From positions 186,001 through 250,000 of the forward strand of contig NW_026855379.1 of the NCBI RefSeq assembly GCF_026571515.1: a stretch of DNA of 64,000 nucleotides. Reading direction: 5' to 3'. The translations under genes were made by a program, and so were the position numbers. Shown here piece after piece: positions 1-64,000 of the stretch. Every line of letters begins with the position of its first letter. Within the stretch, counting starts at the first letter, position 1. This stretch comes from Ruditapes philippinarum (taxonomy: Eukaryota). Below the pieces are notes generated by a model. That model made no database searches. It was not told the DNA's origin and worked only from the letters and a program-made list of their open reading frames with translations.

Positions 1-38
1 TATCTTTTACATCATATAGAAATATCATTGTCTTGTAG

Positions 39-219
39 GTGTGAAGTTTTTAGAGTTCTCTACCCATCAGTCTCCTATATTTGCCCATCATGACTCCATA
101 ACGTACCAAGCAAGAGGAGCCCCAGGTGGTGTACCACCGGATCTCCCCAGGGTACCAGCAGAGAGAGAGCTGAGGCAACCCCCACCCCCGCAAGAACTGC
201 CCAAGGTCTATGACAGGAG
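39..219 (+). CDS. ALMS1: ALMS1 coding exon (Pro-rich)
   Basis: ttgtag acceptor at 38, open frame VKFLEFSTHQ...LPKVYDR, donor gag|gtaatc; phase fits the next exon. Confidence 0.75.
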
Positions 220-3200
220 GTAATCATCATTTTATTGTGATTTTGAAGCTTAAAATAAATTTTTATGTTTTGTCCTTAGTGGCTGAGTCGTTAAGGACGC
301 TGACATTAAACCGCTGGCCCCACATCACTGTAAGTTCATAACCCACTAGTGACTTTCAAATTCTTTCCTGTGAAAAAGGAATAGCTGTCCAGCTAGCTTT
401 GGGAAAGTTGGTGGTTCTATTCAAGTGTTTTATTGTGCGTGAAATAATGCATGGTGGTTTTCACCCACTAGGAATAGCTTGAAAGTTGCCACATGACTTT
501 AACAAAGTGTTGTTGTGATTTAAAATTTATGCTTCTTTACCTTATAATACATTAAGGAAAGAAGACCAAACTCTCTTGTTCTTATCGGCTTATAAATAAA
601 TCACATGATATTTTAAAAAGAGAACTAATAACTACCCGGTAAAAGAAATCATGTTTCACATAAGTTCAAAGATCAAAAATAATTTCGGAGGTCATTTGTT
701 ACAAATTTAATTAGGACCCTATATATTTTTATTCTAGACCGGTCTTAGATGCAGGAGATGACATTAAAACCTCTGTTGACCCACCTAGCTATCCATTACG
801 ACCTCTAGAACCAGTTGAACCTCCTGTACGACCTTTAGAGGCAGGGTCAAGGTCAACTGTTCCCAGATCAGTTGATGCCCTTGGTCCAGTTGACCTTGGA
901 GCTGACCCTAGGAAAATGGGTCACATGAGGAGGACAGTGACTGATACAGATAGAGCAAAGTCTCCACTCAATGTTAGACAAAAGGTAAAGTTTCTTCATG
1001 GTATAGATTGTATGATTATATCATACCTGAGGTGTGTAAAAACAATACTCAAATGTTGAGGTTTTTTAACTTTTTTATCACTTTATTGGTAGTTAAAACT
1101 TAAAACCCCATACATTGTCACCTTTGTGCAATAACTGGTTAACTCCTATAAAATATAGAAGGACTTAACCCACTACTACACTAAGGTGACAACATTTTCA
1201 TTTTTTCATGGATAGTGCAACAGGGTTCTCATTCACAGAATAATGTTGTTGTTTTGTGTGGTTGGTTTAAGGCATTACTATCAGTCTGAATAATTTCGGA
1301 CTTTTTCTGGTCCTGAACGTTAAATGTCACTTTATTGGTAGTTAAAACTTAAAACCCCATACATTGTCACCTTTGTGCAATAACTGGTTAACTCCTATTA
1401 GATATAGAAGGACTTAACCCACTACTACACTAAGGTGACAACATTTTCATTTTTTCATGGATAGTGCAATAGGGTTCTCATTCACAGAATAATGTTGTTG
1501 TTTTGTGTGGCTGGTTTAAGGCATTACTATCAGTCTGAATAATTTCTGACTTTTTCTGGTCCTGAACGTTAAGTGTCACTCTTATTTTAACCCACAGTAT
1601 GCTAAATGTCTGTAATAACATGTCTTTCTGTCAATTTAGTACTGTCCAACGTTACTAGGATTTTGGCTGATTAGTTTGATTACATGAACTTTGATATTAA
1701 AATACATGTATCTTAAAATTCAAATTGTTAGGTCCAGAGTCAAAGCTAGGCAAGTCCATTACCCTAATTTCTGTAAATTTGACTTTTTGAAAAAAATTTT
1801 TTTTCACTTAAAAAGGCATACAATTGCATTTTTTCTTTATAAGGCCATTTGTTCACATGAAAAAAAAATAGGGATAATTACTGTATTGATTGTTATTGAT
1901 TGTAGAAAGTAATTATTGAAAAGAAATAGTAAATACTACAGCATTGTCGACGGTTAAAGATAAATGACACATTGGTATTTTACGTATTGAATACTGAAAT
2001 GTTATACATAGATTTAAAATATTTTCAGCACCGCTTGAAAAATAATGATCAAAAGTTATTCATCTTAGGATTCCAATTTAAACCCTTTTATAAATCCTTG
2101 AAAAATCGAAACATTTGAAGGTTTCATTCAGTAGAACAATGATTGTCATAAAAATAAAACTTGTACAGTGACTGAAAAGGAGGTTTCATAGTTTGTGTGT
2201 AAAAATATTCATGATTTGGGAATTATTAAAGATATATGTGAGAGACAAGTATCGGGATGGGAAGTTATAAAAGTTTTCAATATTTTCAGGAGATGGAAGT
2301 TGAGTTGGAGAAGCTGAACAAGCAGCTGACTGACCAGGTGTAAGTACCTTCATTAGTATGGTTAAAAACTTTTGATTCAAAATTATATATTTTTTAACCA
2401 AGTTTAAGGTCCTTTTTTTATACTTTCTTTTCATAATACGTTCAAAAATATATATTTCAGCTCAATTATGGTGAAATCTTAGAGCTTGTTTAAACCAGTA
2501 TGTACTGCCATAGCTGAGTGGCTAAAGTCACAAACTAAGCATCACTTGCCTCTAAAAATTCAAGTCTTCAATTTTCACGTCATATATTTGCTTAACTTTG
2601 TGATTCGTTGTACAATACGCCTATTACTCTTTTATAGGAACGAAATTCAGGAAAAGAGACAAGAGGAAAACTTTGAAGACAATTTCCCACCAAGTAAAAA
2701 GGCTCAAGCTCTGAGAGAAGTGCTGGAACAAGAATACAATGATAAAGTTCCTCCCAACATTAATGACATGTGGGCCAGGTTTAAAGAACGTAAGGAACAG
2801 TCCATGTCAGAGAGCAGTTTGAATAGTACACGCCTGGACGCCTTGTCCGGACTGTTACATAACCCCACTCATCATGAAGTGAATTCATTTGTTAAAGAGA
2901 AGAAAGAATTAATCGATAAACAGAAACAAGATGAAATTGAAAGGGCAGAAATACTGCATCAGGAAAGGTTACGGGAAAAAGAAATGGAACGAAAGGTTAC
3001 TGCTGAGAAATCTGCTCAGTTAAGGAGTTTGCGGAGACAGGAGATGAGAAACAGGCAAGGATTGAGTGAGGAAGAAAGTAACGGAAGTTATTCAGAAATT
3101 CTGTTGGAAAATGAAAGAAAAAGAGAAGAAAGGCGGAGGAAGGATGAAACTAGGAGAGAAAGAAAGGAAAGAAAAGAGGGGAGAGTCAAATCGCCAAATA

Positions 3201-6200
3201 AATCTCCAAGTAAGTCACCAAGTAAAAATGTGCCAGAACAAAGAAATGAGGACAGAAAAAAAGAGAGGAACAGAAAAACTAAAGATGAAGGGTCTGTGAC
3301 AGACATAAGAGCAAGAAATAGTTCTAACAGGCACAGTGACACCATGGATACGCTGTTCTCCATACCTGAAGATGCCAGTTTTGAGCAATCTCCGACAAAA
3401 GCAGAGTCTGAGATGCGATCAAGACAGAGGAGACACAGGCATGTTATTGATCCTTTGATGAAGAAATTACGTGACAAAATTAAGATGCAGAGAGTGAAAA
3501 TTGATAAAGAAAGAAGAAAAGAACTGCAGCGTGTTGAGAAACTTAAAAAGTTAGAAATGTTACTGAATGCTAAAACAAAAGGAAAACTCTCAGACAAAGC
3601 TATTGATGTAGAATTAGGTAATGTGTCCTCTACAACAAGTGTAAGTCAGACAGAAAGCTCCAGAATGTCAGATTCAACTATAACGGGTTATTCCACACCT
3701 ATTGATTCCGACTTATCATCACAAGGTTCTACAACTCTAAAAGACAGTACGTTAGATAGTGCTATCAAATTACAGGTTAAGAAATATCCAAATGAAGCAT
3801 ACAGAGGTCAAAGAGCAACGCACTATGTTGATTCTGATACCACTGAGACATCCGATTTTAGCAACATAATTGTTGAAAGGGTGCCTGAAAGAAAGTCTGA
3901 AAAGAAAGTTAAAGATAAAAAATCATCATCTTCCAAAGGAAAGAAAGTTCGAGTTGATGAGTACGGTAATAAAATCAGAAAAGATAAGAAAGATAAGAAA
4001 AGAAAGGATGTATTTGGTGTACAGTTCACAGAGAAAGACATTGCGAATCAGATAAAGCGTTACGAGAACTACATGACGCCAGAGCGGGCGATGAGAATGA
4101 GGGTCGAGAACTATTTGTCACCACAGAAACATGGCCGTATGTGCGATGCCAGCACTATGTATCCTTCACCTATTACAGTAAGTCCACCATCACGACGAAG
4201 AATGAGGGAAGTACTGATGAAGTCAGAAGCTATCCAAACCAGTCCAGCATTAAGGTCGTCAAGTCCATCTCATGCTTATGATGAGGTTCCTGTAGCACCA
4301 GTGCCTTATATGTCTCAGAAAAACAATAAAACTTCCAAAAGGAGGCCATCAAAATCACCTTCAAGGTCAGTCCAGACTTCATTTTCAACATCTCCTCCAA
4401 GAAAAACATCAAGATCACCTTCTACTAGACAGACTTCAAGGTCTCCTGTTGCGCCTAGGAGAAGATTTAGCCCACCAATCACAAGAAGGCAGGCACAGTC
4501 TCCAATTTGGAAGCCAGAGTCAGAAACTGTGCCTCCAGAAAACAGCATGTTCACACCAGAAGGGGATGAAAACACTGCTCCCAATACTAAACATAAAAAG
4601 GAAGGTAAGTGTAGACTACTTGAAATATGACTTACAAGATTATCTTTTAATAATTAGGGTAATACTTTGTAGTTGTGTTTTCTTGTCCGTTCAAAGAACA
4701 AGGGAAGCTATTGTACTGGCATCTGTGTCAGCGCTACTGCTTCACTTTGTTAAAAAAATTTGTGAGCAAGTTTGTATCTCCAAAACTACTGAAGGGAATA
4801 GGTGGAAACTTCACACACTTCAGAGTATATTTGGAGGTCACTGTCCAAGGCCTATAACTCTTACTTTGATTTTGATAGAATAATGCCCCTTTTTGAACTT
4901 TGTATATTATCCAGTCTCTTGTTTTACTATTAAGCTCTAAGAATAGTGGAGCTTACTGTCCTACTGATAGCTCTTGGTTTTTGTTGTTAACTAAGCTATG
5001 TTTATTTTTTTCTGCAAGATAGTAGGACTCATTTCAAGAAAGAAAGATGTATTTAATCTAGAGACTTTATATATCCAGTTTACTGCTGTTCTTTTGATTA
5101 CTGAGTTTTATTATTATAATTTTTATAGCGGAGAGCTGGTTTATCTCTATGAAGCCATCGCAACCATGGAGACAACCTTTGAAGGAGCGTCAAGCTTTCT
5201 CAGCTAGACAAGAGGCTTGGGAACCTAAATCTGTGTCACAGTCTACATGGAGAGATATTATCCATGGTGATGTCCTAAAAGACAAAGGAGATCCAAATGA
5301 TATTTCTAGAGACACAAAGTTTGACCTTGACCCTGAGGGTCAGCCAATGGGAGAAGATGACACATTGACAGATTCTGAGGAGGAAGTTGATGTAATTGGA
5401 TCAAAACCACTGAATAAAATGTCACTACAGGTTAGATGCACTTAAATACTAGAATTTTAAAGTGTCAGTGTAGTAAGAACTTTCAATGTTTTGACATGCG
5501 TGATATTTATAAAATTCAAAAGTAAAAACAGATAATAAATCATTTAATTTTGTTGATCAGATCTTTAGACTTGAAGTATGTATAAAGAACACACTGATAT
5601 ATATCAAGTCTGCTTGGTATAAATTCCATTCAATCTTATTATTTCTTTAACTATAGTTTACAATAAAATGTGTGATATGTTTGCCTTTAGTGGTCAGTTT
5701 AACCTTAATCAAAAAGATTAATTTTCCTCTTTGTTTTATAATTTGTTAATTAAATTGCAATTATGGAATTCAGTGGAAACAAATTTTCTTCAATGACTGT
5801 TTATTATTGTTATTCAGAAATACTAGAATTTTTTCTTTTTTTTTTGCTATAGGAAGCGTTTCAAGCAAGAAGGGCGAACACAATATCACGGTTACGTGAG
5901 AGACAGAAGAGGTTAAACCTAGCTGCAGAACAGAGGAAGATGGAGGTGTTCCTACAGATGGAGAGAGACCGACTCTTCCAAGAGGAGAGAAGAAAAGAAG
6001 CCAACCCCGATGCTCATCCTTATAGTGGTAAAAAAAAAATAGACTTGTATACATTATATATTATATAGTAAAACTTTATAAAGCAAAACAGTGTGATACA
6101 GTCTAAGCTTTAAATTTCATTTTTTTTTACACAGTAAAAACTTATGCTGAAAAATAATCTCAATATTAAGACTGTACATAGAAGATCTGTCTTAAAGGGC

Positions 6201-9200
6201 CTTTATGTTCATTACAAAACAATTTTGTCTTTTCACTTAGATTTTTATATAGATTGCAGTGTTGACATATGATGTGGTAAAAGTATTGAAAAAAGTTGTT
6301 AGAAAGTTAATGTTTGATTAACCGTTTCCATGCAAATTTTTTTTTTTTTTACCTTACAAACATTAGGGGAAAAATATAGTTTTCCTGTTTTCAGACCAAA
6401 ACTGTCCATCTACCAAAAAAATAATTACTATATAATTGTGATATACAACTTTTTCCTTAGCCCCCACTTAATTTGATCATATTTGAAAATGAGATAATTA
6501 CTTATGTGATTTTAAGGTTTGAATCAAGCAGTTTATTTCTTTTTTTAATTTCTGCTTGTGGCATATAATATGGGGAAACTGAGTATGGCTTGCAGGATAA
6601 AGAACATATTTGGCAGTGTGATAATCTGGTAATGGATAAGTTATATATATGAAATAATTTCAATCTTCTTTCATAGATAACCTCCACAGGCCAACTAGAA
6701 GGGTGATCACCAAGGAAGAAATGAAGGAAATGACAAAAAAGTAAGAACATCCTATATTCAAATATTATTAAACTATTGTATTTTGTCATAGACTTTCATG
6801 GTGTTTGAATGTGTATTGTTAAAACAATGTTTTTTTTTTAAGTAACAAAGTAAAAACTTTTATACACCAACAGTGAGTCTGAGAGAATCTTGTGAGTCTA
6901 GTCCAGTTTGCAAGCTGGCCTTTAATGTATATTGATGACATAAAAAATTTTCACCACCAAAGTTCTTAGAAATATCAGGCATACAAACTCTTGTGCTCTG
7001 TTAGGCGTGGTTGTATAATCACTGTATGGAAAGCTCAAGGCATTCTCTGAGTTGAAGGGGTGTCTAACTACTTTGAATGCATTGTTTGTGCCACCATTTA
7101 ATCCTTGAACTTGTGGTTTGACATTTGCCTAGTTTAGGTATTATTACCATTAAAAAAATGTCCGAATGCAAGGATTTGTAGCATTTTTTCTGTTTTTAAG
7201 TCGTCTTTAAATGCAAGGGTTTATGGCATTTTCAGTTTTGAGGTCATCTAATTAATAAATGCAAGGTTTGTGGCATTTTCAGTTTTGAGGTCATCTAATT
7301 AATGAATGCAAGGTTTGTGGCATTTCTGTGTTTAGAGTGTCTTAAGTCTGAAGTACTTGTGTTTAGCATGGCCAAACCATTAAATTCAGGTCTTTGATAT
7401 AGTCAAGTTTTATATCAGTATATCACTAACTGTGTAGTAAATTATAATATTGACCTGCTGGTTAATGACATAAAATTCATAAAGTGTAGTGACTAAGGTG
7501 TGAACATAATATAATTTTATTACATCAACTGTCAATTATATGATTTGTTTGATAGACAAGACAATTCAACCTGTCTTCATTAAATATAATGTTATAGGTT
7601 TTTAAGCCCCCACAGTAGTTTTGGTTACTATAGTAACATAAATATTTTAAAGAAATGCCTTAAAAGACTGATTCTATAACAGCCTAAAAGTATAGTCATG
7701 ATTTTATGAAACTGATTTGAATGGTAATTCATATTTTTCTGCAGTTGCTATGGTAACAGAAATAATCAAAATGAGGCTCTTAAATATTGACTGTGACCAA
7801 TATCTCAAACAGCGTGTATTTAAGCTAGGTTAAATTTATTTGATATAAATGTAAATATGTACGAATATTTTGGTAATGGATGCATGTAGAATGTTCACTT
7901 TAGTTGGTTGTTGTTTTTTTTAATTTTTAAGATAAATTGTTGTTAAAGTATATGCATCTGTATCTAGTGAATTATTTTTTTATATAAATTCTATAATTTA
8001 AAAGGTGATTTTATTTTGCTTCCATAAGCTTATGGTCAATTCTCAAGTTGAAAGATATAATGTCTGTGTTAATATGTTAATAAACACACATAAATATGTC
8101 TCTGTTATAGACACACTTGAATTTTGCACATGTATATAAACAGAATTAAATATAAAATGTTCTGGAAGAAAATAGTATGAAGTTATTTTAAGAAGGGGTT
8201 TATCCATTTCTATTCGCTTATAGCCATCCAAGAATAAGATAATGAAAATTTACTGAATAGTCAGAACTGGAAGGGGACTTATACCAGTTGTTATTCCAGC
8301 CACCATTGCTTATATTATATTGATCATGTAAAATATTGGTCGCACATAACAATTAAATTAGTCATTAATTACACATACATCATTTTAGATGGTATGTTAG
8401 TCAGTAATTACTGATATATTATTCCAGGTGTTGTGTTAGTCATTAATTTACACATGATGTATTAATTATTTCAGACGTTACAAAAAGTTACCGGAGGTGT
8501 TGGAGCAACAAAAAATGAAGAAACGTCAGGATGAATATTCGCTCAATAGAGTTAAAGCTCGCCTATTCAATAGGGTAAATATTCTAAATGAACATATCCC
8601 TAGTAACTTATAAAATAGTAGTCCATTTTATTGTCTTAAAGCTGTATGCCTCCATATGAGCCAAAATATTTTAAGAAAATCAATATTGAGAAAAATGTAC
8701 TTAAATTTTAAGAAAGGTAAAAACATTCAAGATCCAAGTTGTATTTTATTTTACATGTTATGTGCGGTTTAAGACTGATTTTGCAGTATTTTATCACCAT
8801 ATTTCTACTGCTTACTAATGCAGTAAGGGATGTTTTTTTTAATGTTGACCACTTTTTGTTAATTTTCTTGGGATTGTTATGCCATTTGCAATATGTAAAT
8901 TGATTTATTTGTTCACCTCACAATATTATACTTTTAAATACATTTCCAAAATTTTCATGAAAATTAACATGAATCTGGAGGCGTGCTGCTTTAATTTATT
9001 GAATGTTTCATACCAATTCACACTATATGAGCCCTCTATAGTGAGATGGTTTAGGTTGATAATTGAGCCGCGTCACAACAAAACCAACATAATGGGTTTG
9101 CGACCAGCATGGATCCAGACCAGTCTGCGCCTCCGTGCAGTCTGATCAGGATCCATGCTGTTCGCTATCAGTTTCTCTACTTGTAATAAAGTTGGTAAGG

Positions 9201-10273
9201 GAACAGCATGGATCCTGATCAGACTGTGCGTTTGCGCAGGCTGGTCTGGATCCATGCTGGTCGCAAACCCATTATGTTGGTTTTGTCGTGATTCCGCTGA
9301 TATTATTTTTTTCATCGAAGGAACTGGCTACATTATATGTTATTTTGGTTTTGGAGTGATATATGTGGATATATTACCTGTTAAGATTTTATATCACCCG
9401 AGCCGTTAGGCGAGGGTGATATTTTATCTTGGCAGGTAATATATCCACATATATCACTCCAAAACCAAAATAATAATTTTATTACCCTTCCCCTGCCGAG
9501 TTTAGACGATTTTTTAAAAAATCATTGCTGTTTCAAATGAAACATCAAATAAGATTCCCTTTAGGATACCACTTCGTCACAACATGATGTCACATAAATA
9601 CATGACGTATTTTTCCCGTACCTTACGAAAGTAAACAAGAGAAAAGGAGTAGTCTGTTGAACACACTTTTTTGTAATTAATATCAAGCTTTCACAAGGTC
9701 ATATTTGTTTTCGATACTGATGATTATATGCATCATTACTCTACTTTGGTAAATATTTATCATTTGACAGTTAAAAAGTGCTTTTAAATCGGAATTTACA
9801 CCGCGTAAAATCGAACCGTACGCGCATCACCTCAGCGCATATTGTTTACAACGTTGGGTACCAAACGGGGAAATTTAGTGTGTATATTACCCGTCTGGCT
9901 CGGTTATATCAATTTCTTTCGGGTGATCAATATCCAATCAAAAAGGCGGAAAAAATCTGGAAGGGTAATAAAATTGAATGGTTGTGTCTGAAAACAATGC
10001 ATTAAAGCTCATTTAAGATCTTCTACCCCCATTAAAACTGGCAAGTTACCATATAACCTTAATAGTGACTGTATGTAACTTTCAAAGTCGGCCACTCTTT
10101 AAAAAAACAAAAAAACAACTGGATCGGCTATGTTATTTTAATCTTTGTTCATGGCTATAATGTAAATAGAATTCTTCCGACTCTATATTGATTCTGATGT
10201 TTATATTAGCTTTTTTTATTTTCAGAAAATACAAAAAAAGGTTCTAGTGAAAGCAGAGAAGTGGGGAAGATAA
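39..10273 (+). CDS. ALMS1: ALMS1 (Alstrom syndrome centrosomal protein) orthologue, 3' part; spliced CDS 39-219, 738-984, 2290-2339, 2638-4604, 5129-5430, 5853-6027, 6677-6740, 8475-8574, 10226-10273; 5' end lies upstream of the window
   Basis: All nine exons have AG acceptors, the eight internal introns are GT-AG and the phases join without stops (2,0,2,1,0,1,2,0). C-terminus SLQEAFQARRANTISRLRERQKRL...RRVITKEEMKEMTKKRYKKLPEV...RQDEYSLNRVKARLFNRKIQKKVL is the ALMS motif. Upstream motifs SWF...PWRQPLKE and INDMWARFKER...RLDALSGLLHNP match my recollection of ALMS1-specific segments. Confidence 0.9.
272..525 (+). mobile_element. Degenerate Meta-type tRNA SINE in ALMS1 intron
   Basis: Colinear decayed match to the 12357-12638 element (gtggctgagtcgttaaggacgctgac; ttctttcctgtgaa; gtggttcta; gaaataatgcatgg). 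Confidence 0.7.
738..984 (+). CDS. ALMS1: ALMS1 coding exon (not in ORF track)
   Basis: attctag acceptor; open frame PVLDAGDDIKTSVDPPSYPLRPLEPVEPP...AKSPLNVRQK; donor aag|gtaaag. Confidence 0.8.
1078..1580. repeat. Near-perfect tandem duplication, 2 x ~249 bp, in ALMS1 intron
   Basis: tcactttattggtagttaaaac...ggtcctgaacgttaa starts at 1078 and again at 1327 with only a few mismatches. Confidence 0.9.
2290..2339 (+). CDS. ALMS1: ALMS1 50-nt coding exon
   Basis: ttttcag acceptor; EMEVELEKLNKQLTDQ; donor gt|gtaagt supplies the phase 2 needed to join the large exon. Confidence 0.75.
2638..4604 (+). CDS. ALMS1: ALMS1 large 1967-nt coding exon (charged coiled-coil and Ser/Pro-rich)
   Basis: Part of ORF 2486-4630; acceptor tttatag at 2637, donor gaag|gtaagt at 4605. 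Confidence 0.9.
4678..4980 (+). mobile_element. Degenerate Helentron-associated (HINE-like) non-autonomous element
   Basis: T-rich start, agctattgt, gaaacttcacaca, ataactct...aatgcccctttt core and gacagctcttgtt-like end, a layout typical of molluscan HINEs. Confidence 0.45.
5129..5430 (+). CDS. ALMS1: ALMS1 coding exon (SWF..PWRQPLKE motif)
   Basis: ttttatag acceptor, cag|gttaga donor, frame of ORF 5149-5445. Confidence 0.9.
5853..6027 (+). CDS. ALMS1: ALMS1 coding exon, ALMS motif part 1
   Basis: Polypyrimidine tract plus ctatag; EAFQARRANTISRLRERQKRLNLAAEQRKMEVFLQMERDRLF; donor g|gtaaaa. Confidence 0.9.
6677..6740 (+). CDS. ALMS1: ALMS1 coding exon, ALMS motif part 2
   Basis: ttcatag acceptor; DNLHRPTRRVITKEEMKEMTK; donor aa|gtaaga. 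Confidence 0.88.
7165..7335. repeat. Short tandem repeat, ~45-48 bp unit, ~4 copies
   Basis: aatgcaaggtttgtggcattttcagttttgaggtcatctaatt recurs. Confidence 0.75.
8475..8574 (+). CDS. ALMS1: ALMS1 coding exon, ALMS motif part 3
   Basis: tttcag acceptor; RYKKLPEVLEQQKMKKRQDEYSLNRVKARLFNR; donor agg|gtaaat. Confidence 0.9.
9065..9299. mobile_element. Sola2-like palindromic MITE copy 1
   Basis: TIR gagccgcgtcacRacaaaaccaacat; ~235 bp almost fully palindromic; 9 copies in window. Confidence 0.85.
9340..9971. mobile_element. Palindromic hairpin element (134-bp palindrome 9340-9473 plus an adjoining segment bounded by IR ttattacccttcc/ggaagggtaataa)
   Basis: Arms complementary; centre caccc-GA-gcc-GTTA-ggc-GA-gggtg; second IR at 9479-9491 and 9959-9971. 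Confidence 0.65.
10226..10273 (+). CDS. ALMS1: ALMS1 terminal coding exon
   Basis: ttttcag acceptor; KIQKKVLVKAEKWGR* completes the ALMS motif, including the near-terminal Trp. Confidence 0.85.
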   Translation, partial: KIQKKVLVKAEKWGR

Positions 10274-12356
10274 ACAGAACGGCGCTGGAGTGGAAATTGA
10301 TTTTGTGATAAATGTGGGAGTCTTCCTCTTGTTATTTTGCCTATAAATAGATATACGCCACTTGTTAAACGTCCTTCTGCAGCTACTCACTGGAAAGGAA
10401 AACAAATACTTTGACCTGAGATATTCGACTGCTGGCAAAAATAAAAAAAAAATATTGATAAAACAATTTGCTGAGTGGGTAATTATTAGAGATAAATCAA
10501 AACTGCAGTGTATGATTTTATCTTAAGTGTTAATTGACAAACTATTGATTTAAAAAATAATTTAAGTTGAAAGTACTTGCCATTATTTAGACAAGATTTT
10601 GTATGTTAACAAAAATTGAAAGTATTTTTCTAGACTCAATGACCTTCAGCTGAATAGATACAAGAGCTTTTACCAGAGTCGTTTTTAAAAATTATGAAGG
10701 TTTTTAAGTAGTTCCATTGGAAAATCAATTATAAAGCTTTCAATGTTTATGAAAGAGAAATAAAATTCAAATTTGTTTATTATACACGAAATGCTGAAGT
10801 TTAACAGTATGAAATCAGTGACGTGGAAAATTTGTGATTTAGTATTTATTATTGTTTCATATAATTTATGTATGCCTTATATTTTCGTACAAGTTAGGAT
10901 AGATAAATCATATATGTATGTACATGTATTAAAACTCGTTGAACAAAGCAAGGAATGCATGTTTGATGACATGTATACATCTTCAGTAATAAATTATCAA
11001 CAAATTTCTCCCCCACACTACTATGTTAACATTCAACTTGTCTTAGCTCCTTTTAGACCAAAGTAGACAAATTTTTTTTTTAATTTTCAAAGTACAAAAC
11101 ATAAATAACACGTTTTCTCCGGTGTTAATGTGATGTATAATCAACTTGCCTACAGCAAATACTGTTAAAACATCTTCTAGATTATGTAGTAAAAAGCAAA
11201 TTACAGTAATTAATTGATAATAAATAATGCATACAAAGTGCATCACATAATTAATTACAAATTAAAGTTTCATTAAATTGTTTAAAATTTAAGTTTCAAA
11301 TATTTTAGATGAAAAAAAACCTGTATACACATACATGGATTTGTCTGCTGTCATTTTGGAACAGTTCATTATCAATAGTTAGGTATATCATCGTGAAATT
11401 TTGATAATTTGCCAGTTGGCAATATAGAACTTTGTCATAATGCCCTATTATGCAACCTGGCGTAGTTTCAAACTATAACCAAAAGACTGAAATTTCATTA
11501 TTGTAACAGTTCATAATAAGTAATCCTTACCTCACTAAATAGTTAAAATGGACTTGTTCATCTTTTAATATGGACTAAATCATTCCTCATTTTTAGGGAA
11601 AATTTCAAAATTTGTACTTTCTGAATAGCAAACAGTGCAAATCATGATAAGATATTAGTTGATCTTGGTGTGCACTATTTGCATAGGTTGAATCAGTTTG
11701 CTGTCAGCAGGCTATGTATTTATGGTCTGTTAAGAAGAAATTTCTGTGATATTATTTGTTGTGTATTTAAATGTCTGTCTCTGTTATATTTGTTTGTTTA
11801 TTTACATTGTTTATGTACGATTTAGTTGAGTTTCGAACTTTTTTGAGTACAATGAATTTTTCTATATTTGAAAAACTGTGTATTTTATATGCTGAAATCG
11901 TTGAATAATTCAAATTCTTAAGCATTAAAATATTACTGTAAAGGAAATTATGTCATTTATTTTTAGACCTTAGAGTGCTAGACCCATGTGACCATGTGAC
12001 CAGACTTGTGGACATATAGGTCAAACTGTTTGGACATATTGGCCGGACTTTACGGAATTGGCCGGACAGACTATAAAGGTGGTCATTTTTTCAAAGGGTT
12101 TAGATACGCATTTAGTATTTATTTGAGTGTTGATACATTATTTTTGGACTTTTAGATTGTTCCAGATTTGAGTGTGTTAATATGTAGATTGTAGATATGT
12201 GTATTAGATAACTTATTTGTAACAGAGGTGTAAATTTCAATAATAAATAAATGTAAAACAAAGGAATACATGTATTTATCTTCTTTTTTAACAAAATTTA
12301 TCAGGTTTTATGTACACACAGTGTGCACAATGCTATTATATACTTTAGATATTTTA

Positions 12357-12638
12357 GGGGCGTCCGTGGCCGATTGGTTAAGGACGTTGACTTCAAACCA
12401 CTTGCCCCTCACCGCTGTGGGTTCGAATCCGGACAGGGACTTTGGATTCTTTCATGTGAGGAAGCTAATCAGCTAGCTTACGGAACGTCGTTGGTTCTAC
12501 TCGGGTGCCAGTTCGTGCCTGAAATAATGCACGGAAAGGCACCTGAGGTCTTCCTCCACCAGTCAAGCTGGAACATCGCGATATGACCTATACTGTGCCG
12601 ATGTGACGTAAAACCCAATACAAACAAACAAAATAAAC
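12357..12638 (+). mobile_element. tRNA-derived SINE with Meta-type central domain
   Basis: Pol III A box tggccgattgg, B box ggttcgaatcc, central catgtgaggaagcta..cagctagcttacggaacgtcg..gtggttctac-like domain, (caaa)n tail. Confidence 0.85.
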
Positions 12639-12983
12639 TTTGTGGAGCATATTAATGATTGTATGTCCTCTTTTTCTGTCAATTTGTCCTTCCCAATAAT
12701 TTACCCTTTCTCACAGCATTTTCTGATTATATAGCTAGTTGGTGTGTTTGCACCTTCCTTTTGACATCTACTTATAATTGAAGCTGTAAGTTTTTCATTT
12801 TATACTGCCTTTTAGTAAAGTTGTGTTTATAGCTTTGAATCAAAACAAAGTCAGGGAACAGTCATCCTAGTTTGCAACAACTGTTAATTTGTCAGATTGA
12901 AAATGAAGTAATTTAAACAGTTGAATAATCATCCATGTTACCAATCTAACTTCAGTGGCTAGTTGTGAATGTTGCTGATATAT

Positions 12984-13183
12984 GAGCCGCGTCACGACAA
13001 AACCAACATTATGGGTTTGCGACTAGCATGGATCCAGACCAGCCTGCGCATCCGCGCAGTCTGATCAGGATCCATGCTGTTCGCTATCAGTTTCTCTACT
13101 TGTAATAGAGTTGGTAAGCGAACAGCATGGATCCTGATCAGACTGCGCGGATGCACTATGTTGGTTTTGTCGTGACGCGGCTC
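12984..13183. mobile_element. Sola2-like MITE copy 2 (internal deletion)
   Basis: GAG..CTC termini, ATAT target duplication. Confidence 0.85.
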
Positions 13184-13460
13184 ATATATCTTTAGAGTTG
13201 TAGCCAGTCAATAATAAGTTAATTTGTAAGTTGTTTTTTTTCTAGAAATTCCTGTATATGCTTTATATATTTTATAAAAAAAATCGACTATGAACTTAAA
13301 ATGTAGAACAGTAAATTAATAAGGGCATTCTATTGTAGGGGAAATTTTGTGATCGCAGTTGTATATCTGTTTTTTTTTTTTTTTCAAAGCCCTGACTAAT
13401 TCAATTTAAGCGTTACGATGGATGTTTCGTCAACTGGCTTAAAAATAGCTTTCTCAGTTA

Positions 13461-14134
13461 AGGCCCTGTCACACTAGAATGCGATTTCACTGCGTTCGCA
13501 CGGCGTTGTTAAATTTAACAAAGCGCCGCGAGGTCGCAATAAAAAATGTTATATTGTTGATGTCATGAAGACTGCACGGCGTCTTCATGGCGTGCTCACG
13601 GCGATCATGGCGATGCTACGGAGCTTCGATGGCGTTTTAGTTGGCGATTGTCTACGTTCGGACTGCGCTTCTATGACCTTCTTTGCGCTTTCACTGCGCA
13701 TTTACGGCGCTCATACGACGCTCTCGCGGCACTCACACTGCGTTGAAATCGAAAAGCTCAATGAAAGCGCCGTACACACGCAGTTTAAGCGCGGTAAAGA
13801 CGTAGCACAGTCTCCGTACAAGCGCCATGGATAACCACGGCGTTCATTCGGCGTTCCTTTTGCGCTTTCGCAGCGCTCCTGTTGCGTTGTAGGAGATGCT
13901 AATGAGTTACTACGGCGTCCTTACTGCGATGCTACTGCGCTCATTTTAGAACGCCGAGCGACGGCGTTTGTTTTGAGCATGTTCAAAATGCGCGCCGTTG
14001 GTCGGCGTTCTATGCGATGCCACTACGATGCTACGGCGATGCTGTGGCGATGTTTGCGATCTTACTGCGCTCACCTCGGCGTTCTGAATTTTCTTTGGAC
14101 GCCGTGAGAACGCCGTCCTAGTGTGACAGGGCTT
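13461..14134. mobile_element. PIF/Harbinger-type non-autonomous element (CpG-rich)
   Basis: 17-bp TIR aggccctgtcacactag / ctagtgtgacagggctt with 3-bp TTA target-site duplication on both sides. Confidence 0.8.
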
Positions 14135-14795
14135 TTAATAATAGTTCAGGGACTTACGACTTGCTCCTCTCTGTTATATCGCTTCTATTTAACCGCACAC
14201 GTGGAAATCGTGCAAGTTAGGTATTTTAATCTTCCTCGTCCAATAAATGCCGTACTTTACTACACTATCAATACTTTACATTACACAGTCTCGTGCATGA
14301 GGATTCTATTATTAAACACGAATGACTACAAGTCTTTTAGCGGTCTTTTGGGAATTAAAATTCCTTTCCCAATAATTATCTACGTGGCAGTGTCATTTTG
14401 GCGAGCATTCCCAATTTTCTTAATTCTACAGTTGGGCATTATAAGAGGCGCTATGAGTGTTGCTCGTTGAATACAAATCCGATTGTTATAAAGAATTGTG
14501 ACAGATTTTTAGAATTCAGCGCTGGTTTAGGAGAAAGTCGTATTTTCTGAAGAAAATATTCGAGTGTCTAATTAAATAATGAAGGCGTACTCTGTGTAAA
14601 ATAAAGAGAAATAGACTAGTTTTTGTTGGAAATAGCTTTTATTGGTGGGGATTTTTTTGTTTCTTCCCTTTCTTTTTTTTACCGAAGGCATTATACATGT
14701 AAAGCGTTATTCTAGTAACGAAGGTATTGTTCAGCATAAAGACAATGAATACAGGATTATCATTGTCAAAGGCAGAAAGAACTATTAGCACAAAT

Positions 14796-14830
14796 GAGCC
14801 GCGTCACGACAAAACCTACATAATGGCTTT
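14796..14830 (+). mobile_element. Sola2-like MITE terminal fragment (copy 3)
   Basis: gagccgcgtcacgacaaaacc terminus only. Confidence 0.7.
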
Positions 14831-16148
14831 AGTAACGCAGTAGAAATATGGTTATTAGTAAAAAAAGTCATTAATCGCACACAACATGTAAATTATAACT
14901 TAAATCTTGAATATTTTTACTTTTCCTCAAATTTTAGAAGGCACACGAGCATAGTCACTATACAATTACTAAGAAGCTACGGGTTGTACCAAGGAAGGAA
15001 GGAAGCCCGTTGAAATCTTTCACAAATTACGTATGATTTCATGAATGTAGGTATATGACATTGACCTTGTATAGATCTTGTAGCAAGGCTGGAACAGCAC
15101 AAAGTTGGCCGAGGGGTTTATGCATGACACTTTAGTATAACTGATGGCACTTTTTATATCGGTTGGAGAGGTGAGTTCGGGGTGAATGTTATAATAACAC
15201 AGGTCGGACAGGCGACAGCTGGATAATATTCAAAGTATCAACATTCTCTAAGTTTACATATCGTTTTGTGGAGTTTAATTCTTCTTTTTTATTTCTCCCA
15301 AGGCGCTATTTTCCGTAGAAACAGCACATTAATAAAGTGATAGAGGTAATAATTCATGTTGAGTCAGTCAAGGATATAAGTGTTTAAGTGTCAAAACAGG
15401 GTTCGTTTAAGAATTTAAATTACAATGGTAAACCATCTGGACATATACATGTACGTAGCATCTTAAAATATACGCAGTGCAGTAAAATTACTGTTTTACG
15501 GGAATCATTTTCAATTATTTATCACCAGTAAGTTAACGTTATGAATTATTCAGTGCGTTGAGTGTAAAAAGTCGCCTCTATGCACACAATGAATCATTGA
15601 GAAGAACCGGTGCACATGTCTGTATATATAGACGTTTTAAAATAGAATTAATTATTGTTAGCACTTTAAATGATATTAATTACTTGTGTTGATAACTTTA
15701 AAACGCTACAACGTCAGTTTGAGATTTATTTAGTCATGTTGCACGCGCCTGTTTTATATTAAATATACGTCTATGCGTTACGCGGCAACGTTAATAACTT
15801 TTATACGACCAGATAGCGTACAAAACCTATTATTATTATTCATTATGTTTTTATTAATATGACTTGTCAATGGCCAAATAAAGATGTAGGACTACTAACA
15901 GATTGGTGACCTGCTTTAAGTAGCTTCATATTCTTTATTGGTGTTATTTATGTACACAACGGGAACCAGTTTGCGATTTTTTTTCTTCCGTTCCTATTAA
16001 AGAACGTGCATTTGTTGCTAACTTCATTAATAAGTTGGATACAAACAACGCATAAATAACAGGTTAACTATTTATTACTATCTATATTTTTCTAATTTTT
16101 CTAAATCGTTTTTTTTAGTTGTATGATGATGATGATGATGTTAATAAT

Positions 16149-16340
16149 NNNNNNNNNNNNNNNNNNNNNNNNNNNNNNNNNNNNNNNNNNNNNNNNNNNN
16201 NNNNNNNNNNNNNNNNNNNNNNNNNNNNNNNNNNNNNNNNNNNNNNNNNNNNNNNNNNNNNNNNNNNNNNNNNNNNNNNNNNNNNNNNNNNNNNNNNNNN
16301 NNNNNNNNNNNNNNNNNNNNNNNNNNNNNNNNNNNNNNNA
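16149..16340. other. Assembly gap flanked by (gat/aat)n microsatellite
   Basis: Run of N. Confidence 0.99.
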
Positions 16341-16384
16341 TAATTATAATGATAATAATTCTTGTTTTTTAATGACATGAAATA

Positions 16385-16645
16385 ATGCGGATTATATTCC
16401 GATATGAAAACATTTATCAGAAATAAATACGTACAGACATATTACGGATTTAATAAACGTACAATTTTATTTTTCTTATATTTTTAGAAAAATAAAAAAA
16501 AACACAATAATTGGTGAAAGTAAATCGGATTATATTCCGCTATGAAAACATTTATGAGAAATAAATGCGTACAGATATATTATAGATTTAATAAACGTAA
16601 TATCTTTTGAAGAAAAAAACACACTTACTTGGTGAGAGTAAACTT
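16385..16645. repeat. Imperfect ~138-bp tandem duplication
   Basis: cggattatattccgMtatgaaaacatttat..gaaataaat..gtacaga occurs twice. Confidence 0.7.
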
Positions 16646-17074
16646 ACTTGAACTTGTAACCACGAGCAAACATCTTGAAATGCTTACCTGATTGTTGACA
16701 GCAAAATGCATTTTTCTTCTTCTTATGTTTCTTATGTTTCTTAATTTTAATCGCTCAAATGACTTGATGTTTTTTCCTTCACTTTAACTAAATGCATATT
16801 TAGAAACCACCAAAGCACAACAAGTCATATTAAATTCTTTTTTTTCTCTTTTTTCCCCATTTTTTTCGCAGAAAATATATATCAATTAATATCGAACAAT
16901 GCAAATCAGTTCCTTAAATATAACGTTGTAAAGTTGGTATTTTAGCTTCAGAAAAAAAAATACATCAAGAAACCGACATTTATTCGAATATGGTTATCAT
17001 TATTCCAGCCTTTATTTTTCATTAAGAAAATTCGATACCAAAACCTTATACTAGTATTTCCTTCCTTACCGGTC

Positions 17075-17856
17075 ATTCGGTTTGATTCACGACATCGCCA
17101 ATCAAACATTCGGTTTGATTCACGACATCGCCACTCTAACATTCGGTTTGATTCACAACATCGCCAATCTAACATTCGGTTTGATTCACGACATCGCCAC
17201 TCTAACATTCGGTTTGATTTACGGCATCGCCACTCTAACATTCGGTTTGATTTACGCATCGCCACTCTAACATTCGGTTTGATTCACGGCATCGCCACCC
17301 TAACATTCGGTTTGATTTACGACATCGCCACCTTAACACTACGGCATCGCCACTCTAACATTCGGTTTGATTCACGACATCGCCACTCTAACATTCGGTT
17401 TGATTCACAACATCGTCACTCTAACATTCGGTTTGATTTATGACATCGCCACTCTAATATTCGGGTTGATTCACGACATCGCCACTGTAAAATTCGCTTT
17501 GATTTACGGCATCGCCACTTTAACATTCGATTTGATTCACGACATCGCCACTCTAACATTCGGTTTTTGATTCTAACACGGTTTGATTCACAACATCGTC
17601 ACTCTAACATTCGGTTTGATTTACGACATCGCCACTCTAACATTCGATTTGATTCACGACATCGCCACTCTAACATTCGTTTGGATTACGGCATCGCCAC
17701 TCTAATACAACATCGTCACTCTAACATTCGGTTTGATTTATGACATCGCCACTCTAACATTCGGTCTGATTCACAACATCGTCACTCTAACATTCGGTTT
17801 GATTTATGACATCGCCACTCTAACATTCGATTTGATTCACGACATCGCTACTCTAA
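17075..17856. repeat. 33-bp minisatellite, ~23 units
   Basis: Unit ttcggtttgattcacgacatcgccactctaaca. Confidence 0.95.
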
Positions 17857-18419
17857 AGTCTTCTTGTACATGTACGTATGTCTGACATAATCTGTAAATT
17901 ACATAATCTGACAAGATTATATATGTCTAATTAAATTAAAGCGAACATCCTTTAATGTCCTGTAACATAATATAAACATTCACTGCATCAACAAATAGGT
18001 GTAAATATGCTGCGGTTAAATTCTCTCCATAACAATTATTCATTAAAACATTCTCCGGGATGAATTACATTCTTGCTTATAATAAAAGCAGTCAATTAAA
18101 GAAGAAGATAAAACATATGAAAATATATATACACATAAAGAAAATATATACACATATATACTTTCCTCTTAGTTTTGCTGACTTTTCTTAAATTGGTAAA
18201 GCATAATCTTTACTTTGGTCGAAGATTATTTTTAAATTGTACAAAAACATTTTAATGTATACATTTAACACCCTTTTCAGTCCTATAATTAGTTGATAGG
18301 TAAGCAATAAGTTTGTAGTTTTTGACACAAATTTATTGTAGAACGAATATGTATTTGATTTAAACTCAACATAAGATGTATTTTAGCATGTATTTAAACA
18401 GTATAGTTAGAAAAGACAA

Positions 18420-18925
18420 ACACATGAGGTTACATTATGCGTCACAAACACACATTATCTATTTACGACACAGAAACACGTTATTTTTTATTATTGTACG
18501 TCACAAACAGACGACATCTTTGTAATTTACAAGCGCATATTACATGTATTTATATGCATCACAAACACACCTTCTATATGTGTTTCCCAAACAGATATTT
18601 TCTATGTACGTCAGAGATACACGTGCTTTCTGTCTATGCGCAACACCAGCGTTACCGACACATAGTATGTATGTCATAGAAAAAGACTATATATGTACGT
18701 GACAAACACACATTAACTATGTGCATAACAAATGCACGTTATGCGTCACAAACATACATATATACGAACAGATATATATTTGCGTAACCAACACACGTTA
18801 TATACGTTTGTCACAAACACTTGTTATATATTTGCGTCACATACATGTGATGTGTGTTTGTGTCACAAGCACATATGGTCTATATATGCGTTACAAACAG
18901 ATTATCTATGTGCGCAAGCGATAAA
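18420..18925. repeat. Degenerate ~30-bp tandem repeat
   Basis: tatgcgtcacaaacac-like motif recurs about every 30 bp. Confidence 0.6.
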
Positions 18926-19554
18926 TAAATAAATAAACAAATTAATTAATAGTGTTTAAGAAGAAATTGTACATGATTAAAGAGGTAAAAGATACATTGC
19001 AAAAGAATTTCATAGAATTTCATTTTTACACTGATAAAATATGTTTATAACGTTTTGGTATTGAAATCAATTTGTATAGTATAACAGTGATGGAAAAAAG
19101 CCAAACGGTTTGTTGTGGTTAATTTATATTTTACGACAGTGGAAGGTGAAGTGACGTGTGCTGTTGGTCATCTTATAAATTATCTGTAATAAACGGACGA
19201 TATGGCCAGAATAACTTATCACCGCGAATGAATATATGACCACTAAAAGAAAAAAGAAATGACGTAAATTGTATCACGGTATTTTAATGTTGCAATTAAG
19301 TCCCAATAAGCAGAAGATAAAAAACACTGCACACTGACGCTTGCAAATGTTGATTAATAACATATCAAGAATTAATTCGGTTAAAAGTTCGAATTTGGTC
19401 AAGAGTGTGTTATTGATAAATAAATAGCAATAGAAATGTTCTCTTATTTACCATGCACTGCTTATTTTAAGTTCGCAACGGTAAATGATCTACTTATTCT
19501 GTAGATTTATCTGTACGATTGTCTGACTTAATTAGTCATTTTTTTTTAAAATTT

Positions 19555-19935
19555 CCTATCGTATCGTATCGTATCCTGTCCTGTCCTGTTATCTCCTGTC
19601 CTGTCTTGTCCTGTTCTCACCTGTCTTGTCCTGTCCTCTGTCCTNNNNNNNNNNNNNNNNNNNNNNNNNNNNNNNNNNNNNNNNNNNNNNNNNNNNNNNN
19701 NNNNNNNNNNNNNNNNNNNNNNNNNNNNNNNNNNNNNNNNNNNNNNNNNNNNNNNNNNNNNNNNNNNNNNNNNNNNNNTGTCCTGTCCTCTGTCCTGTCC
19801 TGTCCTGTCCTGTCCTGTGCTCTGTCCTGGTCCCGTTTCGTCCCGTCCTAACCTATCCCGTCCGTTCCGTGATATCCTGTCCTGTAAATGTTGCCTGTCC
19901 TATTCTGTCCAGTCTTACCTGTTCTGTTCTGTTCT
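19555..19935. repeat. (CTGTC)n microsatellite spanning assembly gap 19645-19778
   Basis: Pentamer repeats on both sides of the N run. Confidence 0.9.
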
Positions 19936-20302
19936 ATTATATGAATATGACAGCAAATAGCGTTAGATGAACAGTTGACAAGTTTAAAACATCTGGATTT
20001 GTTTTCATCTTTTTAGTTTTATACGGATTTTTTTTTATAAATAAGTTTTATATCATATAATACAATAGCTTGCAAGTAAAAATCTGTATTATTGTCCTTC
20101 ACAAATCAGATTTTACAGTGTATGCCATGCATCACCGTGACATAGTTTCACTACGTAATTACATGTTTATAATATGTGTTTTGTAAATAATACAAACTGT
20201 GTGTTATTGTATGTAAGTTGGATTTAATATTGTCAATGAAATTAGTCTTATTTAGTGATAGTACGTAGTATGTGACTGGAATTTGTATTAATCATTTGAT
20301 AT

Positions 20303-20522
20303 GAGCCGCGTCACGACAAAACCAACATAGTGCGTTTGCGACCAGCATGGATCCAGACCAGCCTGCGCATCCGCGCAGTCTGATCAGGATCCATGCTGTT
20401 CGCTTGCCAACTCTATTACAAGTAGAGAAACTGATAGCGAACAGCGAACTGCGGATGCGCAGGCTGGTCTGGATCCATGCTGATCGCAAACCTATTATGT
20501 TGGTTTTGTCGTGACGCGGCTC
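20303..20522. mobile_element. Sola2-like MITE copy 4
   Basis: GAG..CTC termini, ATAT TSD. Confidence 0.85.
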
Positions 20523-21183
20523 ATATATTACACAATCACTTACCGCCATCGTCATCATAAAAAGGAAGAAAAAAAGAAAAGCAAAACAACATTAATAACG
20601 TTATTAACTTTTTTTGCGAACCGGATTTCAGTTTTATTATCGGATCAAAATTATCATTAATTTTTTTGTAATCAATGGCGTCGGTAAATTATGACTTTGC
20701 TTAATATTACTTATATTTTGTATTTTGCATAGGCATCTTAATTCATTTTTCGTATGCGAATTTTGAACAAATTGAAAACATCTTTTCTTTTATGCTCAAG
20801 AACGCATATGATTTCAATGTGATTTTCGCACATGTATAAATATTTCTTTAAATTTAGGATGATATTTTAAGTACCGCTTTTACTTCTTTAAAGATCCTGT
20901 ATCACAATATTTTTACGGTTTTATACAATAAATATGATGCTCAAATTCAGATTGATCAATATTGTAAGTTCCAAAAAGCATTATTTATAAAGATATTACC
21001 GAATTTAACATTTCATGTTAATAAAGGGAGGTAAATTAGTAATTCGTTTTGTCAAATATTTCAAAAAGAAATGAATGCATATACATTGTATTTTAATGAT
21101 AACATATATTTGCAGTAAATATTTTACATATTCTTCGATGGTTGAAAATTGTTTTATAAGCATAAATATATAGAAACATAAAT

Positions 21184-21314
21184 GAGCGGCGTCACGACAA
21201 AACCAACATAATTGGTTTGCGACCAGCATGGATCCAGACCAGCCTGTGCATCCGCGCAGTCTGATCAGGATCCATGCTGTTCGCTATCATTTTCTCTACT
21301 TGTTATAGCGGCTC
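21184..21314. mobile_element. Sola2-like MITE copy 5 (right arm deleted)
   Basis: Both termini kept, AAAT TSD on both sides. Confidence 0.8.
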
Positions 21315-21531
21315 AAATAATGTATTCATTTCAAATTACGATAGCCCGGTGATAAAATCAAACATTTCGAATTTATATTACTTGATTATCATTATTGTTT
21401 GACCATATCAGTTGAATAAATATACATGTATGTGTAAAGAAACGCGCATCTCAAGCCAAGCTAAAATTAAAGAAAAATTAGTAAGCGTTTTGAAGTATAA
21501 AGTGAATAAATATTATAATTTAATGTTAAAT

Positions 21532-21725
21532 GAGCCGCGTAACGACAAAACCAAAATAATGCGCAGTCTGATCAGGATCCATGCTGTTCGCTTACCAACC
21601 CTATTACAAGTAGAGAAACTGATAGCGAACAGCATGAATCCTGATCAGACTGCGCAGATGCGCAGGCTGGTCTGGATCCATGCTGGCCGCAAACCCATTA
21701 TGTTGGTTTTTTCCTGACGCGGCTC
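21532..21725. mobile_element. Sola2-like MITE copy 6
   Basis: Same family, deletion in left arm. Confidence 0.8.
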
Positions 21726-22835
21726 GAATATGCTCTTAAAATATTGCTCATTTTACAGTTGGTAAATGCATTTCCTTGCATGTGATCGAAAAACTGATAT
21801 AAGCTTGCAATAAATGATTCAGTGACCGGAAGTAAAAAGGTGTTTTATTTCTAATGTCGGCATATATTTTAATCACGCATAATTAATGTGATATACTACA
21901 TGTACAATTTTATAAGAACTGTTAGTCATTATTCGTCTATTTTATTATGTGACATTTTGGCCGGACAAGCCATATTATAACTGCATACTATGTATAGATA
22001 TTAGTCAAACGTTTTCTTACCTATGTGAATATTTGACTTTATGGCTCTTGTTGTTACCAATGTGAATATTTGGTCAATCATGCCTTATTTAAACTATGTT
22101 AATACATGTATTTGATTTTATAGGTCTTTTTTGTTAACTGTGTGAATGATATCAATATTTTGGTCAAACCAGTCTTATTTATGTAAATTTTTGGTCATAT
22201 GCATAATGTTATAACTACTGGAAAATACGTTTATACATAGTTATAACTACATGTATGTGAATATATACATGTAGTCATGCTATTAGAATTTAACCGTAGG
22301 AGTATTCTGACGGAGTTGTGGTCAATATCAAACCATAATTACATGTCATTAATGTCAATAAACAATAAATAAATTGTCAGGATGACCACAGCCGCAATAA
22401 TTGTCCTATACTATTAGTAAGACATAAAACACAGATCTGGGAAATATCGGAAAAACAAAACAAAAAACAATAAAAAACCCAATAACAAAAGAAGCATGCA
22501 TTTTACAGCTGATTTTCGTGTTGCAGTTTTTTGTCCCAGTCGTAAACTTCTTAGTGCTATTGCATGATTACCTAACGATATTTTCTGTCCTTAGAGTGAA
22601 ACTTTACATCTGGTATTTGTTCCATTTTAAGAGAAACTAATTTTGATAATCTAATGTATCGAATCGTATATTAAGTGGCAAAAGAAAATGAATGGTAACG
22701 AGTGGTAGCAAGAACCAAGAATGCACAATGTATAAATAAACTAGAAATTTCTTCACGTTTGCAAAGTCTTTGGTTGTTGCTGTGAGATTATCTATATATG
22801 TACATTATAGTTGTAATCTAGAAATTTCTTCATAT

Positions 22836-23070
22836 GAGCCGCGTCACGACAGAACTAACATAGTGCGTTTGCGACCAGCATGGATTCAGACCAGCCTGCG
22901 CATCCGCGCAGTCTGATCAGGATCCATGTTGTTCGCTTACCAAACCTATTACAAGTAGAGAAACTGAAAGCGAACAGCATGGATCCTGAACAGACTGCGC
23001 GGATGCGCTGGCTGGTCTGGATCCATGCTGGTCGCAAACGCACTATGTTGGTTTTGTCGTGACGCGGCTC
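22836..23070. mobile_element. Sola2-like MITE copy 7 (full length)
   Basis: GAG..CTC termini, ATAT TSD. Confidence 0.85.
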
Positions 23071-23681
23071 ATATGTAGAAAGAGTTTTGCTAAGAGCGAT
23101 CAAATTTAATGTTAAGTCTTACCTTGGGAAGAATTACTTCTGTTGTTATAAAGATGTTATTGTACTGCAGACGGTCGTTTTGCAGAGGTTGCTCCGTAGA
23201 TTGACATAAATTTACTCACATTTCTTTTACAATTTAAGATTTTAAATATTTTCAATATGTTGATTTTAGTAAGGAATTACAATCAGAACGATATATTTAA
23301 GTCTTACGTTTTTCAATAAAACAGGAATTATCCAAAACATACCCAAGTGAATGTAACACAGCAAATTGATATTGATTTGAGAATTCTCGTATACACTTTA
23401 CAAAAAATGTTTTTTCTTTGATATATCAAATTTGAAAGAACAATTAAATTTTCAAAGAAAACCACGAGGGAATTTATTGATCCATCTTTAGTCTCTATAA
23501 GGAAATATTACAGTCTGAATATTCTTACTTTCTATTGAAATATACCAAAGAATATTGATGCATATATGTAATCCAAAGATTAATTTGTTGACATATACAA
23601 ACAAAAATATATGTCTAACTTATTCGACTTTACTTTGACAGAAATTCACCCATTTATCAGGAGATAAAAGAATAAAACAAA

Positions 23682-23790
23682 ATGAAATGCGAGGAGATTT
23701 TAGTGGCGGTGGTGTTATTGTGTATTGTTGACCGACTCGATGCTGACCATCCAAAAGACAAACTGGCCAAAGATCCAAAAATGCCGAGAG
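23682..23790 (+). CDS. ADEL/DUF3011-like gene coding exon 1 (signal peptide)
   Basis: Acceptor tttgacag at ~23641 (implying an upstream UTR exon), acaaaATG start context, donor gag|gtaaat. Confidence 0.78.
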
Positions 23791-26700
23791 GTAAATATAT
23801 AGACGCAGTGCTCCATGCTTTTTAAAACAACCTTCTTATATCTAAATTAATAATTGTTATTAATCTAAAATTAAAGTGATATTTACGGCACTATTTTTGT
23901 CTAACATTCTTTTTAAAATCTTTTACAGTTGTTAATAAAAAATTAAAAAATATTTGCATCGATCTATGTTCCCACAAGGTGTAACGATATTAAAGGTTTT
24001 GCATTTTTATAATGACAACTTTTAAACGTCATATTTACAAATAACATGCGACATCCGGGTTTTTATCTAGGTCTATTGATCCTTGGTGCTTACCAATGTA
24101 TCATATGAGCCACGTCACGACAAAACCAACATAACGGGTTTGCGACCAGCGTGGATTCACACCAGTCGGTGCTATCGCACAGTCTGATCAGGACCAATGC
24201 TGTTCGCTATCAGTGTCTTTACTTGTTATAGGGTCTGTAAGCGATCAACATGGATCCTGATCAGACTGCGCGGATGCGCAGGCTGGTCTGGATACATGCT
24301 GGCTGCAAACACATTATGTTGGTTTTGTCGTGACTTGGCTCATATGATTTTTTTCATTATTTTATCTTGAAATAACAAATTTGTTTTTCCAGGAAAATAA
24401 AGGAAAGAGGGCAATTCATTTTGTTTTACTTTTGATTTTGTTTTCTATGACAAGATTGAATGTTTTTGTTATTTTCAAATTGCTTTACGTGCCAGACAAA
24501 ATTGCCGGCGTTTATTTGACATTTGCATGCTTGATATTAAAGACAGACGCATTTATATCCGAATAAAGGCGTTAGTCGAAATATTGAAAGATTTATGATT
24601 GTTACGCATGTGATTTCGAAAATGTTACATGTTAAACTAATTTCAAATAACATTGAATGCATCGATCATAAGTTACCATTTTACATTGACTTATATCACA
24701 CGATCTAAAGCAAGAAATATTGGCGGCGTTGCCTAGTGGTTAACGCGTCGGGCTAGTAATCTTAGGATTGTTGACCGCTTGGGTTCAAACCCTGTTAAGG
24801 GCAAACCGATGTTTCCTTGAGCAAGAAACTTTAAATTCATTGTTAAGAACTGGTTTGTTCTAGGAACGGATTCGAGAGTATTTCAATAAGCTTATAGCTT
24901 CCTACAAAATCGAACTAAAATAAATTCGTACAAACTAAACCATCAGCAAAATCGTCGTTTGTTAAACTTGCTTTCGTATAGAAAAAATACAGAATAGTTA
25001 TATTAAATGGAAAACAAAATATGTTCTTCCTGGTTTTAGAACTTCTAAAAAGAAGGTTTGAAAAAAGAAGTAAAAACAAAATAAACATATATCCTCAATC
25101 CTTATTGGACAATTCACTTAAACATAAAATACCAAAGTATGATATCTTCTTTTCTTATGTTTCAGTTGGTTGTACAAAATTCATGTTTGAGGGAAAAGGT
25201 GACTTTCGAGTACAGAAGAAGATCTACCAAGCTCAGAATTCTAAACATTATATTGAATCATTACGCCTGATAAAGAGGACTTCATTCTACAAATGTGAAC
25301 CTAAGGCTGAGAAGTATGGTAGGTGTCTTCTTTAAAGAGTTGCTTTATAGAACAGTATGGTAGGTGTTTCTTTATTGAACAGTATGGTAGGTTTTTCTTT
25401 ATAGAATATGAAAAATATAAACTAAAGTTCATATCTATAGCGTTGTTTCGGAGCTGATTTATTTCATCGTCCTCTCATATCATCATACTTTGTCGTGCCA
25501 TACCTTTATATCATGTCATGTGACGTGAGGTATGGTCTTATTTTATCATGGCATGTGACGTGAGGTATGGTCTTATTATATTATGCCATGTCACGTGAGC
25601 TATGGTCTTATTATATAATGTCATGTCACGTGAGGTATGGTCTTATTTTATCATGGCATGTCACGTGAGCTATGGTCTTATTATATTATGCCATGTCACG
25701 TGAGCTATGGTCTTATTATATCACGTGCCTTTTGACGTGGTCTTATTATATTCTGTCATGTAACGTGAGGTATGGTCTTATCAAATCATGTCATGTCACA
25801 TGAGGTATGGTCTTATCAAATCATGTCATGTCACATGAGGTATGGTCTTATTATATCATGTCATGTCACGTGAGGTATGTTTTTATTATATTATTATGCC
25901 ATGTCACGTGAGCTATGGTCTTATTATATCACGTGCCTTTTGACGTGGTCTTATTATATTCTGTCATGTCACGTGAGGTATGGTCTTTTCAAATCATGTC
26001 ATGTCACATCAGGTATGGTCTTATTATATCATGTCATGTCACGTGAGGTATGGTTTTATTATATTATTATGCCATGTCACGTAAGGTAAGGTCTTTTTAT
26101 ATCACGTCACTTGTGACATGGTCTTATCATATTCTGTTATGTCACATGAGGTATGCTCTTATCATATAAAGGTATGGTCAGATTAGGGTATTATAGCACA
26201 TGTCATTTTGAATTAAGGATATCCTGTATCATTAAATGTCATATCATTTTCTATGACATCGTATCATGTTTCATATCATAATGCATATCTTAAAAGCATA
26301 GTATATCATTATATCACACCATATTATATCATATCTCGTATCATTTCAGGTATTTCAGAGGATGGTCATTCATGGTGGGTAGACAAAGGGTGTGAAGCTA
26401 TATTTGAAGTGATTGAGTGTCCAAATAATGGAAAAGTCCCTCCCCCAGGTAACCTTCCTTTATAACATCCCACAGCCAAGTCATTTGTAATTGGTCCTAA
26501 ATAGTCACACAGTGACCATTCACTTATCACAGTTGTTACAGAAGATTACTATTTGCCCAATCAAATTGGCCTCAATGAAATTTTTGTTTATTGTCAATAG
26601 TTAATTAGTATTCAAAAAGTTTAACAGTAGAAAATAAAAGAAAAAATTCAACGGTTAATTATATGCTTCCTTTTGCTTATTCTATAAACCATATATCCTT

Positions 26701-27285
26701 ATATGCTTCCTTCTGTTTACTATAAACCATATATTCTTATAGTATTATATGCTTCATTTTACCTTACTATAAACCATATATTCTTATAGTATTATATGCT
26801 TCCTTTTGCCTTACTATAAACCATATATTGTTATAGTATTATATGCTTCCTTTTGCTTTACTATAAACCATATATTCTTGTTGTATGATAGGCTTCCTTT
26901 TACCATATTATAAACCATATATTCTCAGAATAGTATATGTTTTCTTTGCCTTCTTATAAACCATATATTTTTATAGTATTAAATGCTTCCTTTTGCCTTA
27001 CTATAAACCATATATATTCTTATAATATTAAATGCTTCCTTTTGCCTTATTATAAACCATATATTCTTATAGTATTATATGCTTCTTTTTACCTTACTAT
27101 AAACCATATATTCATATAGTATTATAATTGTTTAATTTATTCTAGATACATGGAGCAAGATCTATGAAGAGTTACGACGACGACTCAAAGCGGCCACACA
27201 GAACGTAGACTTGACAAATTTCAACCTGAACAGCGTTTTTAACAGGTTCGAGTATCGACCTGAACCGATCGTTCGTGGAAACTGA
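23682..27285 (+). CDS. Secreted 166-aa protein with one DUF3011 / ADEL-type lectin-like domain; exons 23682-23790, 25166-25318, 26350-26448, 27146-27285
   Basis: Three phase-1 GT-AG introns give 501 nt in frame: MKCEEILVAVVLLCIVDRLDA (signal peptide) DHPKDKLAKDPKMPR-VGCTKFMFEGKGDFRVQKKIYQAQNSKHYIESLRLIKRTSFYKCEPKAEKY-GISEDGHSWWVDKGCEAIFEVIECPNNGKVPPP-DTWSKIYEELRRRLKAATQNVDLTNFNLNSVFNRFEYRPEPIVRGN*. The S..C...YG.....WVDxGCxAxFxV pattern matches DUF3011/ADEL as recalled. Confidence 0.8.
24107..24341. mobile_element. Sola2-like MITE copy 8 (intronic)
   Basis: GAG..CTC termini, ATAT TSD. Confidence 0.85.
24722..24940 (+). mobile_element. tRNA-derived CORE-type SINE (intronic)
   Basis: A box ttgcctagtgg, B box gggttcaaacc, CORE-like tccttgagcaagaaacttta, (actaa)-type tail. 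Confidence 0.75.
25166..25318 (+). CDS. ADEL/DUF3011-like gene coding exon 2
   Basis: tttcag acceptor, tatg|gtaggt donor, frame of ORF 25021-25335. Confidence 0.8.
25505..26170. repeat. ~35-bp minisatellite carrying CACGTG E-boxes (intron 2)
   Basis: Unit tcatgtcacgtgaggtatggtcttattatat. Confidence 0.9.
26350..26448 (+). CDS. ADEL/DUF3011-like gene coding exon 3 (WWVDKGCEAIFEV)
   Basis: tttcag acceptor, ccag|gtaacc donor. Confidence 0.82.
26658..27125. repeat. ~48-bp AT-rich minisatellite (intron 3)
   Basis: Unit ttatatgcttccttttgccttactataaaccatatattcttatagta, ~10 copies. Confidence 0.9.
27146..27285 (+). CDS. ADEL/DUF3011-like gene terminal coding exon
   Basis: ttctag acceptor, stop TGA 27283-27285, AATAAA at ~27490 and ~27593. 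Confidence 0.75.
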
Positions 27286-29072
27286 TTGGATTGTCTTGAC
27301 ATGCAGATATTTTTGTACATATTGTCCGTATTGGCTCTCATTTCAAACTTGTGTTTGTTATCCGGGATAAAACTCACACAGTTCAAATATACATACATGT
27401 AATTCATATAATTGGCCATCGTGTTCATTTTTGCACGTTCGAGCGTTTACTTGTTTCATGAATCCAATATTAAATGCTGAAACATCAATAATAAACGAAT
27501 GCTTTATGTTTAAAATCTTGGTTATGATTGATATTGTGCATAAACAAGTGCTACAACTGGGGTTGGAATTAGAAATCATAATATGATTTATAAATAAAAG
27601 AGAAACGACAGATGGTCTGCTGTTTCTTCTCTTTACTGATGTGTTCTAAAAATGTTGTTGTGCAAAGTCATAGTGATTATGAAATAAATGATTTTCAGTA
27701 AAACCAGAGACAAATCAAAGGATTGCAAGTTTGTTTCATTCCCTGCCATACCATTACTCCAACAAAGGCGCTGTCTTCTATTTAGAGTCATATGAATGGA
27801 TTTCCCGGGGACAGGGGTGACGGGGGCTATAAACAAACGCCATGTCATGCGTCCTGCAGATTATTTCACACTGTTTTAAAGAGTCGAACATAAACGAAAC
27901 CACAAAGTACGCCCACTTTCCCCGTTTACTCATGTGCATGAAAATAGCCGAATCTATTTAACTACATATTTAACCGCTAACGATTGAATTGTTTGTTTAT
28001 AATAAATGTTTGTCCAAATATTTTAGATAATAAATTTCGATTCTTCTTTTCGGATCGTTATTTCCAAAGGTGTTGCAAATCTGTGGATTCGGGTTATTCG
28101 TATCATCAAAACGTTGTCATTAAAATTTTGATTGGAATAAACTTCAATTACTTAAATGTTTTGCTTTTTTATATTTATGTGACCAAACTATTTATAATTA
28201 TTTAAAACTTTTTGTTGTTTATTCAGATTTTAAAATTACATTGCAGGCTTAATGAGCTTATATTTTAATCGAAATTTTTTCCTTGCCAAACTCTTTACTG
28301 ACATGTAGAAAACTTGAATTTGCATAAAATATCGTAATAATAGTTAACATAATGTAAGAAAAAAGTTACACGGTTTTGTTTCTGTCGAATTTAGAAAGGC
28401 TTATTTTTTTACACATTTTGACCGTTGTAATTTGTTTAGGACGGGATGTAATATTTTATAAAACATTGGTTATCAAATTAAAAAAAAAAACAAAAAAAAA
28501 AAACACTAATAAAAAAGGGGATTGTACAAAAATGTGTGGTAACAAAATTACCATCCAGATGCCGTGAAAATGGTTTCTTACTAAAATTGCCTGTCATAGT
28601 CAACATTCAACATACATTCAGGTAACGTCCTATAGTATAAGTTCCGTCCATTTTTTGTAAGTCCTTAAAACATTAAAACATAGATCATGTTAAAATAAAA
28701 TTGGAACATTGCCAAACCTTCTCATTAAAGCATTAAGGCAATGGCGAGCTTGATCAAATTTTATATGTATAACACCAAAAGTTCGAAACGTTTTAAATAG
28801 TGTTTAGATAAATAATCAAAGTATCTTACTAACCTTCTATCACAAAATAAATACCCACAAATAGTAGTAGCAAACCAAACATATTCGTTTTACAAATGAC
28901 TAAGTCTTATAATGATTCGTAAAGTTTTCATCTTTTTGTCGTCTTGAAGAATTTCCAAAAGGTCTGCAAACCTATATATTCCTGCAGAGGTTATAGTAGA
29001 TTAAAATCAATTATCATATATTGTCGCGATAAAGGTACGGCAACATTTATTTGTTGATGTCGTGTTAGAATC

Positions 29073-29245
29073 GAAATAATATATCCCAAACAGTGATTTT
29101 ATCGCTTGATAAAATCACTGTTTGTCGTCCGGATGCGCATCATTACATCACTCGGGCTACGCCCTCGTGATATAATTCCTCGCATCCGAACTCCAAACAG
29201 TGATGTTCTTGAGCGATAAAATCACTGTTTGGGATATATTATTTC
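29073..29245. mobile_element. 173-bp palindromic hairpin element with nested arm hairpins
   Basis: gaaataatatatcccaaacagtgattttatcgct...agcgataaaatcactgtttgggatatattatttc; minus-strand centre cac-GA-gggc-GTA-gccc-GA-gtg; partial second copy at 49816-49903. Confidence 0.75.
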
Positions 29246-30310
29246 TTAAATAACACACACATACGGTTCTTTTTTATTCAATAGTGAAAAATGCGGGTCG
29301 TGTTAGAATAATAATTTTGATATATGGATCAATATATAACACTCTTCATTTTATTATATTTCTTACATTTCTTATAATGCTTTTCCTGATTTTTGTCGTT
29401 TTTCCAAACTTAAGACAACTGTTTATCAACCTGTGTACATAAAAAATCTATTTCATGCATTTGTAACTATTTGAAACAAAACTGGTCAAATAAGAAAAGG
29501 ATACATAAAACACTCAAATGTAATGAGTACCTAACTATGATACGAGCATCTTAATGCACGAATGAAGTTCTGCCTACTGTGCTATCAAGGCACATGAAAA
29601 TATAACGTTTAAGATCTATTTTGTTTTTCATTTATAAAGCTTCAGTCTGCTTTACCTAAATTTTCGCATTGTTATCAATTTTTACACATAGGCTCAAGTA
29701 CTTCGGCCAAAATGCCCCCAGGATAATATTTGAAAACAACGTGTGAAACATATCTCCAATATCTAATGCATACGAGTATATAACGTTTTTGAAACGTTCA
29801 TGTTTTGCAAAATTAAAACAATTATGTTATATACATAAAATGAAAAGTAGAAAAAAACTTTAAACTCAAAATTTTCCAAAAAATAAATATGATTATCTTA
29901 AAATCTCATAGTGATCTTAAAATGACGTTAACTAATAACTAATTGGTATGCGTAACTATTGTTGTATATAAACCAGTTCAAGGCATATCTGTGAAAATTA
30001 GCCTCCTTATCAATAACATAAGGCAATGGCATATTTTTTAAGTCTGCCCTTTAATAAAAGGGCGGACAACTCTTTGTCCCTTTCTCGTAAGAGAAGGGGA
30101 ATCTTGTGATGCGTGTATGTGGTCGCACGGTCACTTTCTTTCAAACATGTCCTCGATGCATGTATGTGGTCGCATGGTCGAAAATCTCTAATATAATGAC
30201 AACGTTAACAAAAATCTTAAATACGAGAATTAAAATCTTATCTAAGAGCAGCTTCATAAGTCTAAATACAGACTAAAAAGTTTTTAAAAACTTCTTACAA
30301 GCAAAGTTCT

Positions 30311-31040
30311 TGAACCCTTTCACCATTTGCAATGTTATCAACAGGAGTCACTCTTAGTAACTCTATTTGTAGTGCAAAGTAACCTCCTGTTTGGATCCCT
30401 GACACCATAAGCAATGCATTCAGGGGAGGTCATTCTAACTGATTCTTTTTTAAACGCAACAGTAACCTCCATTTTGAATTCTTACGTCATTTGTAATGTT
30501 TTGAGGGGAGATCACTCTAATCGACTCTTTGTAAGCGCAACAATAACCTCCCTTTGAACCTTAACGGCCTTTGCAATGTTATCAGGGGAGGCCATTCAAA
30601 TCAACTTTTTTTGAGTGCAACAGTTTGCTCCCTTTGAACACTTACGCCATTTGCAATGTTATCAAGGGAGGTCATTCTAACCGACTCCTTTTAACGCAAC
30701 AGTTACCTCCTTTTTTTGAACCCCTACGCCATTTGCAATGTTAACAGGGGACGTCACTCTAATCGACTCTTTTTTAGTGCAACAGTTACTACCCTTTGAA
30801 CCCTTACGTCATTTGCAATGTAAACGGGGGACGTCACTCTAATCGACTCTTTTTTAGTGCAGCAGTTACCTCCCATTGAACCCTCACGCCAATTGCAATG
30901 TTAGCACGGGACCTCACTGTAATCGACTCTTTTTTTAGTGCAACAGTTACCTCCCTTTGAGCCTTCACGCCACTTGCAATATATACAGGGACATAACTCT
31001 AATCAACTCTTTTTGAGCGCAACAGTTACCTCCCTTTGTT
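30311..31040. repeat. ~87-bp tandem repeat, ~8 units
   Basis: ttgaacccttacgccatttgcaatgtt..gggg..gtcactctaatcgactctttt..gtgcaacagttacctccc recurs. Confidence 0.9.
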
Positions 31041-32423
31041 ACATTCACAATAAAAGAAATAAAAGAATAATATGACGGTAAAATTGAACTGTGACGAAAA
31101 AATTGAGTACGAAATAAATTGTTTTGTTTGCAGTTCTTAATTACTTCTTCATTACGTTCAAAGAATTTTCTTCATATCTAATATGAAAAAGACAAAGCCT
31201 CAAAGCGGGCTCGATGTACTTTTAACGTGAAATAGTATGAAATAATCGCTCATTTTTATTTTACATTTTCCGTTTTAAAATTGTCATTCGGTATTTTATA
31301 CACTGCTTCCGTTTATTCTGGTTCCCTGTCCTATTAAATGAATAAAATTAATATATTTTATCATTTATGCTACGTGAATTACCTTAATTTACAGAAAGAA
31401 AGAAGGAATCGGCTCGTCTGTTGGACGAGTGCATGTGACGTCACACGTACTGTGTTAAATATGGCTCCGCCCCTCTATTTTTTTTCTGTTTTTTTTTTCT
31501 TATTAGTGTTTTGTTTGTTGAAAAAAGAGGAGGTAAATATACATGAAATGAAATCAAGCGAAACCTATGTACTGTCATTCGATATTTTATTCACAGCTTC
31601 CGTTATTCTGGTTTCCTGTCCAATTATGGTTCCCACAGAAGTGCGCGGGTGACCAGTCTACACATCCGTTTTCAGTCAGAATTCCTCAGTTTTTATCGTT
31701 ATCTTTAAATTCCAAAAGTTGCGATGTGTCATATATCAGTACTTCGGAACCATCACTTAGCAGGTACTCGCGTTACCGTAAAGCTCGCCTTGCGAGGGCC
31801 TGCTCTTCGAGCTCGCTATTAAAATACTTTGTATTTGCCAAAATATCACATGATTTTAACATTGCAAAAATTAAACGTATAATAGGCTCACCATCATAAT
31901 TTTTTTATGATTCTTTTTCCATGTTTTCTTAGATATGATATGCAAATAAACCACCGAGTATCTTTTTTTAAAGATACTTCTTGTTTCACCTTGATGGGCT
32001 ATTTGCCATCATCATCCCGGTATTTGTCGGAAAGTAATTAACCTGTATAGGCATTTCTGTTTGCTTTTGTTTCTTTATTAGTTTCATTTTATGGATATTT
32101 AACGGTTTAACATTGTTTACAATGACCGGGTGTATTTTTAGATATTCTTTTTTTTTGTTTTTCTAATTTCTGTACATTTCAAAGTTTGGTATTTAGTTAC
32201 CATTTAAAACAGCTAGAATATTGCTCATTTAACCGCCGCCAAGATGTTTTCACATAAAGAATATCACCACAACGAAAGTGATTGCATACAACAAAATGCG
32301 AGTAGCTTTTAAACTGTAATTCTGAAAAGTTGTTTTATAGATTTTTGCTGTGAAAAAATTAAAATATTCATATCAGTTACAGTTTAAACATGGCAACGCA
32401 ATATACCCGATGGTATTAAAATT

Positions 32424-32653
32424 GAGCCGCGCCACGACAAAGCCAACACATTGGGTTTGCGACCAGCATGGATCCAGACCAGCATGCGCATCCGCGCAGT
32501 CTGATCAGGATCCATGCTGTTCGCTTACCAACTCTATTGCAAGTGGAGAAACTGACAGCATGAATCCTGATCAGACTGCCTGGATGCACAGGCTGGTCTG
32601 GATCCATGCTGGTCGCAAACGCACTATGTTGGTTTTATTTTGTGACACAGCTC
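32424..32653. mobile_element. Sola2-like MITE copy 9
   Basis: Same family sequence and TIRs. Confidence 0.8.
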
Positions 32654-34998
32654 AAATAATGAAAACATGATAGATAATTGTTGATTGGAATCGCTCTAAC
32701 TTTAAGAAGGATTTGTTCGTATATTTTAGCAGCAAAACGGTAATCAACGATAATCTTTACAATAATATCACGTTTCAACGAAAATGAAATGAATGTTTTA
32801 CAGCTACATACACTATAAATGTGAAAAATGAAAATCCCCCGAAAGTTAATGGAACAAAAAACAAATATTTGAAAATCTTCGACACGATATGACCGGGTCT
32901 GCTCATGAGAGTCGGTGAATAAAACAACACCACTACGCCCTCTCGTGCAGGCTTACGTGGTATTCATTTCTCAACTCCGAAAACTTTGGGGAAAAATGAC
33001 ATCGAAGGAAACAAGTAAAATCAGGAAATCTACACAAACAACAAATAATGGAGACTTTATCATATTGTCTTGTTTTTTGACAATTCGACCCCATAGCACG
33101 CAATCGGAAAGCACGACAATTTAATTGCAAACATATTGTACTCTTCTGTATCATTGCATCTTCTCTTTCTTGTCTGGTCTTTGAGTTTTCGCTTCATTGT
33201 GGCAAAATATCGGAAACGCACCCCTACTCACCCCACCCCCTTATAAAGAAAACAGGAAGAAAATATTTTTGACCTTTTTCATTTTCATTGTACAACATAT
33301 AAAATCGTACTCTTTGTGTCTGTGTGGAGGGATGAAAGTTAAAAACCAAAACAAAACACGAAAACACGCAAAACTATGACTTTCGTCTGGCGAGGAGGTG
33401 ACAATTTGACTAATTTGAAACAATCAGACTGACAAAAACCTTTTTTTTTAATTTTACGAAAGCTTAATCTGCTGATTTTTTTTATATAATGGATTTGACC
33501 AGCTTTGAATTTGATTTGTACAGTTCATTTCAGGTCTAGGGGATATTAATACCAAAATATAGAAGTTGAGTTAGCCTGGTTAAACTGCAATGATATTCAG
33601 GCTGACCTTGATTTGTACTGGTAGCAAAGGCTCGACAGTTTCAGTTTCAGAAGGTAACGTGTTAAAAAAACCTGCTATATTCCTTTTCACACATTTGTAT
33701 ATATAACCTAAGCCTATCTTTGTGAACAAATATGATATAGGTACAGGGTGTCTAGAACGAAATTGTGGTCTATATCAAAGTAACTGCTACACATGTCAAA
33801 TAATGCCAATAAAACACTGTATAAACGCTGTGTTAATCATCACTATAATTAATGTCGTTTTGTCGGAATGACATAAAACATATATGTAAGTACTATCGTA
33901 CAAAGTTCGCTGTAAAGTTGCAATGATTTATAAACGTGATACAGTATCACTATGGACCACATCATAATTATGTGTGCATTTTTATATCGCTATTCATAAT
34001 TTAAGCATTATGCAGATTTAAGTAGCTTTTAAGAGATGATTTTCCAATATAAATACAAAGTACATGAAATATATATAAAACAACAACAAAAAACAACACT
34101 TATCGTAATGTATGTTATTATTATGTTATTCATAAGTGAAACATTAAAGAACTTTTTAATTACGCAATCATTGTTCTTTAAGTGATAATATACAAAAATA
34201 AAACACATTTTATCACACTTAACACGTACAAACACATGCACGTACAAAACACACGTACATACTTTTGCAAAATTAAATAACAATATTCGAATTATAACAA
34301 AAAAAAAGTCGGTCGTGTTTGCTTATATCAAAAACATAACAAGTAAAGTAGATGTATGCATACAACCTTATACCAAATTTTGTTAATGAACTAATGAATG
34401 AAAGATGAAATACATTAGGACTTAGAGGCCTTTATGGTACCTTGGTACATATACAGATTATTTGAACGATGTTCACAAAACATACACTACTTTTTTGTAG
34501 ACTTATCCTGAATCACGTTATCCTTTTGTTATTTTATCAAACGTAAAAATTAGAGCGTTTTTATTCTCTTTTTTATTTAAAAATTATGCATTTCCAAACT
34601 TGCAATATTTGAATTTCAGTTATTAAATGCGGCCTTATGTTTCTTTTTTAGTTTTGGTAGAAAGCTAAATTAGTTCGTAGAATACAATGTAACATTTAAC
34701 AGGAGCCTTTGAGAAAAATATAACAGACGTTTTAGGTTTAGTAAGATTTGAGGAAGCCGAACCATTTCAATATATTGTCGTTGCCTTTGCTTTAAATACT
34801 CAATAAAACAGGTTTACCATATTTGCATATTATTCTGCACACCATTGTCTCTTTAAGATTAACTCGGTACTTATTTATTAAAAGGAATTCATTTTCTGCC
34901 GCAATAAGACTCAAACCGAACAACTTCGTAATTTTGTTACATTTCCCTAGCTTTCATTGCAATAATCAACGAATAAATTGTATTCAAATGCCGCAATA

Positions 34999-36576
34999 CA
35001 GTCGACTCCACTTATAACGAACTAGTTTATAACGAATTATTGTTACTACCGAACTAAATCTGAAATACCCTGCGCCGATTCCTTCTTTATTCTATATTAA
35101 AACACATCGCTTAATACGTACACGCTTAAAAATTTAAAAAGAATTTTCGGCTATAGCGAACCCCTTTTTCAAGTCCAAAGGCGAAAAACACGTAAATACG
35201 TAAACACGTCAGTACATATATACCTCTATTCACACGACTTTATAGAAGCATAGCAATGCTTATGTATGTGGAATTATATAAGATTTTTTTTGCATTTTTT
35301 TTGCATTTATACACAAATTTAAGCTTCTCCAATAAGACATATAAAGATCCTGTGATGAGAGCAGTATTTCGATCAACTATCTCGTTAGAAGACATGAAAT
35401 GTGGTTTATTTTAATTGAGATAATCCTTATCCATTGTGTTTATAAGTATACATACCATATATATATATATATATAATACTTTTTTATTCTTTTTTTAATA
35501 ATAATCTACGGGAAGACCTAATTTGTTTTTCGTATACCCTTTTCGTTTAGATTATCTTGCTGGGGACACTTTGAAGGACAGTATGAAAAAAAAAAACAAA
35601 GATAATAAATTGTATATAAATGAAAGTAAAATTATCTTCAAAAACAATCTGTTAATAAATATGATATAATGCAATTATAAACCATTGTTTTCTTCTAACG
35701 TTTTTTATATTATCTCATCAATTTCAAAAGTCATACTATAAATGTAATGGGAAAATCTTATGTTTCCTTTTTTAATGTTTAATGATTTATTGTATGATTT
35801 GTATTTGTATTGTTATGCATAAGTGTGTGATATTGTATGATTTATCAATAAATGTGGTGCCTCATTTGTGGACCTGAAGCTGAAATTTTTTTTTTTTCAA
35901 TCAAGTGATTACACAGGTAAGTTATATTTTCAGGGGATAAAGATTTTGGTAAAATGCTCTAACAAAATACTGCAATACAATTGCTTCACTAGTATTAAAT
36001 ATCTTCGTAACATTACATTGTAAAAAAAATGGCAACGGAATAAAACGAAAGACATTTTCTTTGGATACTAAAATTGGAGTGCTAAATGAAAATGATGATG
36101 GAAAATTATCAAAAACGCAAACTGCCGAATAAATATGGATTAAAGAAAATCACACTGAGCACTATTTAAAAAAAAAACCCGTGCTGCTGTAAAGTCGGCA
36201 TATTAGTCGGATTTTCTGTCTTCGGCTCGCAAGAAAATGCGATTTTGTAGACATGAAGTAGTGGAAGATGCTTCATTGAAATGGTTTCGCAGAGTTCGCA
36301 GTTCCAAATTCCACTTAGTGGAGAAACTTTGATGCTGAAAATCCAACGAACTTGCCAAAAATGCTGGGATGCCATGATTTTACTGCATTATCTAGGTTCA
36401 TAGAACGATTTAAGAAAAGACACGATATAATCATCAAATCTGTTTGTGGTGAATCTGTGACGGTAGATCTTAGTATAAAGGAGAACGTGAAGACCGAGAC
36501 ACTCCCCCAGTGAACAATGAGCCAAAAGATATTTTTAACGCTGACAAACGGGACTTTTCTACAATTTAAATTACCT
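34999..36576 (+). mobile_element. Decayed Tigger/pogo (CENP-B-like) DNA transposon; transposase relic 36029-36576
   Basis: TA|cagtcgactc..ttataacgaa left terminus; frameshifted KRKTFSLDTKIGVL (HTH-psq), VEDASLKWFRRVRS..PLSGETL (CENP-B HTH), FIERFKKRHDI..SVCGES and EPKDIFNAD-TGLFY (start of DDE domain). Confidence 0.85.
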
Positions 36577-37149
36577 AATTTGCCATGCTCAAAAAAATAA
36601 CAATTCAAATTAATAATCGTGATTTCACTTAACAATATAATACGGAACAATTTTTAAAGGCATTAACTGTTTTCAAATTGAGCTCTATTAGTATTATGAA
36701 ATGACAAAGAAAAGCCAAAAACAAACTAACAAGGTTTTACAAATTTATACCATTGTTGACACTCAGTTTTAGTAATTGACTCTCACAAGGCGCAAAACAC
36801 TCCAATTTTGACATGCAGGTGCAGTTTCCTCGGCATCCAGAACACATCGCTGACAGCAAAAATGTTTTTATCGTCTTTGACGGTGGATCTTTTTTAGGGA
36901 GATTGTTGGCTGAAATTTTCGAGACAAATAAATAATATAAATTAGACTCATGGTATTTAAAACTATTGACCAGAATCGGATGCAAAAGATGATAACGAAA
37001 GAAATAACTGATCAAATTTAAAATACAAGAGCGATCTGTAATGATATATGTCGCCTAGTAGCCAATTCAGTAATTGTATAGAGAGTTTAGCATGTAGCAA
37101 GAGAGAGAGAGAGAAAAAACAATCCAAAACCCACTTTTTTAATTCAAGG

Positions 37150-38068
37150 ACCATATCTTAGCCAAATATCATTCAACCGTTACACTAAAATTCCATAAGT
37201 GTATGAGAGAAGTAGTTCGGACAAAACTTTAAAAAAATGTTTAAAAGAGCCATAACTCTGACGAAAATCATTGAACCGGAAGATGCTGACGATATACACA
37301 ATTGTTACATTGATCTTAGGGATCATTGATTCTCACACTTCTTAGTGTGACAATTGGATTACCTCTTAAGCCGGTGCTAGGGGGGCATGAGGGATGTTGC
37401 ACTTTTTCATTATCCCTCATGCACACACTCAATCAAACTGAGTTTGCAATTTTCATGTAATTTTGTCGTGATTAATGCTTGATTTTCTCCAGATTTTTAA
37501 ATTGATAATGAGCATTCCTGTAAAGTTTAGATGAAATTGCACGAGCAATTTTTGAAAAATAGTCCGAACAAGTTTTGTGACAGACAGACAGATGGACAGA
37601 CAGACGATGGAAAAGTGATTTATATAAATCTATATAAGTCTTGGCTGTTTTGCAGTATGTATCAGCTATTATGTAGCAGGTAAAATAATACTGACAGACC
37701 AAAATACCTTATCTATTTAAAGGACATAACTCGGCAAAACTAATATAACCGGAAAACCCATGTTATATTCGCAAGAAATTATTCCTGTTACGGTTCATCC
37801 AAATTGCATTAGTTGTATAAGAGAAGTAGTCCGGACAAACATTAAAAATAAAATCATTAAAGGGCCATAACTCTAATAAAATCATTGAACTTGTAAGTCC
37901 TAAAGATGTGCACAACTAAACTGGGTACTGAAATTCCTGTAAAGTTTGAATGAAAATGCACCAGTAGTTTTTGAGAAGTTTTGTGATGAAATGACAGACT
38001 AACAGACAGACGACGGAGAAGTGATCCCCATATGTCGCCACTACTCTGTAGCAGGCGGCACAAAAACA
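37150..38068 (-). mobile_element. HINE/Helentron-associated element cluster
   Basis: Repeated gggccataactct units, (gaca)n microsatellite, gtgatcccatatgtcgcc..gcaggcggcacaaaaa end. Confidence 0.6.
37366..37470 (+). repeat. Dispersed ~110-150-bp repeat family (ttaagccggtgc...catgaacaggctcaatcaaac..gcaacattttca); also at 39613, 43779, ~55845, ~57040 (minus), 61040
   Basis: Recurrent colinear motifs. Confidence 0.65.
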
Positions 38069-38548
38069 TGAGTACTAAGTGACTATAAAAACATTGTATC
38101 GTCTTTTACTTTGTTTGATCTTTTATTTTATTTCCTTAACTCATCTTTTAAACTATTTACATTAGGAAACTTTGAGTAAATATTAGAGCTATAGAAAAAG
38201 TTAAACATTTCTATAAAAAATGAAATACTAATGAGAAACCTTTTGCATTGAGACGTCATTTAAAAAAACAAAAACATTGTTGTACCAGTACAACTTAGCG
38301 CTTTTATTCACTAGGGTGTAAGTATCATATGACCTTTCAAATATTATATTTATTGCCTTTGGTAATACCCGCTTATTATACCTTGATGATGAACCTGATG
38401 CTGTCTTGCAGATCTTTTGCCTTTAGCCTGAAAAAGTTTGAATAAGCACAATCTTACAATTTTTGAAAACATAATTTATGTTGTGTATACGATACTGCGT
38501 GTCGTCATACAAATCCAAGAAAGGGATCCGATCAGTTTGGTGAGTGAT

Positions 38549-39290
38549 GAGTCGGTACCAGGGGGCATGGGACTCATATAAGTTACAGGTGGCATGAAAG
38601 ATCTTACGTCGGTGACAGGGGGCATGAAATATCTTGGGTCGGCAACAGAGAGTATGAGAGATCTTAGGTCGGTGACAGGGGGCATGAGAAATCTTGGGTC
38701 GGCGACAGGGAGCATACGGGATCTAATGTCGGTGGCAGGGTGCATGAGAGATCTTAGGTCGGTGACAGAGAGCATGAGAGATCTTAGGTCGGTGACAGGG
38801 GGCATGAGAGATCTTAGGTCGGTGACATGGGGCATGAGAGATCTTGGGTCGGCGACAGGGAGCATACGGGATCTAATGTCGGTGACAGGGAGCATGAGAG
38901 ATCTTAGGTCGGTGACAGAGAGCATGCGAGATCTTAGGTCGGTGACAGGGAGCATGAGAGATCTTAGGTCGGTGACAGGGTGCATGAGAGATCTTAGGTC
39001 GACGACAGGGAGCATGAGAGATCTTAGGTCGGTGACAGAGGGAGAGAGATCTTAGGTCGGTGACAGGGAGCATGAGAGATCTTAGGTCGGCGACAGAGAA
39101 CATGAGAGATCTTAGGTCGGTGACAGACAGCATGAGAGATAATAGGTCGGTGATAGGGAGCATGGGAGATCTTAGGTCGGTGACAGGGAGCATGAGAGAT
39201 CTTAGGTCTGTGGAAGGGGGCATGATAAAGCTTGCACTTTCCACCATCTCTCATGAACAGAATGAAAGAAACCAATTTTAAGATTTCAAC
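38549..39290. repeat. 30-bp minisatellite (~22 units) inside a ttaagccggtgc-family element
   Basis: Unit ttaggtcggtgacagggagcatgagagatc. Confidence 0.93.
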
Positions 39291-42200
39291 TACATTTTAT
39301 TTTCTCTTATTTCAAGAATTCTTATACATGACCACCTTTCTATTTAAGTCATATAAAATTCAAACATTCAAATATATGTAATTCATAATTCATATCAAAA
39401 TATTTGCAAGCCTCGGTAAATTAAAAAAACCCACTTCTTAATTAAATAATTGAATCCAAAAACAAGAAGCCAAAACCTTCTTTATTCATAAAAAAATTAA
39501 ATTCAGTTTCTTTACTATTAGGATGCTTCTTAATTTGTTGATTAATCAGGTACTATGATGTGAATGCATCAAACTTGAATTTGACCTGTTCAATGTTAAA
39601 TGTTAATTCTGCTTAAGCCGGTGCTTGAGGGCGTCGAAGTTAGCTTAAAATCACCACTACTGTTCATAAACAGGCTTAATCAAACTGAGCTTGCAACATT
39701 TTCAATTGTGCCGTGACAGGCCCTCTTTTTCTATATTTTAATGTACAAGTACTACAGTTTGTGAAGTGACTCAATCAAACCAAATTAGTTTCTTTATTAT
39801 TAGGACATTTCTAAACTTTTGATTTATCATTTTGTCAGTTGTAAAGGTTGGGTATTATGTCATGAAGAATGATTTTACTATTATTACTATTCATGAACAG
39901 GCCTAAGGAAACCCAATCAGAAACATTTTTATTTTGCTCTGATGGGTTACCTTGAAGTGTTCAAGTTAATATGTTTAATTATTCATGAAAGAGAAAACAT
40001 TGAAAGAAATTTGAACTTAAATTTTTGATTTTCATAACAGTAGTAAATAAAACACAAGTTTTAAATTGAATTCTTTGCCGTTAATTGCAAGAAAACATTA
40101 AGCACTCAAAAAAAGAAGAAAGAAAAAGAAGAGAAATAATAAGTTTTGCAAAAAGAAAAGAAAGAATAAAAAGGAAAGAAAAAAGAAGAGACATAATGAA
40201 ATTTGCACTATCGCATGTTTAAATATAACTTTTTTGTACGGATCATTCATCATTTTCATTTTCTAAGAACTAAAGCAGTTGCGTTTTTTTGATATTTTAA
40301 ACTCTCTTAAACATTGTGGTTAAAAGATAATTATATTATGAAATAATCTAGATGTTCAGAAAAAATGTAATATCGTTTACTGTATACTTTGACATTGGGA
40401 TAAGTATTGATTTGAAGGTAATTAAAGATGATTTAATTACTACTGTGACGTCATTCGTACTGTACAGGCAGGTGTCCAATATTAATGTGTACGTCCAATA
40501 TGTATCGTAACACATAAATATAAGACAGTGTGTCGTGTAGTATGACCAAAGGACTTTGTTGAAAAATTATCAAAATAAAAAAAAAAAAAGATTTAGTAAA
40601 ATGTAACCTGTTATATCAGAAGGTTAAAGTAGTAATTTAAGTAAGATATAAGCCTAAAACTGACAAATTAGTAAAATATTGAATTCCCTTCGGCGCTATG
40701 CGCCTCATATTTTACATATGGCTTATATCTACTACACACACATATATATATATAGCATAAATGGCTTAGATGCATATGTTGTGCTCTATAGATATAAGAT
40801 ATATTTGGCGGGAAATATTTGCAATGGATTGAGACAATATAAGCTAATATAGTATACACCGAATTTTAAATCACATACTGGCCAATGATTGATAAGGCTA
40901 AAGACATAAGTTGTTTCAGTAAAGAAACGTCGTATACTTTAAAGTTTAAACCATCTTCATGTTTAAGATTGAAACTTTTATTTATCAAACAACAACTGAA
41001 CTTGTTTATCAAAGAAATATGTACTAGTATAAGTTTATACTTACGTTGACAGCCATCTGTACAGCTGATCTACATTCCACTTTAGACATGTCTTGGCATT
41101 CCAACAACAACAAAAATAATAATAATAAAATCATGAAACAAAAATACTGACGCGGCGTCGACATTTTGAAAATCTTATTGTATATCCTTTAGATCTCTTC
41201 TATTTATAGTGTGTTTACAATTTGAGAGATTGATTGATGTTAACAGTTGGTTATTCAGCAGGCCAATTAAATCTAAATTTTGTTTATCTAATGTAAATGT
41301 TTTTTTATATATACACCGGATTTCTTTAAATAAATATGAATAAGCTACTGTAATAAATTGATTAATATTAAAGATAGATTAAAATTCTATAAAAGGTTTC
41401 GAAGACTTAACCTCATGGTCGCATTTGTCAATCATCATATCACAATGTCATACCAGACAATAATTAAAACGTTTACTTCTTCTACAGACCAATATTGCAC
41501 ATATATTTGTAAATTCATATAAAAACATATATTTCTGGGATATATCTGTATCAATGGATTGAAAAAATGAAAACTAAACCATTGGCTGTTTTGAAACATT
41601 GGTAATTATTTCAAAATCCCATAAGAAGAGCTTTGAAAATTTACTTCTTCCCTCTTTTTGTTCTTACACAATTGACCCAACTCTTTTCCGATCAAGTACT
41701 GTTCTATAAATTGATTTTCGATCGTTACACATTTTTATTTTATTTATATATATAAAAAGCGTATTCACTCATATTTTTAATCACTCTTATTACCTAGAAA
41801 ATACACATTTTAAAATGATTTTTGTTCTAGTTTGAAGGTTTAAGCAAATGTTAAGCAGCTTTTATTCAATATAACGTTAGCCAAACCAATTTTGTGACAT
41901 TTCTTTTCATATTCAAGTGAGTGCATTTATAAATGTATAATGTAAAATGAAATTGACATCGTCTATATACATTAATTGTAATCATAAAATTGAGTAGCGT
42001 TTTCAATTTGCACTTGATTTTTCTCTCAATAAAATTGTGCAATTTAGGGAGGGTCGCAAACAAATTGTAAATATCATTGATTAATGACTTGACAACAAAA
42101 TATTTACCTTTTTAAAAAAATCGTTAACGATTGATGATTGGGCGTGCACCACCTAGAAGCTAATAGGCAACTCATTTCAAATACTAGGAAACTAGGGAGA

Positions 42201-43307
42201 ATTTGATTTATGTTCTTAAATACTTTTAATATGCCGACATTACTTTAATTCTGTTTGGATTACTTGTCTCGTAGGGTTAATACAAATCTCAAAGGCAACA
42301 GTTAAGATACATTGAATGACGCAATAATACATTTAATCTTACAATAACTAAATGAGAAAAGCACGTAATGGACATGTACAAAGTAAATTACGGCAAATTT
42401 GAAACTGTTGCGGATTTGGTTCTCAGAAATTATTTTACAATTGCCAAAAAAAGTTCATGCCGATCTGTCTTATCCCTTACCTCGCTGTATATCCTGGACC
42501 TGTCCTGCTTCCTATTTTAACAGTGTGGAAATCGAGATGAAAAATTAAGAATAAGTCAGCCTAGGCAGGCTGGTTTGATTCTAAACTAGTAACACATTCT
42601 TATCTCTTTCTAAAGTGATATACACTGAATATACAAAAATACGAGTGTGGGTAAATATGCAATGCAATAAAGTCAATAAATTGAACCAAAAAAGCAAATA
42701 ATTTACATTTTCTAATTTAACCATTCGAATAAATCGTTTCCTACAGAAAGACAGAGTTTAAATGCGTCAAAATTATCCTCCTTAGGTCTTCCTTCAAAAA
42801 GTGAAAAATGGCCGGCCCAAAGTGCATTATTGCTCCAGCTCCATGGGTAATAAAAAAATAACTTACTTAACTTTTTGACATTTGTCAATCGCTTGGCAAT
42901 ACATGCTCGAGGCTTTGGTCGCCTAAATCTTATTGTTTCACTTGCGAACTGGCGTAAAATTGTGACGCCAGCATTCATCACAAGTCACATTTTTTTTAAA
43001 ACAGCGACTGACATATTATTGAGGAAACATTTTCAGAAATTTTCGAGCGCATTTAACTGGTTCTTTGTTAGATGTTATCAAGGCAGTTGTTCTTCTTACA
43101 TTCAAGTGCACTTATTCGTCAAGTATAAAAATAAAACTGCCAACATATTTAACAAATATCATATTGATTAGTCACAGATATTTCTTTCACAATTTTTTAC
43201 ACATCTCTTAATACCCTGTGTACCTGCCTCTTGCTGCAACTTAGTCCCACAATGGGCTCTCATGGATATGATGTATTTCTGGATAACCCTCTTTGTGGTT
43301 TGGTTCA

Positions 43308-43509
43308 AATCCAATTGACAATTTGTACGTGGGACTTGTTCAAGGACAAAGTCAAAGCCCGTCGGAAACCCTTCAATTTGAAAGATTTGGCAATGCTAGC
43401 CAATGAGGATTGGAACAAAATCCCAAAGAGGGTTATCCAGAAATACATCATATCCATGAGAGCCCATTGCAGGACTATAGTTGCATCAAGAGGCAGGTAT
43501 ACACGGTAA
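43308..43509 (+). mobile_element. Tc1-family transposase C-terminal relic
   Basis: NPIDNL/WDLFKDKVKAR..LKDLAMLANEDWNKIPKRVIQKYIISMRAHCRTIVASRGRYTR* matches the Tc1 NPIENLW...W..IP...SM..RC..VI..GG.T.Y end. Confidence 0.8.
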
Positions 43510-44687
43510 CAATCGCTATTGTTGCCTGCTTTTAAAATTTGCCCTTTGATGCCTTGTCTGTGATATGCAGGCTTCATAACCTCAGATACCCTTTCAAAAT
43601 TCCATTTTTTTAAGTTATGCTCATTGTTTTCTCTTTTTTTCGGCACACACATTTTTTAAATTGGTGACCATACGCCACATTTGAAATGGCACTTATGTGT
43701 GACATAAAAAGTTCAATGATTATCGCCGTATGAACACATCTGCTGATTAATGTTCATGTTTAAATGTTCAATTGTATCTAAGCCGGTGCAATGGGATGCG
43801 GACGGTATGCTGCACTTCCCAGTACCGTCAATGAACAGGCTCAATCAAACCGCGCATACAACATTTTCAATAAAGTCGCGTCGGGCGTCCTTAAGAGACT
43901 CCGTTTTTTTCTATATTATAGATTTTTTATAACTATAGAACATTTTCATTTTCAACTAGACTTAAACAGTTGCATAAGGGTCACTGTTGCCATAACTATT
44001 ACAAATATCGTAACAAACATGTATCGGTGATTTTCCTGGTTTTGCTCGAGCTTTTAAATAAGCCCGTATTTCAGTTATTTTAAGCCATATTTTACATGAA
44101 GTTACTCGTATAAAGCATTTCAAATGTGAATAAAATTCTTAATCTGTTGACTAAGCACATGATTTTGATATCATTTAAAAGCCAAAGTATAGTTTATACA
44201 AACAGGAATCCCAAGCTAAATTAGAAAATATACTTCATTATTGCATTTACATATTGACCCATACAGAATATGAGAATGATATTTTGCTTCAGATAAATTC
44301 TGTTAGCATTTGTTAGGAGTTCCAAATGTCACTACTTCAATTATCAAATTAATTCCATTATTCATTCTACAAACGATGCCGACTCTAAAGGTTACACTTA
44401 TGTACACAAAGTTCATTACAAATTACACCAGATTATGACGAAGAAAAATTATATGTATAACGATTTTTCGTTGGTATGTCTCGTTCACAACACATGAAGA
44501 GATTCTTGCAAAGATGCATGGGAATGATGTTAAAAATAAGGATATTATTAAGGGATAAGTGCGTTATAAGTATAATCTTTCTAGAAGTTAACAAAATATT
44601 GAATCACTACGCTATTTGAAACAAGTGGCAAACATCGAGGATTTCGCAAAGTTTATTTATTTGTTGATTCTCATATTTTTTTCAAGC

Positions 44688-44869
44688 TACAGAAATACTT
44701 GTGAATTAAGGACAACCAAAGGAGAGACCATACATAGTCTTTATAGGCAAGTGGTCTTTATTGGTAGTGTATTTAATTGTATTTTTATCAATGAAGATTT
44801 GTCAAAGGGTGATCTTCACTAATGGGTGTTATTTATTCAGAGGTGTCTTTCACACAGGTTTAACTGTAC
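44688..44869. mobile_element. Decayed Tc1/mariner-type MITE upstream of each open GPCR (paralogous copies ~50664-50848, ~62324-62509)
   Basis: tacag...ctgta termini with internal gtggtcttta repeats; shared by all three duplicated units. Confidence 0.55.
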
Positions 44870-45388
44870 ATTTCAAGAACTCCAACGATTAATATATATA
44901 AAGTATTCAAGTGTATAAAGTCTTATATGTGTTTGTCTGTGGATTGAAAAATAATTGTTTATATTGTGAATACATAGAATGAAAGAAATTTTGTCAGTAC
45001 ATTTTATTGAAAGCAAATGTCATGCGAAAGATCATTGCATAACCTACTAAAAAGCATTTATTATGTTACTTTATAGTACTCTTGTATATCAGATAACACA
45101 GAAATTCTATGTTACAAATCTTTAAAGAAATAACTATTAGGTTATGAAAACAACTTAATTTTAATGTTTTTTTTTAAATTTCTAATAAACTATTATATCA
45201 GGTATAGCTTTATACACTTTAGGCTCTATTAGCAATTCTTATTTTTACCGAAAGCTCGATAGTATATATTACTTTATTTACAGTTTCAAGTGCAATGGCA
45301 GCCTGACATGCAACAAAGTTGTGAAGAGGATGCGACAATAGATGTTATGATTAGATGATGAAATTAACCGGAAATAGCAACACATTAC

Positions 45389-46363
45389 ATGAAAACTTGT
45401 TCAATTCTTCAGAGAATTTATGCTGCAATGGTGAACGACATTTTACTTCAAACCACATCTCTTCAAATTGTGTTTTTCATATTTTACATTATAGTATTTC
45501 TGGTTGGAATTAGCGGTAACTTGCTAGTCGTTTTTGTTGTCCTTCGAAAGAAGGCAATGCACAGTATAACAAACATTTATATAGCTAATCTAGCTACATC
45601 TGATATTATGATGGGCTTATTTGCTATTCCTTTTACGCCTTTGCAATTTTTTATGAAATCATGGATTTTTGGAGAGTTTTTATGTGCTTTTTTGCCGATG
45701 ACGATGAGTATATTAGTATACGTGTCAACTCTTTCATGTACAGTGATAGCCGTGCTCAGGTATTTTGCCATTGTTTACCCTCTTAAACCAAAAATAGGAC
45801 GATGTACGTGTTTCGTTATCGTAGTTTTCATTTGGTTTTTGTCCATGGCCATTTCATGGCCTTTGGATATTTCAGTAAAAACAATAATTGTGAATGATAC
45901 TGTGCTGTGTGTAGAAAAATGGCCGAAATGGCAGTCTCGACAATTCTTTACTTTTACAAACATCATACTTCAGTATTTGATACCATGCAGTATAATTATA
46001 TACTGTTATGTGAAAATTTCACTGGCATTGGACAGACGTTCAAAGTCTCATGTTGTAAGGAATAGCACAGATTCTGAACGCGAACAAAGAGAAATACAAA
46101 GGAAACGCCGGACTAACAAAATGATGATTTATGTTGTTTCGATATTTGTCGTCTGCTGGATGCCATTGAATCTATTCCATATCATATCAGATTTCCATCA
46201 GACATTTAAATATTCCCCGTACAACAGCCTGATTTTCTTCATAGCCCACCTAGTCGCTATGAGTTCTACAATTTATAATCCATTTATATACGCTTTCATG
46301 AGCGAAAAATTCAGGACTGAATTCAAAGCTTTACTAAGTTGCTGCCTGTTTTGTAAAAACTAA
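45389..46363 (+). CDS. Class A GPCR, sNPF/prolactin-releasing peptide receptor-like, copy 1
   Basis: 7 hydrophobic segments; GN (TM1), TNIYIANLATSD..AIPFTP (TM2), WIFG..C, CWMPLN (TM6), AMSSTIYNPFIYA..EKFR (TM7/H8); single coding exon; true start may be 45428. Confidence 0.93.
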   Translation: MKTCSILQRIYAAMVNDILLQTTSLQIVFFIFYIIVFLVGISGNLLVVFVVLRKKAMHSITNIYIANLATSDIMMGLFAIPFTPLQFFMKSWIFGEFLCAFLPMTMSILVYVSTLSCTVIAVLRYFAIVYPLKPKIGRCTCFVIVVFIWFLSMAISWPLDISVKTIIVNDTVLCVEKWPKWQSRQFFTFTNIILQYLIPCSIIIYCYVKISLALDRRSKSHVVRNSTDSEREQREIQRKRRTNKMMIYVVSIFVVCWMPLNLFHIISDFHQTFKYSPYNSLIFFIAHLVAMSSTIYNPFIYAFMSEKFRTEFKALLSCCLFCKN

Positions 46364-49278
46364 AAACCCGATGTAAATATATTGTAGGATGGACTTTCAA
46401 TTTAGTGCCACGTAATTTAGGATTTATAATCAAAAGTTTATTATTTCATGTAAGTAAACTGTGTCATACATTTCATATAGTTGTTTATTTTTTCCATATC
46501 CATACAAAATGACACTTCTTTAGCGAAAGAACGGAATGATTACAGATTTATTTGTAAGAATTTCTTTTTTATCTCTTTTACTTTCTGCTCTTATGTCATG
46601 GTGGTTGATGCCTGGAAACTTCTAGATAAAGACACAAAAGATTCATAAAAATGGATCAATCAAATACATTCCAGTCGACTGTAATCTTTATAATTTCTAA
46701 TTCAGTATCTGAAAAAAAAACACAAAAAAAAACATTAACCAAATAAAAACAAAAAAAAAACAAAAAAAAAAAAAAAACGAAAAAGTTTTTAAAATATTTC
46801 CGACAATTTCTGGTGCTCTGACCTTTAATTTATGTTTCATATTCTATTGATTGGTTTATGCTAAATGATGCAAGTAAACTTAGACAGATTCCAGATAATC
46901 GCAAACCTAAAAGATACTAAATTGCGTATTTCGCACGTGACGTCAAGTTAAAGACATTGTCCGAACGTGTCGGATATCGGCCTGCAATATTTTACCTTTC
47001 TGGAAAGGATGTTTCGTTCTGTTGGCAAAAATTATGACTATAGAAGGGATTATGAGTATTTGACGTGTGTTTAATAATTTGATAATTTTAAAACACACCT
47101 CATCTCTCATAATCTAAATATGTAGTCACCGTGTCCTTATCATTTTCACAAATGTCCATAATATGTGAACACAAGCCCGAGTCAACACAAAAATGGCAAC
47201 TACATGTTTTGATTAGCAAGGTCCATAAAGGTCTATTAGAATAACATTTAAAGGTAACACTTCTTTAATTATTTTTGTTGTTCAGTCTAGATTTCAGAAA
47301 TGAGAGTAATCTTAATATATTCTCGATATAATATTCTAACAAAAAAGTACTAGTTACGAAATTTCCATAAAGAGACCGGTTTAATATGTTTAGATAATTG
47401 TTTTGATTTCAATAAATCATGCCAACTGTCCAGCGCAGTGTTATTTTAGTGCGCTCTGGTCCCTGCCAAGACTAAGCGTTCCCTAGTAATTAATGATCCC
47501 CATATTTAGAAAATCAAATTTTACTTTTATTTTCTTAGAGAGCGCTTCCTGCATTTTGGTTGGTCAAAACTGTCCCTAGAAATAATAACTATATGCAAAT
47601 GCAAGATTTGCCGCCTTTCCAAGGCGCACTTGAAAATAAAATTTTGGAATGTGAAGTACGAATTTTGTGTATTTTTATTTATTAAGTTTCGGGCACAGAT
47701 ACGATTGTTTAGTAATTTTATTTTTGTTTTTTATTTGCCTTCGTTCGGGAAAATTATTGTTTAAATAATTTTTGTTCTAAAATAATTACATTTATTATTG
47801 TTAAGGTAAATACGTTAACAATTTTATGTTAAGATAGATAAAACTGTATCCTAGTTAAGATTTTGATGTAAAGGTAAATAATCTGCAATTCTATCAATTA
47901 ATAAATTTTTAAACATTACTAGCAGCAGGATTCCCACAGTACATGTATTTGTTAAGGATGAATTATATATGTGACTTGTTTATTTGTTAGTATGTATGTT
48001 GTTTTATTTGTTATTAATGAAAGTATAAATGTTTAACTTTCAGATAACCGCTATATACGCTATCTACGCTATATACGTTGTGCGATACACTATATACTCC
48101 TTAGACTATGTGTTGTTTCTGGAATAAAAGTGGAAATGCATCATTTTGTTGCCCAAACTTAGTGAAGCTGCCCATTACGGCCGTATCGGAGTGTCTTTGT
48201 AATTGGTAACAGTTGAAGTGAACACCCGTATTAACGTGTTCTGTCTCAGCCACCCACGTAATCTATCAGTAGTTGTTATACAGTTATTGAATATCCGTTG
48301 TGTTCCCCACAGAAGTGTTTAATTAGAGCATTAGAACAACGGTAGAATTGCATTTAATTAACAATGTTTTCTAGATATACCAATTGTTATAACCTCCAGA
48401 CGTGACTGCTTTTCTCAAATTGGTTACAGACAAAGGCCATTTCAAACGCCAGGATTTTTATTTACGAATCAATACTGTCTTGGTTATTTTATTGAATACA
48501 ACTGCATTAGGTGTATTTATTGTAATGTTCTTTCAATTTTCATGGACCAACTATTTTTGACCGTCTCTATTTTGCCTCCCGTTTCCTTTGCCTTAATAAA
48601 ACTACTGTTTACTTAAAACTCAAATCTTTCAAATATCAGTTTCCAACATAATGAACCTTTCCAGTGTTTACAGTTTTATGCAAATTGGCTGACTCTCTGT
48701 CCAATTGCTACACTGGAATAATACATGGTCACTGGTTGGCCTGGTTTACACAAAAGAACATACGAGCTGAGCTATATTTTTCACTGCTAATTACCGGAAA
48801 TGTCCATTTAGAGATCAACAAAGAAAAGAGAATTAAAAGACATTAACAGTCAGTTCGCATTATTAAACAAGTCTGAGTTGCAACCCTACATTTAGCATGA
48901 TATTGTTAAGATTGTTCTAATATTGTTACTCTTTGATGAGTTAATGTGAGACATATACCTTATTTATGGACGTGCGCTTCATTTAGCTTCCTCAGATTTT
49001 TGTTCTCCTTTAAAGAAACAGATTAACAATATAATCATATAATTCATTTGATTAAATTGGATGATTTCCTTACAATTTGATGTTATCGTTTATAAATTAA
49101 AAAAAATATGTGGTAAAAAGGCCTGTTTATTCATGTGAATTTTGCCAAAAATATTTAGAAATATTTTGCTTTTTAAAGTAAAACAGTATATTTACGAAAT
49201 TGATATTTTATTAGTGTTACAAACCTATGTGTTATTCGTTTCATTACCCTGAATTTTTCAACTCAATCTAATATCTAA

Positions 49279-49634
49279 TCTGATATAATGATGGGCTTAT
49301 TTGCTATTCCTTTTACGCCTTGGCAATTTTTTATGAAATCATGGATTTTTGGAGAGTTTTTATGTGCTTTACTGCCGATGATGATGTGTATATTAGTATA
49401 CGTGTAGTCATAGCCGTGCTCAGATATTTTGCCACTGTTTACCCTCTAAAATCAAAAATGGGACGATGTACATGTTTCGTTATCGTAATTTTCATTTGGT
49501 GTTTGTCCAGCGCCATTTCATGGCCTTTGGGATATTTCAGTAAAACAATAATTGTGAATGATACTGTGCTGTGTGTAGAAAAATGGCCGAAAAGGCAGTC
49601 TCGACAATTCTTTACTTTTACAAACATCATACTT
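49279..49634 (+). pseudogene. GPCR pseudogene A (TM2-TM5 fragment)
   Basis: Starts at SDIMMG; frameshifts and a deletion in TM3; 3' end cut at the palindrome-family insertion. Confidence 0.9.
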
Positions 49635-49905
49635 ATTTGCACCCTGGTGTGATTTTCGCGTGTAAAATATCTTTTTGTTGAATAGTCAAAAAGTGAACAT
49701 CCGTTTTCAACGGAAGTAATTGCAATGTAAATAATTATGTGTGAAACTGGAACATGCAGACGATTTAAGGATTATTTAACAATTTTAATCAGTGAAACGT
49801 TAAAGATATGGTGGACTACGCCCTCGTGATATAATTCTTCGCATCCGAACTCCAAACAGTGATGTTATTGAGCAATAAAATCACAGTTTGGGATATATTA
49901 TTTTT
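49635..49905. mobile_element. Partial palindromic hairpin element at the pseudogene A breakpoint
   Basis: 49816-49903 matches the right half of 29073-29245. Confidence 0.7.
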
Positions 49906-50404
49906 TAATTATACTGACCCCTCATCGCATATAATGAACTGGTTATTCATTGTTAACTTATCGGACTATAAAATTTATATTTTGCTTCTGATTCATTTCT
50001 GATTAGCATTTGTTAGCATTTTCAAATGTTACTATATCAGTTATCAAATTAATTCCATTATTCATTTATGAATAGATGCCGATTTTAAAGGTTACACTTG
50101 TGTTAAAGTCACTGAATACATATCCCACTGCAAATAATTCTAAACTATGACGTAGATAAATAACATATATAACGATGTCTCATTGCTTCAGTTTATTGGT
50201 ATGTCCCGTGAACAACATACGAAGAGATTCTTGCAAAGAAACATTAGATTTTTTTAAAAATAAGGATATATTATTAAAGGGATAAGTATGTTATAAGTAT
50301 ACTCTTTTGTTTTTTTAGACGAAAATGTGTTTAATGATAATGTTGTGTATGATGGTCAGCTTGGGTTCCAGATAACCCCTTAGTAAGCTTCATAAGCATA
50401 TCAA

Positions 50405-50495
50405 TTATGATTGGTTGTTATGATTATAAAATTCTGGGTGTGATCTGATTAGCCAATCACGTGATATTATTAGATACTATTTATAAATAGTCATA
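50405..50495 (+). promoter_or_regulatory. Candidate promoter motifs (two CCAAT boxes, CACGTG, TATAAA) upstream of GPCR copy 2; paralogous at ~62065-62155
   Basis: tgattggt..gccaatcacgtga..tttataaatag; motif evidence only. Confidence 0.3.
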
Positions 50496-51392
50496 CATGC
50501 CAAACATTTCGGCTATGAGTAAAGGTTGAACACGACTAAATTAAGGCTTATACGAAGCGTAAAGAAAATGTTGAAGAACTATGCGTTTAAAATCAAGTGG
50601 CAAAGATCGAGGACTTCTCAAATTTTATTCATTTGTTGATTCTCAGCGTTTTTCTTTGAAGCAACAGTCAAATTGTGTATTTGAATAAAGACCGTCAAAA
50701 GGAGAGACCTTACATAGCCTTTGCAGACAGGTGGTCTTTATTCGGAGTGTATTTAATTGTATTTTAAATAATGAAGGTTTGTCAAAACGTGGTCTTCATT
50801 TAAAGGGTGGTTTTATTCGCATATGTCTTTAATAATGGTTAAACTGTAAACTTCAAGAACCAACGATGAATATGATACATAGTATTCAAGTGTATAAAGC
50901 TATAAATTTGATGTCTGTTAAAAAATAGTTGTTTATTTTGTGAATAGCAACAATGAAAGAAACTTGTCAGTATATTTTATTGAAAGCAAATAGGTCATGT
51001 GTGAGATCTAAAATAGCAGCAGACTATTCTGTTTCGGGACATTTTATTCTGTTATATTACAGTACTATTGAATTGCACATTTTTGACTAATATTGAAACT
51101 CTACAATTCTTTCAAGAAACTAATGTTAGGTTATGAGAACTACTTAATTTTACAGTTTTTATTTTTTTTGTAAATATTCTATCAGATATAGTTTTGTACA
51201 CTTTTAGATTTACTAGCATCTTTTTTAACCGTTATTCAAAAGCATATATTACTTTATTTATATTTTTCAAGTTTAATGGCAGTCTGACACGCAACAGATT
51301 GTGATGAAGATGCGACGATAATTAACTGATGAAATAACCCGCAAAGAACAACACATTACACGAAAACTTGTTCAATTCTTCAGAGGACTTAA

Positions 51393-52358
51393 ATGAGTAC
51401 ATTAAATGCAGCAATGGTGTACGACGACATTTTACTTCAAACCACAGCTCTTCAAATTGTGTTCATCATATTATACATTATAGTATTTCTGGTTGGAATA
51501 AGCGGTAACTTGCTAGTCGTTTTTGTTGTCCTTCGAAAGAAGGCAATGCACAGTATAACAAACATATATATAGCTAATCTAGCTACATCTGATATTATGA
51601 TGGGCTTATTTGCTATTCCTGTTACGTCTTTGCATTTTTTTGTGAAATCATGGATTTTTGGAGAGTTTTTATGTACTTTATTTCCGATGACGATGAGTAT
51701 ATTAGTATACGTGTCAACTCTTTCATGTACAGTGATAGCCGTGCTCAGGTATTTTGCCATTGTTTACCCTCTTAAACCAAAAATAGGACGATGTACGTGT
51801 TTCGTTATCGTAGTTTTCATTTGGTTTTTGTTCATGGCCATTTCATGGCCTTTGGGATATTTCAGTAAAACAATAATTGTGAATGATACTGTGCTGTGTG
51901 TAGAAAAATGGCCGAAATGGCAGGCTCGACAATTCTTTACTTTAACAAACATCATACTTCAGTATTTGATACCATGCAGTATAATTATATACTGTTATGT
52001 GAAAATTTCACTGGCATTGGACAGACGTTCAAAGTCTCATGTTGTAAGGAATAGCACAGATTCTGAACGCGAACAAAGAGAAATACAAAGGAAACGCCGG
52101 ACTAACAAAATGATGATTTATGTTGTTACGATATTTGTCGTTTGCTGGATGCCATTGAATCTGTTCCATATCATATCAGATTTCCATCAGACATTTGCAT
52201 ATTCCCCGTACTATAGTCTGATTTTCTTCATAACCCACCTTGTCGCTATGAGTTCTACAATGTATAATCCATTTATATACGCTTTCATGAGCGAAAAATT
52301 CAAGACTGAATTCAAAGATTTACTGAGGTGTCACCTGTTTTGTAAAAACCCGATGTAA
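51393..52358 (+). CDS. Class A GPCR, sNPF/PrRP receptor-like, copy 2
   Basis: 321-aa intact ORF, near-identical to copy 1. Confidence 0.93.
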   Translation: MSTLNAAMVYDDILLQTTALQIVFIILYIIVFLVGISGNLLVVFVVLRKKAMHSITNIYIANLATSDIMMGLFAIPVTSLHFFVKSWIFGEFLCTLFPMTMSILVYVSTLSCTVIAVLRYFAIVYPLKPKIGRCTCFVIVVFIWFLFMAISWPLGYFSKTIIVNDTVLCVEKWPKWQARQFFTLTNIILQYLIPCSIIIYCYVKISLALDRRSKSHVVRNSTDSEREQREIQRKRRTNKMMIYVVTIFVVCWMPLNLFHIISDFHQTFAYSPYYSLIFFITHLVAMSSTMYNPFIYAFMSEKFKTEFKDLLRCHLFCKNPM

Positions 52359-52713
52359 ATATATTGTAGGATGGACTTTCAATTTAGTGCCTAATTATTT
52401 AGGATTTATAATCAAAAGTTTATTATTTCATGTAAGTAAACTGTGTCATTCATTTCATATTTGTTTTCTATTTTTCATATCCATACAAGATATCACTTCT
52501 TTAGCGAAAGAACGGAATGATTACACATGTACATATTTATTTGTAAGAATTTCTTTTTTATCTCTTTTATTTTCTGCTCTTATGTCATTATGGTTGATGC
52601 CTGGAAACTTCTAGATGAAGACACAAAATATTCATAAAAATGGATCAATCAAATACATTCGAGTCGACTGTAATCTTTATAAATTATATCAAACAGAGCA
52701 AGCAACCTTGCAT

Positions 52714-52858
52714 NNNNNNNNNNNNNNNNNNNNNNNNNNNNNNNNNNNNNNNNNNNNNNNNNNNNNNNNNNNNNNNNNNNNNNNNNNNNNNNNNNNNNNN
52801 NNNNNNNNNNNNNNNNNNNNNNNNNNNNNNNNNNNNNNNNNNNNNNNNNNNNNNNNNN
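52714..52858. other. Assembly gap
   Basis: Run of N. Confidence 0.99.
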
Positions 52859-53902
52859 AGTAACTTAAGCTTGTTCAAAATATTTCCTACAAGTCCGAGT
52901 GCTCTGACCTTTAATTTATGTTACATTTTTTATTGATTGGTTTAGGCTAAGGGATGCAATCAAACTTAGAAAGATTCCATGTAATGGGAAACCTAAAAAA
53001 ACAAGACACGGAAAACCCGACAAAAGTTCAAAGTAGTTTCTGTTGGAAAAAAGAACAAGTCAATCGAAATTGAACATAACAAAATGAAATCCTACGTAAA
53101 AAAGAAGCAATATTGAAATCAATCTCATTTAGTATTTTGTATAAAAAAGGAAAACATGTTATCAAGGTCTTAAAGTGTATTATATGTTAGAATTATGGTA
53201 ATTGCGTAAATAAACCACAATAAGTCACCAAAAGCTATAACAATTAGAAAACAACAACATGACCTTTACTTTTCCTTCCTTTTTACTCATCGTCTATATA
53301 GGACCTTACAAAAAGATACCTGATACCACACAATACTGCTGTTTATGGTATTTCAATATTACATATATTCATATTCTTGTAACATGTAAAACTGTGTTTA
53401 TTGATATTCTTTGTGATAATGTCTATTTTACCTATATTTACACAATAATTTGTTCTGATACAAATGTGACAATTTGTATTTCTTGTCTTTTGTTATAAAA
53501 ACGTTTTGAAATAAATCTGCAATCTCTTATAAGTTCACTTTTTCAGTGTTATCAAGAAAAAACAAAAAAATCAATTGAATCACATATTGGAAAAACGTCT
53601 GTCTGTGCTTCAGAGATTGTTAAAATGGTGTTGATATTCTGAATACATGCAAAGCTAACCACTTTTTTTTCCGTAAGTAATTTATGCAAGAAATCAACCA
53701 CTGTTTTTTTCTAATAACAAGAAATGCTGAATATTTCTTTTGTGAAAAGGGTTTCAAATACCATTTTTCAACTTTTGTATTATTTTGTGTAGTGATAATA
53801 AAAAGTCATTTTAACACCTTATTTTCAGTCAATACTTCATGAATCAATATAGGCTGGAATATACATGTATATTATTAGTTATAAAGATTTTTTACAAGTT
53901 AT

Positions 53903-55536
53903 ATGGCCCTATGTAAACGGTTGTTTGTAAATATAACCCGAGCCGCTAGGCGAGGGTTATATTGCAAACAACCGTTTATATACTACAGTGTTCCGTTTGG
54001 ACAGTCGTGACTTTTAGTCTGTACCCACGATGGTACGATTGTGAAAACGCGATGGCACGATGGTACGATGATGAAAATGCGATGGTACGATGGTGAAATT
54101 GCGATGGTGCGATAGTACGATGGTGAAAACGCGATGTTACATCGCGTTTTCACCATCGTACCATAGTGATTTCACTATCGTACCATCGCGTTTTCACCAT
54201 CGTACCATCGCGCCATCGTGTTTTCATCATCGAGCCAACGCGTTTTCACCGTCGAGTCATCGCGTTTTCACTATCGTACCATCGCGTTTTCACCATCGTA
54301 CCATCGCGCCATCGTGTTTTCATCATCGAGCCAACGCGTTTTCACCATCGAGTCATCGCGTTTTCACCATCGTACCATCGTGTTTTTACCTTCGTACCAT
54401 CGCGCTATCACCATCGTACCATTGGGCTTTCACCATTGTACCATCGCGTTTTCACCATCGTACCATCGCGTTTTCACCATCGTACTATCGCGTTTTTCAC
54501 CATCGCGCCACCGCGTTTTCACCATTGTGCCATCGTCTTCCGGTTGTCATGCGCAATGTTATATTTTTATCAACAATGTATGCCTTCTCATTACTGAACC
54601 CCGCACCCTTTATATTTGTGTATCTTTTAAATCTTTGAATATTTGGAACATGAAATTAACAAAAGGCAATCACTCAAAAATTAAAAAAAAAATGTTGTCA
54701 TCCTTGTGCACTTTACATATAAAGTTTTTAAGTTATATATAAATATAAATATAAATAGATATATTAAATAAAGCAAGAGAAAAAATTCAGACATATATAT
54801 AGCATATACAAATGTATATCCATATATTAAATAGTCGTTGATCTATATACAGTATCACGACATAAATGGAAAATTTAATGTAAAGATAACAGGTTTTATT
54901 ATTTATAACTCAAATTAAATATCAAGTATTCTAAACTTGTTTTTATTATCTACCGTAACAGAATCTGACATCTTTCTGTATGTGTACTGATTATACTGAC
55001 CGAAAGGCGATGGTACGATGGCGCGATGGCACGATGGTGAAAACGCAATGGTACGATGGTGAAAACGCGATGGCACGATGGTGAAAACGCGATGGTACGA
55101 TGGTGAAAACGCGATGGTACGATGATGAAAACGCGATGGTACGATGGTGTAAGCGCAATGGCGCGATTGTGAAAACGCGATAGTACGATGGTGAAAGCAC
55201 GATGGTGAAAACGCAACGGTACGATGGTGAAAGCGCGATGGTACGATGGTGTAAACGCGATGGTACGATGGTGAAAACGCAATGGCACGATTGTGAAAAC
55301 GCGATGGTACGATGGTGAAAGCACGATGGTACGATGGTGAAAACGCGATGGTACGATGGTGAAAGTGCGATGTTACGATGGTGAAAGCGCGATGGTACGA
55401 TGGTGAAAACGCGATGTAACATCACATTTTCACCATCGTACCATCGCGTTTTCACTATCGTACCATCGTTCATCGCGGTAACAGACTAAATTAAAAATCA
55501 CGACTGTCCAAACGGAACACCGTAATATACGGCCAT
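53903..55536. mobile_element. Short palindromic hairpin element (53903-53983 + 55531-55536) interrupted by a nested insertion
   Basis: atggcc.tatgtaaacggttgtttg..aaccc-GA-gcc-GCTA-ggc-GA-gggtt..caaacaaccgtttatatac|ggccat once the insert is removed. Confidence 0.7.
53984..55524. mobile_element. IS3EU-like non-autonomous foldback element with inverted 22-bp arrays
   Basis: TIR tacRgtgttccgtttggacagtcgtga, TAC..GTA termini, 6-bp TSD ATATAC; arrays of gcgatggtacgatggtgaaaac in both orientations. Confidence 0.75.
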
Positions 55537-58500
55537 TTAACCTGTCAGAAATATTTATGACGAATTTATAATACAGCAAGCATCATTTTTAGAGGAATAA
55601 AGCGATATTTCTTTATTAATCGACAACAGCCGCGTATATAAAACTATATAAAAGTCACGATTATCCAATGAAAACCGACGTTACAAACGTGCAGTATTAT
55701 AATATGCACGATCGTACATATCAAAATCATGGTCAACCACATTAGTATAAAAATCGAATTGATATCTTTTTCAAGATACACGAACTTCTATTAGTCAAGC
55801 AAAAGAAATTATCGTAAAAACTTCTGATATACTTGTCATCTGTTACCGTTCATGAACAGGCTCAATCAAACCAAGCCTGCAACATTTTCAATTTTGTCGT
55901 TTTGTACGCTCTTTAGGAATTCCTTATTTCTCTCTATTTTTGCTAGAAAACTTAAAACACGTACGGCTTTTTATCTTGATAGTAACAGATCGTAAATTAG
56001 CCAAAGCTTCTCTTTCAAGGAACAATTTTATTTCATTATTCACTGATGTTTACAAAAAATATATAACTATTAGGCGAAACTACTATTAATGAGTTGTACT
56101 TTACGAGTGTAGCAGGCCATTTTAATCTGAGCATTACTCTTTGCTTGGCATTGATAGGTATACAATGTAAATGCTGTCAAAAACTTGGAATTCGATTTAG
56201 AGAAAGAAACTTGTAATGATAAAAAAACGTACTTCACTTTAAAGTCGTGTTTAATCTTTCAGTTATTCACATACTAGTATACTAGGAATATATTTAAAGG
56301 GAAAAAGAACATTTCTGGACTTGAAATACTTCGACATTGCTAAATATTTGTATACAACTTCATTTGCTAACTTCTTCAAAGTTCTAGATTAATAATATGG
56401 CACTCCTGTTTTTAAATTACATTAAGTGATTTGTGACTGTGTCTTATATTTTGATATGATTTGTCATTAAGTCATTTCTTTTATTCTCTACTCGTATGGT
56501 AAACTGAGTTGAAAAATATGGATAAAAACTACTTCAATGCATCTATTTTAACTGAAAAACGTTTGATAGTTATATATTCTGAATACCACATTTGAATACA
56601 AAGTAAGGGACATTAAATCATGATATCGGAATGCTGTAATTTTCTGAACATCCCAGAATTACTCCAAACTGATAGTTAAATACATGTAAGAAAGTTCATA
56701 AATATGATCGGTGTTTTTCGTTTAACAGCGATCATTCGTCAACCCTTGCATGATTGCGTAAGCTCATTTCACTGACCATTGTGTGACATGTTTCGTCATT
56801 TGATAAGGTCATGTCAATGTTTTCTTCAATCAATTTCAGGGGAAACTTGAATACCATATTATTCGTGATGACGCGTCTTCCTCTAAGACCGTTTATCTCT
56901 GGATGGAAATCTTATTAGAATTTCATGATGACTTCCTGACAGTTCTGTATTTTAATATAAAACTCGTACGATATAAATATGCCGTAAAGAAAAGAGTAGA
57001 ATAAAACATAGTCCATGTAGAACTTCAAAAAGGCAAAATTGAAAATGTTGCAGTCTCGGTTTGATTGAGCCTGTTCATAGACATATGACAGAGGCAAATT
57101 AACAAACACTATACATACAATTTAAACAACGACAGTCCCAAAAGCTCGCTTGATACTTTCATAGAATAAAAACAGGTAGCTTTTTCAAACATGTGCTTAT
57201 TTAAATTCAATATACCTGCAAGATTTCATACAGTTCACAAAGAGTTGAAGCTGTGCATTACAAAGGGAGCGGTGCAAGTCACGACGTCATTCCTACATCA
57301 ACGTGATTCATTGAAATTCTCACTTGACATTCAGGCTATGATTTCATTCAGTTCGACCTTGGTAAATAGCCTGGGCACCCAGCATACAGTTCTGTTCACA
57401 TTCCAAGAATGACTGTCTGTTTTCCGTACTGATCTCTAATCTGTAAGATACTTACACTTTCCTTTCGTCCGAATCGCCTGCAAAACTCCTTTTCAAATTT
57501 GACAAACGCCCGTACCATTTGCAAATCGTGCATGCATATATACATCGTCCGTGTTGCTTTTTTATCATTTTGTTCGTTTCATTACACGCATTACTTGGTG
57601 GTTATATTCAGTTTCTGGTAAACGCCAAATTACGACAATTTTGTTTATTTGAAAGAAACTACGTATGTGTTCTCTAAAATGCAAATTGTGCGTAATTATT
57701 AGAACTTTTGCCCTTAAGCTAACATATGCTTTACTGCTTGACATTTCAATAAGTCTATATGAAACGAGAGTTACATAGGAAGTCACCCTGACCACTATTC
57801 TTCCTATTCAGGCAAATTTATCACTCATTGATACTAAATTGCGTATTTCGCACGGGACGCCAAGTTAAAGACATTGTCCGAACGTGTCGGATATTGGCCT
57901 GCAATATTTTACCTTTCTGGAAAGGATGATTCGTTTTGTTGTAAAAAATCACTATTATAGAAGGAGTTATGAGTATTTGACGTGTGTTTCATAATTTGAT
58001 AATTTTAAAACACAGCTCAACTCTCATAATCTAAATATGTAGTCACCCTGTTCTTATCATTTTCTGACAATTTCACAAATGTCCATAATATGTGAACACA
58101 AGCCCGAGTCAACACAAAAATGGCAACTTCATGTTTTGATTAGCAAGATCCATGTAGGTCTATTAGAATAACATTTAAAGATATTTTTTGTTGTTCAGGC
58201 TAGATTTCAGAAATGAGAGTAATATTAATATATTCTCGATATAATATTCTAACAAAAAAGTACTAGTTTTTAAATTTCCATAAAAATCAGTACATCATTA
58301 GTTCAGTATGAATTAATCCATCAAATGGAGTTTCATAACATTTTCTTTTGCAGACTCGGTTTAGCCCACCGAAGGCATTGGTAAATTCACTCTACGGCAA
58401 ACATAATTGGCATAGAATAAAACTATTGGCATCAACATAAGCGAAAGTCGACAATTAAACGTATCAAAAGTGTTTAATCATGGCATTAGGACAACGGCAG

Positions 58501-59491
58501 AATTGCATAGAATTAACTAATGTTTTCTAGATATACTAGTCGTTATAAGCTCCAGACGTGACTGTTATTCTCAAATTGGTTACAAACAAAGGTCATCTCT
58601 AACGCCAGGATTTCTTATTACGAATCAATACTGTTTTGGTTATTTTATTGAATACAACTGTATTAGGTGTATCTATTGTAATGTTCTTTCATTTTTCATG
58701 AACCAACTATTTTTGACCGTCTCTATTTTGCCTCCCGTTTCCTTGGCCACAATAAAACTACTGTTTACTTAAAACTCAAATTTTTCAAATATCAATTTCC
58801 AACATTATGGACCTTTTCAATGTTTACAGTTTTATGCAAATTGGCTGACTGACTGTCCAATTGCTACACTGGAATAATACATGGTCACTGGTTGACCTGA
58901 TTTACACAACAGAACATACGATTTTTTTTGTAAAATTGTTTCTGAGTAGTTGACCTACAAAAAAAGCTGAACAATTATTTCACTGCTAATTACTGGGAAT
59001 GTCCATTTAGAGATTAACAAAGAATAGAGAATTAAAATATATTAACCGTCAGTTCGCATTATTAAAATAATCGGAATTGCAAACCTACATTTACAATGAT
59101 ATTGTTTACATTGTCCTAATATTGTAACTCTTTGATGAGTTAATTTTGGACATGTACCTTATTTATCGACGTGCGCTTCATTTAGCTTCCTCAGATTTTA
59201 GTTCCCCTTTAAAGAAACAGATTAACAATATAATCAGATAATTCGCTTGATGATTTCCTAACAATTTGATGTTATCGTTTATAAATTAAAAAAAAAAATA
59301 TGTGGTAAAAAGTCCTGTTTATTCATATGGATTTTTCCAAAATTATTTAGAAATATTTTGCTTTTTAATGTAAAACAGTATATTTACGAAATTGATATTT
59401 TATGAGTGTTACAAACCTATGTGTTATTCGTTTCATTACCCTGAACAGATACTGTAATGATCTGAATTTTTCAACTCTATCTAATATCTTA

Positions 59492-60255
59492 TCTGATATT
59501 ATGATGGGCTTACTTGCTATTCCTTTTACGCTTTGGCAATTTTTTATGAAATCATGGATTTTTGGAGAGTTTTTATGTGCTTTATTGCCGATGATGATGT
59601 GTATATAAATATAAGTGTCAACTCTTTCATGTACAGTCATAGCCGTGCTCAGATATTTTGCCATTGTTTACCCTCTTAAACCAAAAATGGGACGATGTAC
59701 ATGTTTCGTTATCGTAGTTTTCATTTGGTTTTTGTCCAGCACCATTTCATGGCCTCTGGGATATTTCAGTAGAACCAAAATTGTGAATGATACTGTGCTG
59801 TGTGTAGAAAAATGGCCGAAATGACAGTCTCGACAATTCTTTACTTTTACAAACATCATACTTCAGTATTTGATACCATGCAGTATAATTATATACTGTT
59901 ACGTGAAAATTTCACTGACTGGCATTGGACAGACGTTCAAAGTCTCATGTTGTAAGGAATAGCACAGTTTCTGAACGCGAACAAAGAGAAATACGAAGGA
60001 AACGCCGGACGAACAAAATGATGATTTATGTTGTTTCGATATTTGTCGTCTGCTGGATGCCATTGAATCTTATGATACAAGAATTCCATCAGACATTTAA
60101 ATATTCCCCGCACTATAGCCTGATTTTCTTCATAGCCCACCTAGTGGCTATGAGATCTACTATATATAATCCATTTATATACGCTTTGCTTTCATGAGCG
60201 AAAAATCAAGACTGAATTCAAAGCTTTACTGAGTTGCTGCCTGTTTTGTAAATAA
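59492..60255 (+). pseudogene. GPCR pseudogene B (TM2 to C-terminus)
   Basis: 5'-truncated at SDIMMG; stops at 59606, 59612 and 59822; small-duplication frameshifts at ~59915 and ~60187. Confidence 0.92.
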
Positions 60256-63054
60256 AAATACGTTGGATTTATTGAAGGATGAACTTTTTATTTCAATAAG
60301 TGCCAGATAATTTAAGATTAAATCAAATTAGATTATTTCATGTCAGCAAAACTGTGTCATAAACTTAGTAATTATGGTTTTCTTTATTTTTTATATCCAT
60401 TAATACATCCATATAGATGTTTCTTTAGCGAAAGAACAGAATGCTTACATTGGTGGCTGATTTGCGTCATTCTTGCTCTCACCCTGCAACCCCGCCAAGC
60501 GGAAAGTCGAGAATTAACAAGTTAGAAAGGCGGGCGCGGAACTAAAACATACTAATAATTGGGGCGCGGGACGAAGTTTAATAAATAAAACACCGCCCTT
60601 TGATAATAAAACTTCGCCCGCGCCCCCGATAAATAACGTGTTTTCGCCCAGAGACTCCGCCAAACGAAAAGTCAAGAATCAGCGGGGGCGCCGAGCGAAT
60701 ACACGCTATAAGCGGAGGCGGGATAGGCGGGGCTGTATATTATAGTATATACTGTTCTGATATAATAGGGACAATTTGTGCTGTTAAAAGCGTTTATAAA
60801 TAGATATGCTATCTTTTTGTAGTCCACTTTTTTCATTGTTATGACAGGTCTGTCCTTTTAAGATTAAAAAAAAAACATCCTTTGACTTACATATTCAAAA
60901 ACATATGTTTGTATTTCAGAGTCTGTTGAAACTGTCTGAATACATACAAAACACAACATTTTATTAACAAATCATTTATGAAAGAAATCAACAACTCTTT
61001 TTTAATTACAAAAAATAATTGCTAAATTTCACGTTCTAATTAAGCCGGTGCAACGAAGCGTGGACGGTAACTTGCACTCCCCATTACTGTCAATAAACAG
61101 TAATAGTCAAACCGAGCATGCAATGTTTTCAATATTGTCACTTTTGGCGTTCTTTAGGGATTCTGATTTTCTCTATTTAATGCGTGTATTTTTCTCAGAA
61201 GTTACGGGGCATTTTCAACCAGATTTACAAGCATTTTCAATGGACTTAAGTCCTTTTTTAAATCAAACATCCTACTCAAAACATTTGCATAAGACACTTC
61301 ATTGTTGCCATAAATATTACAAATGTCATTTCAAACATGGAAATGAAATTTTCCTAGGTTTGCTAGAGCTTTTAAGTTAACACTTTTAACTGAGCGTGTT
61401 TTCCGGCCAAATTTACATGAAGTAAGGTCCTATTATTAAATTTGAAACTCTAAATCGTTTGACTACGCACATGGCTTTAATATAAATTGAGAGTAAATTA
61501 TTAAAGCAGAAACAAGAATCATGAGCTGAATTAGAAAATATATTTATTAATGCATATTATATTGACCCACCATTGCATATAATGAACTGGTTAACTTATC
61601 GGACTATAATTTATATTTTGCTTCTGATTCATTTCTGATTAGCATTTGTTAGCATTTTCAAATGTTACTGTATCAGTTATCAAATTAATTCCATTATTCA
61701 TTTATGAATAGATGCCGATTCTAAAGGTTACATTTATGTTAAAGTAACTGAACACATATCTCACTGCCAATAACTCTAAACTATGACGTAGATAAATAAC
61801 ATATATAACGATGTCTCATTGCTTCAGTTTGTTGGTATGTCCCGTGAACAACATACGAAGAGATTCTTGCAAAGAAACATTAGAATAATATTAAAAATAA
61901 GGATACATTATTAAGGGGATAAGTATGTTATAAGTTTACTCTTTTGTTTTTCTAGTCGAAAATGTGTTTAATGATAAGACAAACAATGTGTTGTGTATGA
62001 TGGTCAGCTTGGAACTGACTATTTATACCAAATAACCCCTTAGTAAAGCTTCATAAGCATATCAATTATGATTGGTTGGTATGATTATAAAATTCTGGGT
62101 GTGATCGGATTAATCAGTCACGTGATATTATTAGATACTATTTATAAATAGTAATACATGCCAAACATTCCGGCTATGAGAAAAGGTTGAACACGACTAA
62201 ATTAAGGCTTATACGAAGCGTAAAGAAAATGTTGAAGAACTATGCGTTTTAAATCAAGTGGCAAAGATCGAGGACTTCTCAAATTTTATTTATTTGTTGA
62301 TTCTCAGCGTTTTTCTTTGAAGCAACAGTCAAATTGTGTATTTGAATAAAAACCATCAAAAGGAGAGACCTTACATAGCCCTTGCTGACAGGTGGTCTTT
62401 ATTCGAAGTGTATTTAATTGTATTTTAAATAATGAAGGTATGTCAAAACGTGATCTTCATTTAAAGGGTGGTTTTATTCGCATATGTCTTTAATAAAGGT
62501 TTAACTGTAAACCTTAAGAACCAACGATGAATATGATACATAGCATTCAAGTGTATAAAGCTATAAATTTGTTGTCTGTTGAAAAATAGTTGTTTATTTT
62601 GTGAATAGCTAGAATGAAAGAAACTTGTCAGTATATTTTATTGAAAGCAAATAGGTCATGTAAGAGATCTAAAATAGCAGCAGACTATTCTGTTTCTGGA
62701 TATTTTATTATGTTACAGTACTTTTGAATTGCATATTTTTGACAAATATTGAAACTCTATGATACAATTCTTTCAAGAAACTAATGTTAGGTTATGAGAA
62801 CTACTTAATTTTACAGTTTTTATTTTTTTTGTAAATATTTGTATCAGATATAGCTTTGTACACTTTCAGATTTACTAGCATCTTTTTTAACCGTTATTCA
62901 AAAGCAAATATTACTTTATTTATATTTTTCAAGTTTAATGGCAGTCTGACACGCAACAGATTGTGATGAAGATGCGACGATAATTAATTGATGAAATAAC
63001 CCGCAAAGAAAAACACATTACACGAAAACTTGTTCAATTCTTCAGAGGACTTAA

Positions 63055-64000
63055 ATGAGTACATTAAATGCAGCAATGGTGTACGACGACATTTTACTTC
63101 AAACCACATCTCTTCAAATTGTGTTCATCATATTTTACATTATAGTATTTCTGCTTGGAATAAGCGGTAACTTGCTAGTCGTTTATGTTGTCCTTCGAAA
63201 GAAGGCAATGCAAAGTACAACAAACATTAATATAGCTAATTTAGCTACATCTGATATTATGATGGGCTTATTTGCTATTCCTTTTACGCCTTTGACATTT
63301 TTTATGGAATCATGGATTTTTGGAGAGTTTTTATGTGCTTTATTGCCGATGACGATGTGTATATTAGTATACGTGTCAACTCTTTCATGTACAGTCATAG
63401 CCGTGCTCAGATATTTTGCCATTGTTTACCCCCTTAAACCAAAAATAGGACGATGTACGTGTTTCGTTATCGTAGTTTTCATTTGGACTTTGTCCACTGC
63501 CATTTCATGGCCTCTGGGATATTTCAGAAAAACAATAATTGTGAATGATACTGTGATATGTCGAAAAACATGGCCGAATGAGCAGTCTCGGCAATCCTTT
63601 ACTTTTACAAACATGATACTTCAGTATTTGATACCATGCAGTATAATTATATACTGTTACGTGCAAATTTCACTGGCATTGGACAGACGTTCAAAGTCTC
63701 GTGTTGTAAGGAATAGCACAGATTCTGAACGCGAACAAAGAGAAATACAAAGGAAACGCCGGACGAACAAAATGATGATTTATGTTGTTACGATATTTGT
63801 CGTCTGCTGGATGCCATTGAATCTGTTTCATATCATATCAGATTTCCATCAGACATACTCTCCGTACTATAGCCTGATTTTCTTCATAGCCCACCTAGTG
63901 GCTATGAGTTCTACAATATATAATCCATTTATATACGCTTTCATGAGCGAAAAATTCAAGACTGAATTCAAAGATTTACTGAGGTGTCAACAGTTTTGTG
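63055..64000 (+). CDS. Class A GPCR, sNPF/PrRP receptor-like, copy 3 (open to window end; absent from ORF track because its stop lies outside)
   Basis: Hand translation from ATG 63055 (MSTLNAAMVYDDILLQ...) has no stop through ...EKFKTEFKDLLRCQQFC; in-frame 6-nt deletion in ECL3. Confidence 0.92.
   Translation, partial: MSTLNAAMVYDDILLQTTSLQIVFIIFYIIVFLLGISGNLLVVYVVLRKKAMQSTTNINIANLATSDIMMGLFAIPFTPLTFFMESWIFGEFLCALLPMTMCILVYVSTLSCTVIAVLRYFAIVYPLKPKIGRCTCFVIVVFIWTLSTAISWPLGYFRKTIIVNDTVICRKTWPNEQSRQSFTFTNMILQYLIPCSIIIYCYVQISLALDRRSKSRVVRNSTDSEREQREIQRKRRTNKMMIYVVTIFVVCWMPLNLFHIISDFHQTYSPYYSLIFFIAHLVAMSSTIYNPFIYAFMSEKFKTEFKDLLRCQQFC

Follow-up and report, generated by a model that had tools for sequence, protein, structure and literature searches.

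Hairpin-capped palindromes at the left ends of Crypton-type elements in Ruditapes philippinarum, and their possible role in one-strand exchange

Palindromes tipped by a small hairpin with a tandem G.A mismatch stand at the left ends of transposable elements in the genome of Ruditapes philippinarum, and these elements, which we group into families A to D, are almost certainly of the Crypton type (probably CryptonA) together with its short derivatives. We lean towards the view that the capped palindromes, as Crypton left ends, fold one strand of the element into a substrate for its recombinase, and that movement proceeds by exchange of that strand alone. We infer such folded single-strand movement from the anatomy of the elements, their linkage to an enzyme, the form of their target and their one-sided products. 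Its main rival is a duplex circle that undergoes one exchange, which would give the same scars. The window referred to throughout is the whole stretch of DNA analysed, 64,000 nucleotides of contig NW_026855379.1.

The cap and its conservation

All five cap sites named in the original prediction are present in the window (Table 1), and the cap is commoner there than chance would give: a strict cap pattern matched 3 times, whereas 200 dinucleotide shuffles averaged 0.02 matches and never exceeded 1, and a 15-mer from the cap at 9391-9422 occurs exactly 718 times in the 1.41-Gb genome, its reversed control not once. The caps are a real feature and not free-standing sites, every cap being the tip of a palindrome of 130-175 bp that forms the left end of a non-autonomous transposon, chief among these the one at 9334-9971. 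A strict scan of random DNA, 580 kb in all, is not by itself discriminating for GA/GA caps; it returned 3 of the GA/GA type among 75 two-by-two hairpins, and five other classes also reached 3. When long arms were required in the scan, 7 of 20 hairpins were of the GA/GA type, the remaining 13 being one satellite family or AT runs.

Table 1. Caps, element families, element parts and target sequence located in the window
Feature	Positions	Strand	Remarks
Family A non-autonomous Crypton-type element, complete, 638 bp	9334..9971	+	full-length copies at other loci 86-97% identical
Left-end core TATATG, 6 nt	9334..9339	+	unpaired in the predicted fold, opposite 9474-9478 (6-vs-5 bubble)
Terminal palindrome, 134 bp	9340..9473	+	
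Internal splint	9479..9491	+	complementary to last 13 nt of the element; contiguous with the right arm, which pairs with the left end
Right end, inverted splint copy	9959..9971	+	655 exact right ends in genome
Target left half-site ACAT (family pattern ATAT)	9330..9333	+	from flank counts (n=36) and the empty allele
Target 6-bp spacer AATTGA and right half-site ATGG (family pattern ATAT)	9972..9981	+	
Cap hairpin 1	9391-9422	+	outer stem 9; inner GCC/GTTA/GGC
Cap 1 core	9399..9414	+	C-GA-GCC-GTTA-GGC-GA-G: tandem G.A mismatch, 3-bp stem, GTTA loop
Cap hairpin 2	53930-53963	+	outer stem 10, loop GCTA; core 53939-53954
Cap hairpin 3	29147-29171	-	outer stem 5, GGGC/GTA/GCCC; core 29151-29167
Cap hairpin 4, decayed	40690-40706	-	GA-GGCGC-ATA-GCGCC-GA
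Half copy of element	49813-49908	-	family C, left arm broken inside the cap; 94% over 96 nt
Family B element, 5' part	53873..53983	+	92% to intact 283-bp copy; 93% to left end of L128 5.9-kb element
Family B element, 3' part	55525..55702	+	a 1.5-kb TIR element, itself unrelated, lies between it and the 5' part
Family C element, first 215 nt	29035..29249	-	98% to intact 413-bp copy; family in 30 loci
Right-end remnant of second family C copy	29249..29308	+	the 29035..29249 copy is inserted into it, inverted
Decayed terminal palindrome, family D	40626..40736	-	78-79% to capped palindrome of DUF3504 loci L056, L058

Across all loci we collected 36 distinct cap cores, which include related ones and so are not independent. 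Every one carries Y-GA-R on both sides, a context that favours sheared G.A pairs, and the scan had required only the GA. An invariant CGAG on both sides, found in 117 of 117 caps under a stricter filter, was relaxed to this form because only 31 of the 36 cores have it. The inner stems, of 2-6 bp, vary in sequence and keep their pairing, and the two GA steps lie 7 to 15 nt apart with an intervening stretch that is always self-complementary. Compensation from one arm to the other within families is rare, at 1 event in 1595 cells for family A and 1 in 1932 for family C, too few to use. The arms had also been described as completely different, which does not hold for the copies at 9395 and 53935, where 33 bp around the cap are 91-94% identical. 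Persistence of a GN(N)A loop proved true of 25 cores (21 GNA, 4 GNNA) but not of the remaining 11 (TT in 5, TCT in 2, others in 4), and these 11 of 36 were counted against the folded-strand reading.

The cap has a direction. In family A it reads into the body in 365 copies and is flipped in 5 (5/370), 4 of the flips being independent; the reverse pattern matched 10 times, comprising these 5 true flips and 5 dimers read backwards. A flip-flop of the tip, as in rolling-hairpin copying, was rejected on the rarity of the flips. ViennaRNA DNA energies for the cap strand and the other strand (-114.0 and -113.6 kcal/mol in A, -74.4 and -77.4 in B, -102.0 and -103.8 in C) give no preference for the cap strand in these three families, so the strand asymmetry rests on published G.A stability and not on computed folding. 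Tandem GA-AG steps stack with unusual strength (PMC8163305), and mini-hairpins of the GNA and GTTA kind are highly stable as DNA (PMC13037366). The flipped caps, the rarity of arm compensation and the even folding energies were likewise counted against the folded-strand reading. The sequence variation of the caps points to a hairpin formed by one DNA strand, as originally proposed, and that it folds in vivo we infer.

The elements and their recombinase

The palindrome at 9340-9473, from which the original prediction started, is real, but as a unit it had to be given up: it is not a whole MITE, only the left end of the 638-bp family A element. In 30 loci selected by the cap, similarity to the window ends a few bases left of the palindrome and continues rightward, and the exact ends at 9334 and 9971 were set by nested copies and by the empty allele in run X7. 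Among 30 family A loci chosen by the right end, the core TATATG is present in 21 of 21 complete left ends, the other 9 loci being truncated or long copies. The T/T mismatches in the family A arm are kept in 29 of 29. An intact family B copy measures 283 bp. The nesting of one family C copy in another that is seen in the window recurs at L132-L136, L145, L146 and L149.

The genome contains 149 matches to DUF3504 (PF12012), of which we took 40 as 10-kb stretches, picked by score and apparent family and not randomly. A capped palindrome is present in 20 of these 40 loci and in 5 of 58 random 10-kb stretches (Fisher p 9e-6; with several copies per family among the loci, neither the counts nor the p value is independent), and 23 of 24 caps in the DUF3504 loci are oriented toward the recombinase gene. 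Of the 20 of 40 loci that lack an intact cap, several belong to capped families as copies with a deleted or corrected tip, and some are blank. PF00589 loci carry the cap in only 2 of 30, one being a DUF3504 element and the other a family A copy. Metagenome loci of related recombinases have the cap with arms in 18 of 80, with 0-2 matches for each of ten control mismatches, and only 13 of 19 metagenome caps are oriented toward the gene. The capless DUF3504 loci and this looser polarity are further observations that we counted against the folded-strand reading.

Multi-copy elements of 2.2-4.3 kb start with a capped palindrome, and the short families are tied to long copies by their ends. Family B shares both ends with L128, a 5.9-kb element in which the first 165 bp (96-98%) and the last 75 bp (88%) of the family flank a recombinase in two frames; family A is paired with C332 and C243, in which its left end and last 354 bp flank a recombinase gene, and a long partner is also found at C510; family D shares an end with L056 and L058. 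For family C no long partner was seen among the DUF3504 and PF00589 loci compared. The sole long family A copy with a whole palindrome is C332, whose cap is flipped and altered, and this too was counted against the folded-strand reading; a DDE-like frame in C332 is a nested insertion, missing from C243 and C510. The prediction of non-autonomous elements dependent on a Crypton-type recombinase was thus borne out, long copies of A and B encoding that enzyme.

In the recombinase frames that were aligned, DUF3504 is recognised in 14 of 14 and Phage_integrase (PF00589) in 11 of 14, and the catalytic R, HxxR, H and Y occur in one frame in 7 of 14, the rest being partial or altered frames. In two 2.2-kb elements, E1 and E2, the recombinase accounts for every frame of at least 200 aa, and no polymerase, primase or reverse transcriptase frame was seen in the 2.2-kb elements. 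A tree of 24 rows sets 21 DUF3504 rows apart from 3 DIRS-type rows. Caps occur in four of its recombinase clades, two of which have them upstream of the gene and two downstream; in two clades the cap strand is the antisense strand of the gene, in two others it is the sense strand. Among named proteins the closest are KIAA1958-like and ZMYM-like ones of molluscs, bivalves among them, and of cnidarians, and a sequence search of solved structures matched only QRICH1. Membership in the Crypton group is supported by the DUF3504 recombinase with R-H-R-Y, the shared ends, and the absence of an own reverse transcriptase or DDE gene, of target-site duplications and of symmetric terminal inverted repeats.

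The splint, the insertion site and the products

The elements are laid out as left end, arm, cap, arm, splint, body and right end, where the splint is an inverted copy of the right end placed directly behind the palindrome. Since the right arm pairs with the left end, the arm end and the splint together are complementary to the junction of right end and left end, save for a bubble of a few nucleotides. The predicted fold of whole elements of families A, B and C brings both ends adjacent to each other on the splint. A splint match of 12-24 nt is present in 18 of 31 elements tested, five of the 18 coming from metagenome contigs; in 13 of 31 the match is weak or absent, and these were counted against the folded-strand reading. 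At the joint the bubble of A and B is 6 versus 5 nt, but in C, E1 and E2 the junction strand exceeds that by 2 nt, so a uniform 6-versus-5 bubble was rejected. The two termini themselves do not match as inverted repeats; the right end has its inverted partner in a subterminal position.

Nested copies (L028, two in L014, L018, and family C in family C) have neither a target-site duplication nor added bases, and in run X7 an empty allele of the window locus joins 9333 to the sequence of 9972 onward; this allele is one contig of depth 8.3, with 28 letters on its shorter side, in 1 of 4 sequencing runs. The comparison of empty and filled sites proposed at the outset has in this way confirmed the lack of duplication. 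Insertion falls at the 5' edge of a spacer of 6 bp that is flanked by AT-rich half-sites in inverted orientation, the target pattern of family A being ATAT^A-N5-ATAT (n=36) and a second pattern TTAT^T-N5-ATAA (n=23). Suffix/prefix overlaps in the AT-rich flanks have no fixed length (zero in 20 of 36 for family A), terminal direct repeats measure 0 bp in A and B and 1 bp in C, and family C is found in both orientations at one host site, at opposite edges of the same 6 bp (L151, L133). This geometry is that of a tyrosine recombinase, for which spacers of 6-8 bp are described (PMC3212892). The suggestion that the cap is itself the recombination cut site was rejected, as nested copies and the empty allele place the exchange point at the base of the hairpin, ~65 nt away.

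The products are one-sided. Only 9 of 655 family A right ends continue into an element core, and all 9 are exact head-to-tail dimers; the opposite-strand product, with the core on the right end, occurs in 0 of 655, and every product found was that of the cap strand. If two exchanges took place across unmatched spacers, a second product class with the core on the right would be expected. The first base of the spacer is the base that would pair with the splint at 40 of 46 right ends in family A (dimers excluded), 28 of 28 in family C and 9 of 11 in family B.

How the elements may move, and what it would mean

We propose that, once the cap strand becomes single-stranded, as it might at a replication fork or through extrusion, the stable G.A-mismatch tip would start a hairpin on that strand. 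The splint would bring both element ends together, and the recombinase would cut and join the cap strand alone, releasing a folded single-stranded circle. This circle could enter a double-stranded target by one strand exchange, the bubble hindering a second, and host replication would resolve the junction as in integrons, where one strand is exchanged and replication resolves the product (PMC3458562).

It is possible, if rather unlikely, that Cryptons instead move as a double-stranded circle, and that the palindrome and the internal inverted site serve, in duplex or cruciform DNA, to bind protein or as accessory sites, with one-sided products arising from biased repair or from a single exchange followed by replication. 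Movement as such a circle is the current model in print (PMC3212892, PMC13565253), where the mechanism is described as undemonstrated and assumed to be double-stranded (PMC13565253). Exact head-to-tail junctions are compatible with any circle, the folding model has no strand preference, and one-sided products would be expected also from a double-stranded circle with one exchange or from strand-biased repair. A circle that undergoes two exchanges, however, should leave the opposite-strand product that is absent from all 655 right ends; the variable distance between the GA steps, across a stretch that is always self-complementary, fits a fold better than duplex binding; and a double-stranded circle needs no internal copy of its own junction.

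We think it unlikely that the cap works chiefly as a signal for replication or priming, whether of second-strand synthesis or of hairpin-primed copying, with recombination a separate matter at the ends. Mini-hairpins do occur at single-strand origins (PMC13037366) and in Streptomyces telomeres (PMC5449611), in integrons strand choice does not depend on the terminal structure of attC (PMC2727003), the cap lies ~65 nt from the cut, and tandem dimers exist. Hairpin-primed copying, however, should flip the tip, which is flipped in 5 of 370 copies, and should erase the arm mismatches that are kept in 29 of 29, and the 2.2-kb elements have no polymerase or primase frame. A priming role is compatible with recombination of a folded strand, and the cap may serve priming instead or as well.

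A role of the structure in RNA seems very improbable, and so does its origin as an unselected by-product of palindrome decay. Tandem G.A pairs are stable in RNA too, and tip deletions and corrections are common in older copies, but a cap strand antisense to the gene in two clades and sense in two others, an Rfam search of the window with 0 matches, 2.2-kb elements without a reverse transcriptase frame, and Y-GA-R in 36 of 36 cores all speak against it. Scarcely credible is a set of ordinary DDE MITEs, or of HUH-dependent (Helitron, Replitron, IS200-like) elements as the original prediction had also entertained: splint and right end do flank the body as an inverted repeat, and HUH elements typically have hairpins close to their ends, but target-site duplications and terminal inverted repeats at both termini are absent, the target has a half-site and 6-bp-spacer form, and the long copies that share these ends code for a tyrosine recombinase, no HUH gene having been seen in those examined.

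Returning to the folded strand as our preferred reading, the elements resemble CryptonA (Kojima & Jurka 2011, PMC3212892; Glomhopper, PMC13465315) in their DUF3504 recombinase with catalytic residues, lack of target-site duplication, animal host and abundant non-autonomous derivatives with both ends in common. The capped palindrome, the junction-complementary splint and the 6-bp-spacer target, in contrast, are absent from the available text of PMC3212892 and PMC13465315, and the words 'hairpin' and 'palindrom' do not occur in the available text of these two papers or of PMC5753468. Animal Cryptons are reported without terminal repeats and fungal ones with 4-6-bp direct repeats (PMC3212892); the 4-6-bp terminal direct repeats of fungal and oomycete Cryptons are absent here (0-1 bp), which has no bearing on CryptonA. 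The superfamily is known, and the capped-palindrome end structure was not found in the Crypton and Eulor papers searched; families A to D may well be catalogued in Repbase or Dfam. Eulor5 and Eulor6, human repeats reportedly described in Repbase as self-complementary, offer a possible parallel. They are classed as ancient Cryptons (PMC5753468) and, as non-autonomous relics in animals, are alike by description.

Integron attC x attI recombination (PMC3458562, PMC2727003) and CTX phage share with these elements a tyrosine recombinase, an imperfect palindrome whose structure is better conserved than its sequence and, in the predicted fold, an unpaired central spacer; exchange of one strand with resolution by replication would be a further likeness, which the predicted bubble and the one-sided products fit. 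Both systems, however, are bacterial and use IntI or host Xer with a fixed platform site, whereas the enzyme here is an element-encoded DUF3504 recombinase, and attC is one contiguous hairpin, whereas here a three-way fold would hold two ends on an internal splint. DIRS elements (PMC7192593) likewise have a tyrosine recombinase, single-stranded DNA intermediates and an internal stretch complementary to both termini side by side. Unlike the present elements, which have no reverse transcriptase, they carry Gag, RT, RNase H and long inverted terminal repeats, and their internal complementary region is exact (88 bp in DIRS-1) and is thought to restore the ends before a duplex circle forms, whereas here the bubble is kept. 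The d(GCGNAGC) mini-hairpin and the palindromes of Streptomyces telomeres are similar in their C(GNA)G and C(GTTA)G loops with sheared G.A pairs, which make stable, nuclease-resistant single-stranded DNA (PMC13037366, PMC5449611), and differ in that their described roles are priming and end patching and not that of recombinase substrates.

Whether animal Cryptons are the eukaryotic equivalent of integron cassettes and CTX phage, moving as a folded strand whose two ends sit on a DIRS-like internal splint and which a conserved G.A-capped hairpin marks, is in our view evenly poised. If true, tyrosine-recombinase elements of the DNA and retro kinds would share a common end logic, and a compact one-strand integrase that uses a 4+6+4-bp target would be at hand. 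Several human genes as well as Eulor5 and Eulor6 descend from the Crypton group (PMC3212892, PMC5753468). With exact ends, a cut position, a target pattern, candidate intact enzymes such as the frames in L064 and L072, and a predicted substrate fold in hand, single-strand and double-strand models become directly comparable, and the cap offers a marker with which to find and delimit such elements in other animals.

Insertions among and within the families

The palindromes and internal sites of one family serve as insertion places for other families (L013, L014, L017, L018, L024, L028, L003 and L161), and a family A copy was found within the recombinase gene of family A's own long partner. A family B copy in the window is interrupted by an element with terminal inverted repeats of about 27 bp and a 6-bp target duplication, inside which lie inverted arrays of 22-bp repeats.

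Features of the window and loci discussed in the text
Feature	Size	Position or locus	Remark
Intronless frames, two, similar		45368-46363; 51393-52358	
Fragment of a third such frame		49284-49652	beside family C half copy
Open frame	715 residues	2483-4630	many charged residues
Inverted-repeat element	1541 bp	53984-55524	
Fold-back repeat, whole or partial copies	~240 bp	9064-9308; 12978-13189; 20286-20529; 21166-21308; 21527-21737; 22832-23074; 24103-24350; 32423-32658	8 copies
Arm mismatch or cap correction		L064:3878-3934; L065:3884-3940; L072:3833-3985; L050; L067	
Partial family A matches		L361; L030; L369; L355; L221; L360; L351	

Uncapped palindromes and reading frames

The fold-back repeat of the window lacks the G.A cap, the tandem mismatch at the palindrome tip, and is very highly abundant in reads. 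A satellite of short palindromic units (L176, L177, L208) accounts for the majority of the remaining long palindromes seen in random DNA. By eye, the two intronless frames look like G-protein-coupled receptors, and the charged open frame is probably a single large exon. Most loci matching the Phage_integrase profile PF00589 (L081-L110) have a long overlapping frame upstream, and these matches form a separate clade; they are probably DIRS-type retrotransposons.

Breaks and possible repair in the palindromes

Partial matches to family A start at element positions 71-96 in 6 of 12 cases, the cap occupying positions 66-81, and breaks therefore cluster at the hairpin tip. Besides the cap, the multi-copy recombinase elements E1 and E2 carry an additional CGAG/CGAG mismatch farther down the arm. 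At the like position in E4 pairing is perfect: one copy has CTCG/CGAG there, another has CGAG/CTCG. In one E1 copy the cap itself has been turned into perfect pairs. The perfect pairing of E4 copies in either form and the corrected E1 cap suggest arm-templated repair.

Follow-up and report, generated by a model that had tools for sequence, protein, structure and literature searches.

We report that a 64-kb window of the Ruditapes philippinarum genome (the whole stretch of DNA analysed) holds a tandem array of sNPF/LFRFamide receptor duplicates that lack both the aspartate of the DRY motif (D3.49) and a phosphorylatable C-tail. Our favoured reading, held tentatively and with slightly less than even confidence, is that these receptors likely bind RFamide peptides and signal in an altered way, the predicted changes being weaker Gq coupling, poor desensitisation and possibly higher basal activity.

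The array and its repeat unit

A tBLASTn search with the three open frames as queries located five copies in the window, all on the + strand: the open copies A, B and C, and the pseudogenes psi1 and psi2. This confirms the tandem array as genuine; the five paralogues and the single coding exon given in the preliminary description are borne out, with A, B and C each free of coding introns. The features lie as follows:

45389..46363, + strand: copy A, open single-exon sNPFR-derived GPCR with LRY and a 23-residue tail beyond NPxxY
45400..45412, + strand: splice-acceptor-like site of copy A, a pyrimidine tract and CAG immediately 5' of the conserved ATG
45864..45877, + strand: compensated frameshift of copy A, one base lost and one gained, both within short homopolymers
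46913..49277, no strand: spacer of repeat unit 1; its homologue is 57830-59490, with a substitution identity of 93.5% and 90.9% in two blocks
49278..49634, + strand: psi1, a mid-TM2 to mid-TM5 fragment lacking both gene ends, its frame shifted by a 16-bp deletion
51393..52358, + strand: copy B, open, 321 aa, LRY, 25-residue tail
52714..52858, no strand: assembly gap of 145 N, with the A-psi1-B segment on its left and psi2-C on its right
53000..57829, no strand: unit-2-specific DNA, about 4.8 kb without counterpart in unit 1
59491..60250, + strand: psi2, 5' breakpoint identical to that of psi1, with in-frame stops and indels
63055..64000 (window end), + strand: copy C, open, annotated as 316 aa, LRY

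Pairwise DNA identity among the five coding copies is 90.9-94.5%, and each of A, B and C matches Pfam 7tm_1 over 260/260 positions. Copy A has 324 aa counted from 45389, an ATG without counterpart in B or C; the annotation starts at 45428, giving 311 aa. The annotated protein of copy C (P0002) extends one residue beyond the window end. One more intact paralogue (P0003), which shares 87-88% identity with A, B and C, is encoded outside the window, on a contig of identical length (319,926 bp), and these four are the only intact array proteins known. The array proteins carry the class A hallmarks (N1.50, D2.50, R3.50, W4.50, P5.50, CWxP, NPxxY and the TM3-ECL2 cysteines). For copy B, the predicted fold is an intact 7TM bundle (pLDDT 91.7), with NPY Y2 as top structural match (TM-score 0.84).

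The pyrimidine tract and CAG ahead of the ATG recur in B and C, and a bivalve-type orthologue (L001, see below) has a comparable acceptor upstream of its ATG; the site at 45400..45412 is likely the 3' end of a 5'-UTR intron. The compensated frameshift of copy A alters four residues at the top of TM4 and may be either a real change or an assembly error. Contigs from runs X1 and X16 have the unshifted form; they differ at 10-11 other letters and may represent other array copies, not A.

Matching blocks (46913-47371 with 57830-58284, 48310-49634 with 58465-59863, and 49908-52343 with 61556-63999) confirm the nested tandem duplication proposed earlier and refine it: what is repeated is an intact gene together with a 5'-truncated pseudogene. 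The DNA specific to unit 2 contains inverted arms of a 22-bp satellite. As psi1 and psi2 share their first codon, in TM2, as well as about 1 kb of upstream DNA, they represent a single pseudogenisation that was later duplicated; gene birth and death, as first suggested, is supported, but the two pseudogenes record one death. In RefSeq, psi2 is modelled as coding for a 'substance-P receptor-like' protein of 164 aa (P0266). Copy B is a mosaic of C-like upstream DNA and an A-like mid-coding region, and a gene conversion tract between A and B was detected (permutation p=0.003).

Could psi2-C be the other haplotype of psi1-B, tandemly scaffolded over the gap? This would leave fewer true loci and is compatible with any functional reading. 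The gap adjoins the unit junction, the regions upstream of B and C are 95.6% identical, and the RNA data, looked at over 43700-46700 only, contain no read or contig that bridges the array. However, we consider such an artefact very unlikely: the matching blocks diverge by 4-9% plus indels, against a species heterozygosity given as 1.0-1.7% in the available part of PMC6831834, A, psi1 and B share one gap-free segment in which the regions upstream of A and B are about 23% divergent, and a fourth copy is present.

Descent from bivalve sNPF receptors

In the phylogeny, array copies and the Mercenaria short form alike fall among imparidentian sNPFRs (support 100/99), with labelled oyster LFRF-amide and abalone sNPF receptors in the sister clades. 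The tree has no NPFR, luqin or tachykinin outgroups, and the family assignment is made by nesting and by 52-60% identity to the clade. On this basis, the array copies, which nest with deorphanised molluscan sNPFRs, are shown to descend from within the bivalve sNPF/LFRFamide receptor clade, in support of the sNPF/PrRP-type assignment made at the outset. The canonical receptor (P0008) is retained on another contig and is 54-58% identical to the array copies, whose stem branch is long (1.8 changes per column, mixture model). A fast-evolving array beside a kept canonical gene agrees with the lineage-specific offshoot envisaged earlier. A quick tree gave weak evidence (p=0.03) against placing the array with the Ruditapes parent and nothing else. 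Mercenaria and the array are joined by long branches, and each taken alone still falls among venerid-like parents.

The single coding exon is probably an ancestral feature: L001, a bivalve orthologue with 85% identity to P0008, is intronless as well, its frame running unbroken through apparently genomic DNA with an acceptor-like site upstream. An annelid-like locus on a 12.8-kb contig (L002) also has an unbroken frame, and several further annelid-like loci carry introns. Two partial parent models from M. galloprovincialis end at one TM6 position, which prompted the idea of a retrogene origin; it was dropped in view of the unbroken frames of L001 and L002 and the acceptor-like site of the former.

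Loss of the DRY aspartate and the C-terminal tail

The array copies share their clade and several pocket residues with molluscan sNPF/LFRFamide receptors such as the C. gigas LFRF-amide receptor and the H. discus hannai sNPFR, and their single exon with the orthologue L001. Unlike such receptors, they are multicopy, have a short N-terminus, read LRY and have each lost about 60 residues of Ser/Thr-rich tail. LRY replaces DRY in 4/4 intact array proteins, while D3.49 is found in 66/66 parent-like sequences. The aspartate is also replaced in the Mercenaria short form (P0029, VRY), the Mytilus short forms (IRY) and a further short sNPFR paralogue (P0209, VRY); beyond these, a search for shorter parent relatives showed no sNPFR with an aliphatic residue before RY among the 120 matches listed. 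Nine short proteins have tails of 15-33 residues with 0-2 Ser/Thr, compared with 84-89 residues and 10-16 Ser/Thr in six canonical ones. The preliminary description had missed both losses and their recurrence in other bivalves.

The short paralogues of Mercenaria and Mytilus spp. and P0209 resemble the array in their aliphatic 3.49, F3.58L, changed R3.61 and truncated tail. Annotated examples come from four Mytilus species and from Mercenaria; unlike in Ruditapes, a single cluster was found per species in these, and no array. These paralogues are uncharacterised and named, if at all, only 'NPY receptor-like'; the M. galloprovincialis record is flagged 'LOW QUALITY PROTEIN'. In the literature searched, whose scope leaves out most subscription journals, we found no description of DRY-less bivalve sNPFRs or of this array. 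One origin for all short forms, a group defined after the motifs had been seen, was rejected (AU p=0.013; 0/200 bootstrap trees), and the Mytilus short forms cluster with Mytilus parents, not with the array. Similar altered copies thus probably arose separately in mussels, judging from the tree; the short forms may also be an old paralogue subsequently converted by the parent.

What would these losses do to signalling? Human PrRPR has a Gq-specific network of T2.39, D3.49 and an ICL2 Arg, according to the available text of PMC11369081. This Arg aligns to 3.61 and is altered alongside D3.49 in every derived lineage; in the array, R3.61 is conservatively replaced by K, and T2.39, R3.50, D2.50, CWxP and NPxxY are retained. 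Aliphatic residues in place of Asp3.49 beside an intact Arg3.50 also occur in KSHV ORF74 (VRY) and in the unrelated chemokine receptors CXCR2 (D138V) and CXCR1 (D134V). As far as the available portion of PMC4372616 goes, D3.49V activates CXCR2 and abolishes binding and signalling of CXCR1; the two go opposite ways, so the loss of D3.49 could act in either direction. Part of the desensitisation of Aplysia TKRP receptors is independent of tail phosphorylation, as stated in the accessible part of PMC11365428, which counts against the favoured reading.

With the signalling-dead CXCR1 mutant as a precedent, the copies might instead be non-signalling decoys or dominant-negatives that damp the canonical receptor by binding LFRFamide or by forming dimers with that receptor, comparable to atypical chemokine receptors. 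The altered DRY and ICL2 would fit such a role, as would the enrichment of Mercenaria short-form changes inside (27/108 vs 7/59 outside, p=0.047). It nevertheless seems highly improbable to us: R3.50, NPxxY and a basic ICL3 are retained under purifying selection, and scavenging receptors usually depend on a phosphorylatable tail for uptake, which the array copies lack.

Under the favoured reading of RFamide-binding receptors with altered signalling, the coding exon would have been copied at the DNA level in a venerid ancestor, an event common to the Mercenaria VRY form. The G-protein face of the copy would have been remodelled, unequal crossing-over would have amplified it in Ruditapes, and relaxed or mildly diversifying change would now be modifying outer peptide 'address' sites. 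The products might serve as tonic or slowly desensitising, Gi-leaning partners of the canonical receptor, helping it to control feeding, energy storage or reproduction. In oyster and abalone, LFRFamide signalling has links with feeding, gametogenesis and the storage of glycogen, and a tonic variant could matter to farmed clams and mussels. Natural D3.49-less, tail-less receptors beside an intact parent, in more than one lineage, provide a comparative test of the roles of the DRY aspartate and the tail in RFamide receptors, and the array could reveal how a duplicated neuropeptide receptor gets rewired.

Ligand pocket and selection

Eight of the 13 RF-amide core contacts of PrRPR are parent-identical in all four copies, and the remaining changes are mostly conservative. 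T2.61, W6.48, N6.52, an acidic 6.59, F7.35 and H7.39 are kept, as is E45.52 in 3/4 copies; copy C has K at this position and an ECL3 shortened by a 2-codon deletion. With 2-4/13 contacts changed, the pocket is conserved no better than background (48/167 at parent-conserved sites; 16/59 outside vs 32/108 inside, p=0.86). The upper sub-pocket varies among copies at 2.64 (H/Q/T/P) and 45.51 (V/V/R/E). The residues kept fit the favoured reading, in which the array copies likely still bind RFamide-type peptides.

The cytoplasmic half is shown by its codon changes to be under purifying selection, with omega at 0.43 (p=0.009 vs 1), or 0.37 with psi2 included (p=0.015). In the extracellular half, omega is 0.92 (p=0.78 vs 1), or 1.65 with psi2 (p=0.10), not significantly above 1 in either fit; such values near or above 1 fit drift and new ligands equally well. 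Overall, omega is 0.64 and indistinguishable from 1 (p=0.10). This last value would suit relaxed redundant duplicates with weak or no signalling, drifting toward pseudogenes, whose frames are held open by unequal crossing-over and gene conversion and whose DRY and tail losses are merely tolerated. The pseudogene carried along in the repeat unit, the detected conversion tract and the quality flag on the M. galloprovincialis record point the same way, as do V3.53A and F3.58L, shared changes of the derived forms that presumably shift toward the general class A consensus. We judge this explanation unlikely, though it deserves serious weight, for both fits place omega inside significantly below 1, four full-length intact frames survive on a long stem branch, and short forms recur across Mytilus and Mercenaria.

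But what about external ligands? The preliminary description saw the array as co-opted into a sensory or immune repertoire for external ligands; the most plausible of these would be RFamide-like peptides of conspecifics or parasites. A tandem single-exon cluster with pseudogenes is indeed what chemosensory and immune repertoires look like, and the short N-terminus, the differing sub-pocket residues and the values of omega outside are consistent with it. In Lymnaea, LFRFamide is induced by a trematode, as reported in the available text of PMC4208409. Variable residues do lie on the extracellular side, as a varying-ligand role would have it: 35/134 sites outside vs 12/145 inside in the four intact proteins, by a fixed residue-number rule picked after the alignment was viewed and with the four shifted codons of copy A excluded. 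However, canonical orthologues are equally asymmetric (26/140 vs 2/145) and Mytilus short forms are not asymmetric (27/140 vs 21/145); the asymmetry was rejected as proof of ligand diversification.

Nor is a sensory or immune role supported by the single exon, which L001 has too, or by tandem duplication, already reported for bivalve neuropeptide receptors: the available part of PMC8514136 describes lineage-specific tandem buccalin-R and AST-C-R duplicates, some strongly diverged, with DRY and NPxxY, unlike in the array, reported as conserved. The RF-amide anchor residues that are kept lend no support to external ligands, and the small number of intact copies (four) and the one cluster per species found in Mercenaria and Mytilus speak against them. 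Molluscan Srw-type candidate chemoreceptors are clustered single-exon genes. Like the array, they are class A and peptide-receptor-like; the array, a direct sNPFR descendant, best matches 7tm_1 (about 180 bits), its weak Srw/Srsx matches (<45 bits) being common to canonical sNPFRs. An external-ligand sensor is possible but, in our estimation, improbable. We are just as doubtful of the wider proposal that DRY-less, tail-less, non-desensitising sNPFRs arose repeatedly in bivalves, at least twice (venerids and mussels), those of the Manila clam forming a small diversifying repertoire that reads external RFamide-type peptides such as spawning or parasite signals. If the ligands were external, the array would be a young, traceable example of a neuropeptide receptor becoming sensory.

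Expression

RNA support for the array genes is faint. In run X24, reads fall in 10/10 coding bins vs 2/18 flank bins (two high-copy repeat bins excluded); this signal amounts to about a dozen reads with all copies summed, and its coding bias would be equally expected from paralogous DNA contamination. So low a depth is in keeping with relaxed duplicates. In run X22, the coding region shows no more than background, and no splice joint or transcript start of an array gene was seen in the RNA runs over 43700-46700. Run X1 yielded contigs identical to copy A.

Array organisation and descent

The array is a tandemly amplified sNPF receptor variant without DRY motif and without C-terminal tail. Three long plus-strand frames (A, B and C) encode complete rhodopsin-family receptors in a Pfam profile search, and tBLASTn with these open frames matched two broken copies (psi1 and psi2) and no further sNPFR-like copy in the whole 64-kb window. 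In a self-alignment of the window, the repeat unit comprises one intact gene plus a pseudogene that lacks its 5' end, with a spacer between them, and DNA identity among copies is 91-94.5%; the preliminary description of five tandem copies, three open and two pseudogenised, produced by nested duplication, is thereby borne out. Since psi1 and psi2 have their breakpoint and upstream DNA in common, one death was later duplicated. Upstream, B is C-like (grouping with C at 156/187 variable sites), and its mid-coding region is A-like (24/37 sites); this A-like clustering within the coding region is significant (permutation, p=0.003), so gene conversion acts beside birth and death. A gap of 145 N lies between A-psi1-B and psi2-C, and A, B and C are all annotated proteins on the 319,926-bp contig; a partial haplotype artefact in the assembly, compatible with any functional reading, seems improbable. 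A short, very-high-copy repeat with huge depth in all four sequencing runs compared (43780-43914, 55844-55938, 61041-61176) lies upstream of A, upstream of C and again inside the unit-2 insertion, where it might serve as a substrate for recombination. Two inverted, foldback-like arms of a 22-bp satellite (54000-54540 and 55000-55530) also occur in the sequence that only unit 2 has.

The fourth intact paralogue is P0003; like an annotated psi2 model, it comes from a contig of 319,926 bp and carries the label Ruditapes philippinarum. The same clam also has a canonical receptor of 394 aa (P0008), encoded on another contig and 57% identical to A; the array is therefore an offshoot, not the species' only sNPF receptors. 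The oyster LFRF-amide and abalone sNPF receptors fall in clusters of P0008 orthologues; the former mobilises calcium, and the latter is activated by LFRFamides via Gi and internalises (PMC9071130). The single coding exon is probably inherited, because a bivalve-type orthologue (L001, one of 29 metagenome loci, 85% to P0008) is a single unbroken frame, its acceptor-like site ahead of the ATG resembles one in the array copies, and abalone NPF receptors are also reported to lack introns (PMC8536682); PMC7314547 yielded nothing on receptor introns. Partial parent-gene models of M. galloprovincialis (P0155, P0157) cease matching at the same TM6 position, either a mussel intron or an annotation artefact. 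Canonical 'isoforms' of Dreissena polymorpha (P0127, P0162) differ mainly in TM6-ECL3-TM7, as alternative exons or a tandem duplicate would. Tandemly duplicated buccalin and AST-C receptors are known from bivalves (PMC8514136), and for this clam a set of 858 7TM genes is reported in which neuropeptide receptors are expanded (PMC6831834).

Probably recurrent loss of DRY and tail

What the preliminary description overlooked is that all intact copies have lost both DRY and tail. LRY replaces DRY in 4/4 intact array proteins, and Asp occupies 3.49 in 66/66 parent-like sequences of a 97-row alignment. The proteins stop 22-25 residues past NPxxY; the missing tail is conserved from clams to annelids, with 10-16 Ser/Thr. 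The same combination occurs in Mercenaria (VRY), four Mytilus species (IRY) and P0209 (VRY). In Mercenaria and the four Mytilus species, the sequence carrying the short gene is exactly as long as the one carrying the parent, pointing to a shared chromosome.

A carefully built phylogeny of 29 chosen proteins joins the array with the Mercenaria form inside the imparidentian parents (100/99); the Mytilus short forms branch within the pteriomorph parents (96/92). A single clade of all eight short proteins was rejected (AU monophyly test, p=0.013). Mussels probably have a parallel form. Among 167 parent-conserved columns, 48 are changed in the array and 42 in the Mytilus short forms, 24 in common versus 12 expected (p=6e-6), five to the same residue; such overlap would be expected from parallel remodelling, from tolerance of change at the same sites or from a conversion-masked old paralogue. 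An annelid-like sNPFR offshoot (P0089, P0094, P0153) has NRY, T2.39F, R3.61K and tails shortened to 21-38 residues, possibly a further parallel. We found no published description of the array or of DRY-less bivalve sNPFRs, most subscription journals lying outside the search.

Ligand pocket and signalling face

Tentatively, we favour a rewired RFamide receptor. Human PrRPR holds the RF-amide by 2.57, 2.61, 3.32, 7.39, a hydrophobic pocket, 6.59, 5.38 and 45.52, and has an upper sub-pocket of 2.64, 45.51, 6.58, 7.31 and 7.35 (PMC11369081). Every array copy agrees with the clam parent at the same 8/13 core positions, the changes at the remaining ones being L3.32M, S5.42N, E6.59D and C3.33S, with E45.52K in C only; the core is conserved no better than background, and upper sub-pocket sites differ from copy to copy. 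From sequence, the pocket appears compatible with RFamide binding. In the oyster LFRF-amide receptor (P0182), unlike most molluscan orthologues, 6.59 is Ser rather than acidic and 3.32 is Gln, so the usual residues at these pocket positions are no absolute requirement for activation by LFRFamides.

In PrRPR, T2.39, D3.49 and an ICL2 Arg (3.61 by alignment) touch Gq, not Gi, and R3.50 is required for both G proteins (PMC11369081). D3.49 and Arg3.61 are altered in every derived lineage, 3.61 only to Lys in the array, and R3.50 is retained. Because of these changes and the lost tail, array receptors would couple less strongly to Gq and show poor tail-dependent desensitisation; in an Aplysia receptor, desensitisation is partly independent of tail phosphorylation (PMC11365428). 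Raised basal activity is possible but not assured, as D3.49V activated CXCR2 and killed CXCR1 (PMC4372616). For copy B, AlphaFold predicts that the 7TM fold is intact and that helix 8 is present (pLDDT 91.7); the model is structurally closest to NPY Y2.

Selection and expression

A two-partition codon model of A, B and C (299 codons) gave omega 0.92 for the extracellular (outside) and 0.43 for the cytoplasmic (inside) half (difference p=0.008); the inside value lies below 1 (p=0.009), and the outside value does not differ from 1 (p=0.78). With psi2 added, the fit over 200 codons on the best of three trees gave 1.65 outside (versus 1, p=0.10) and 0.37 inside. Neither fit shows positive selection. 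The signalling face is constrained, and non-signalling decoys seem improbable; outside change is relaxed or possibly diversifying. The preliminary description's observations were confirmed and its interpretation partly upheld, but its sensory role lost ground: four canonical orthologues show the same asymmetry (variable sites 26/140 outside versus 2/145 inside), and three Mytilus short forms show none. Srw/Srsx-type candidates have been described from bivalve tentacles (PMC11682238). That the array reads ligands from outside the body is distinctly doubtful.

Four of 24 listed runs were compared with 43700-46700 at 88% likeness. X24 (RNA) gave depth 0.2-6 in 10/10 coding bins and reads in 2/18 flank bins, an estimated dozen or so reads summed over all copies; X22 (RNA) gave background only over this interval. 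In X1 (RNA status guessed), two contigs matched A exactly and another three showed 9-17 differences; X16 (apparently DNA) gave homologous contigs along the whole interval, including variants absent from the window. Array expression is low at most in the sampled runs. That the copies are decaying duplicates losing function is a real if unlikely prospect; a rewired RFamide receptor remains our tentative preference.

Remainder of the window

Two exons are probably the 3'-terminal part of a centrosomal gene resembling ALMS1, the second matching Pfam ALMS_motif (E 6e-8); between them and the array, 64 of 181 short frames tested gave no other above-threshold Pfam match.

2483-4630, 5853-6002, plus strand: probable ALMS1-like gene, 3' end; 715-codon open exon, then exon matching ALMS_motif
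9060-9303, 12978-13194, 20296-20526, 21521-21731, both orientations: ~240-bp palindromic MITE-like family, 80-94% alike
22825-23081, 24100-24357, 32423-32660, both orientations: further members of this family, 80-94% alike
17074-17856, 25506-26167, 26699-27126, 30310-31038, 38585-39225: minisatellites, periods 33, 35, 47, 80, 30
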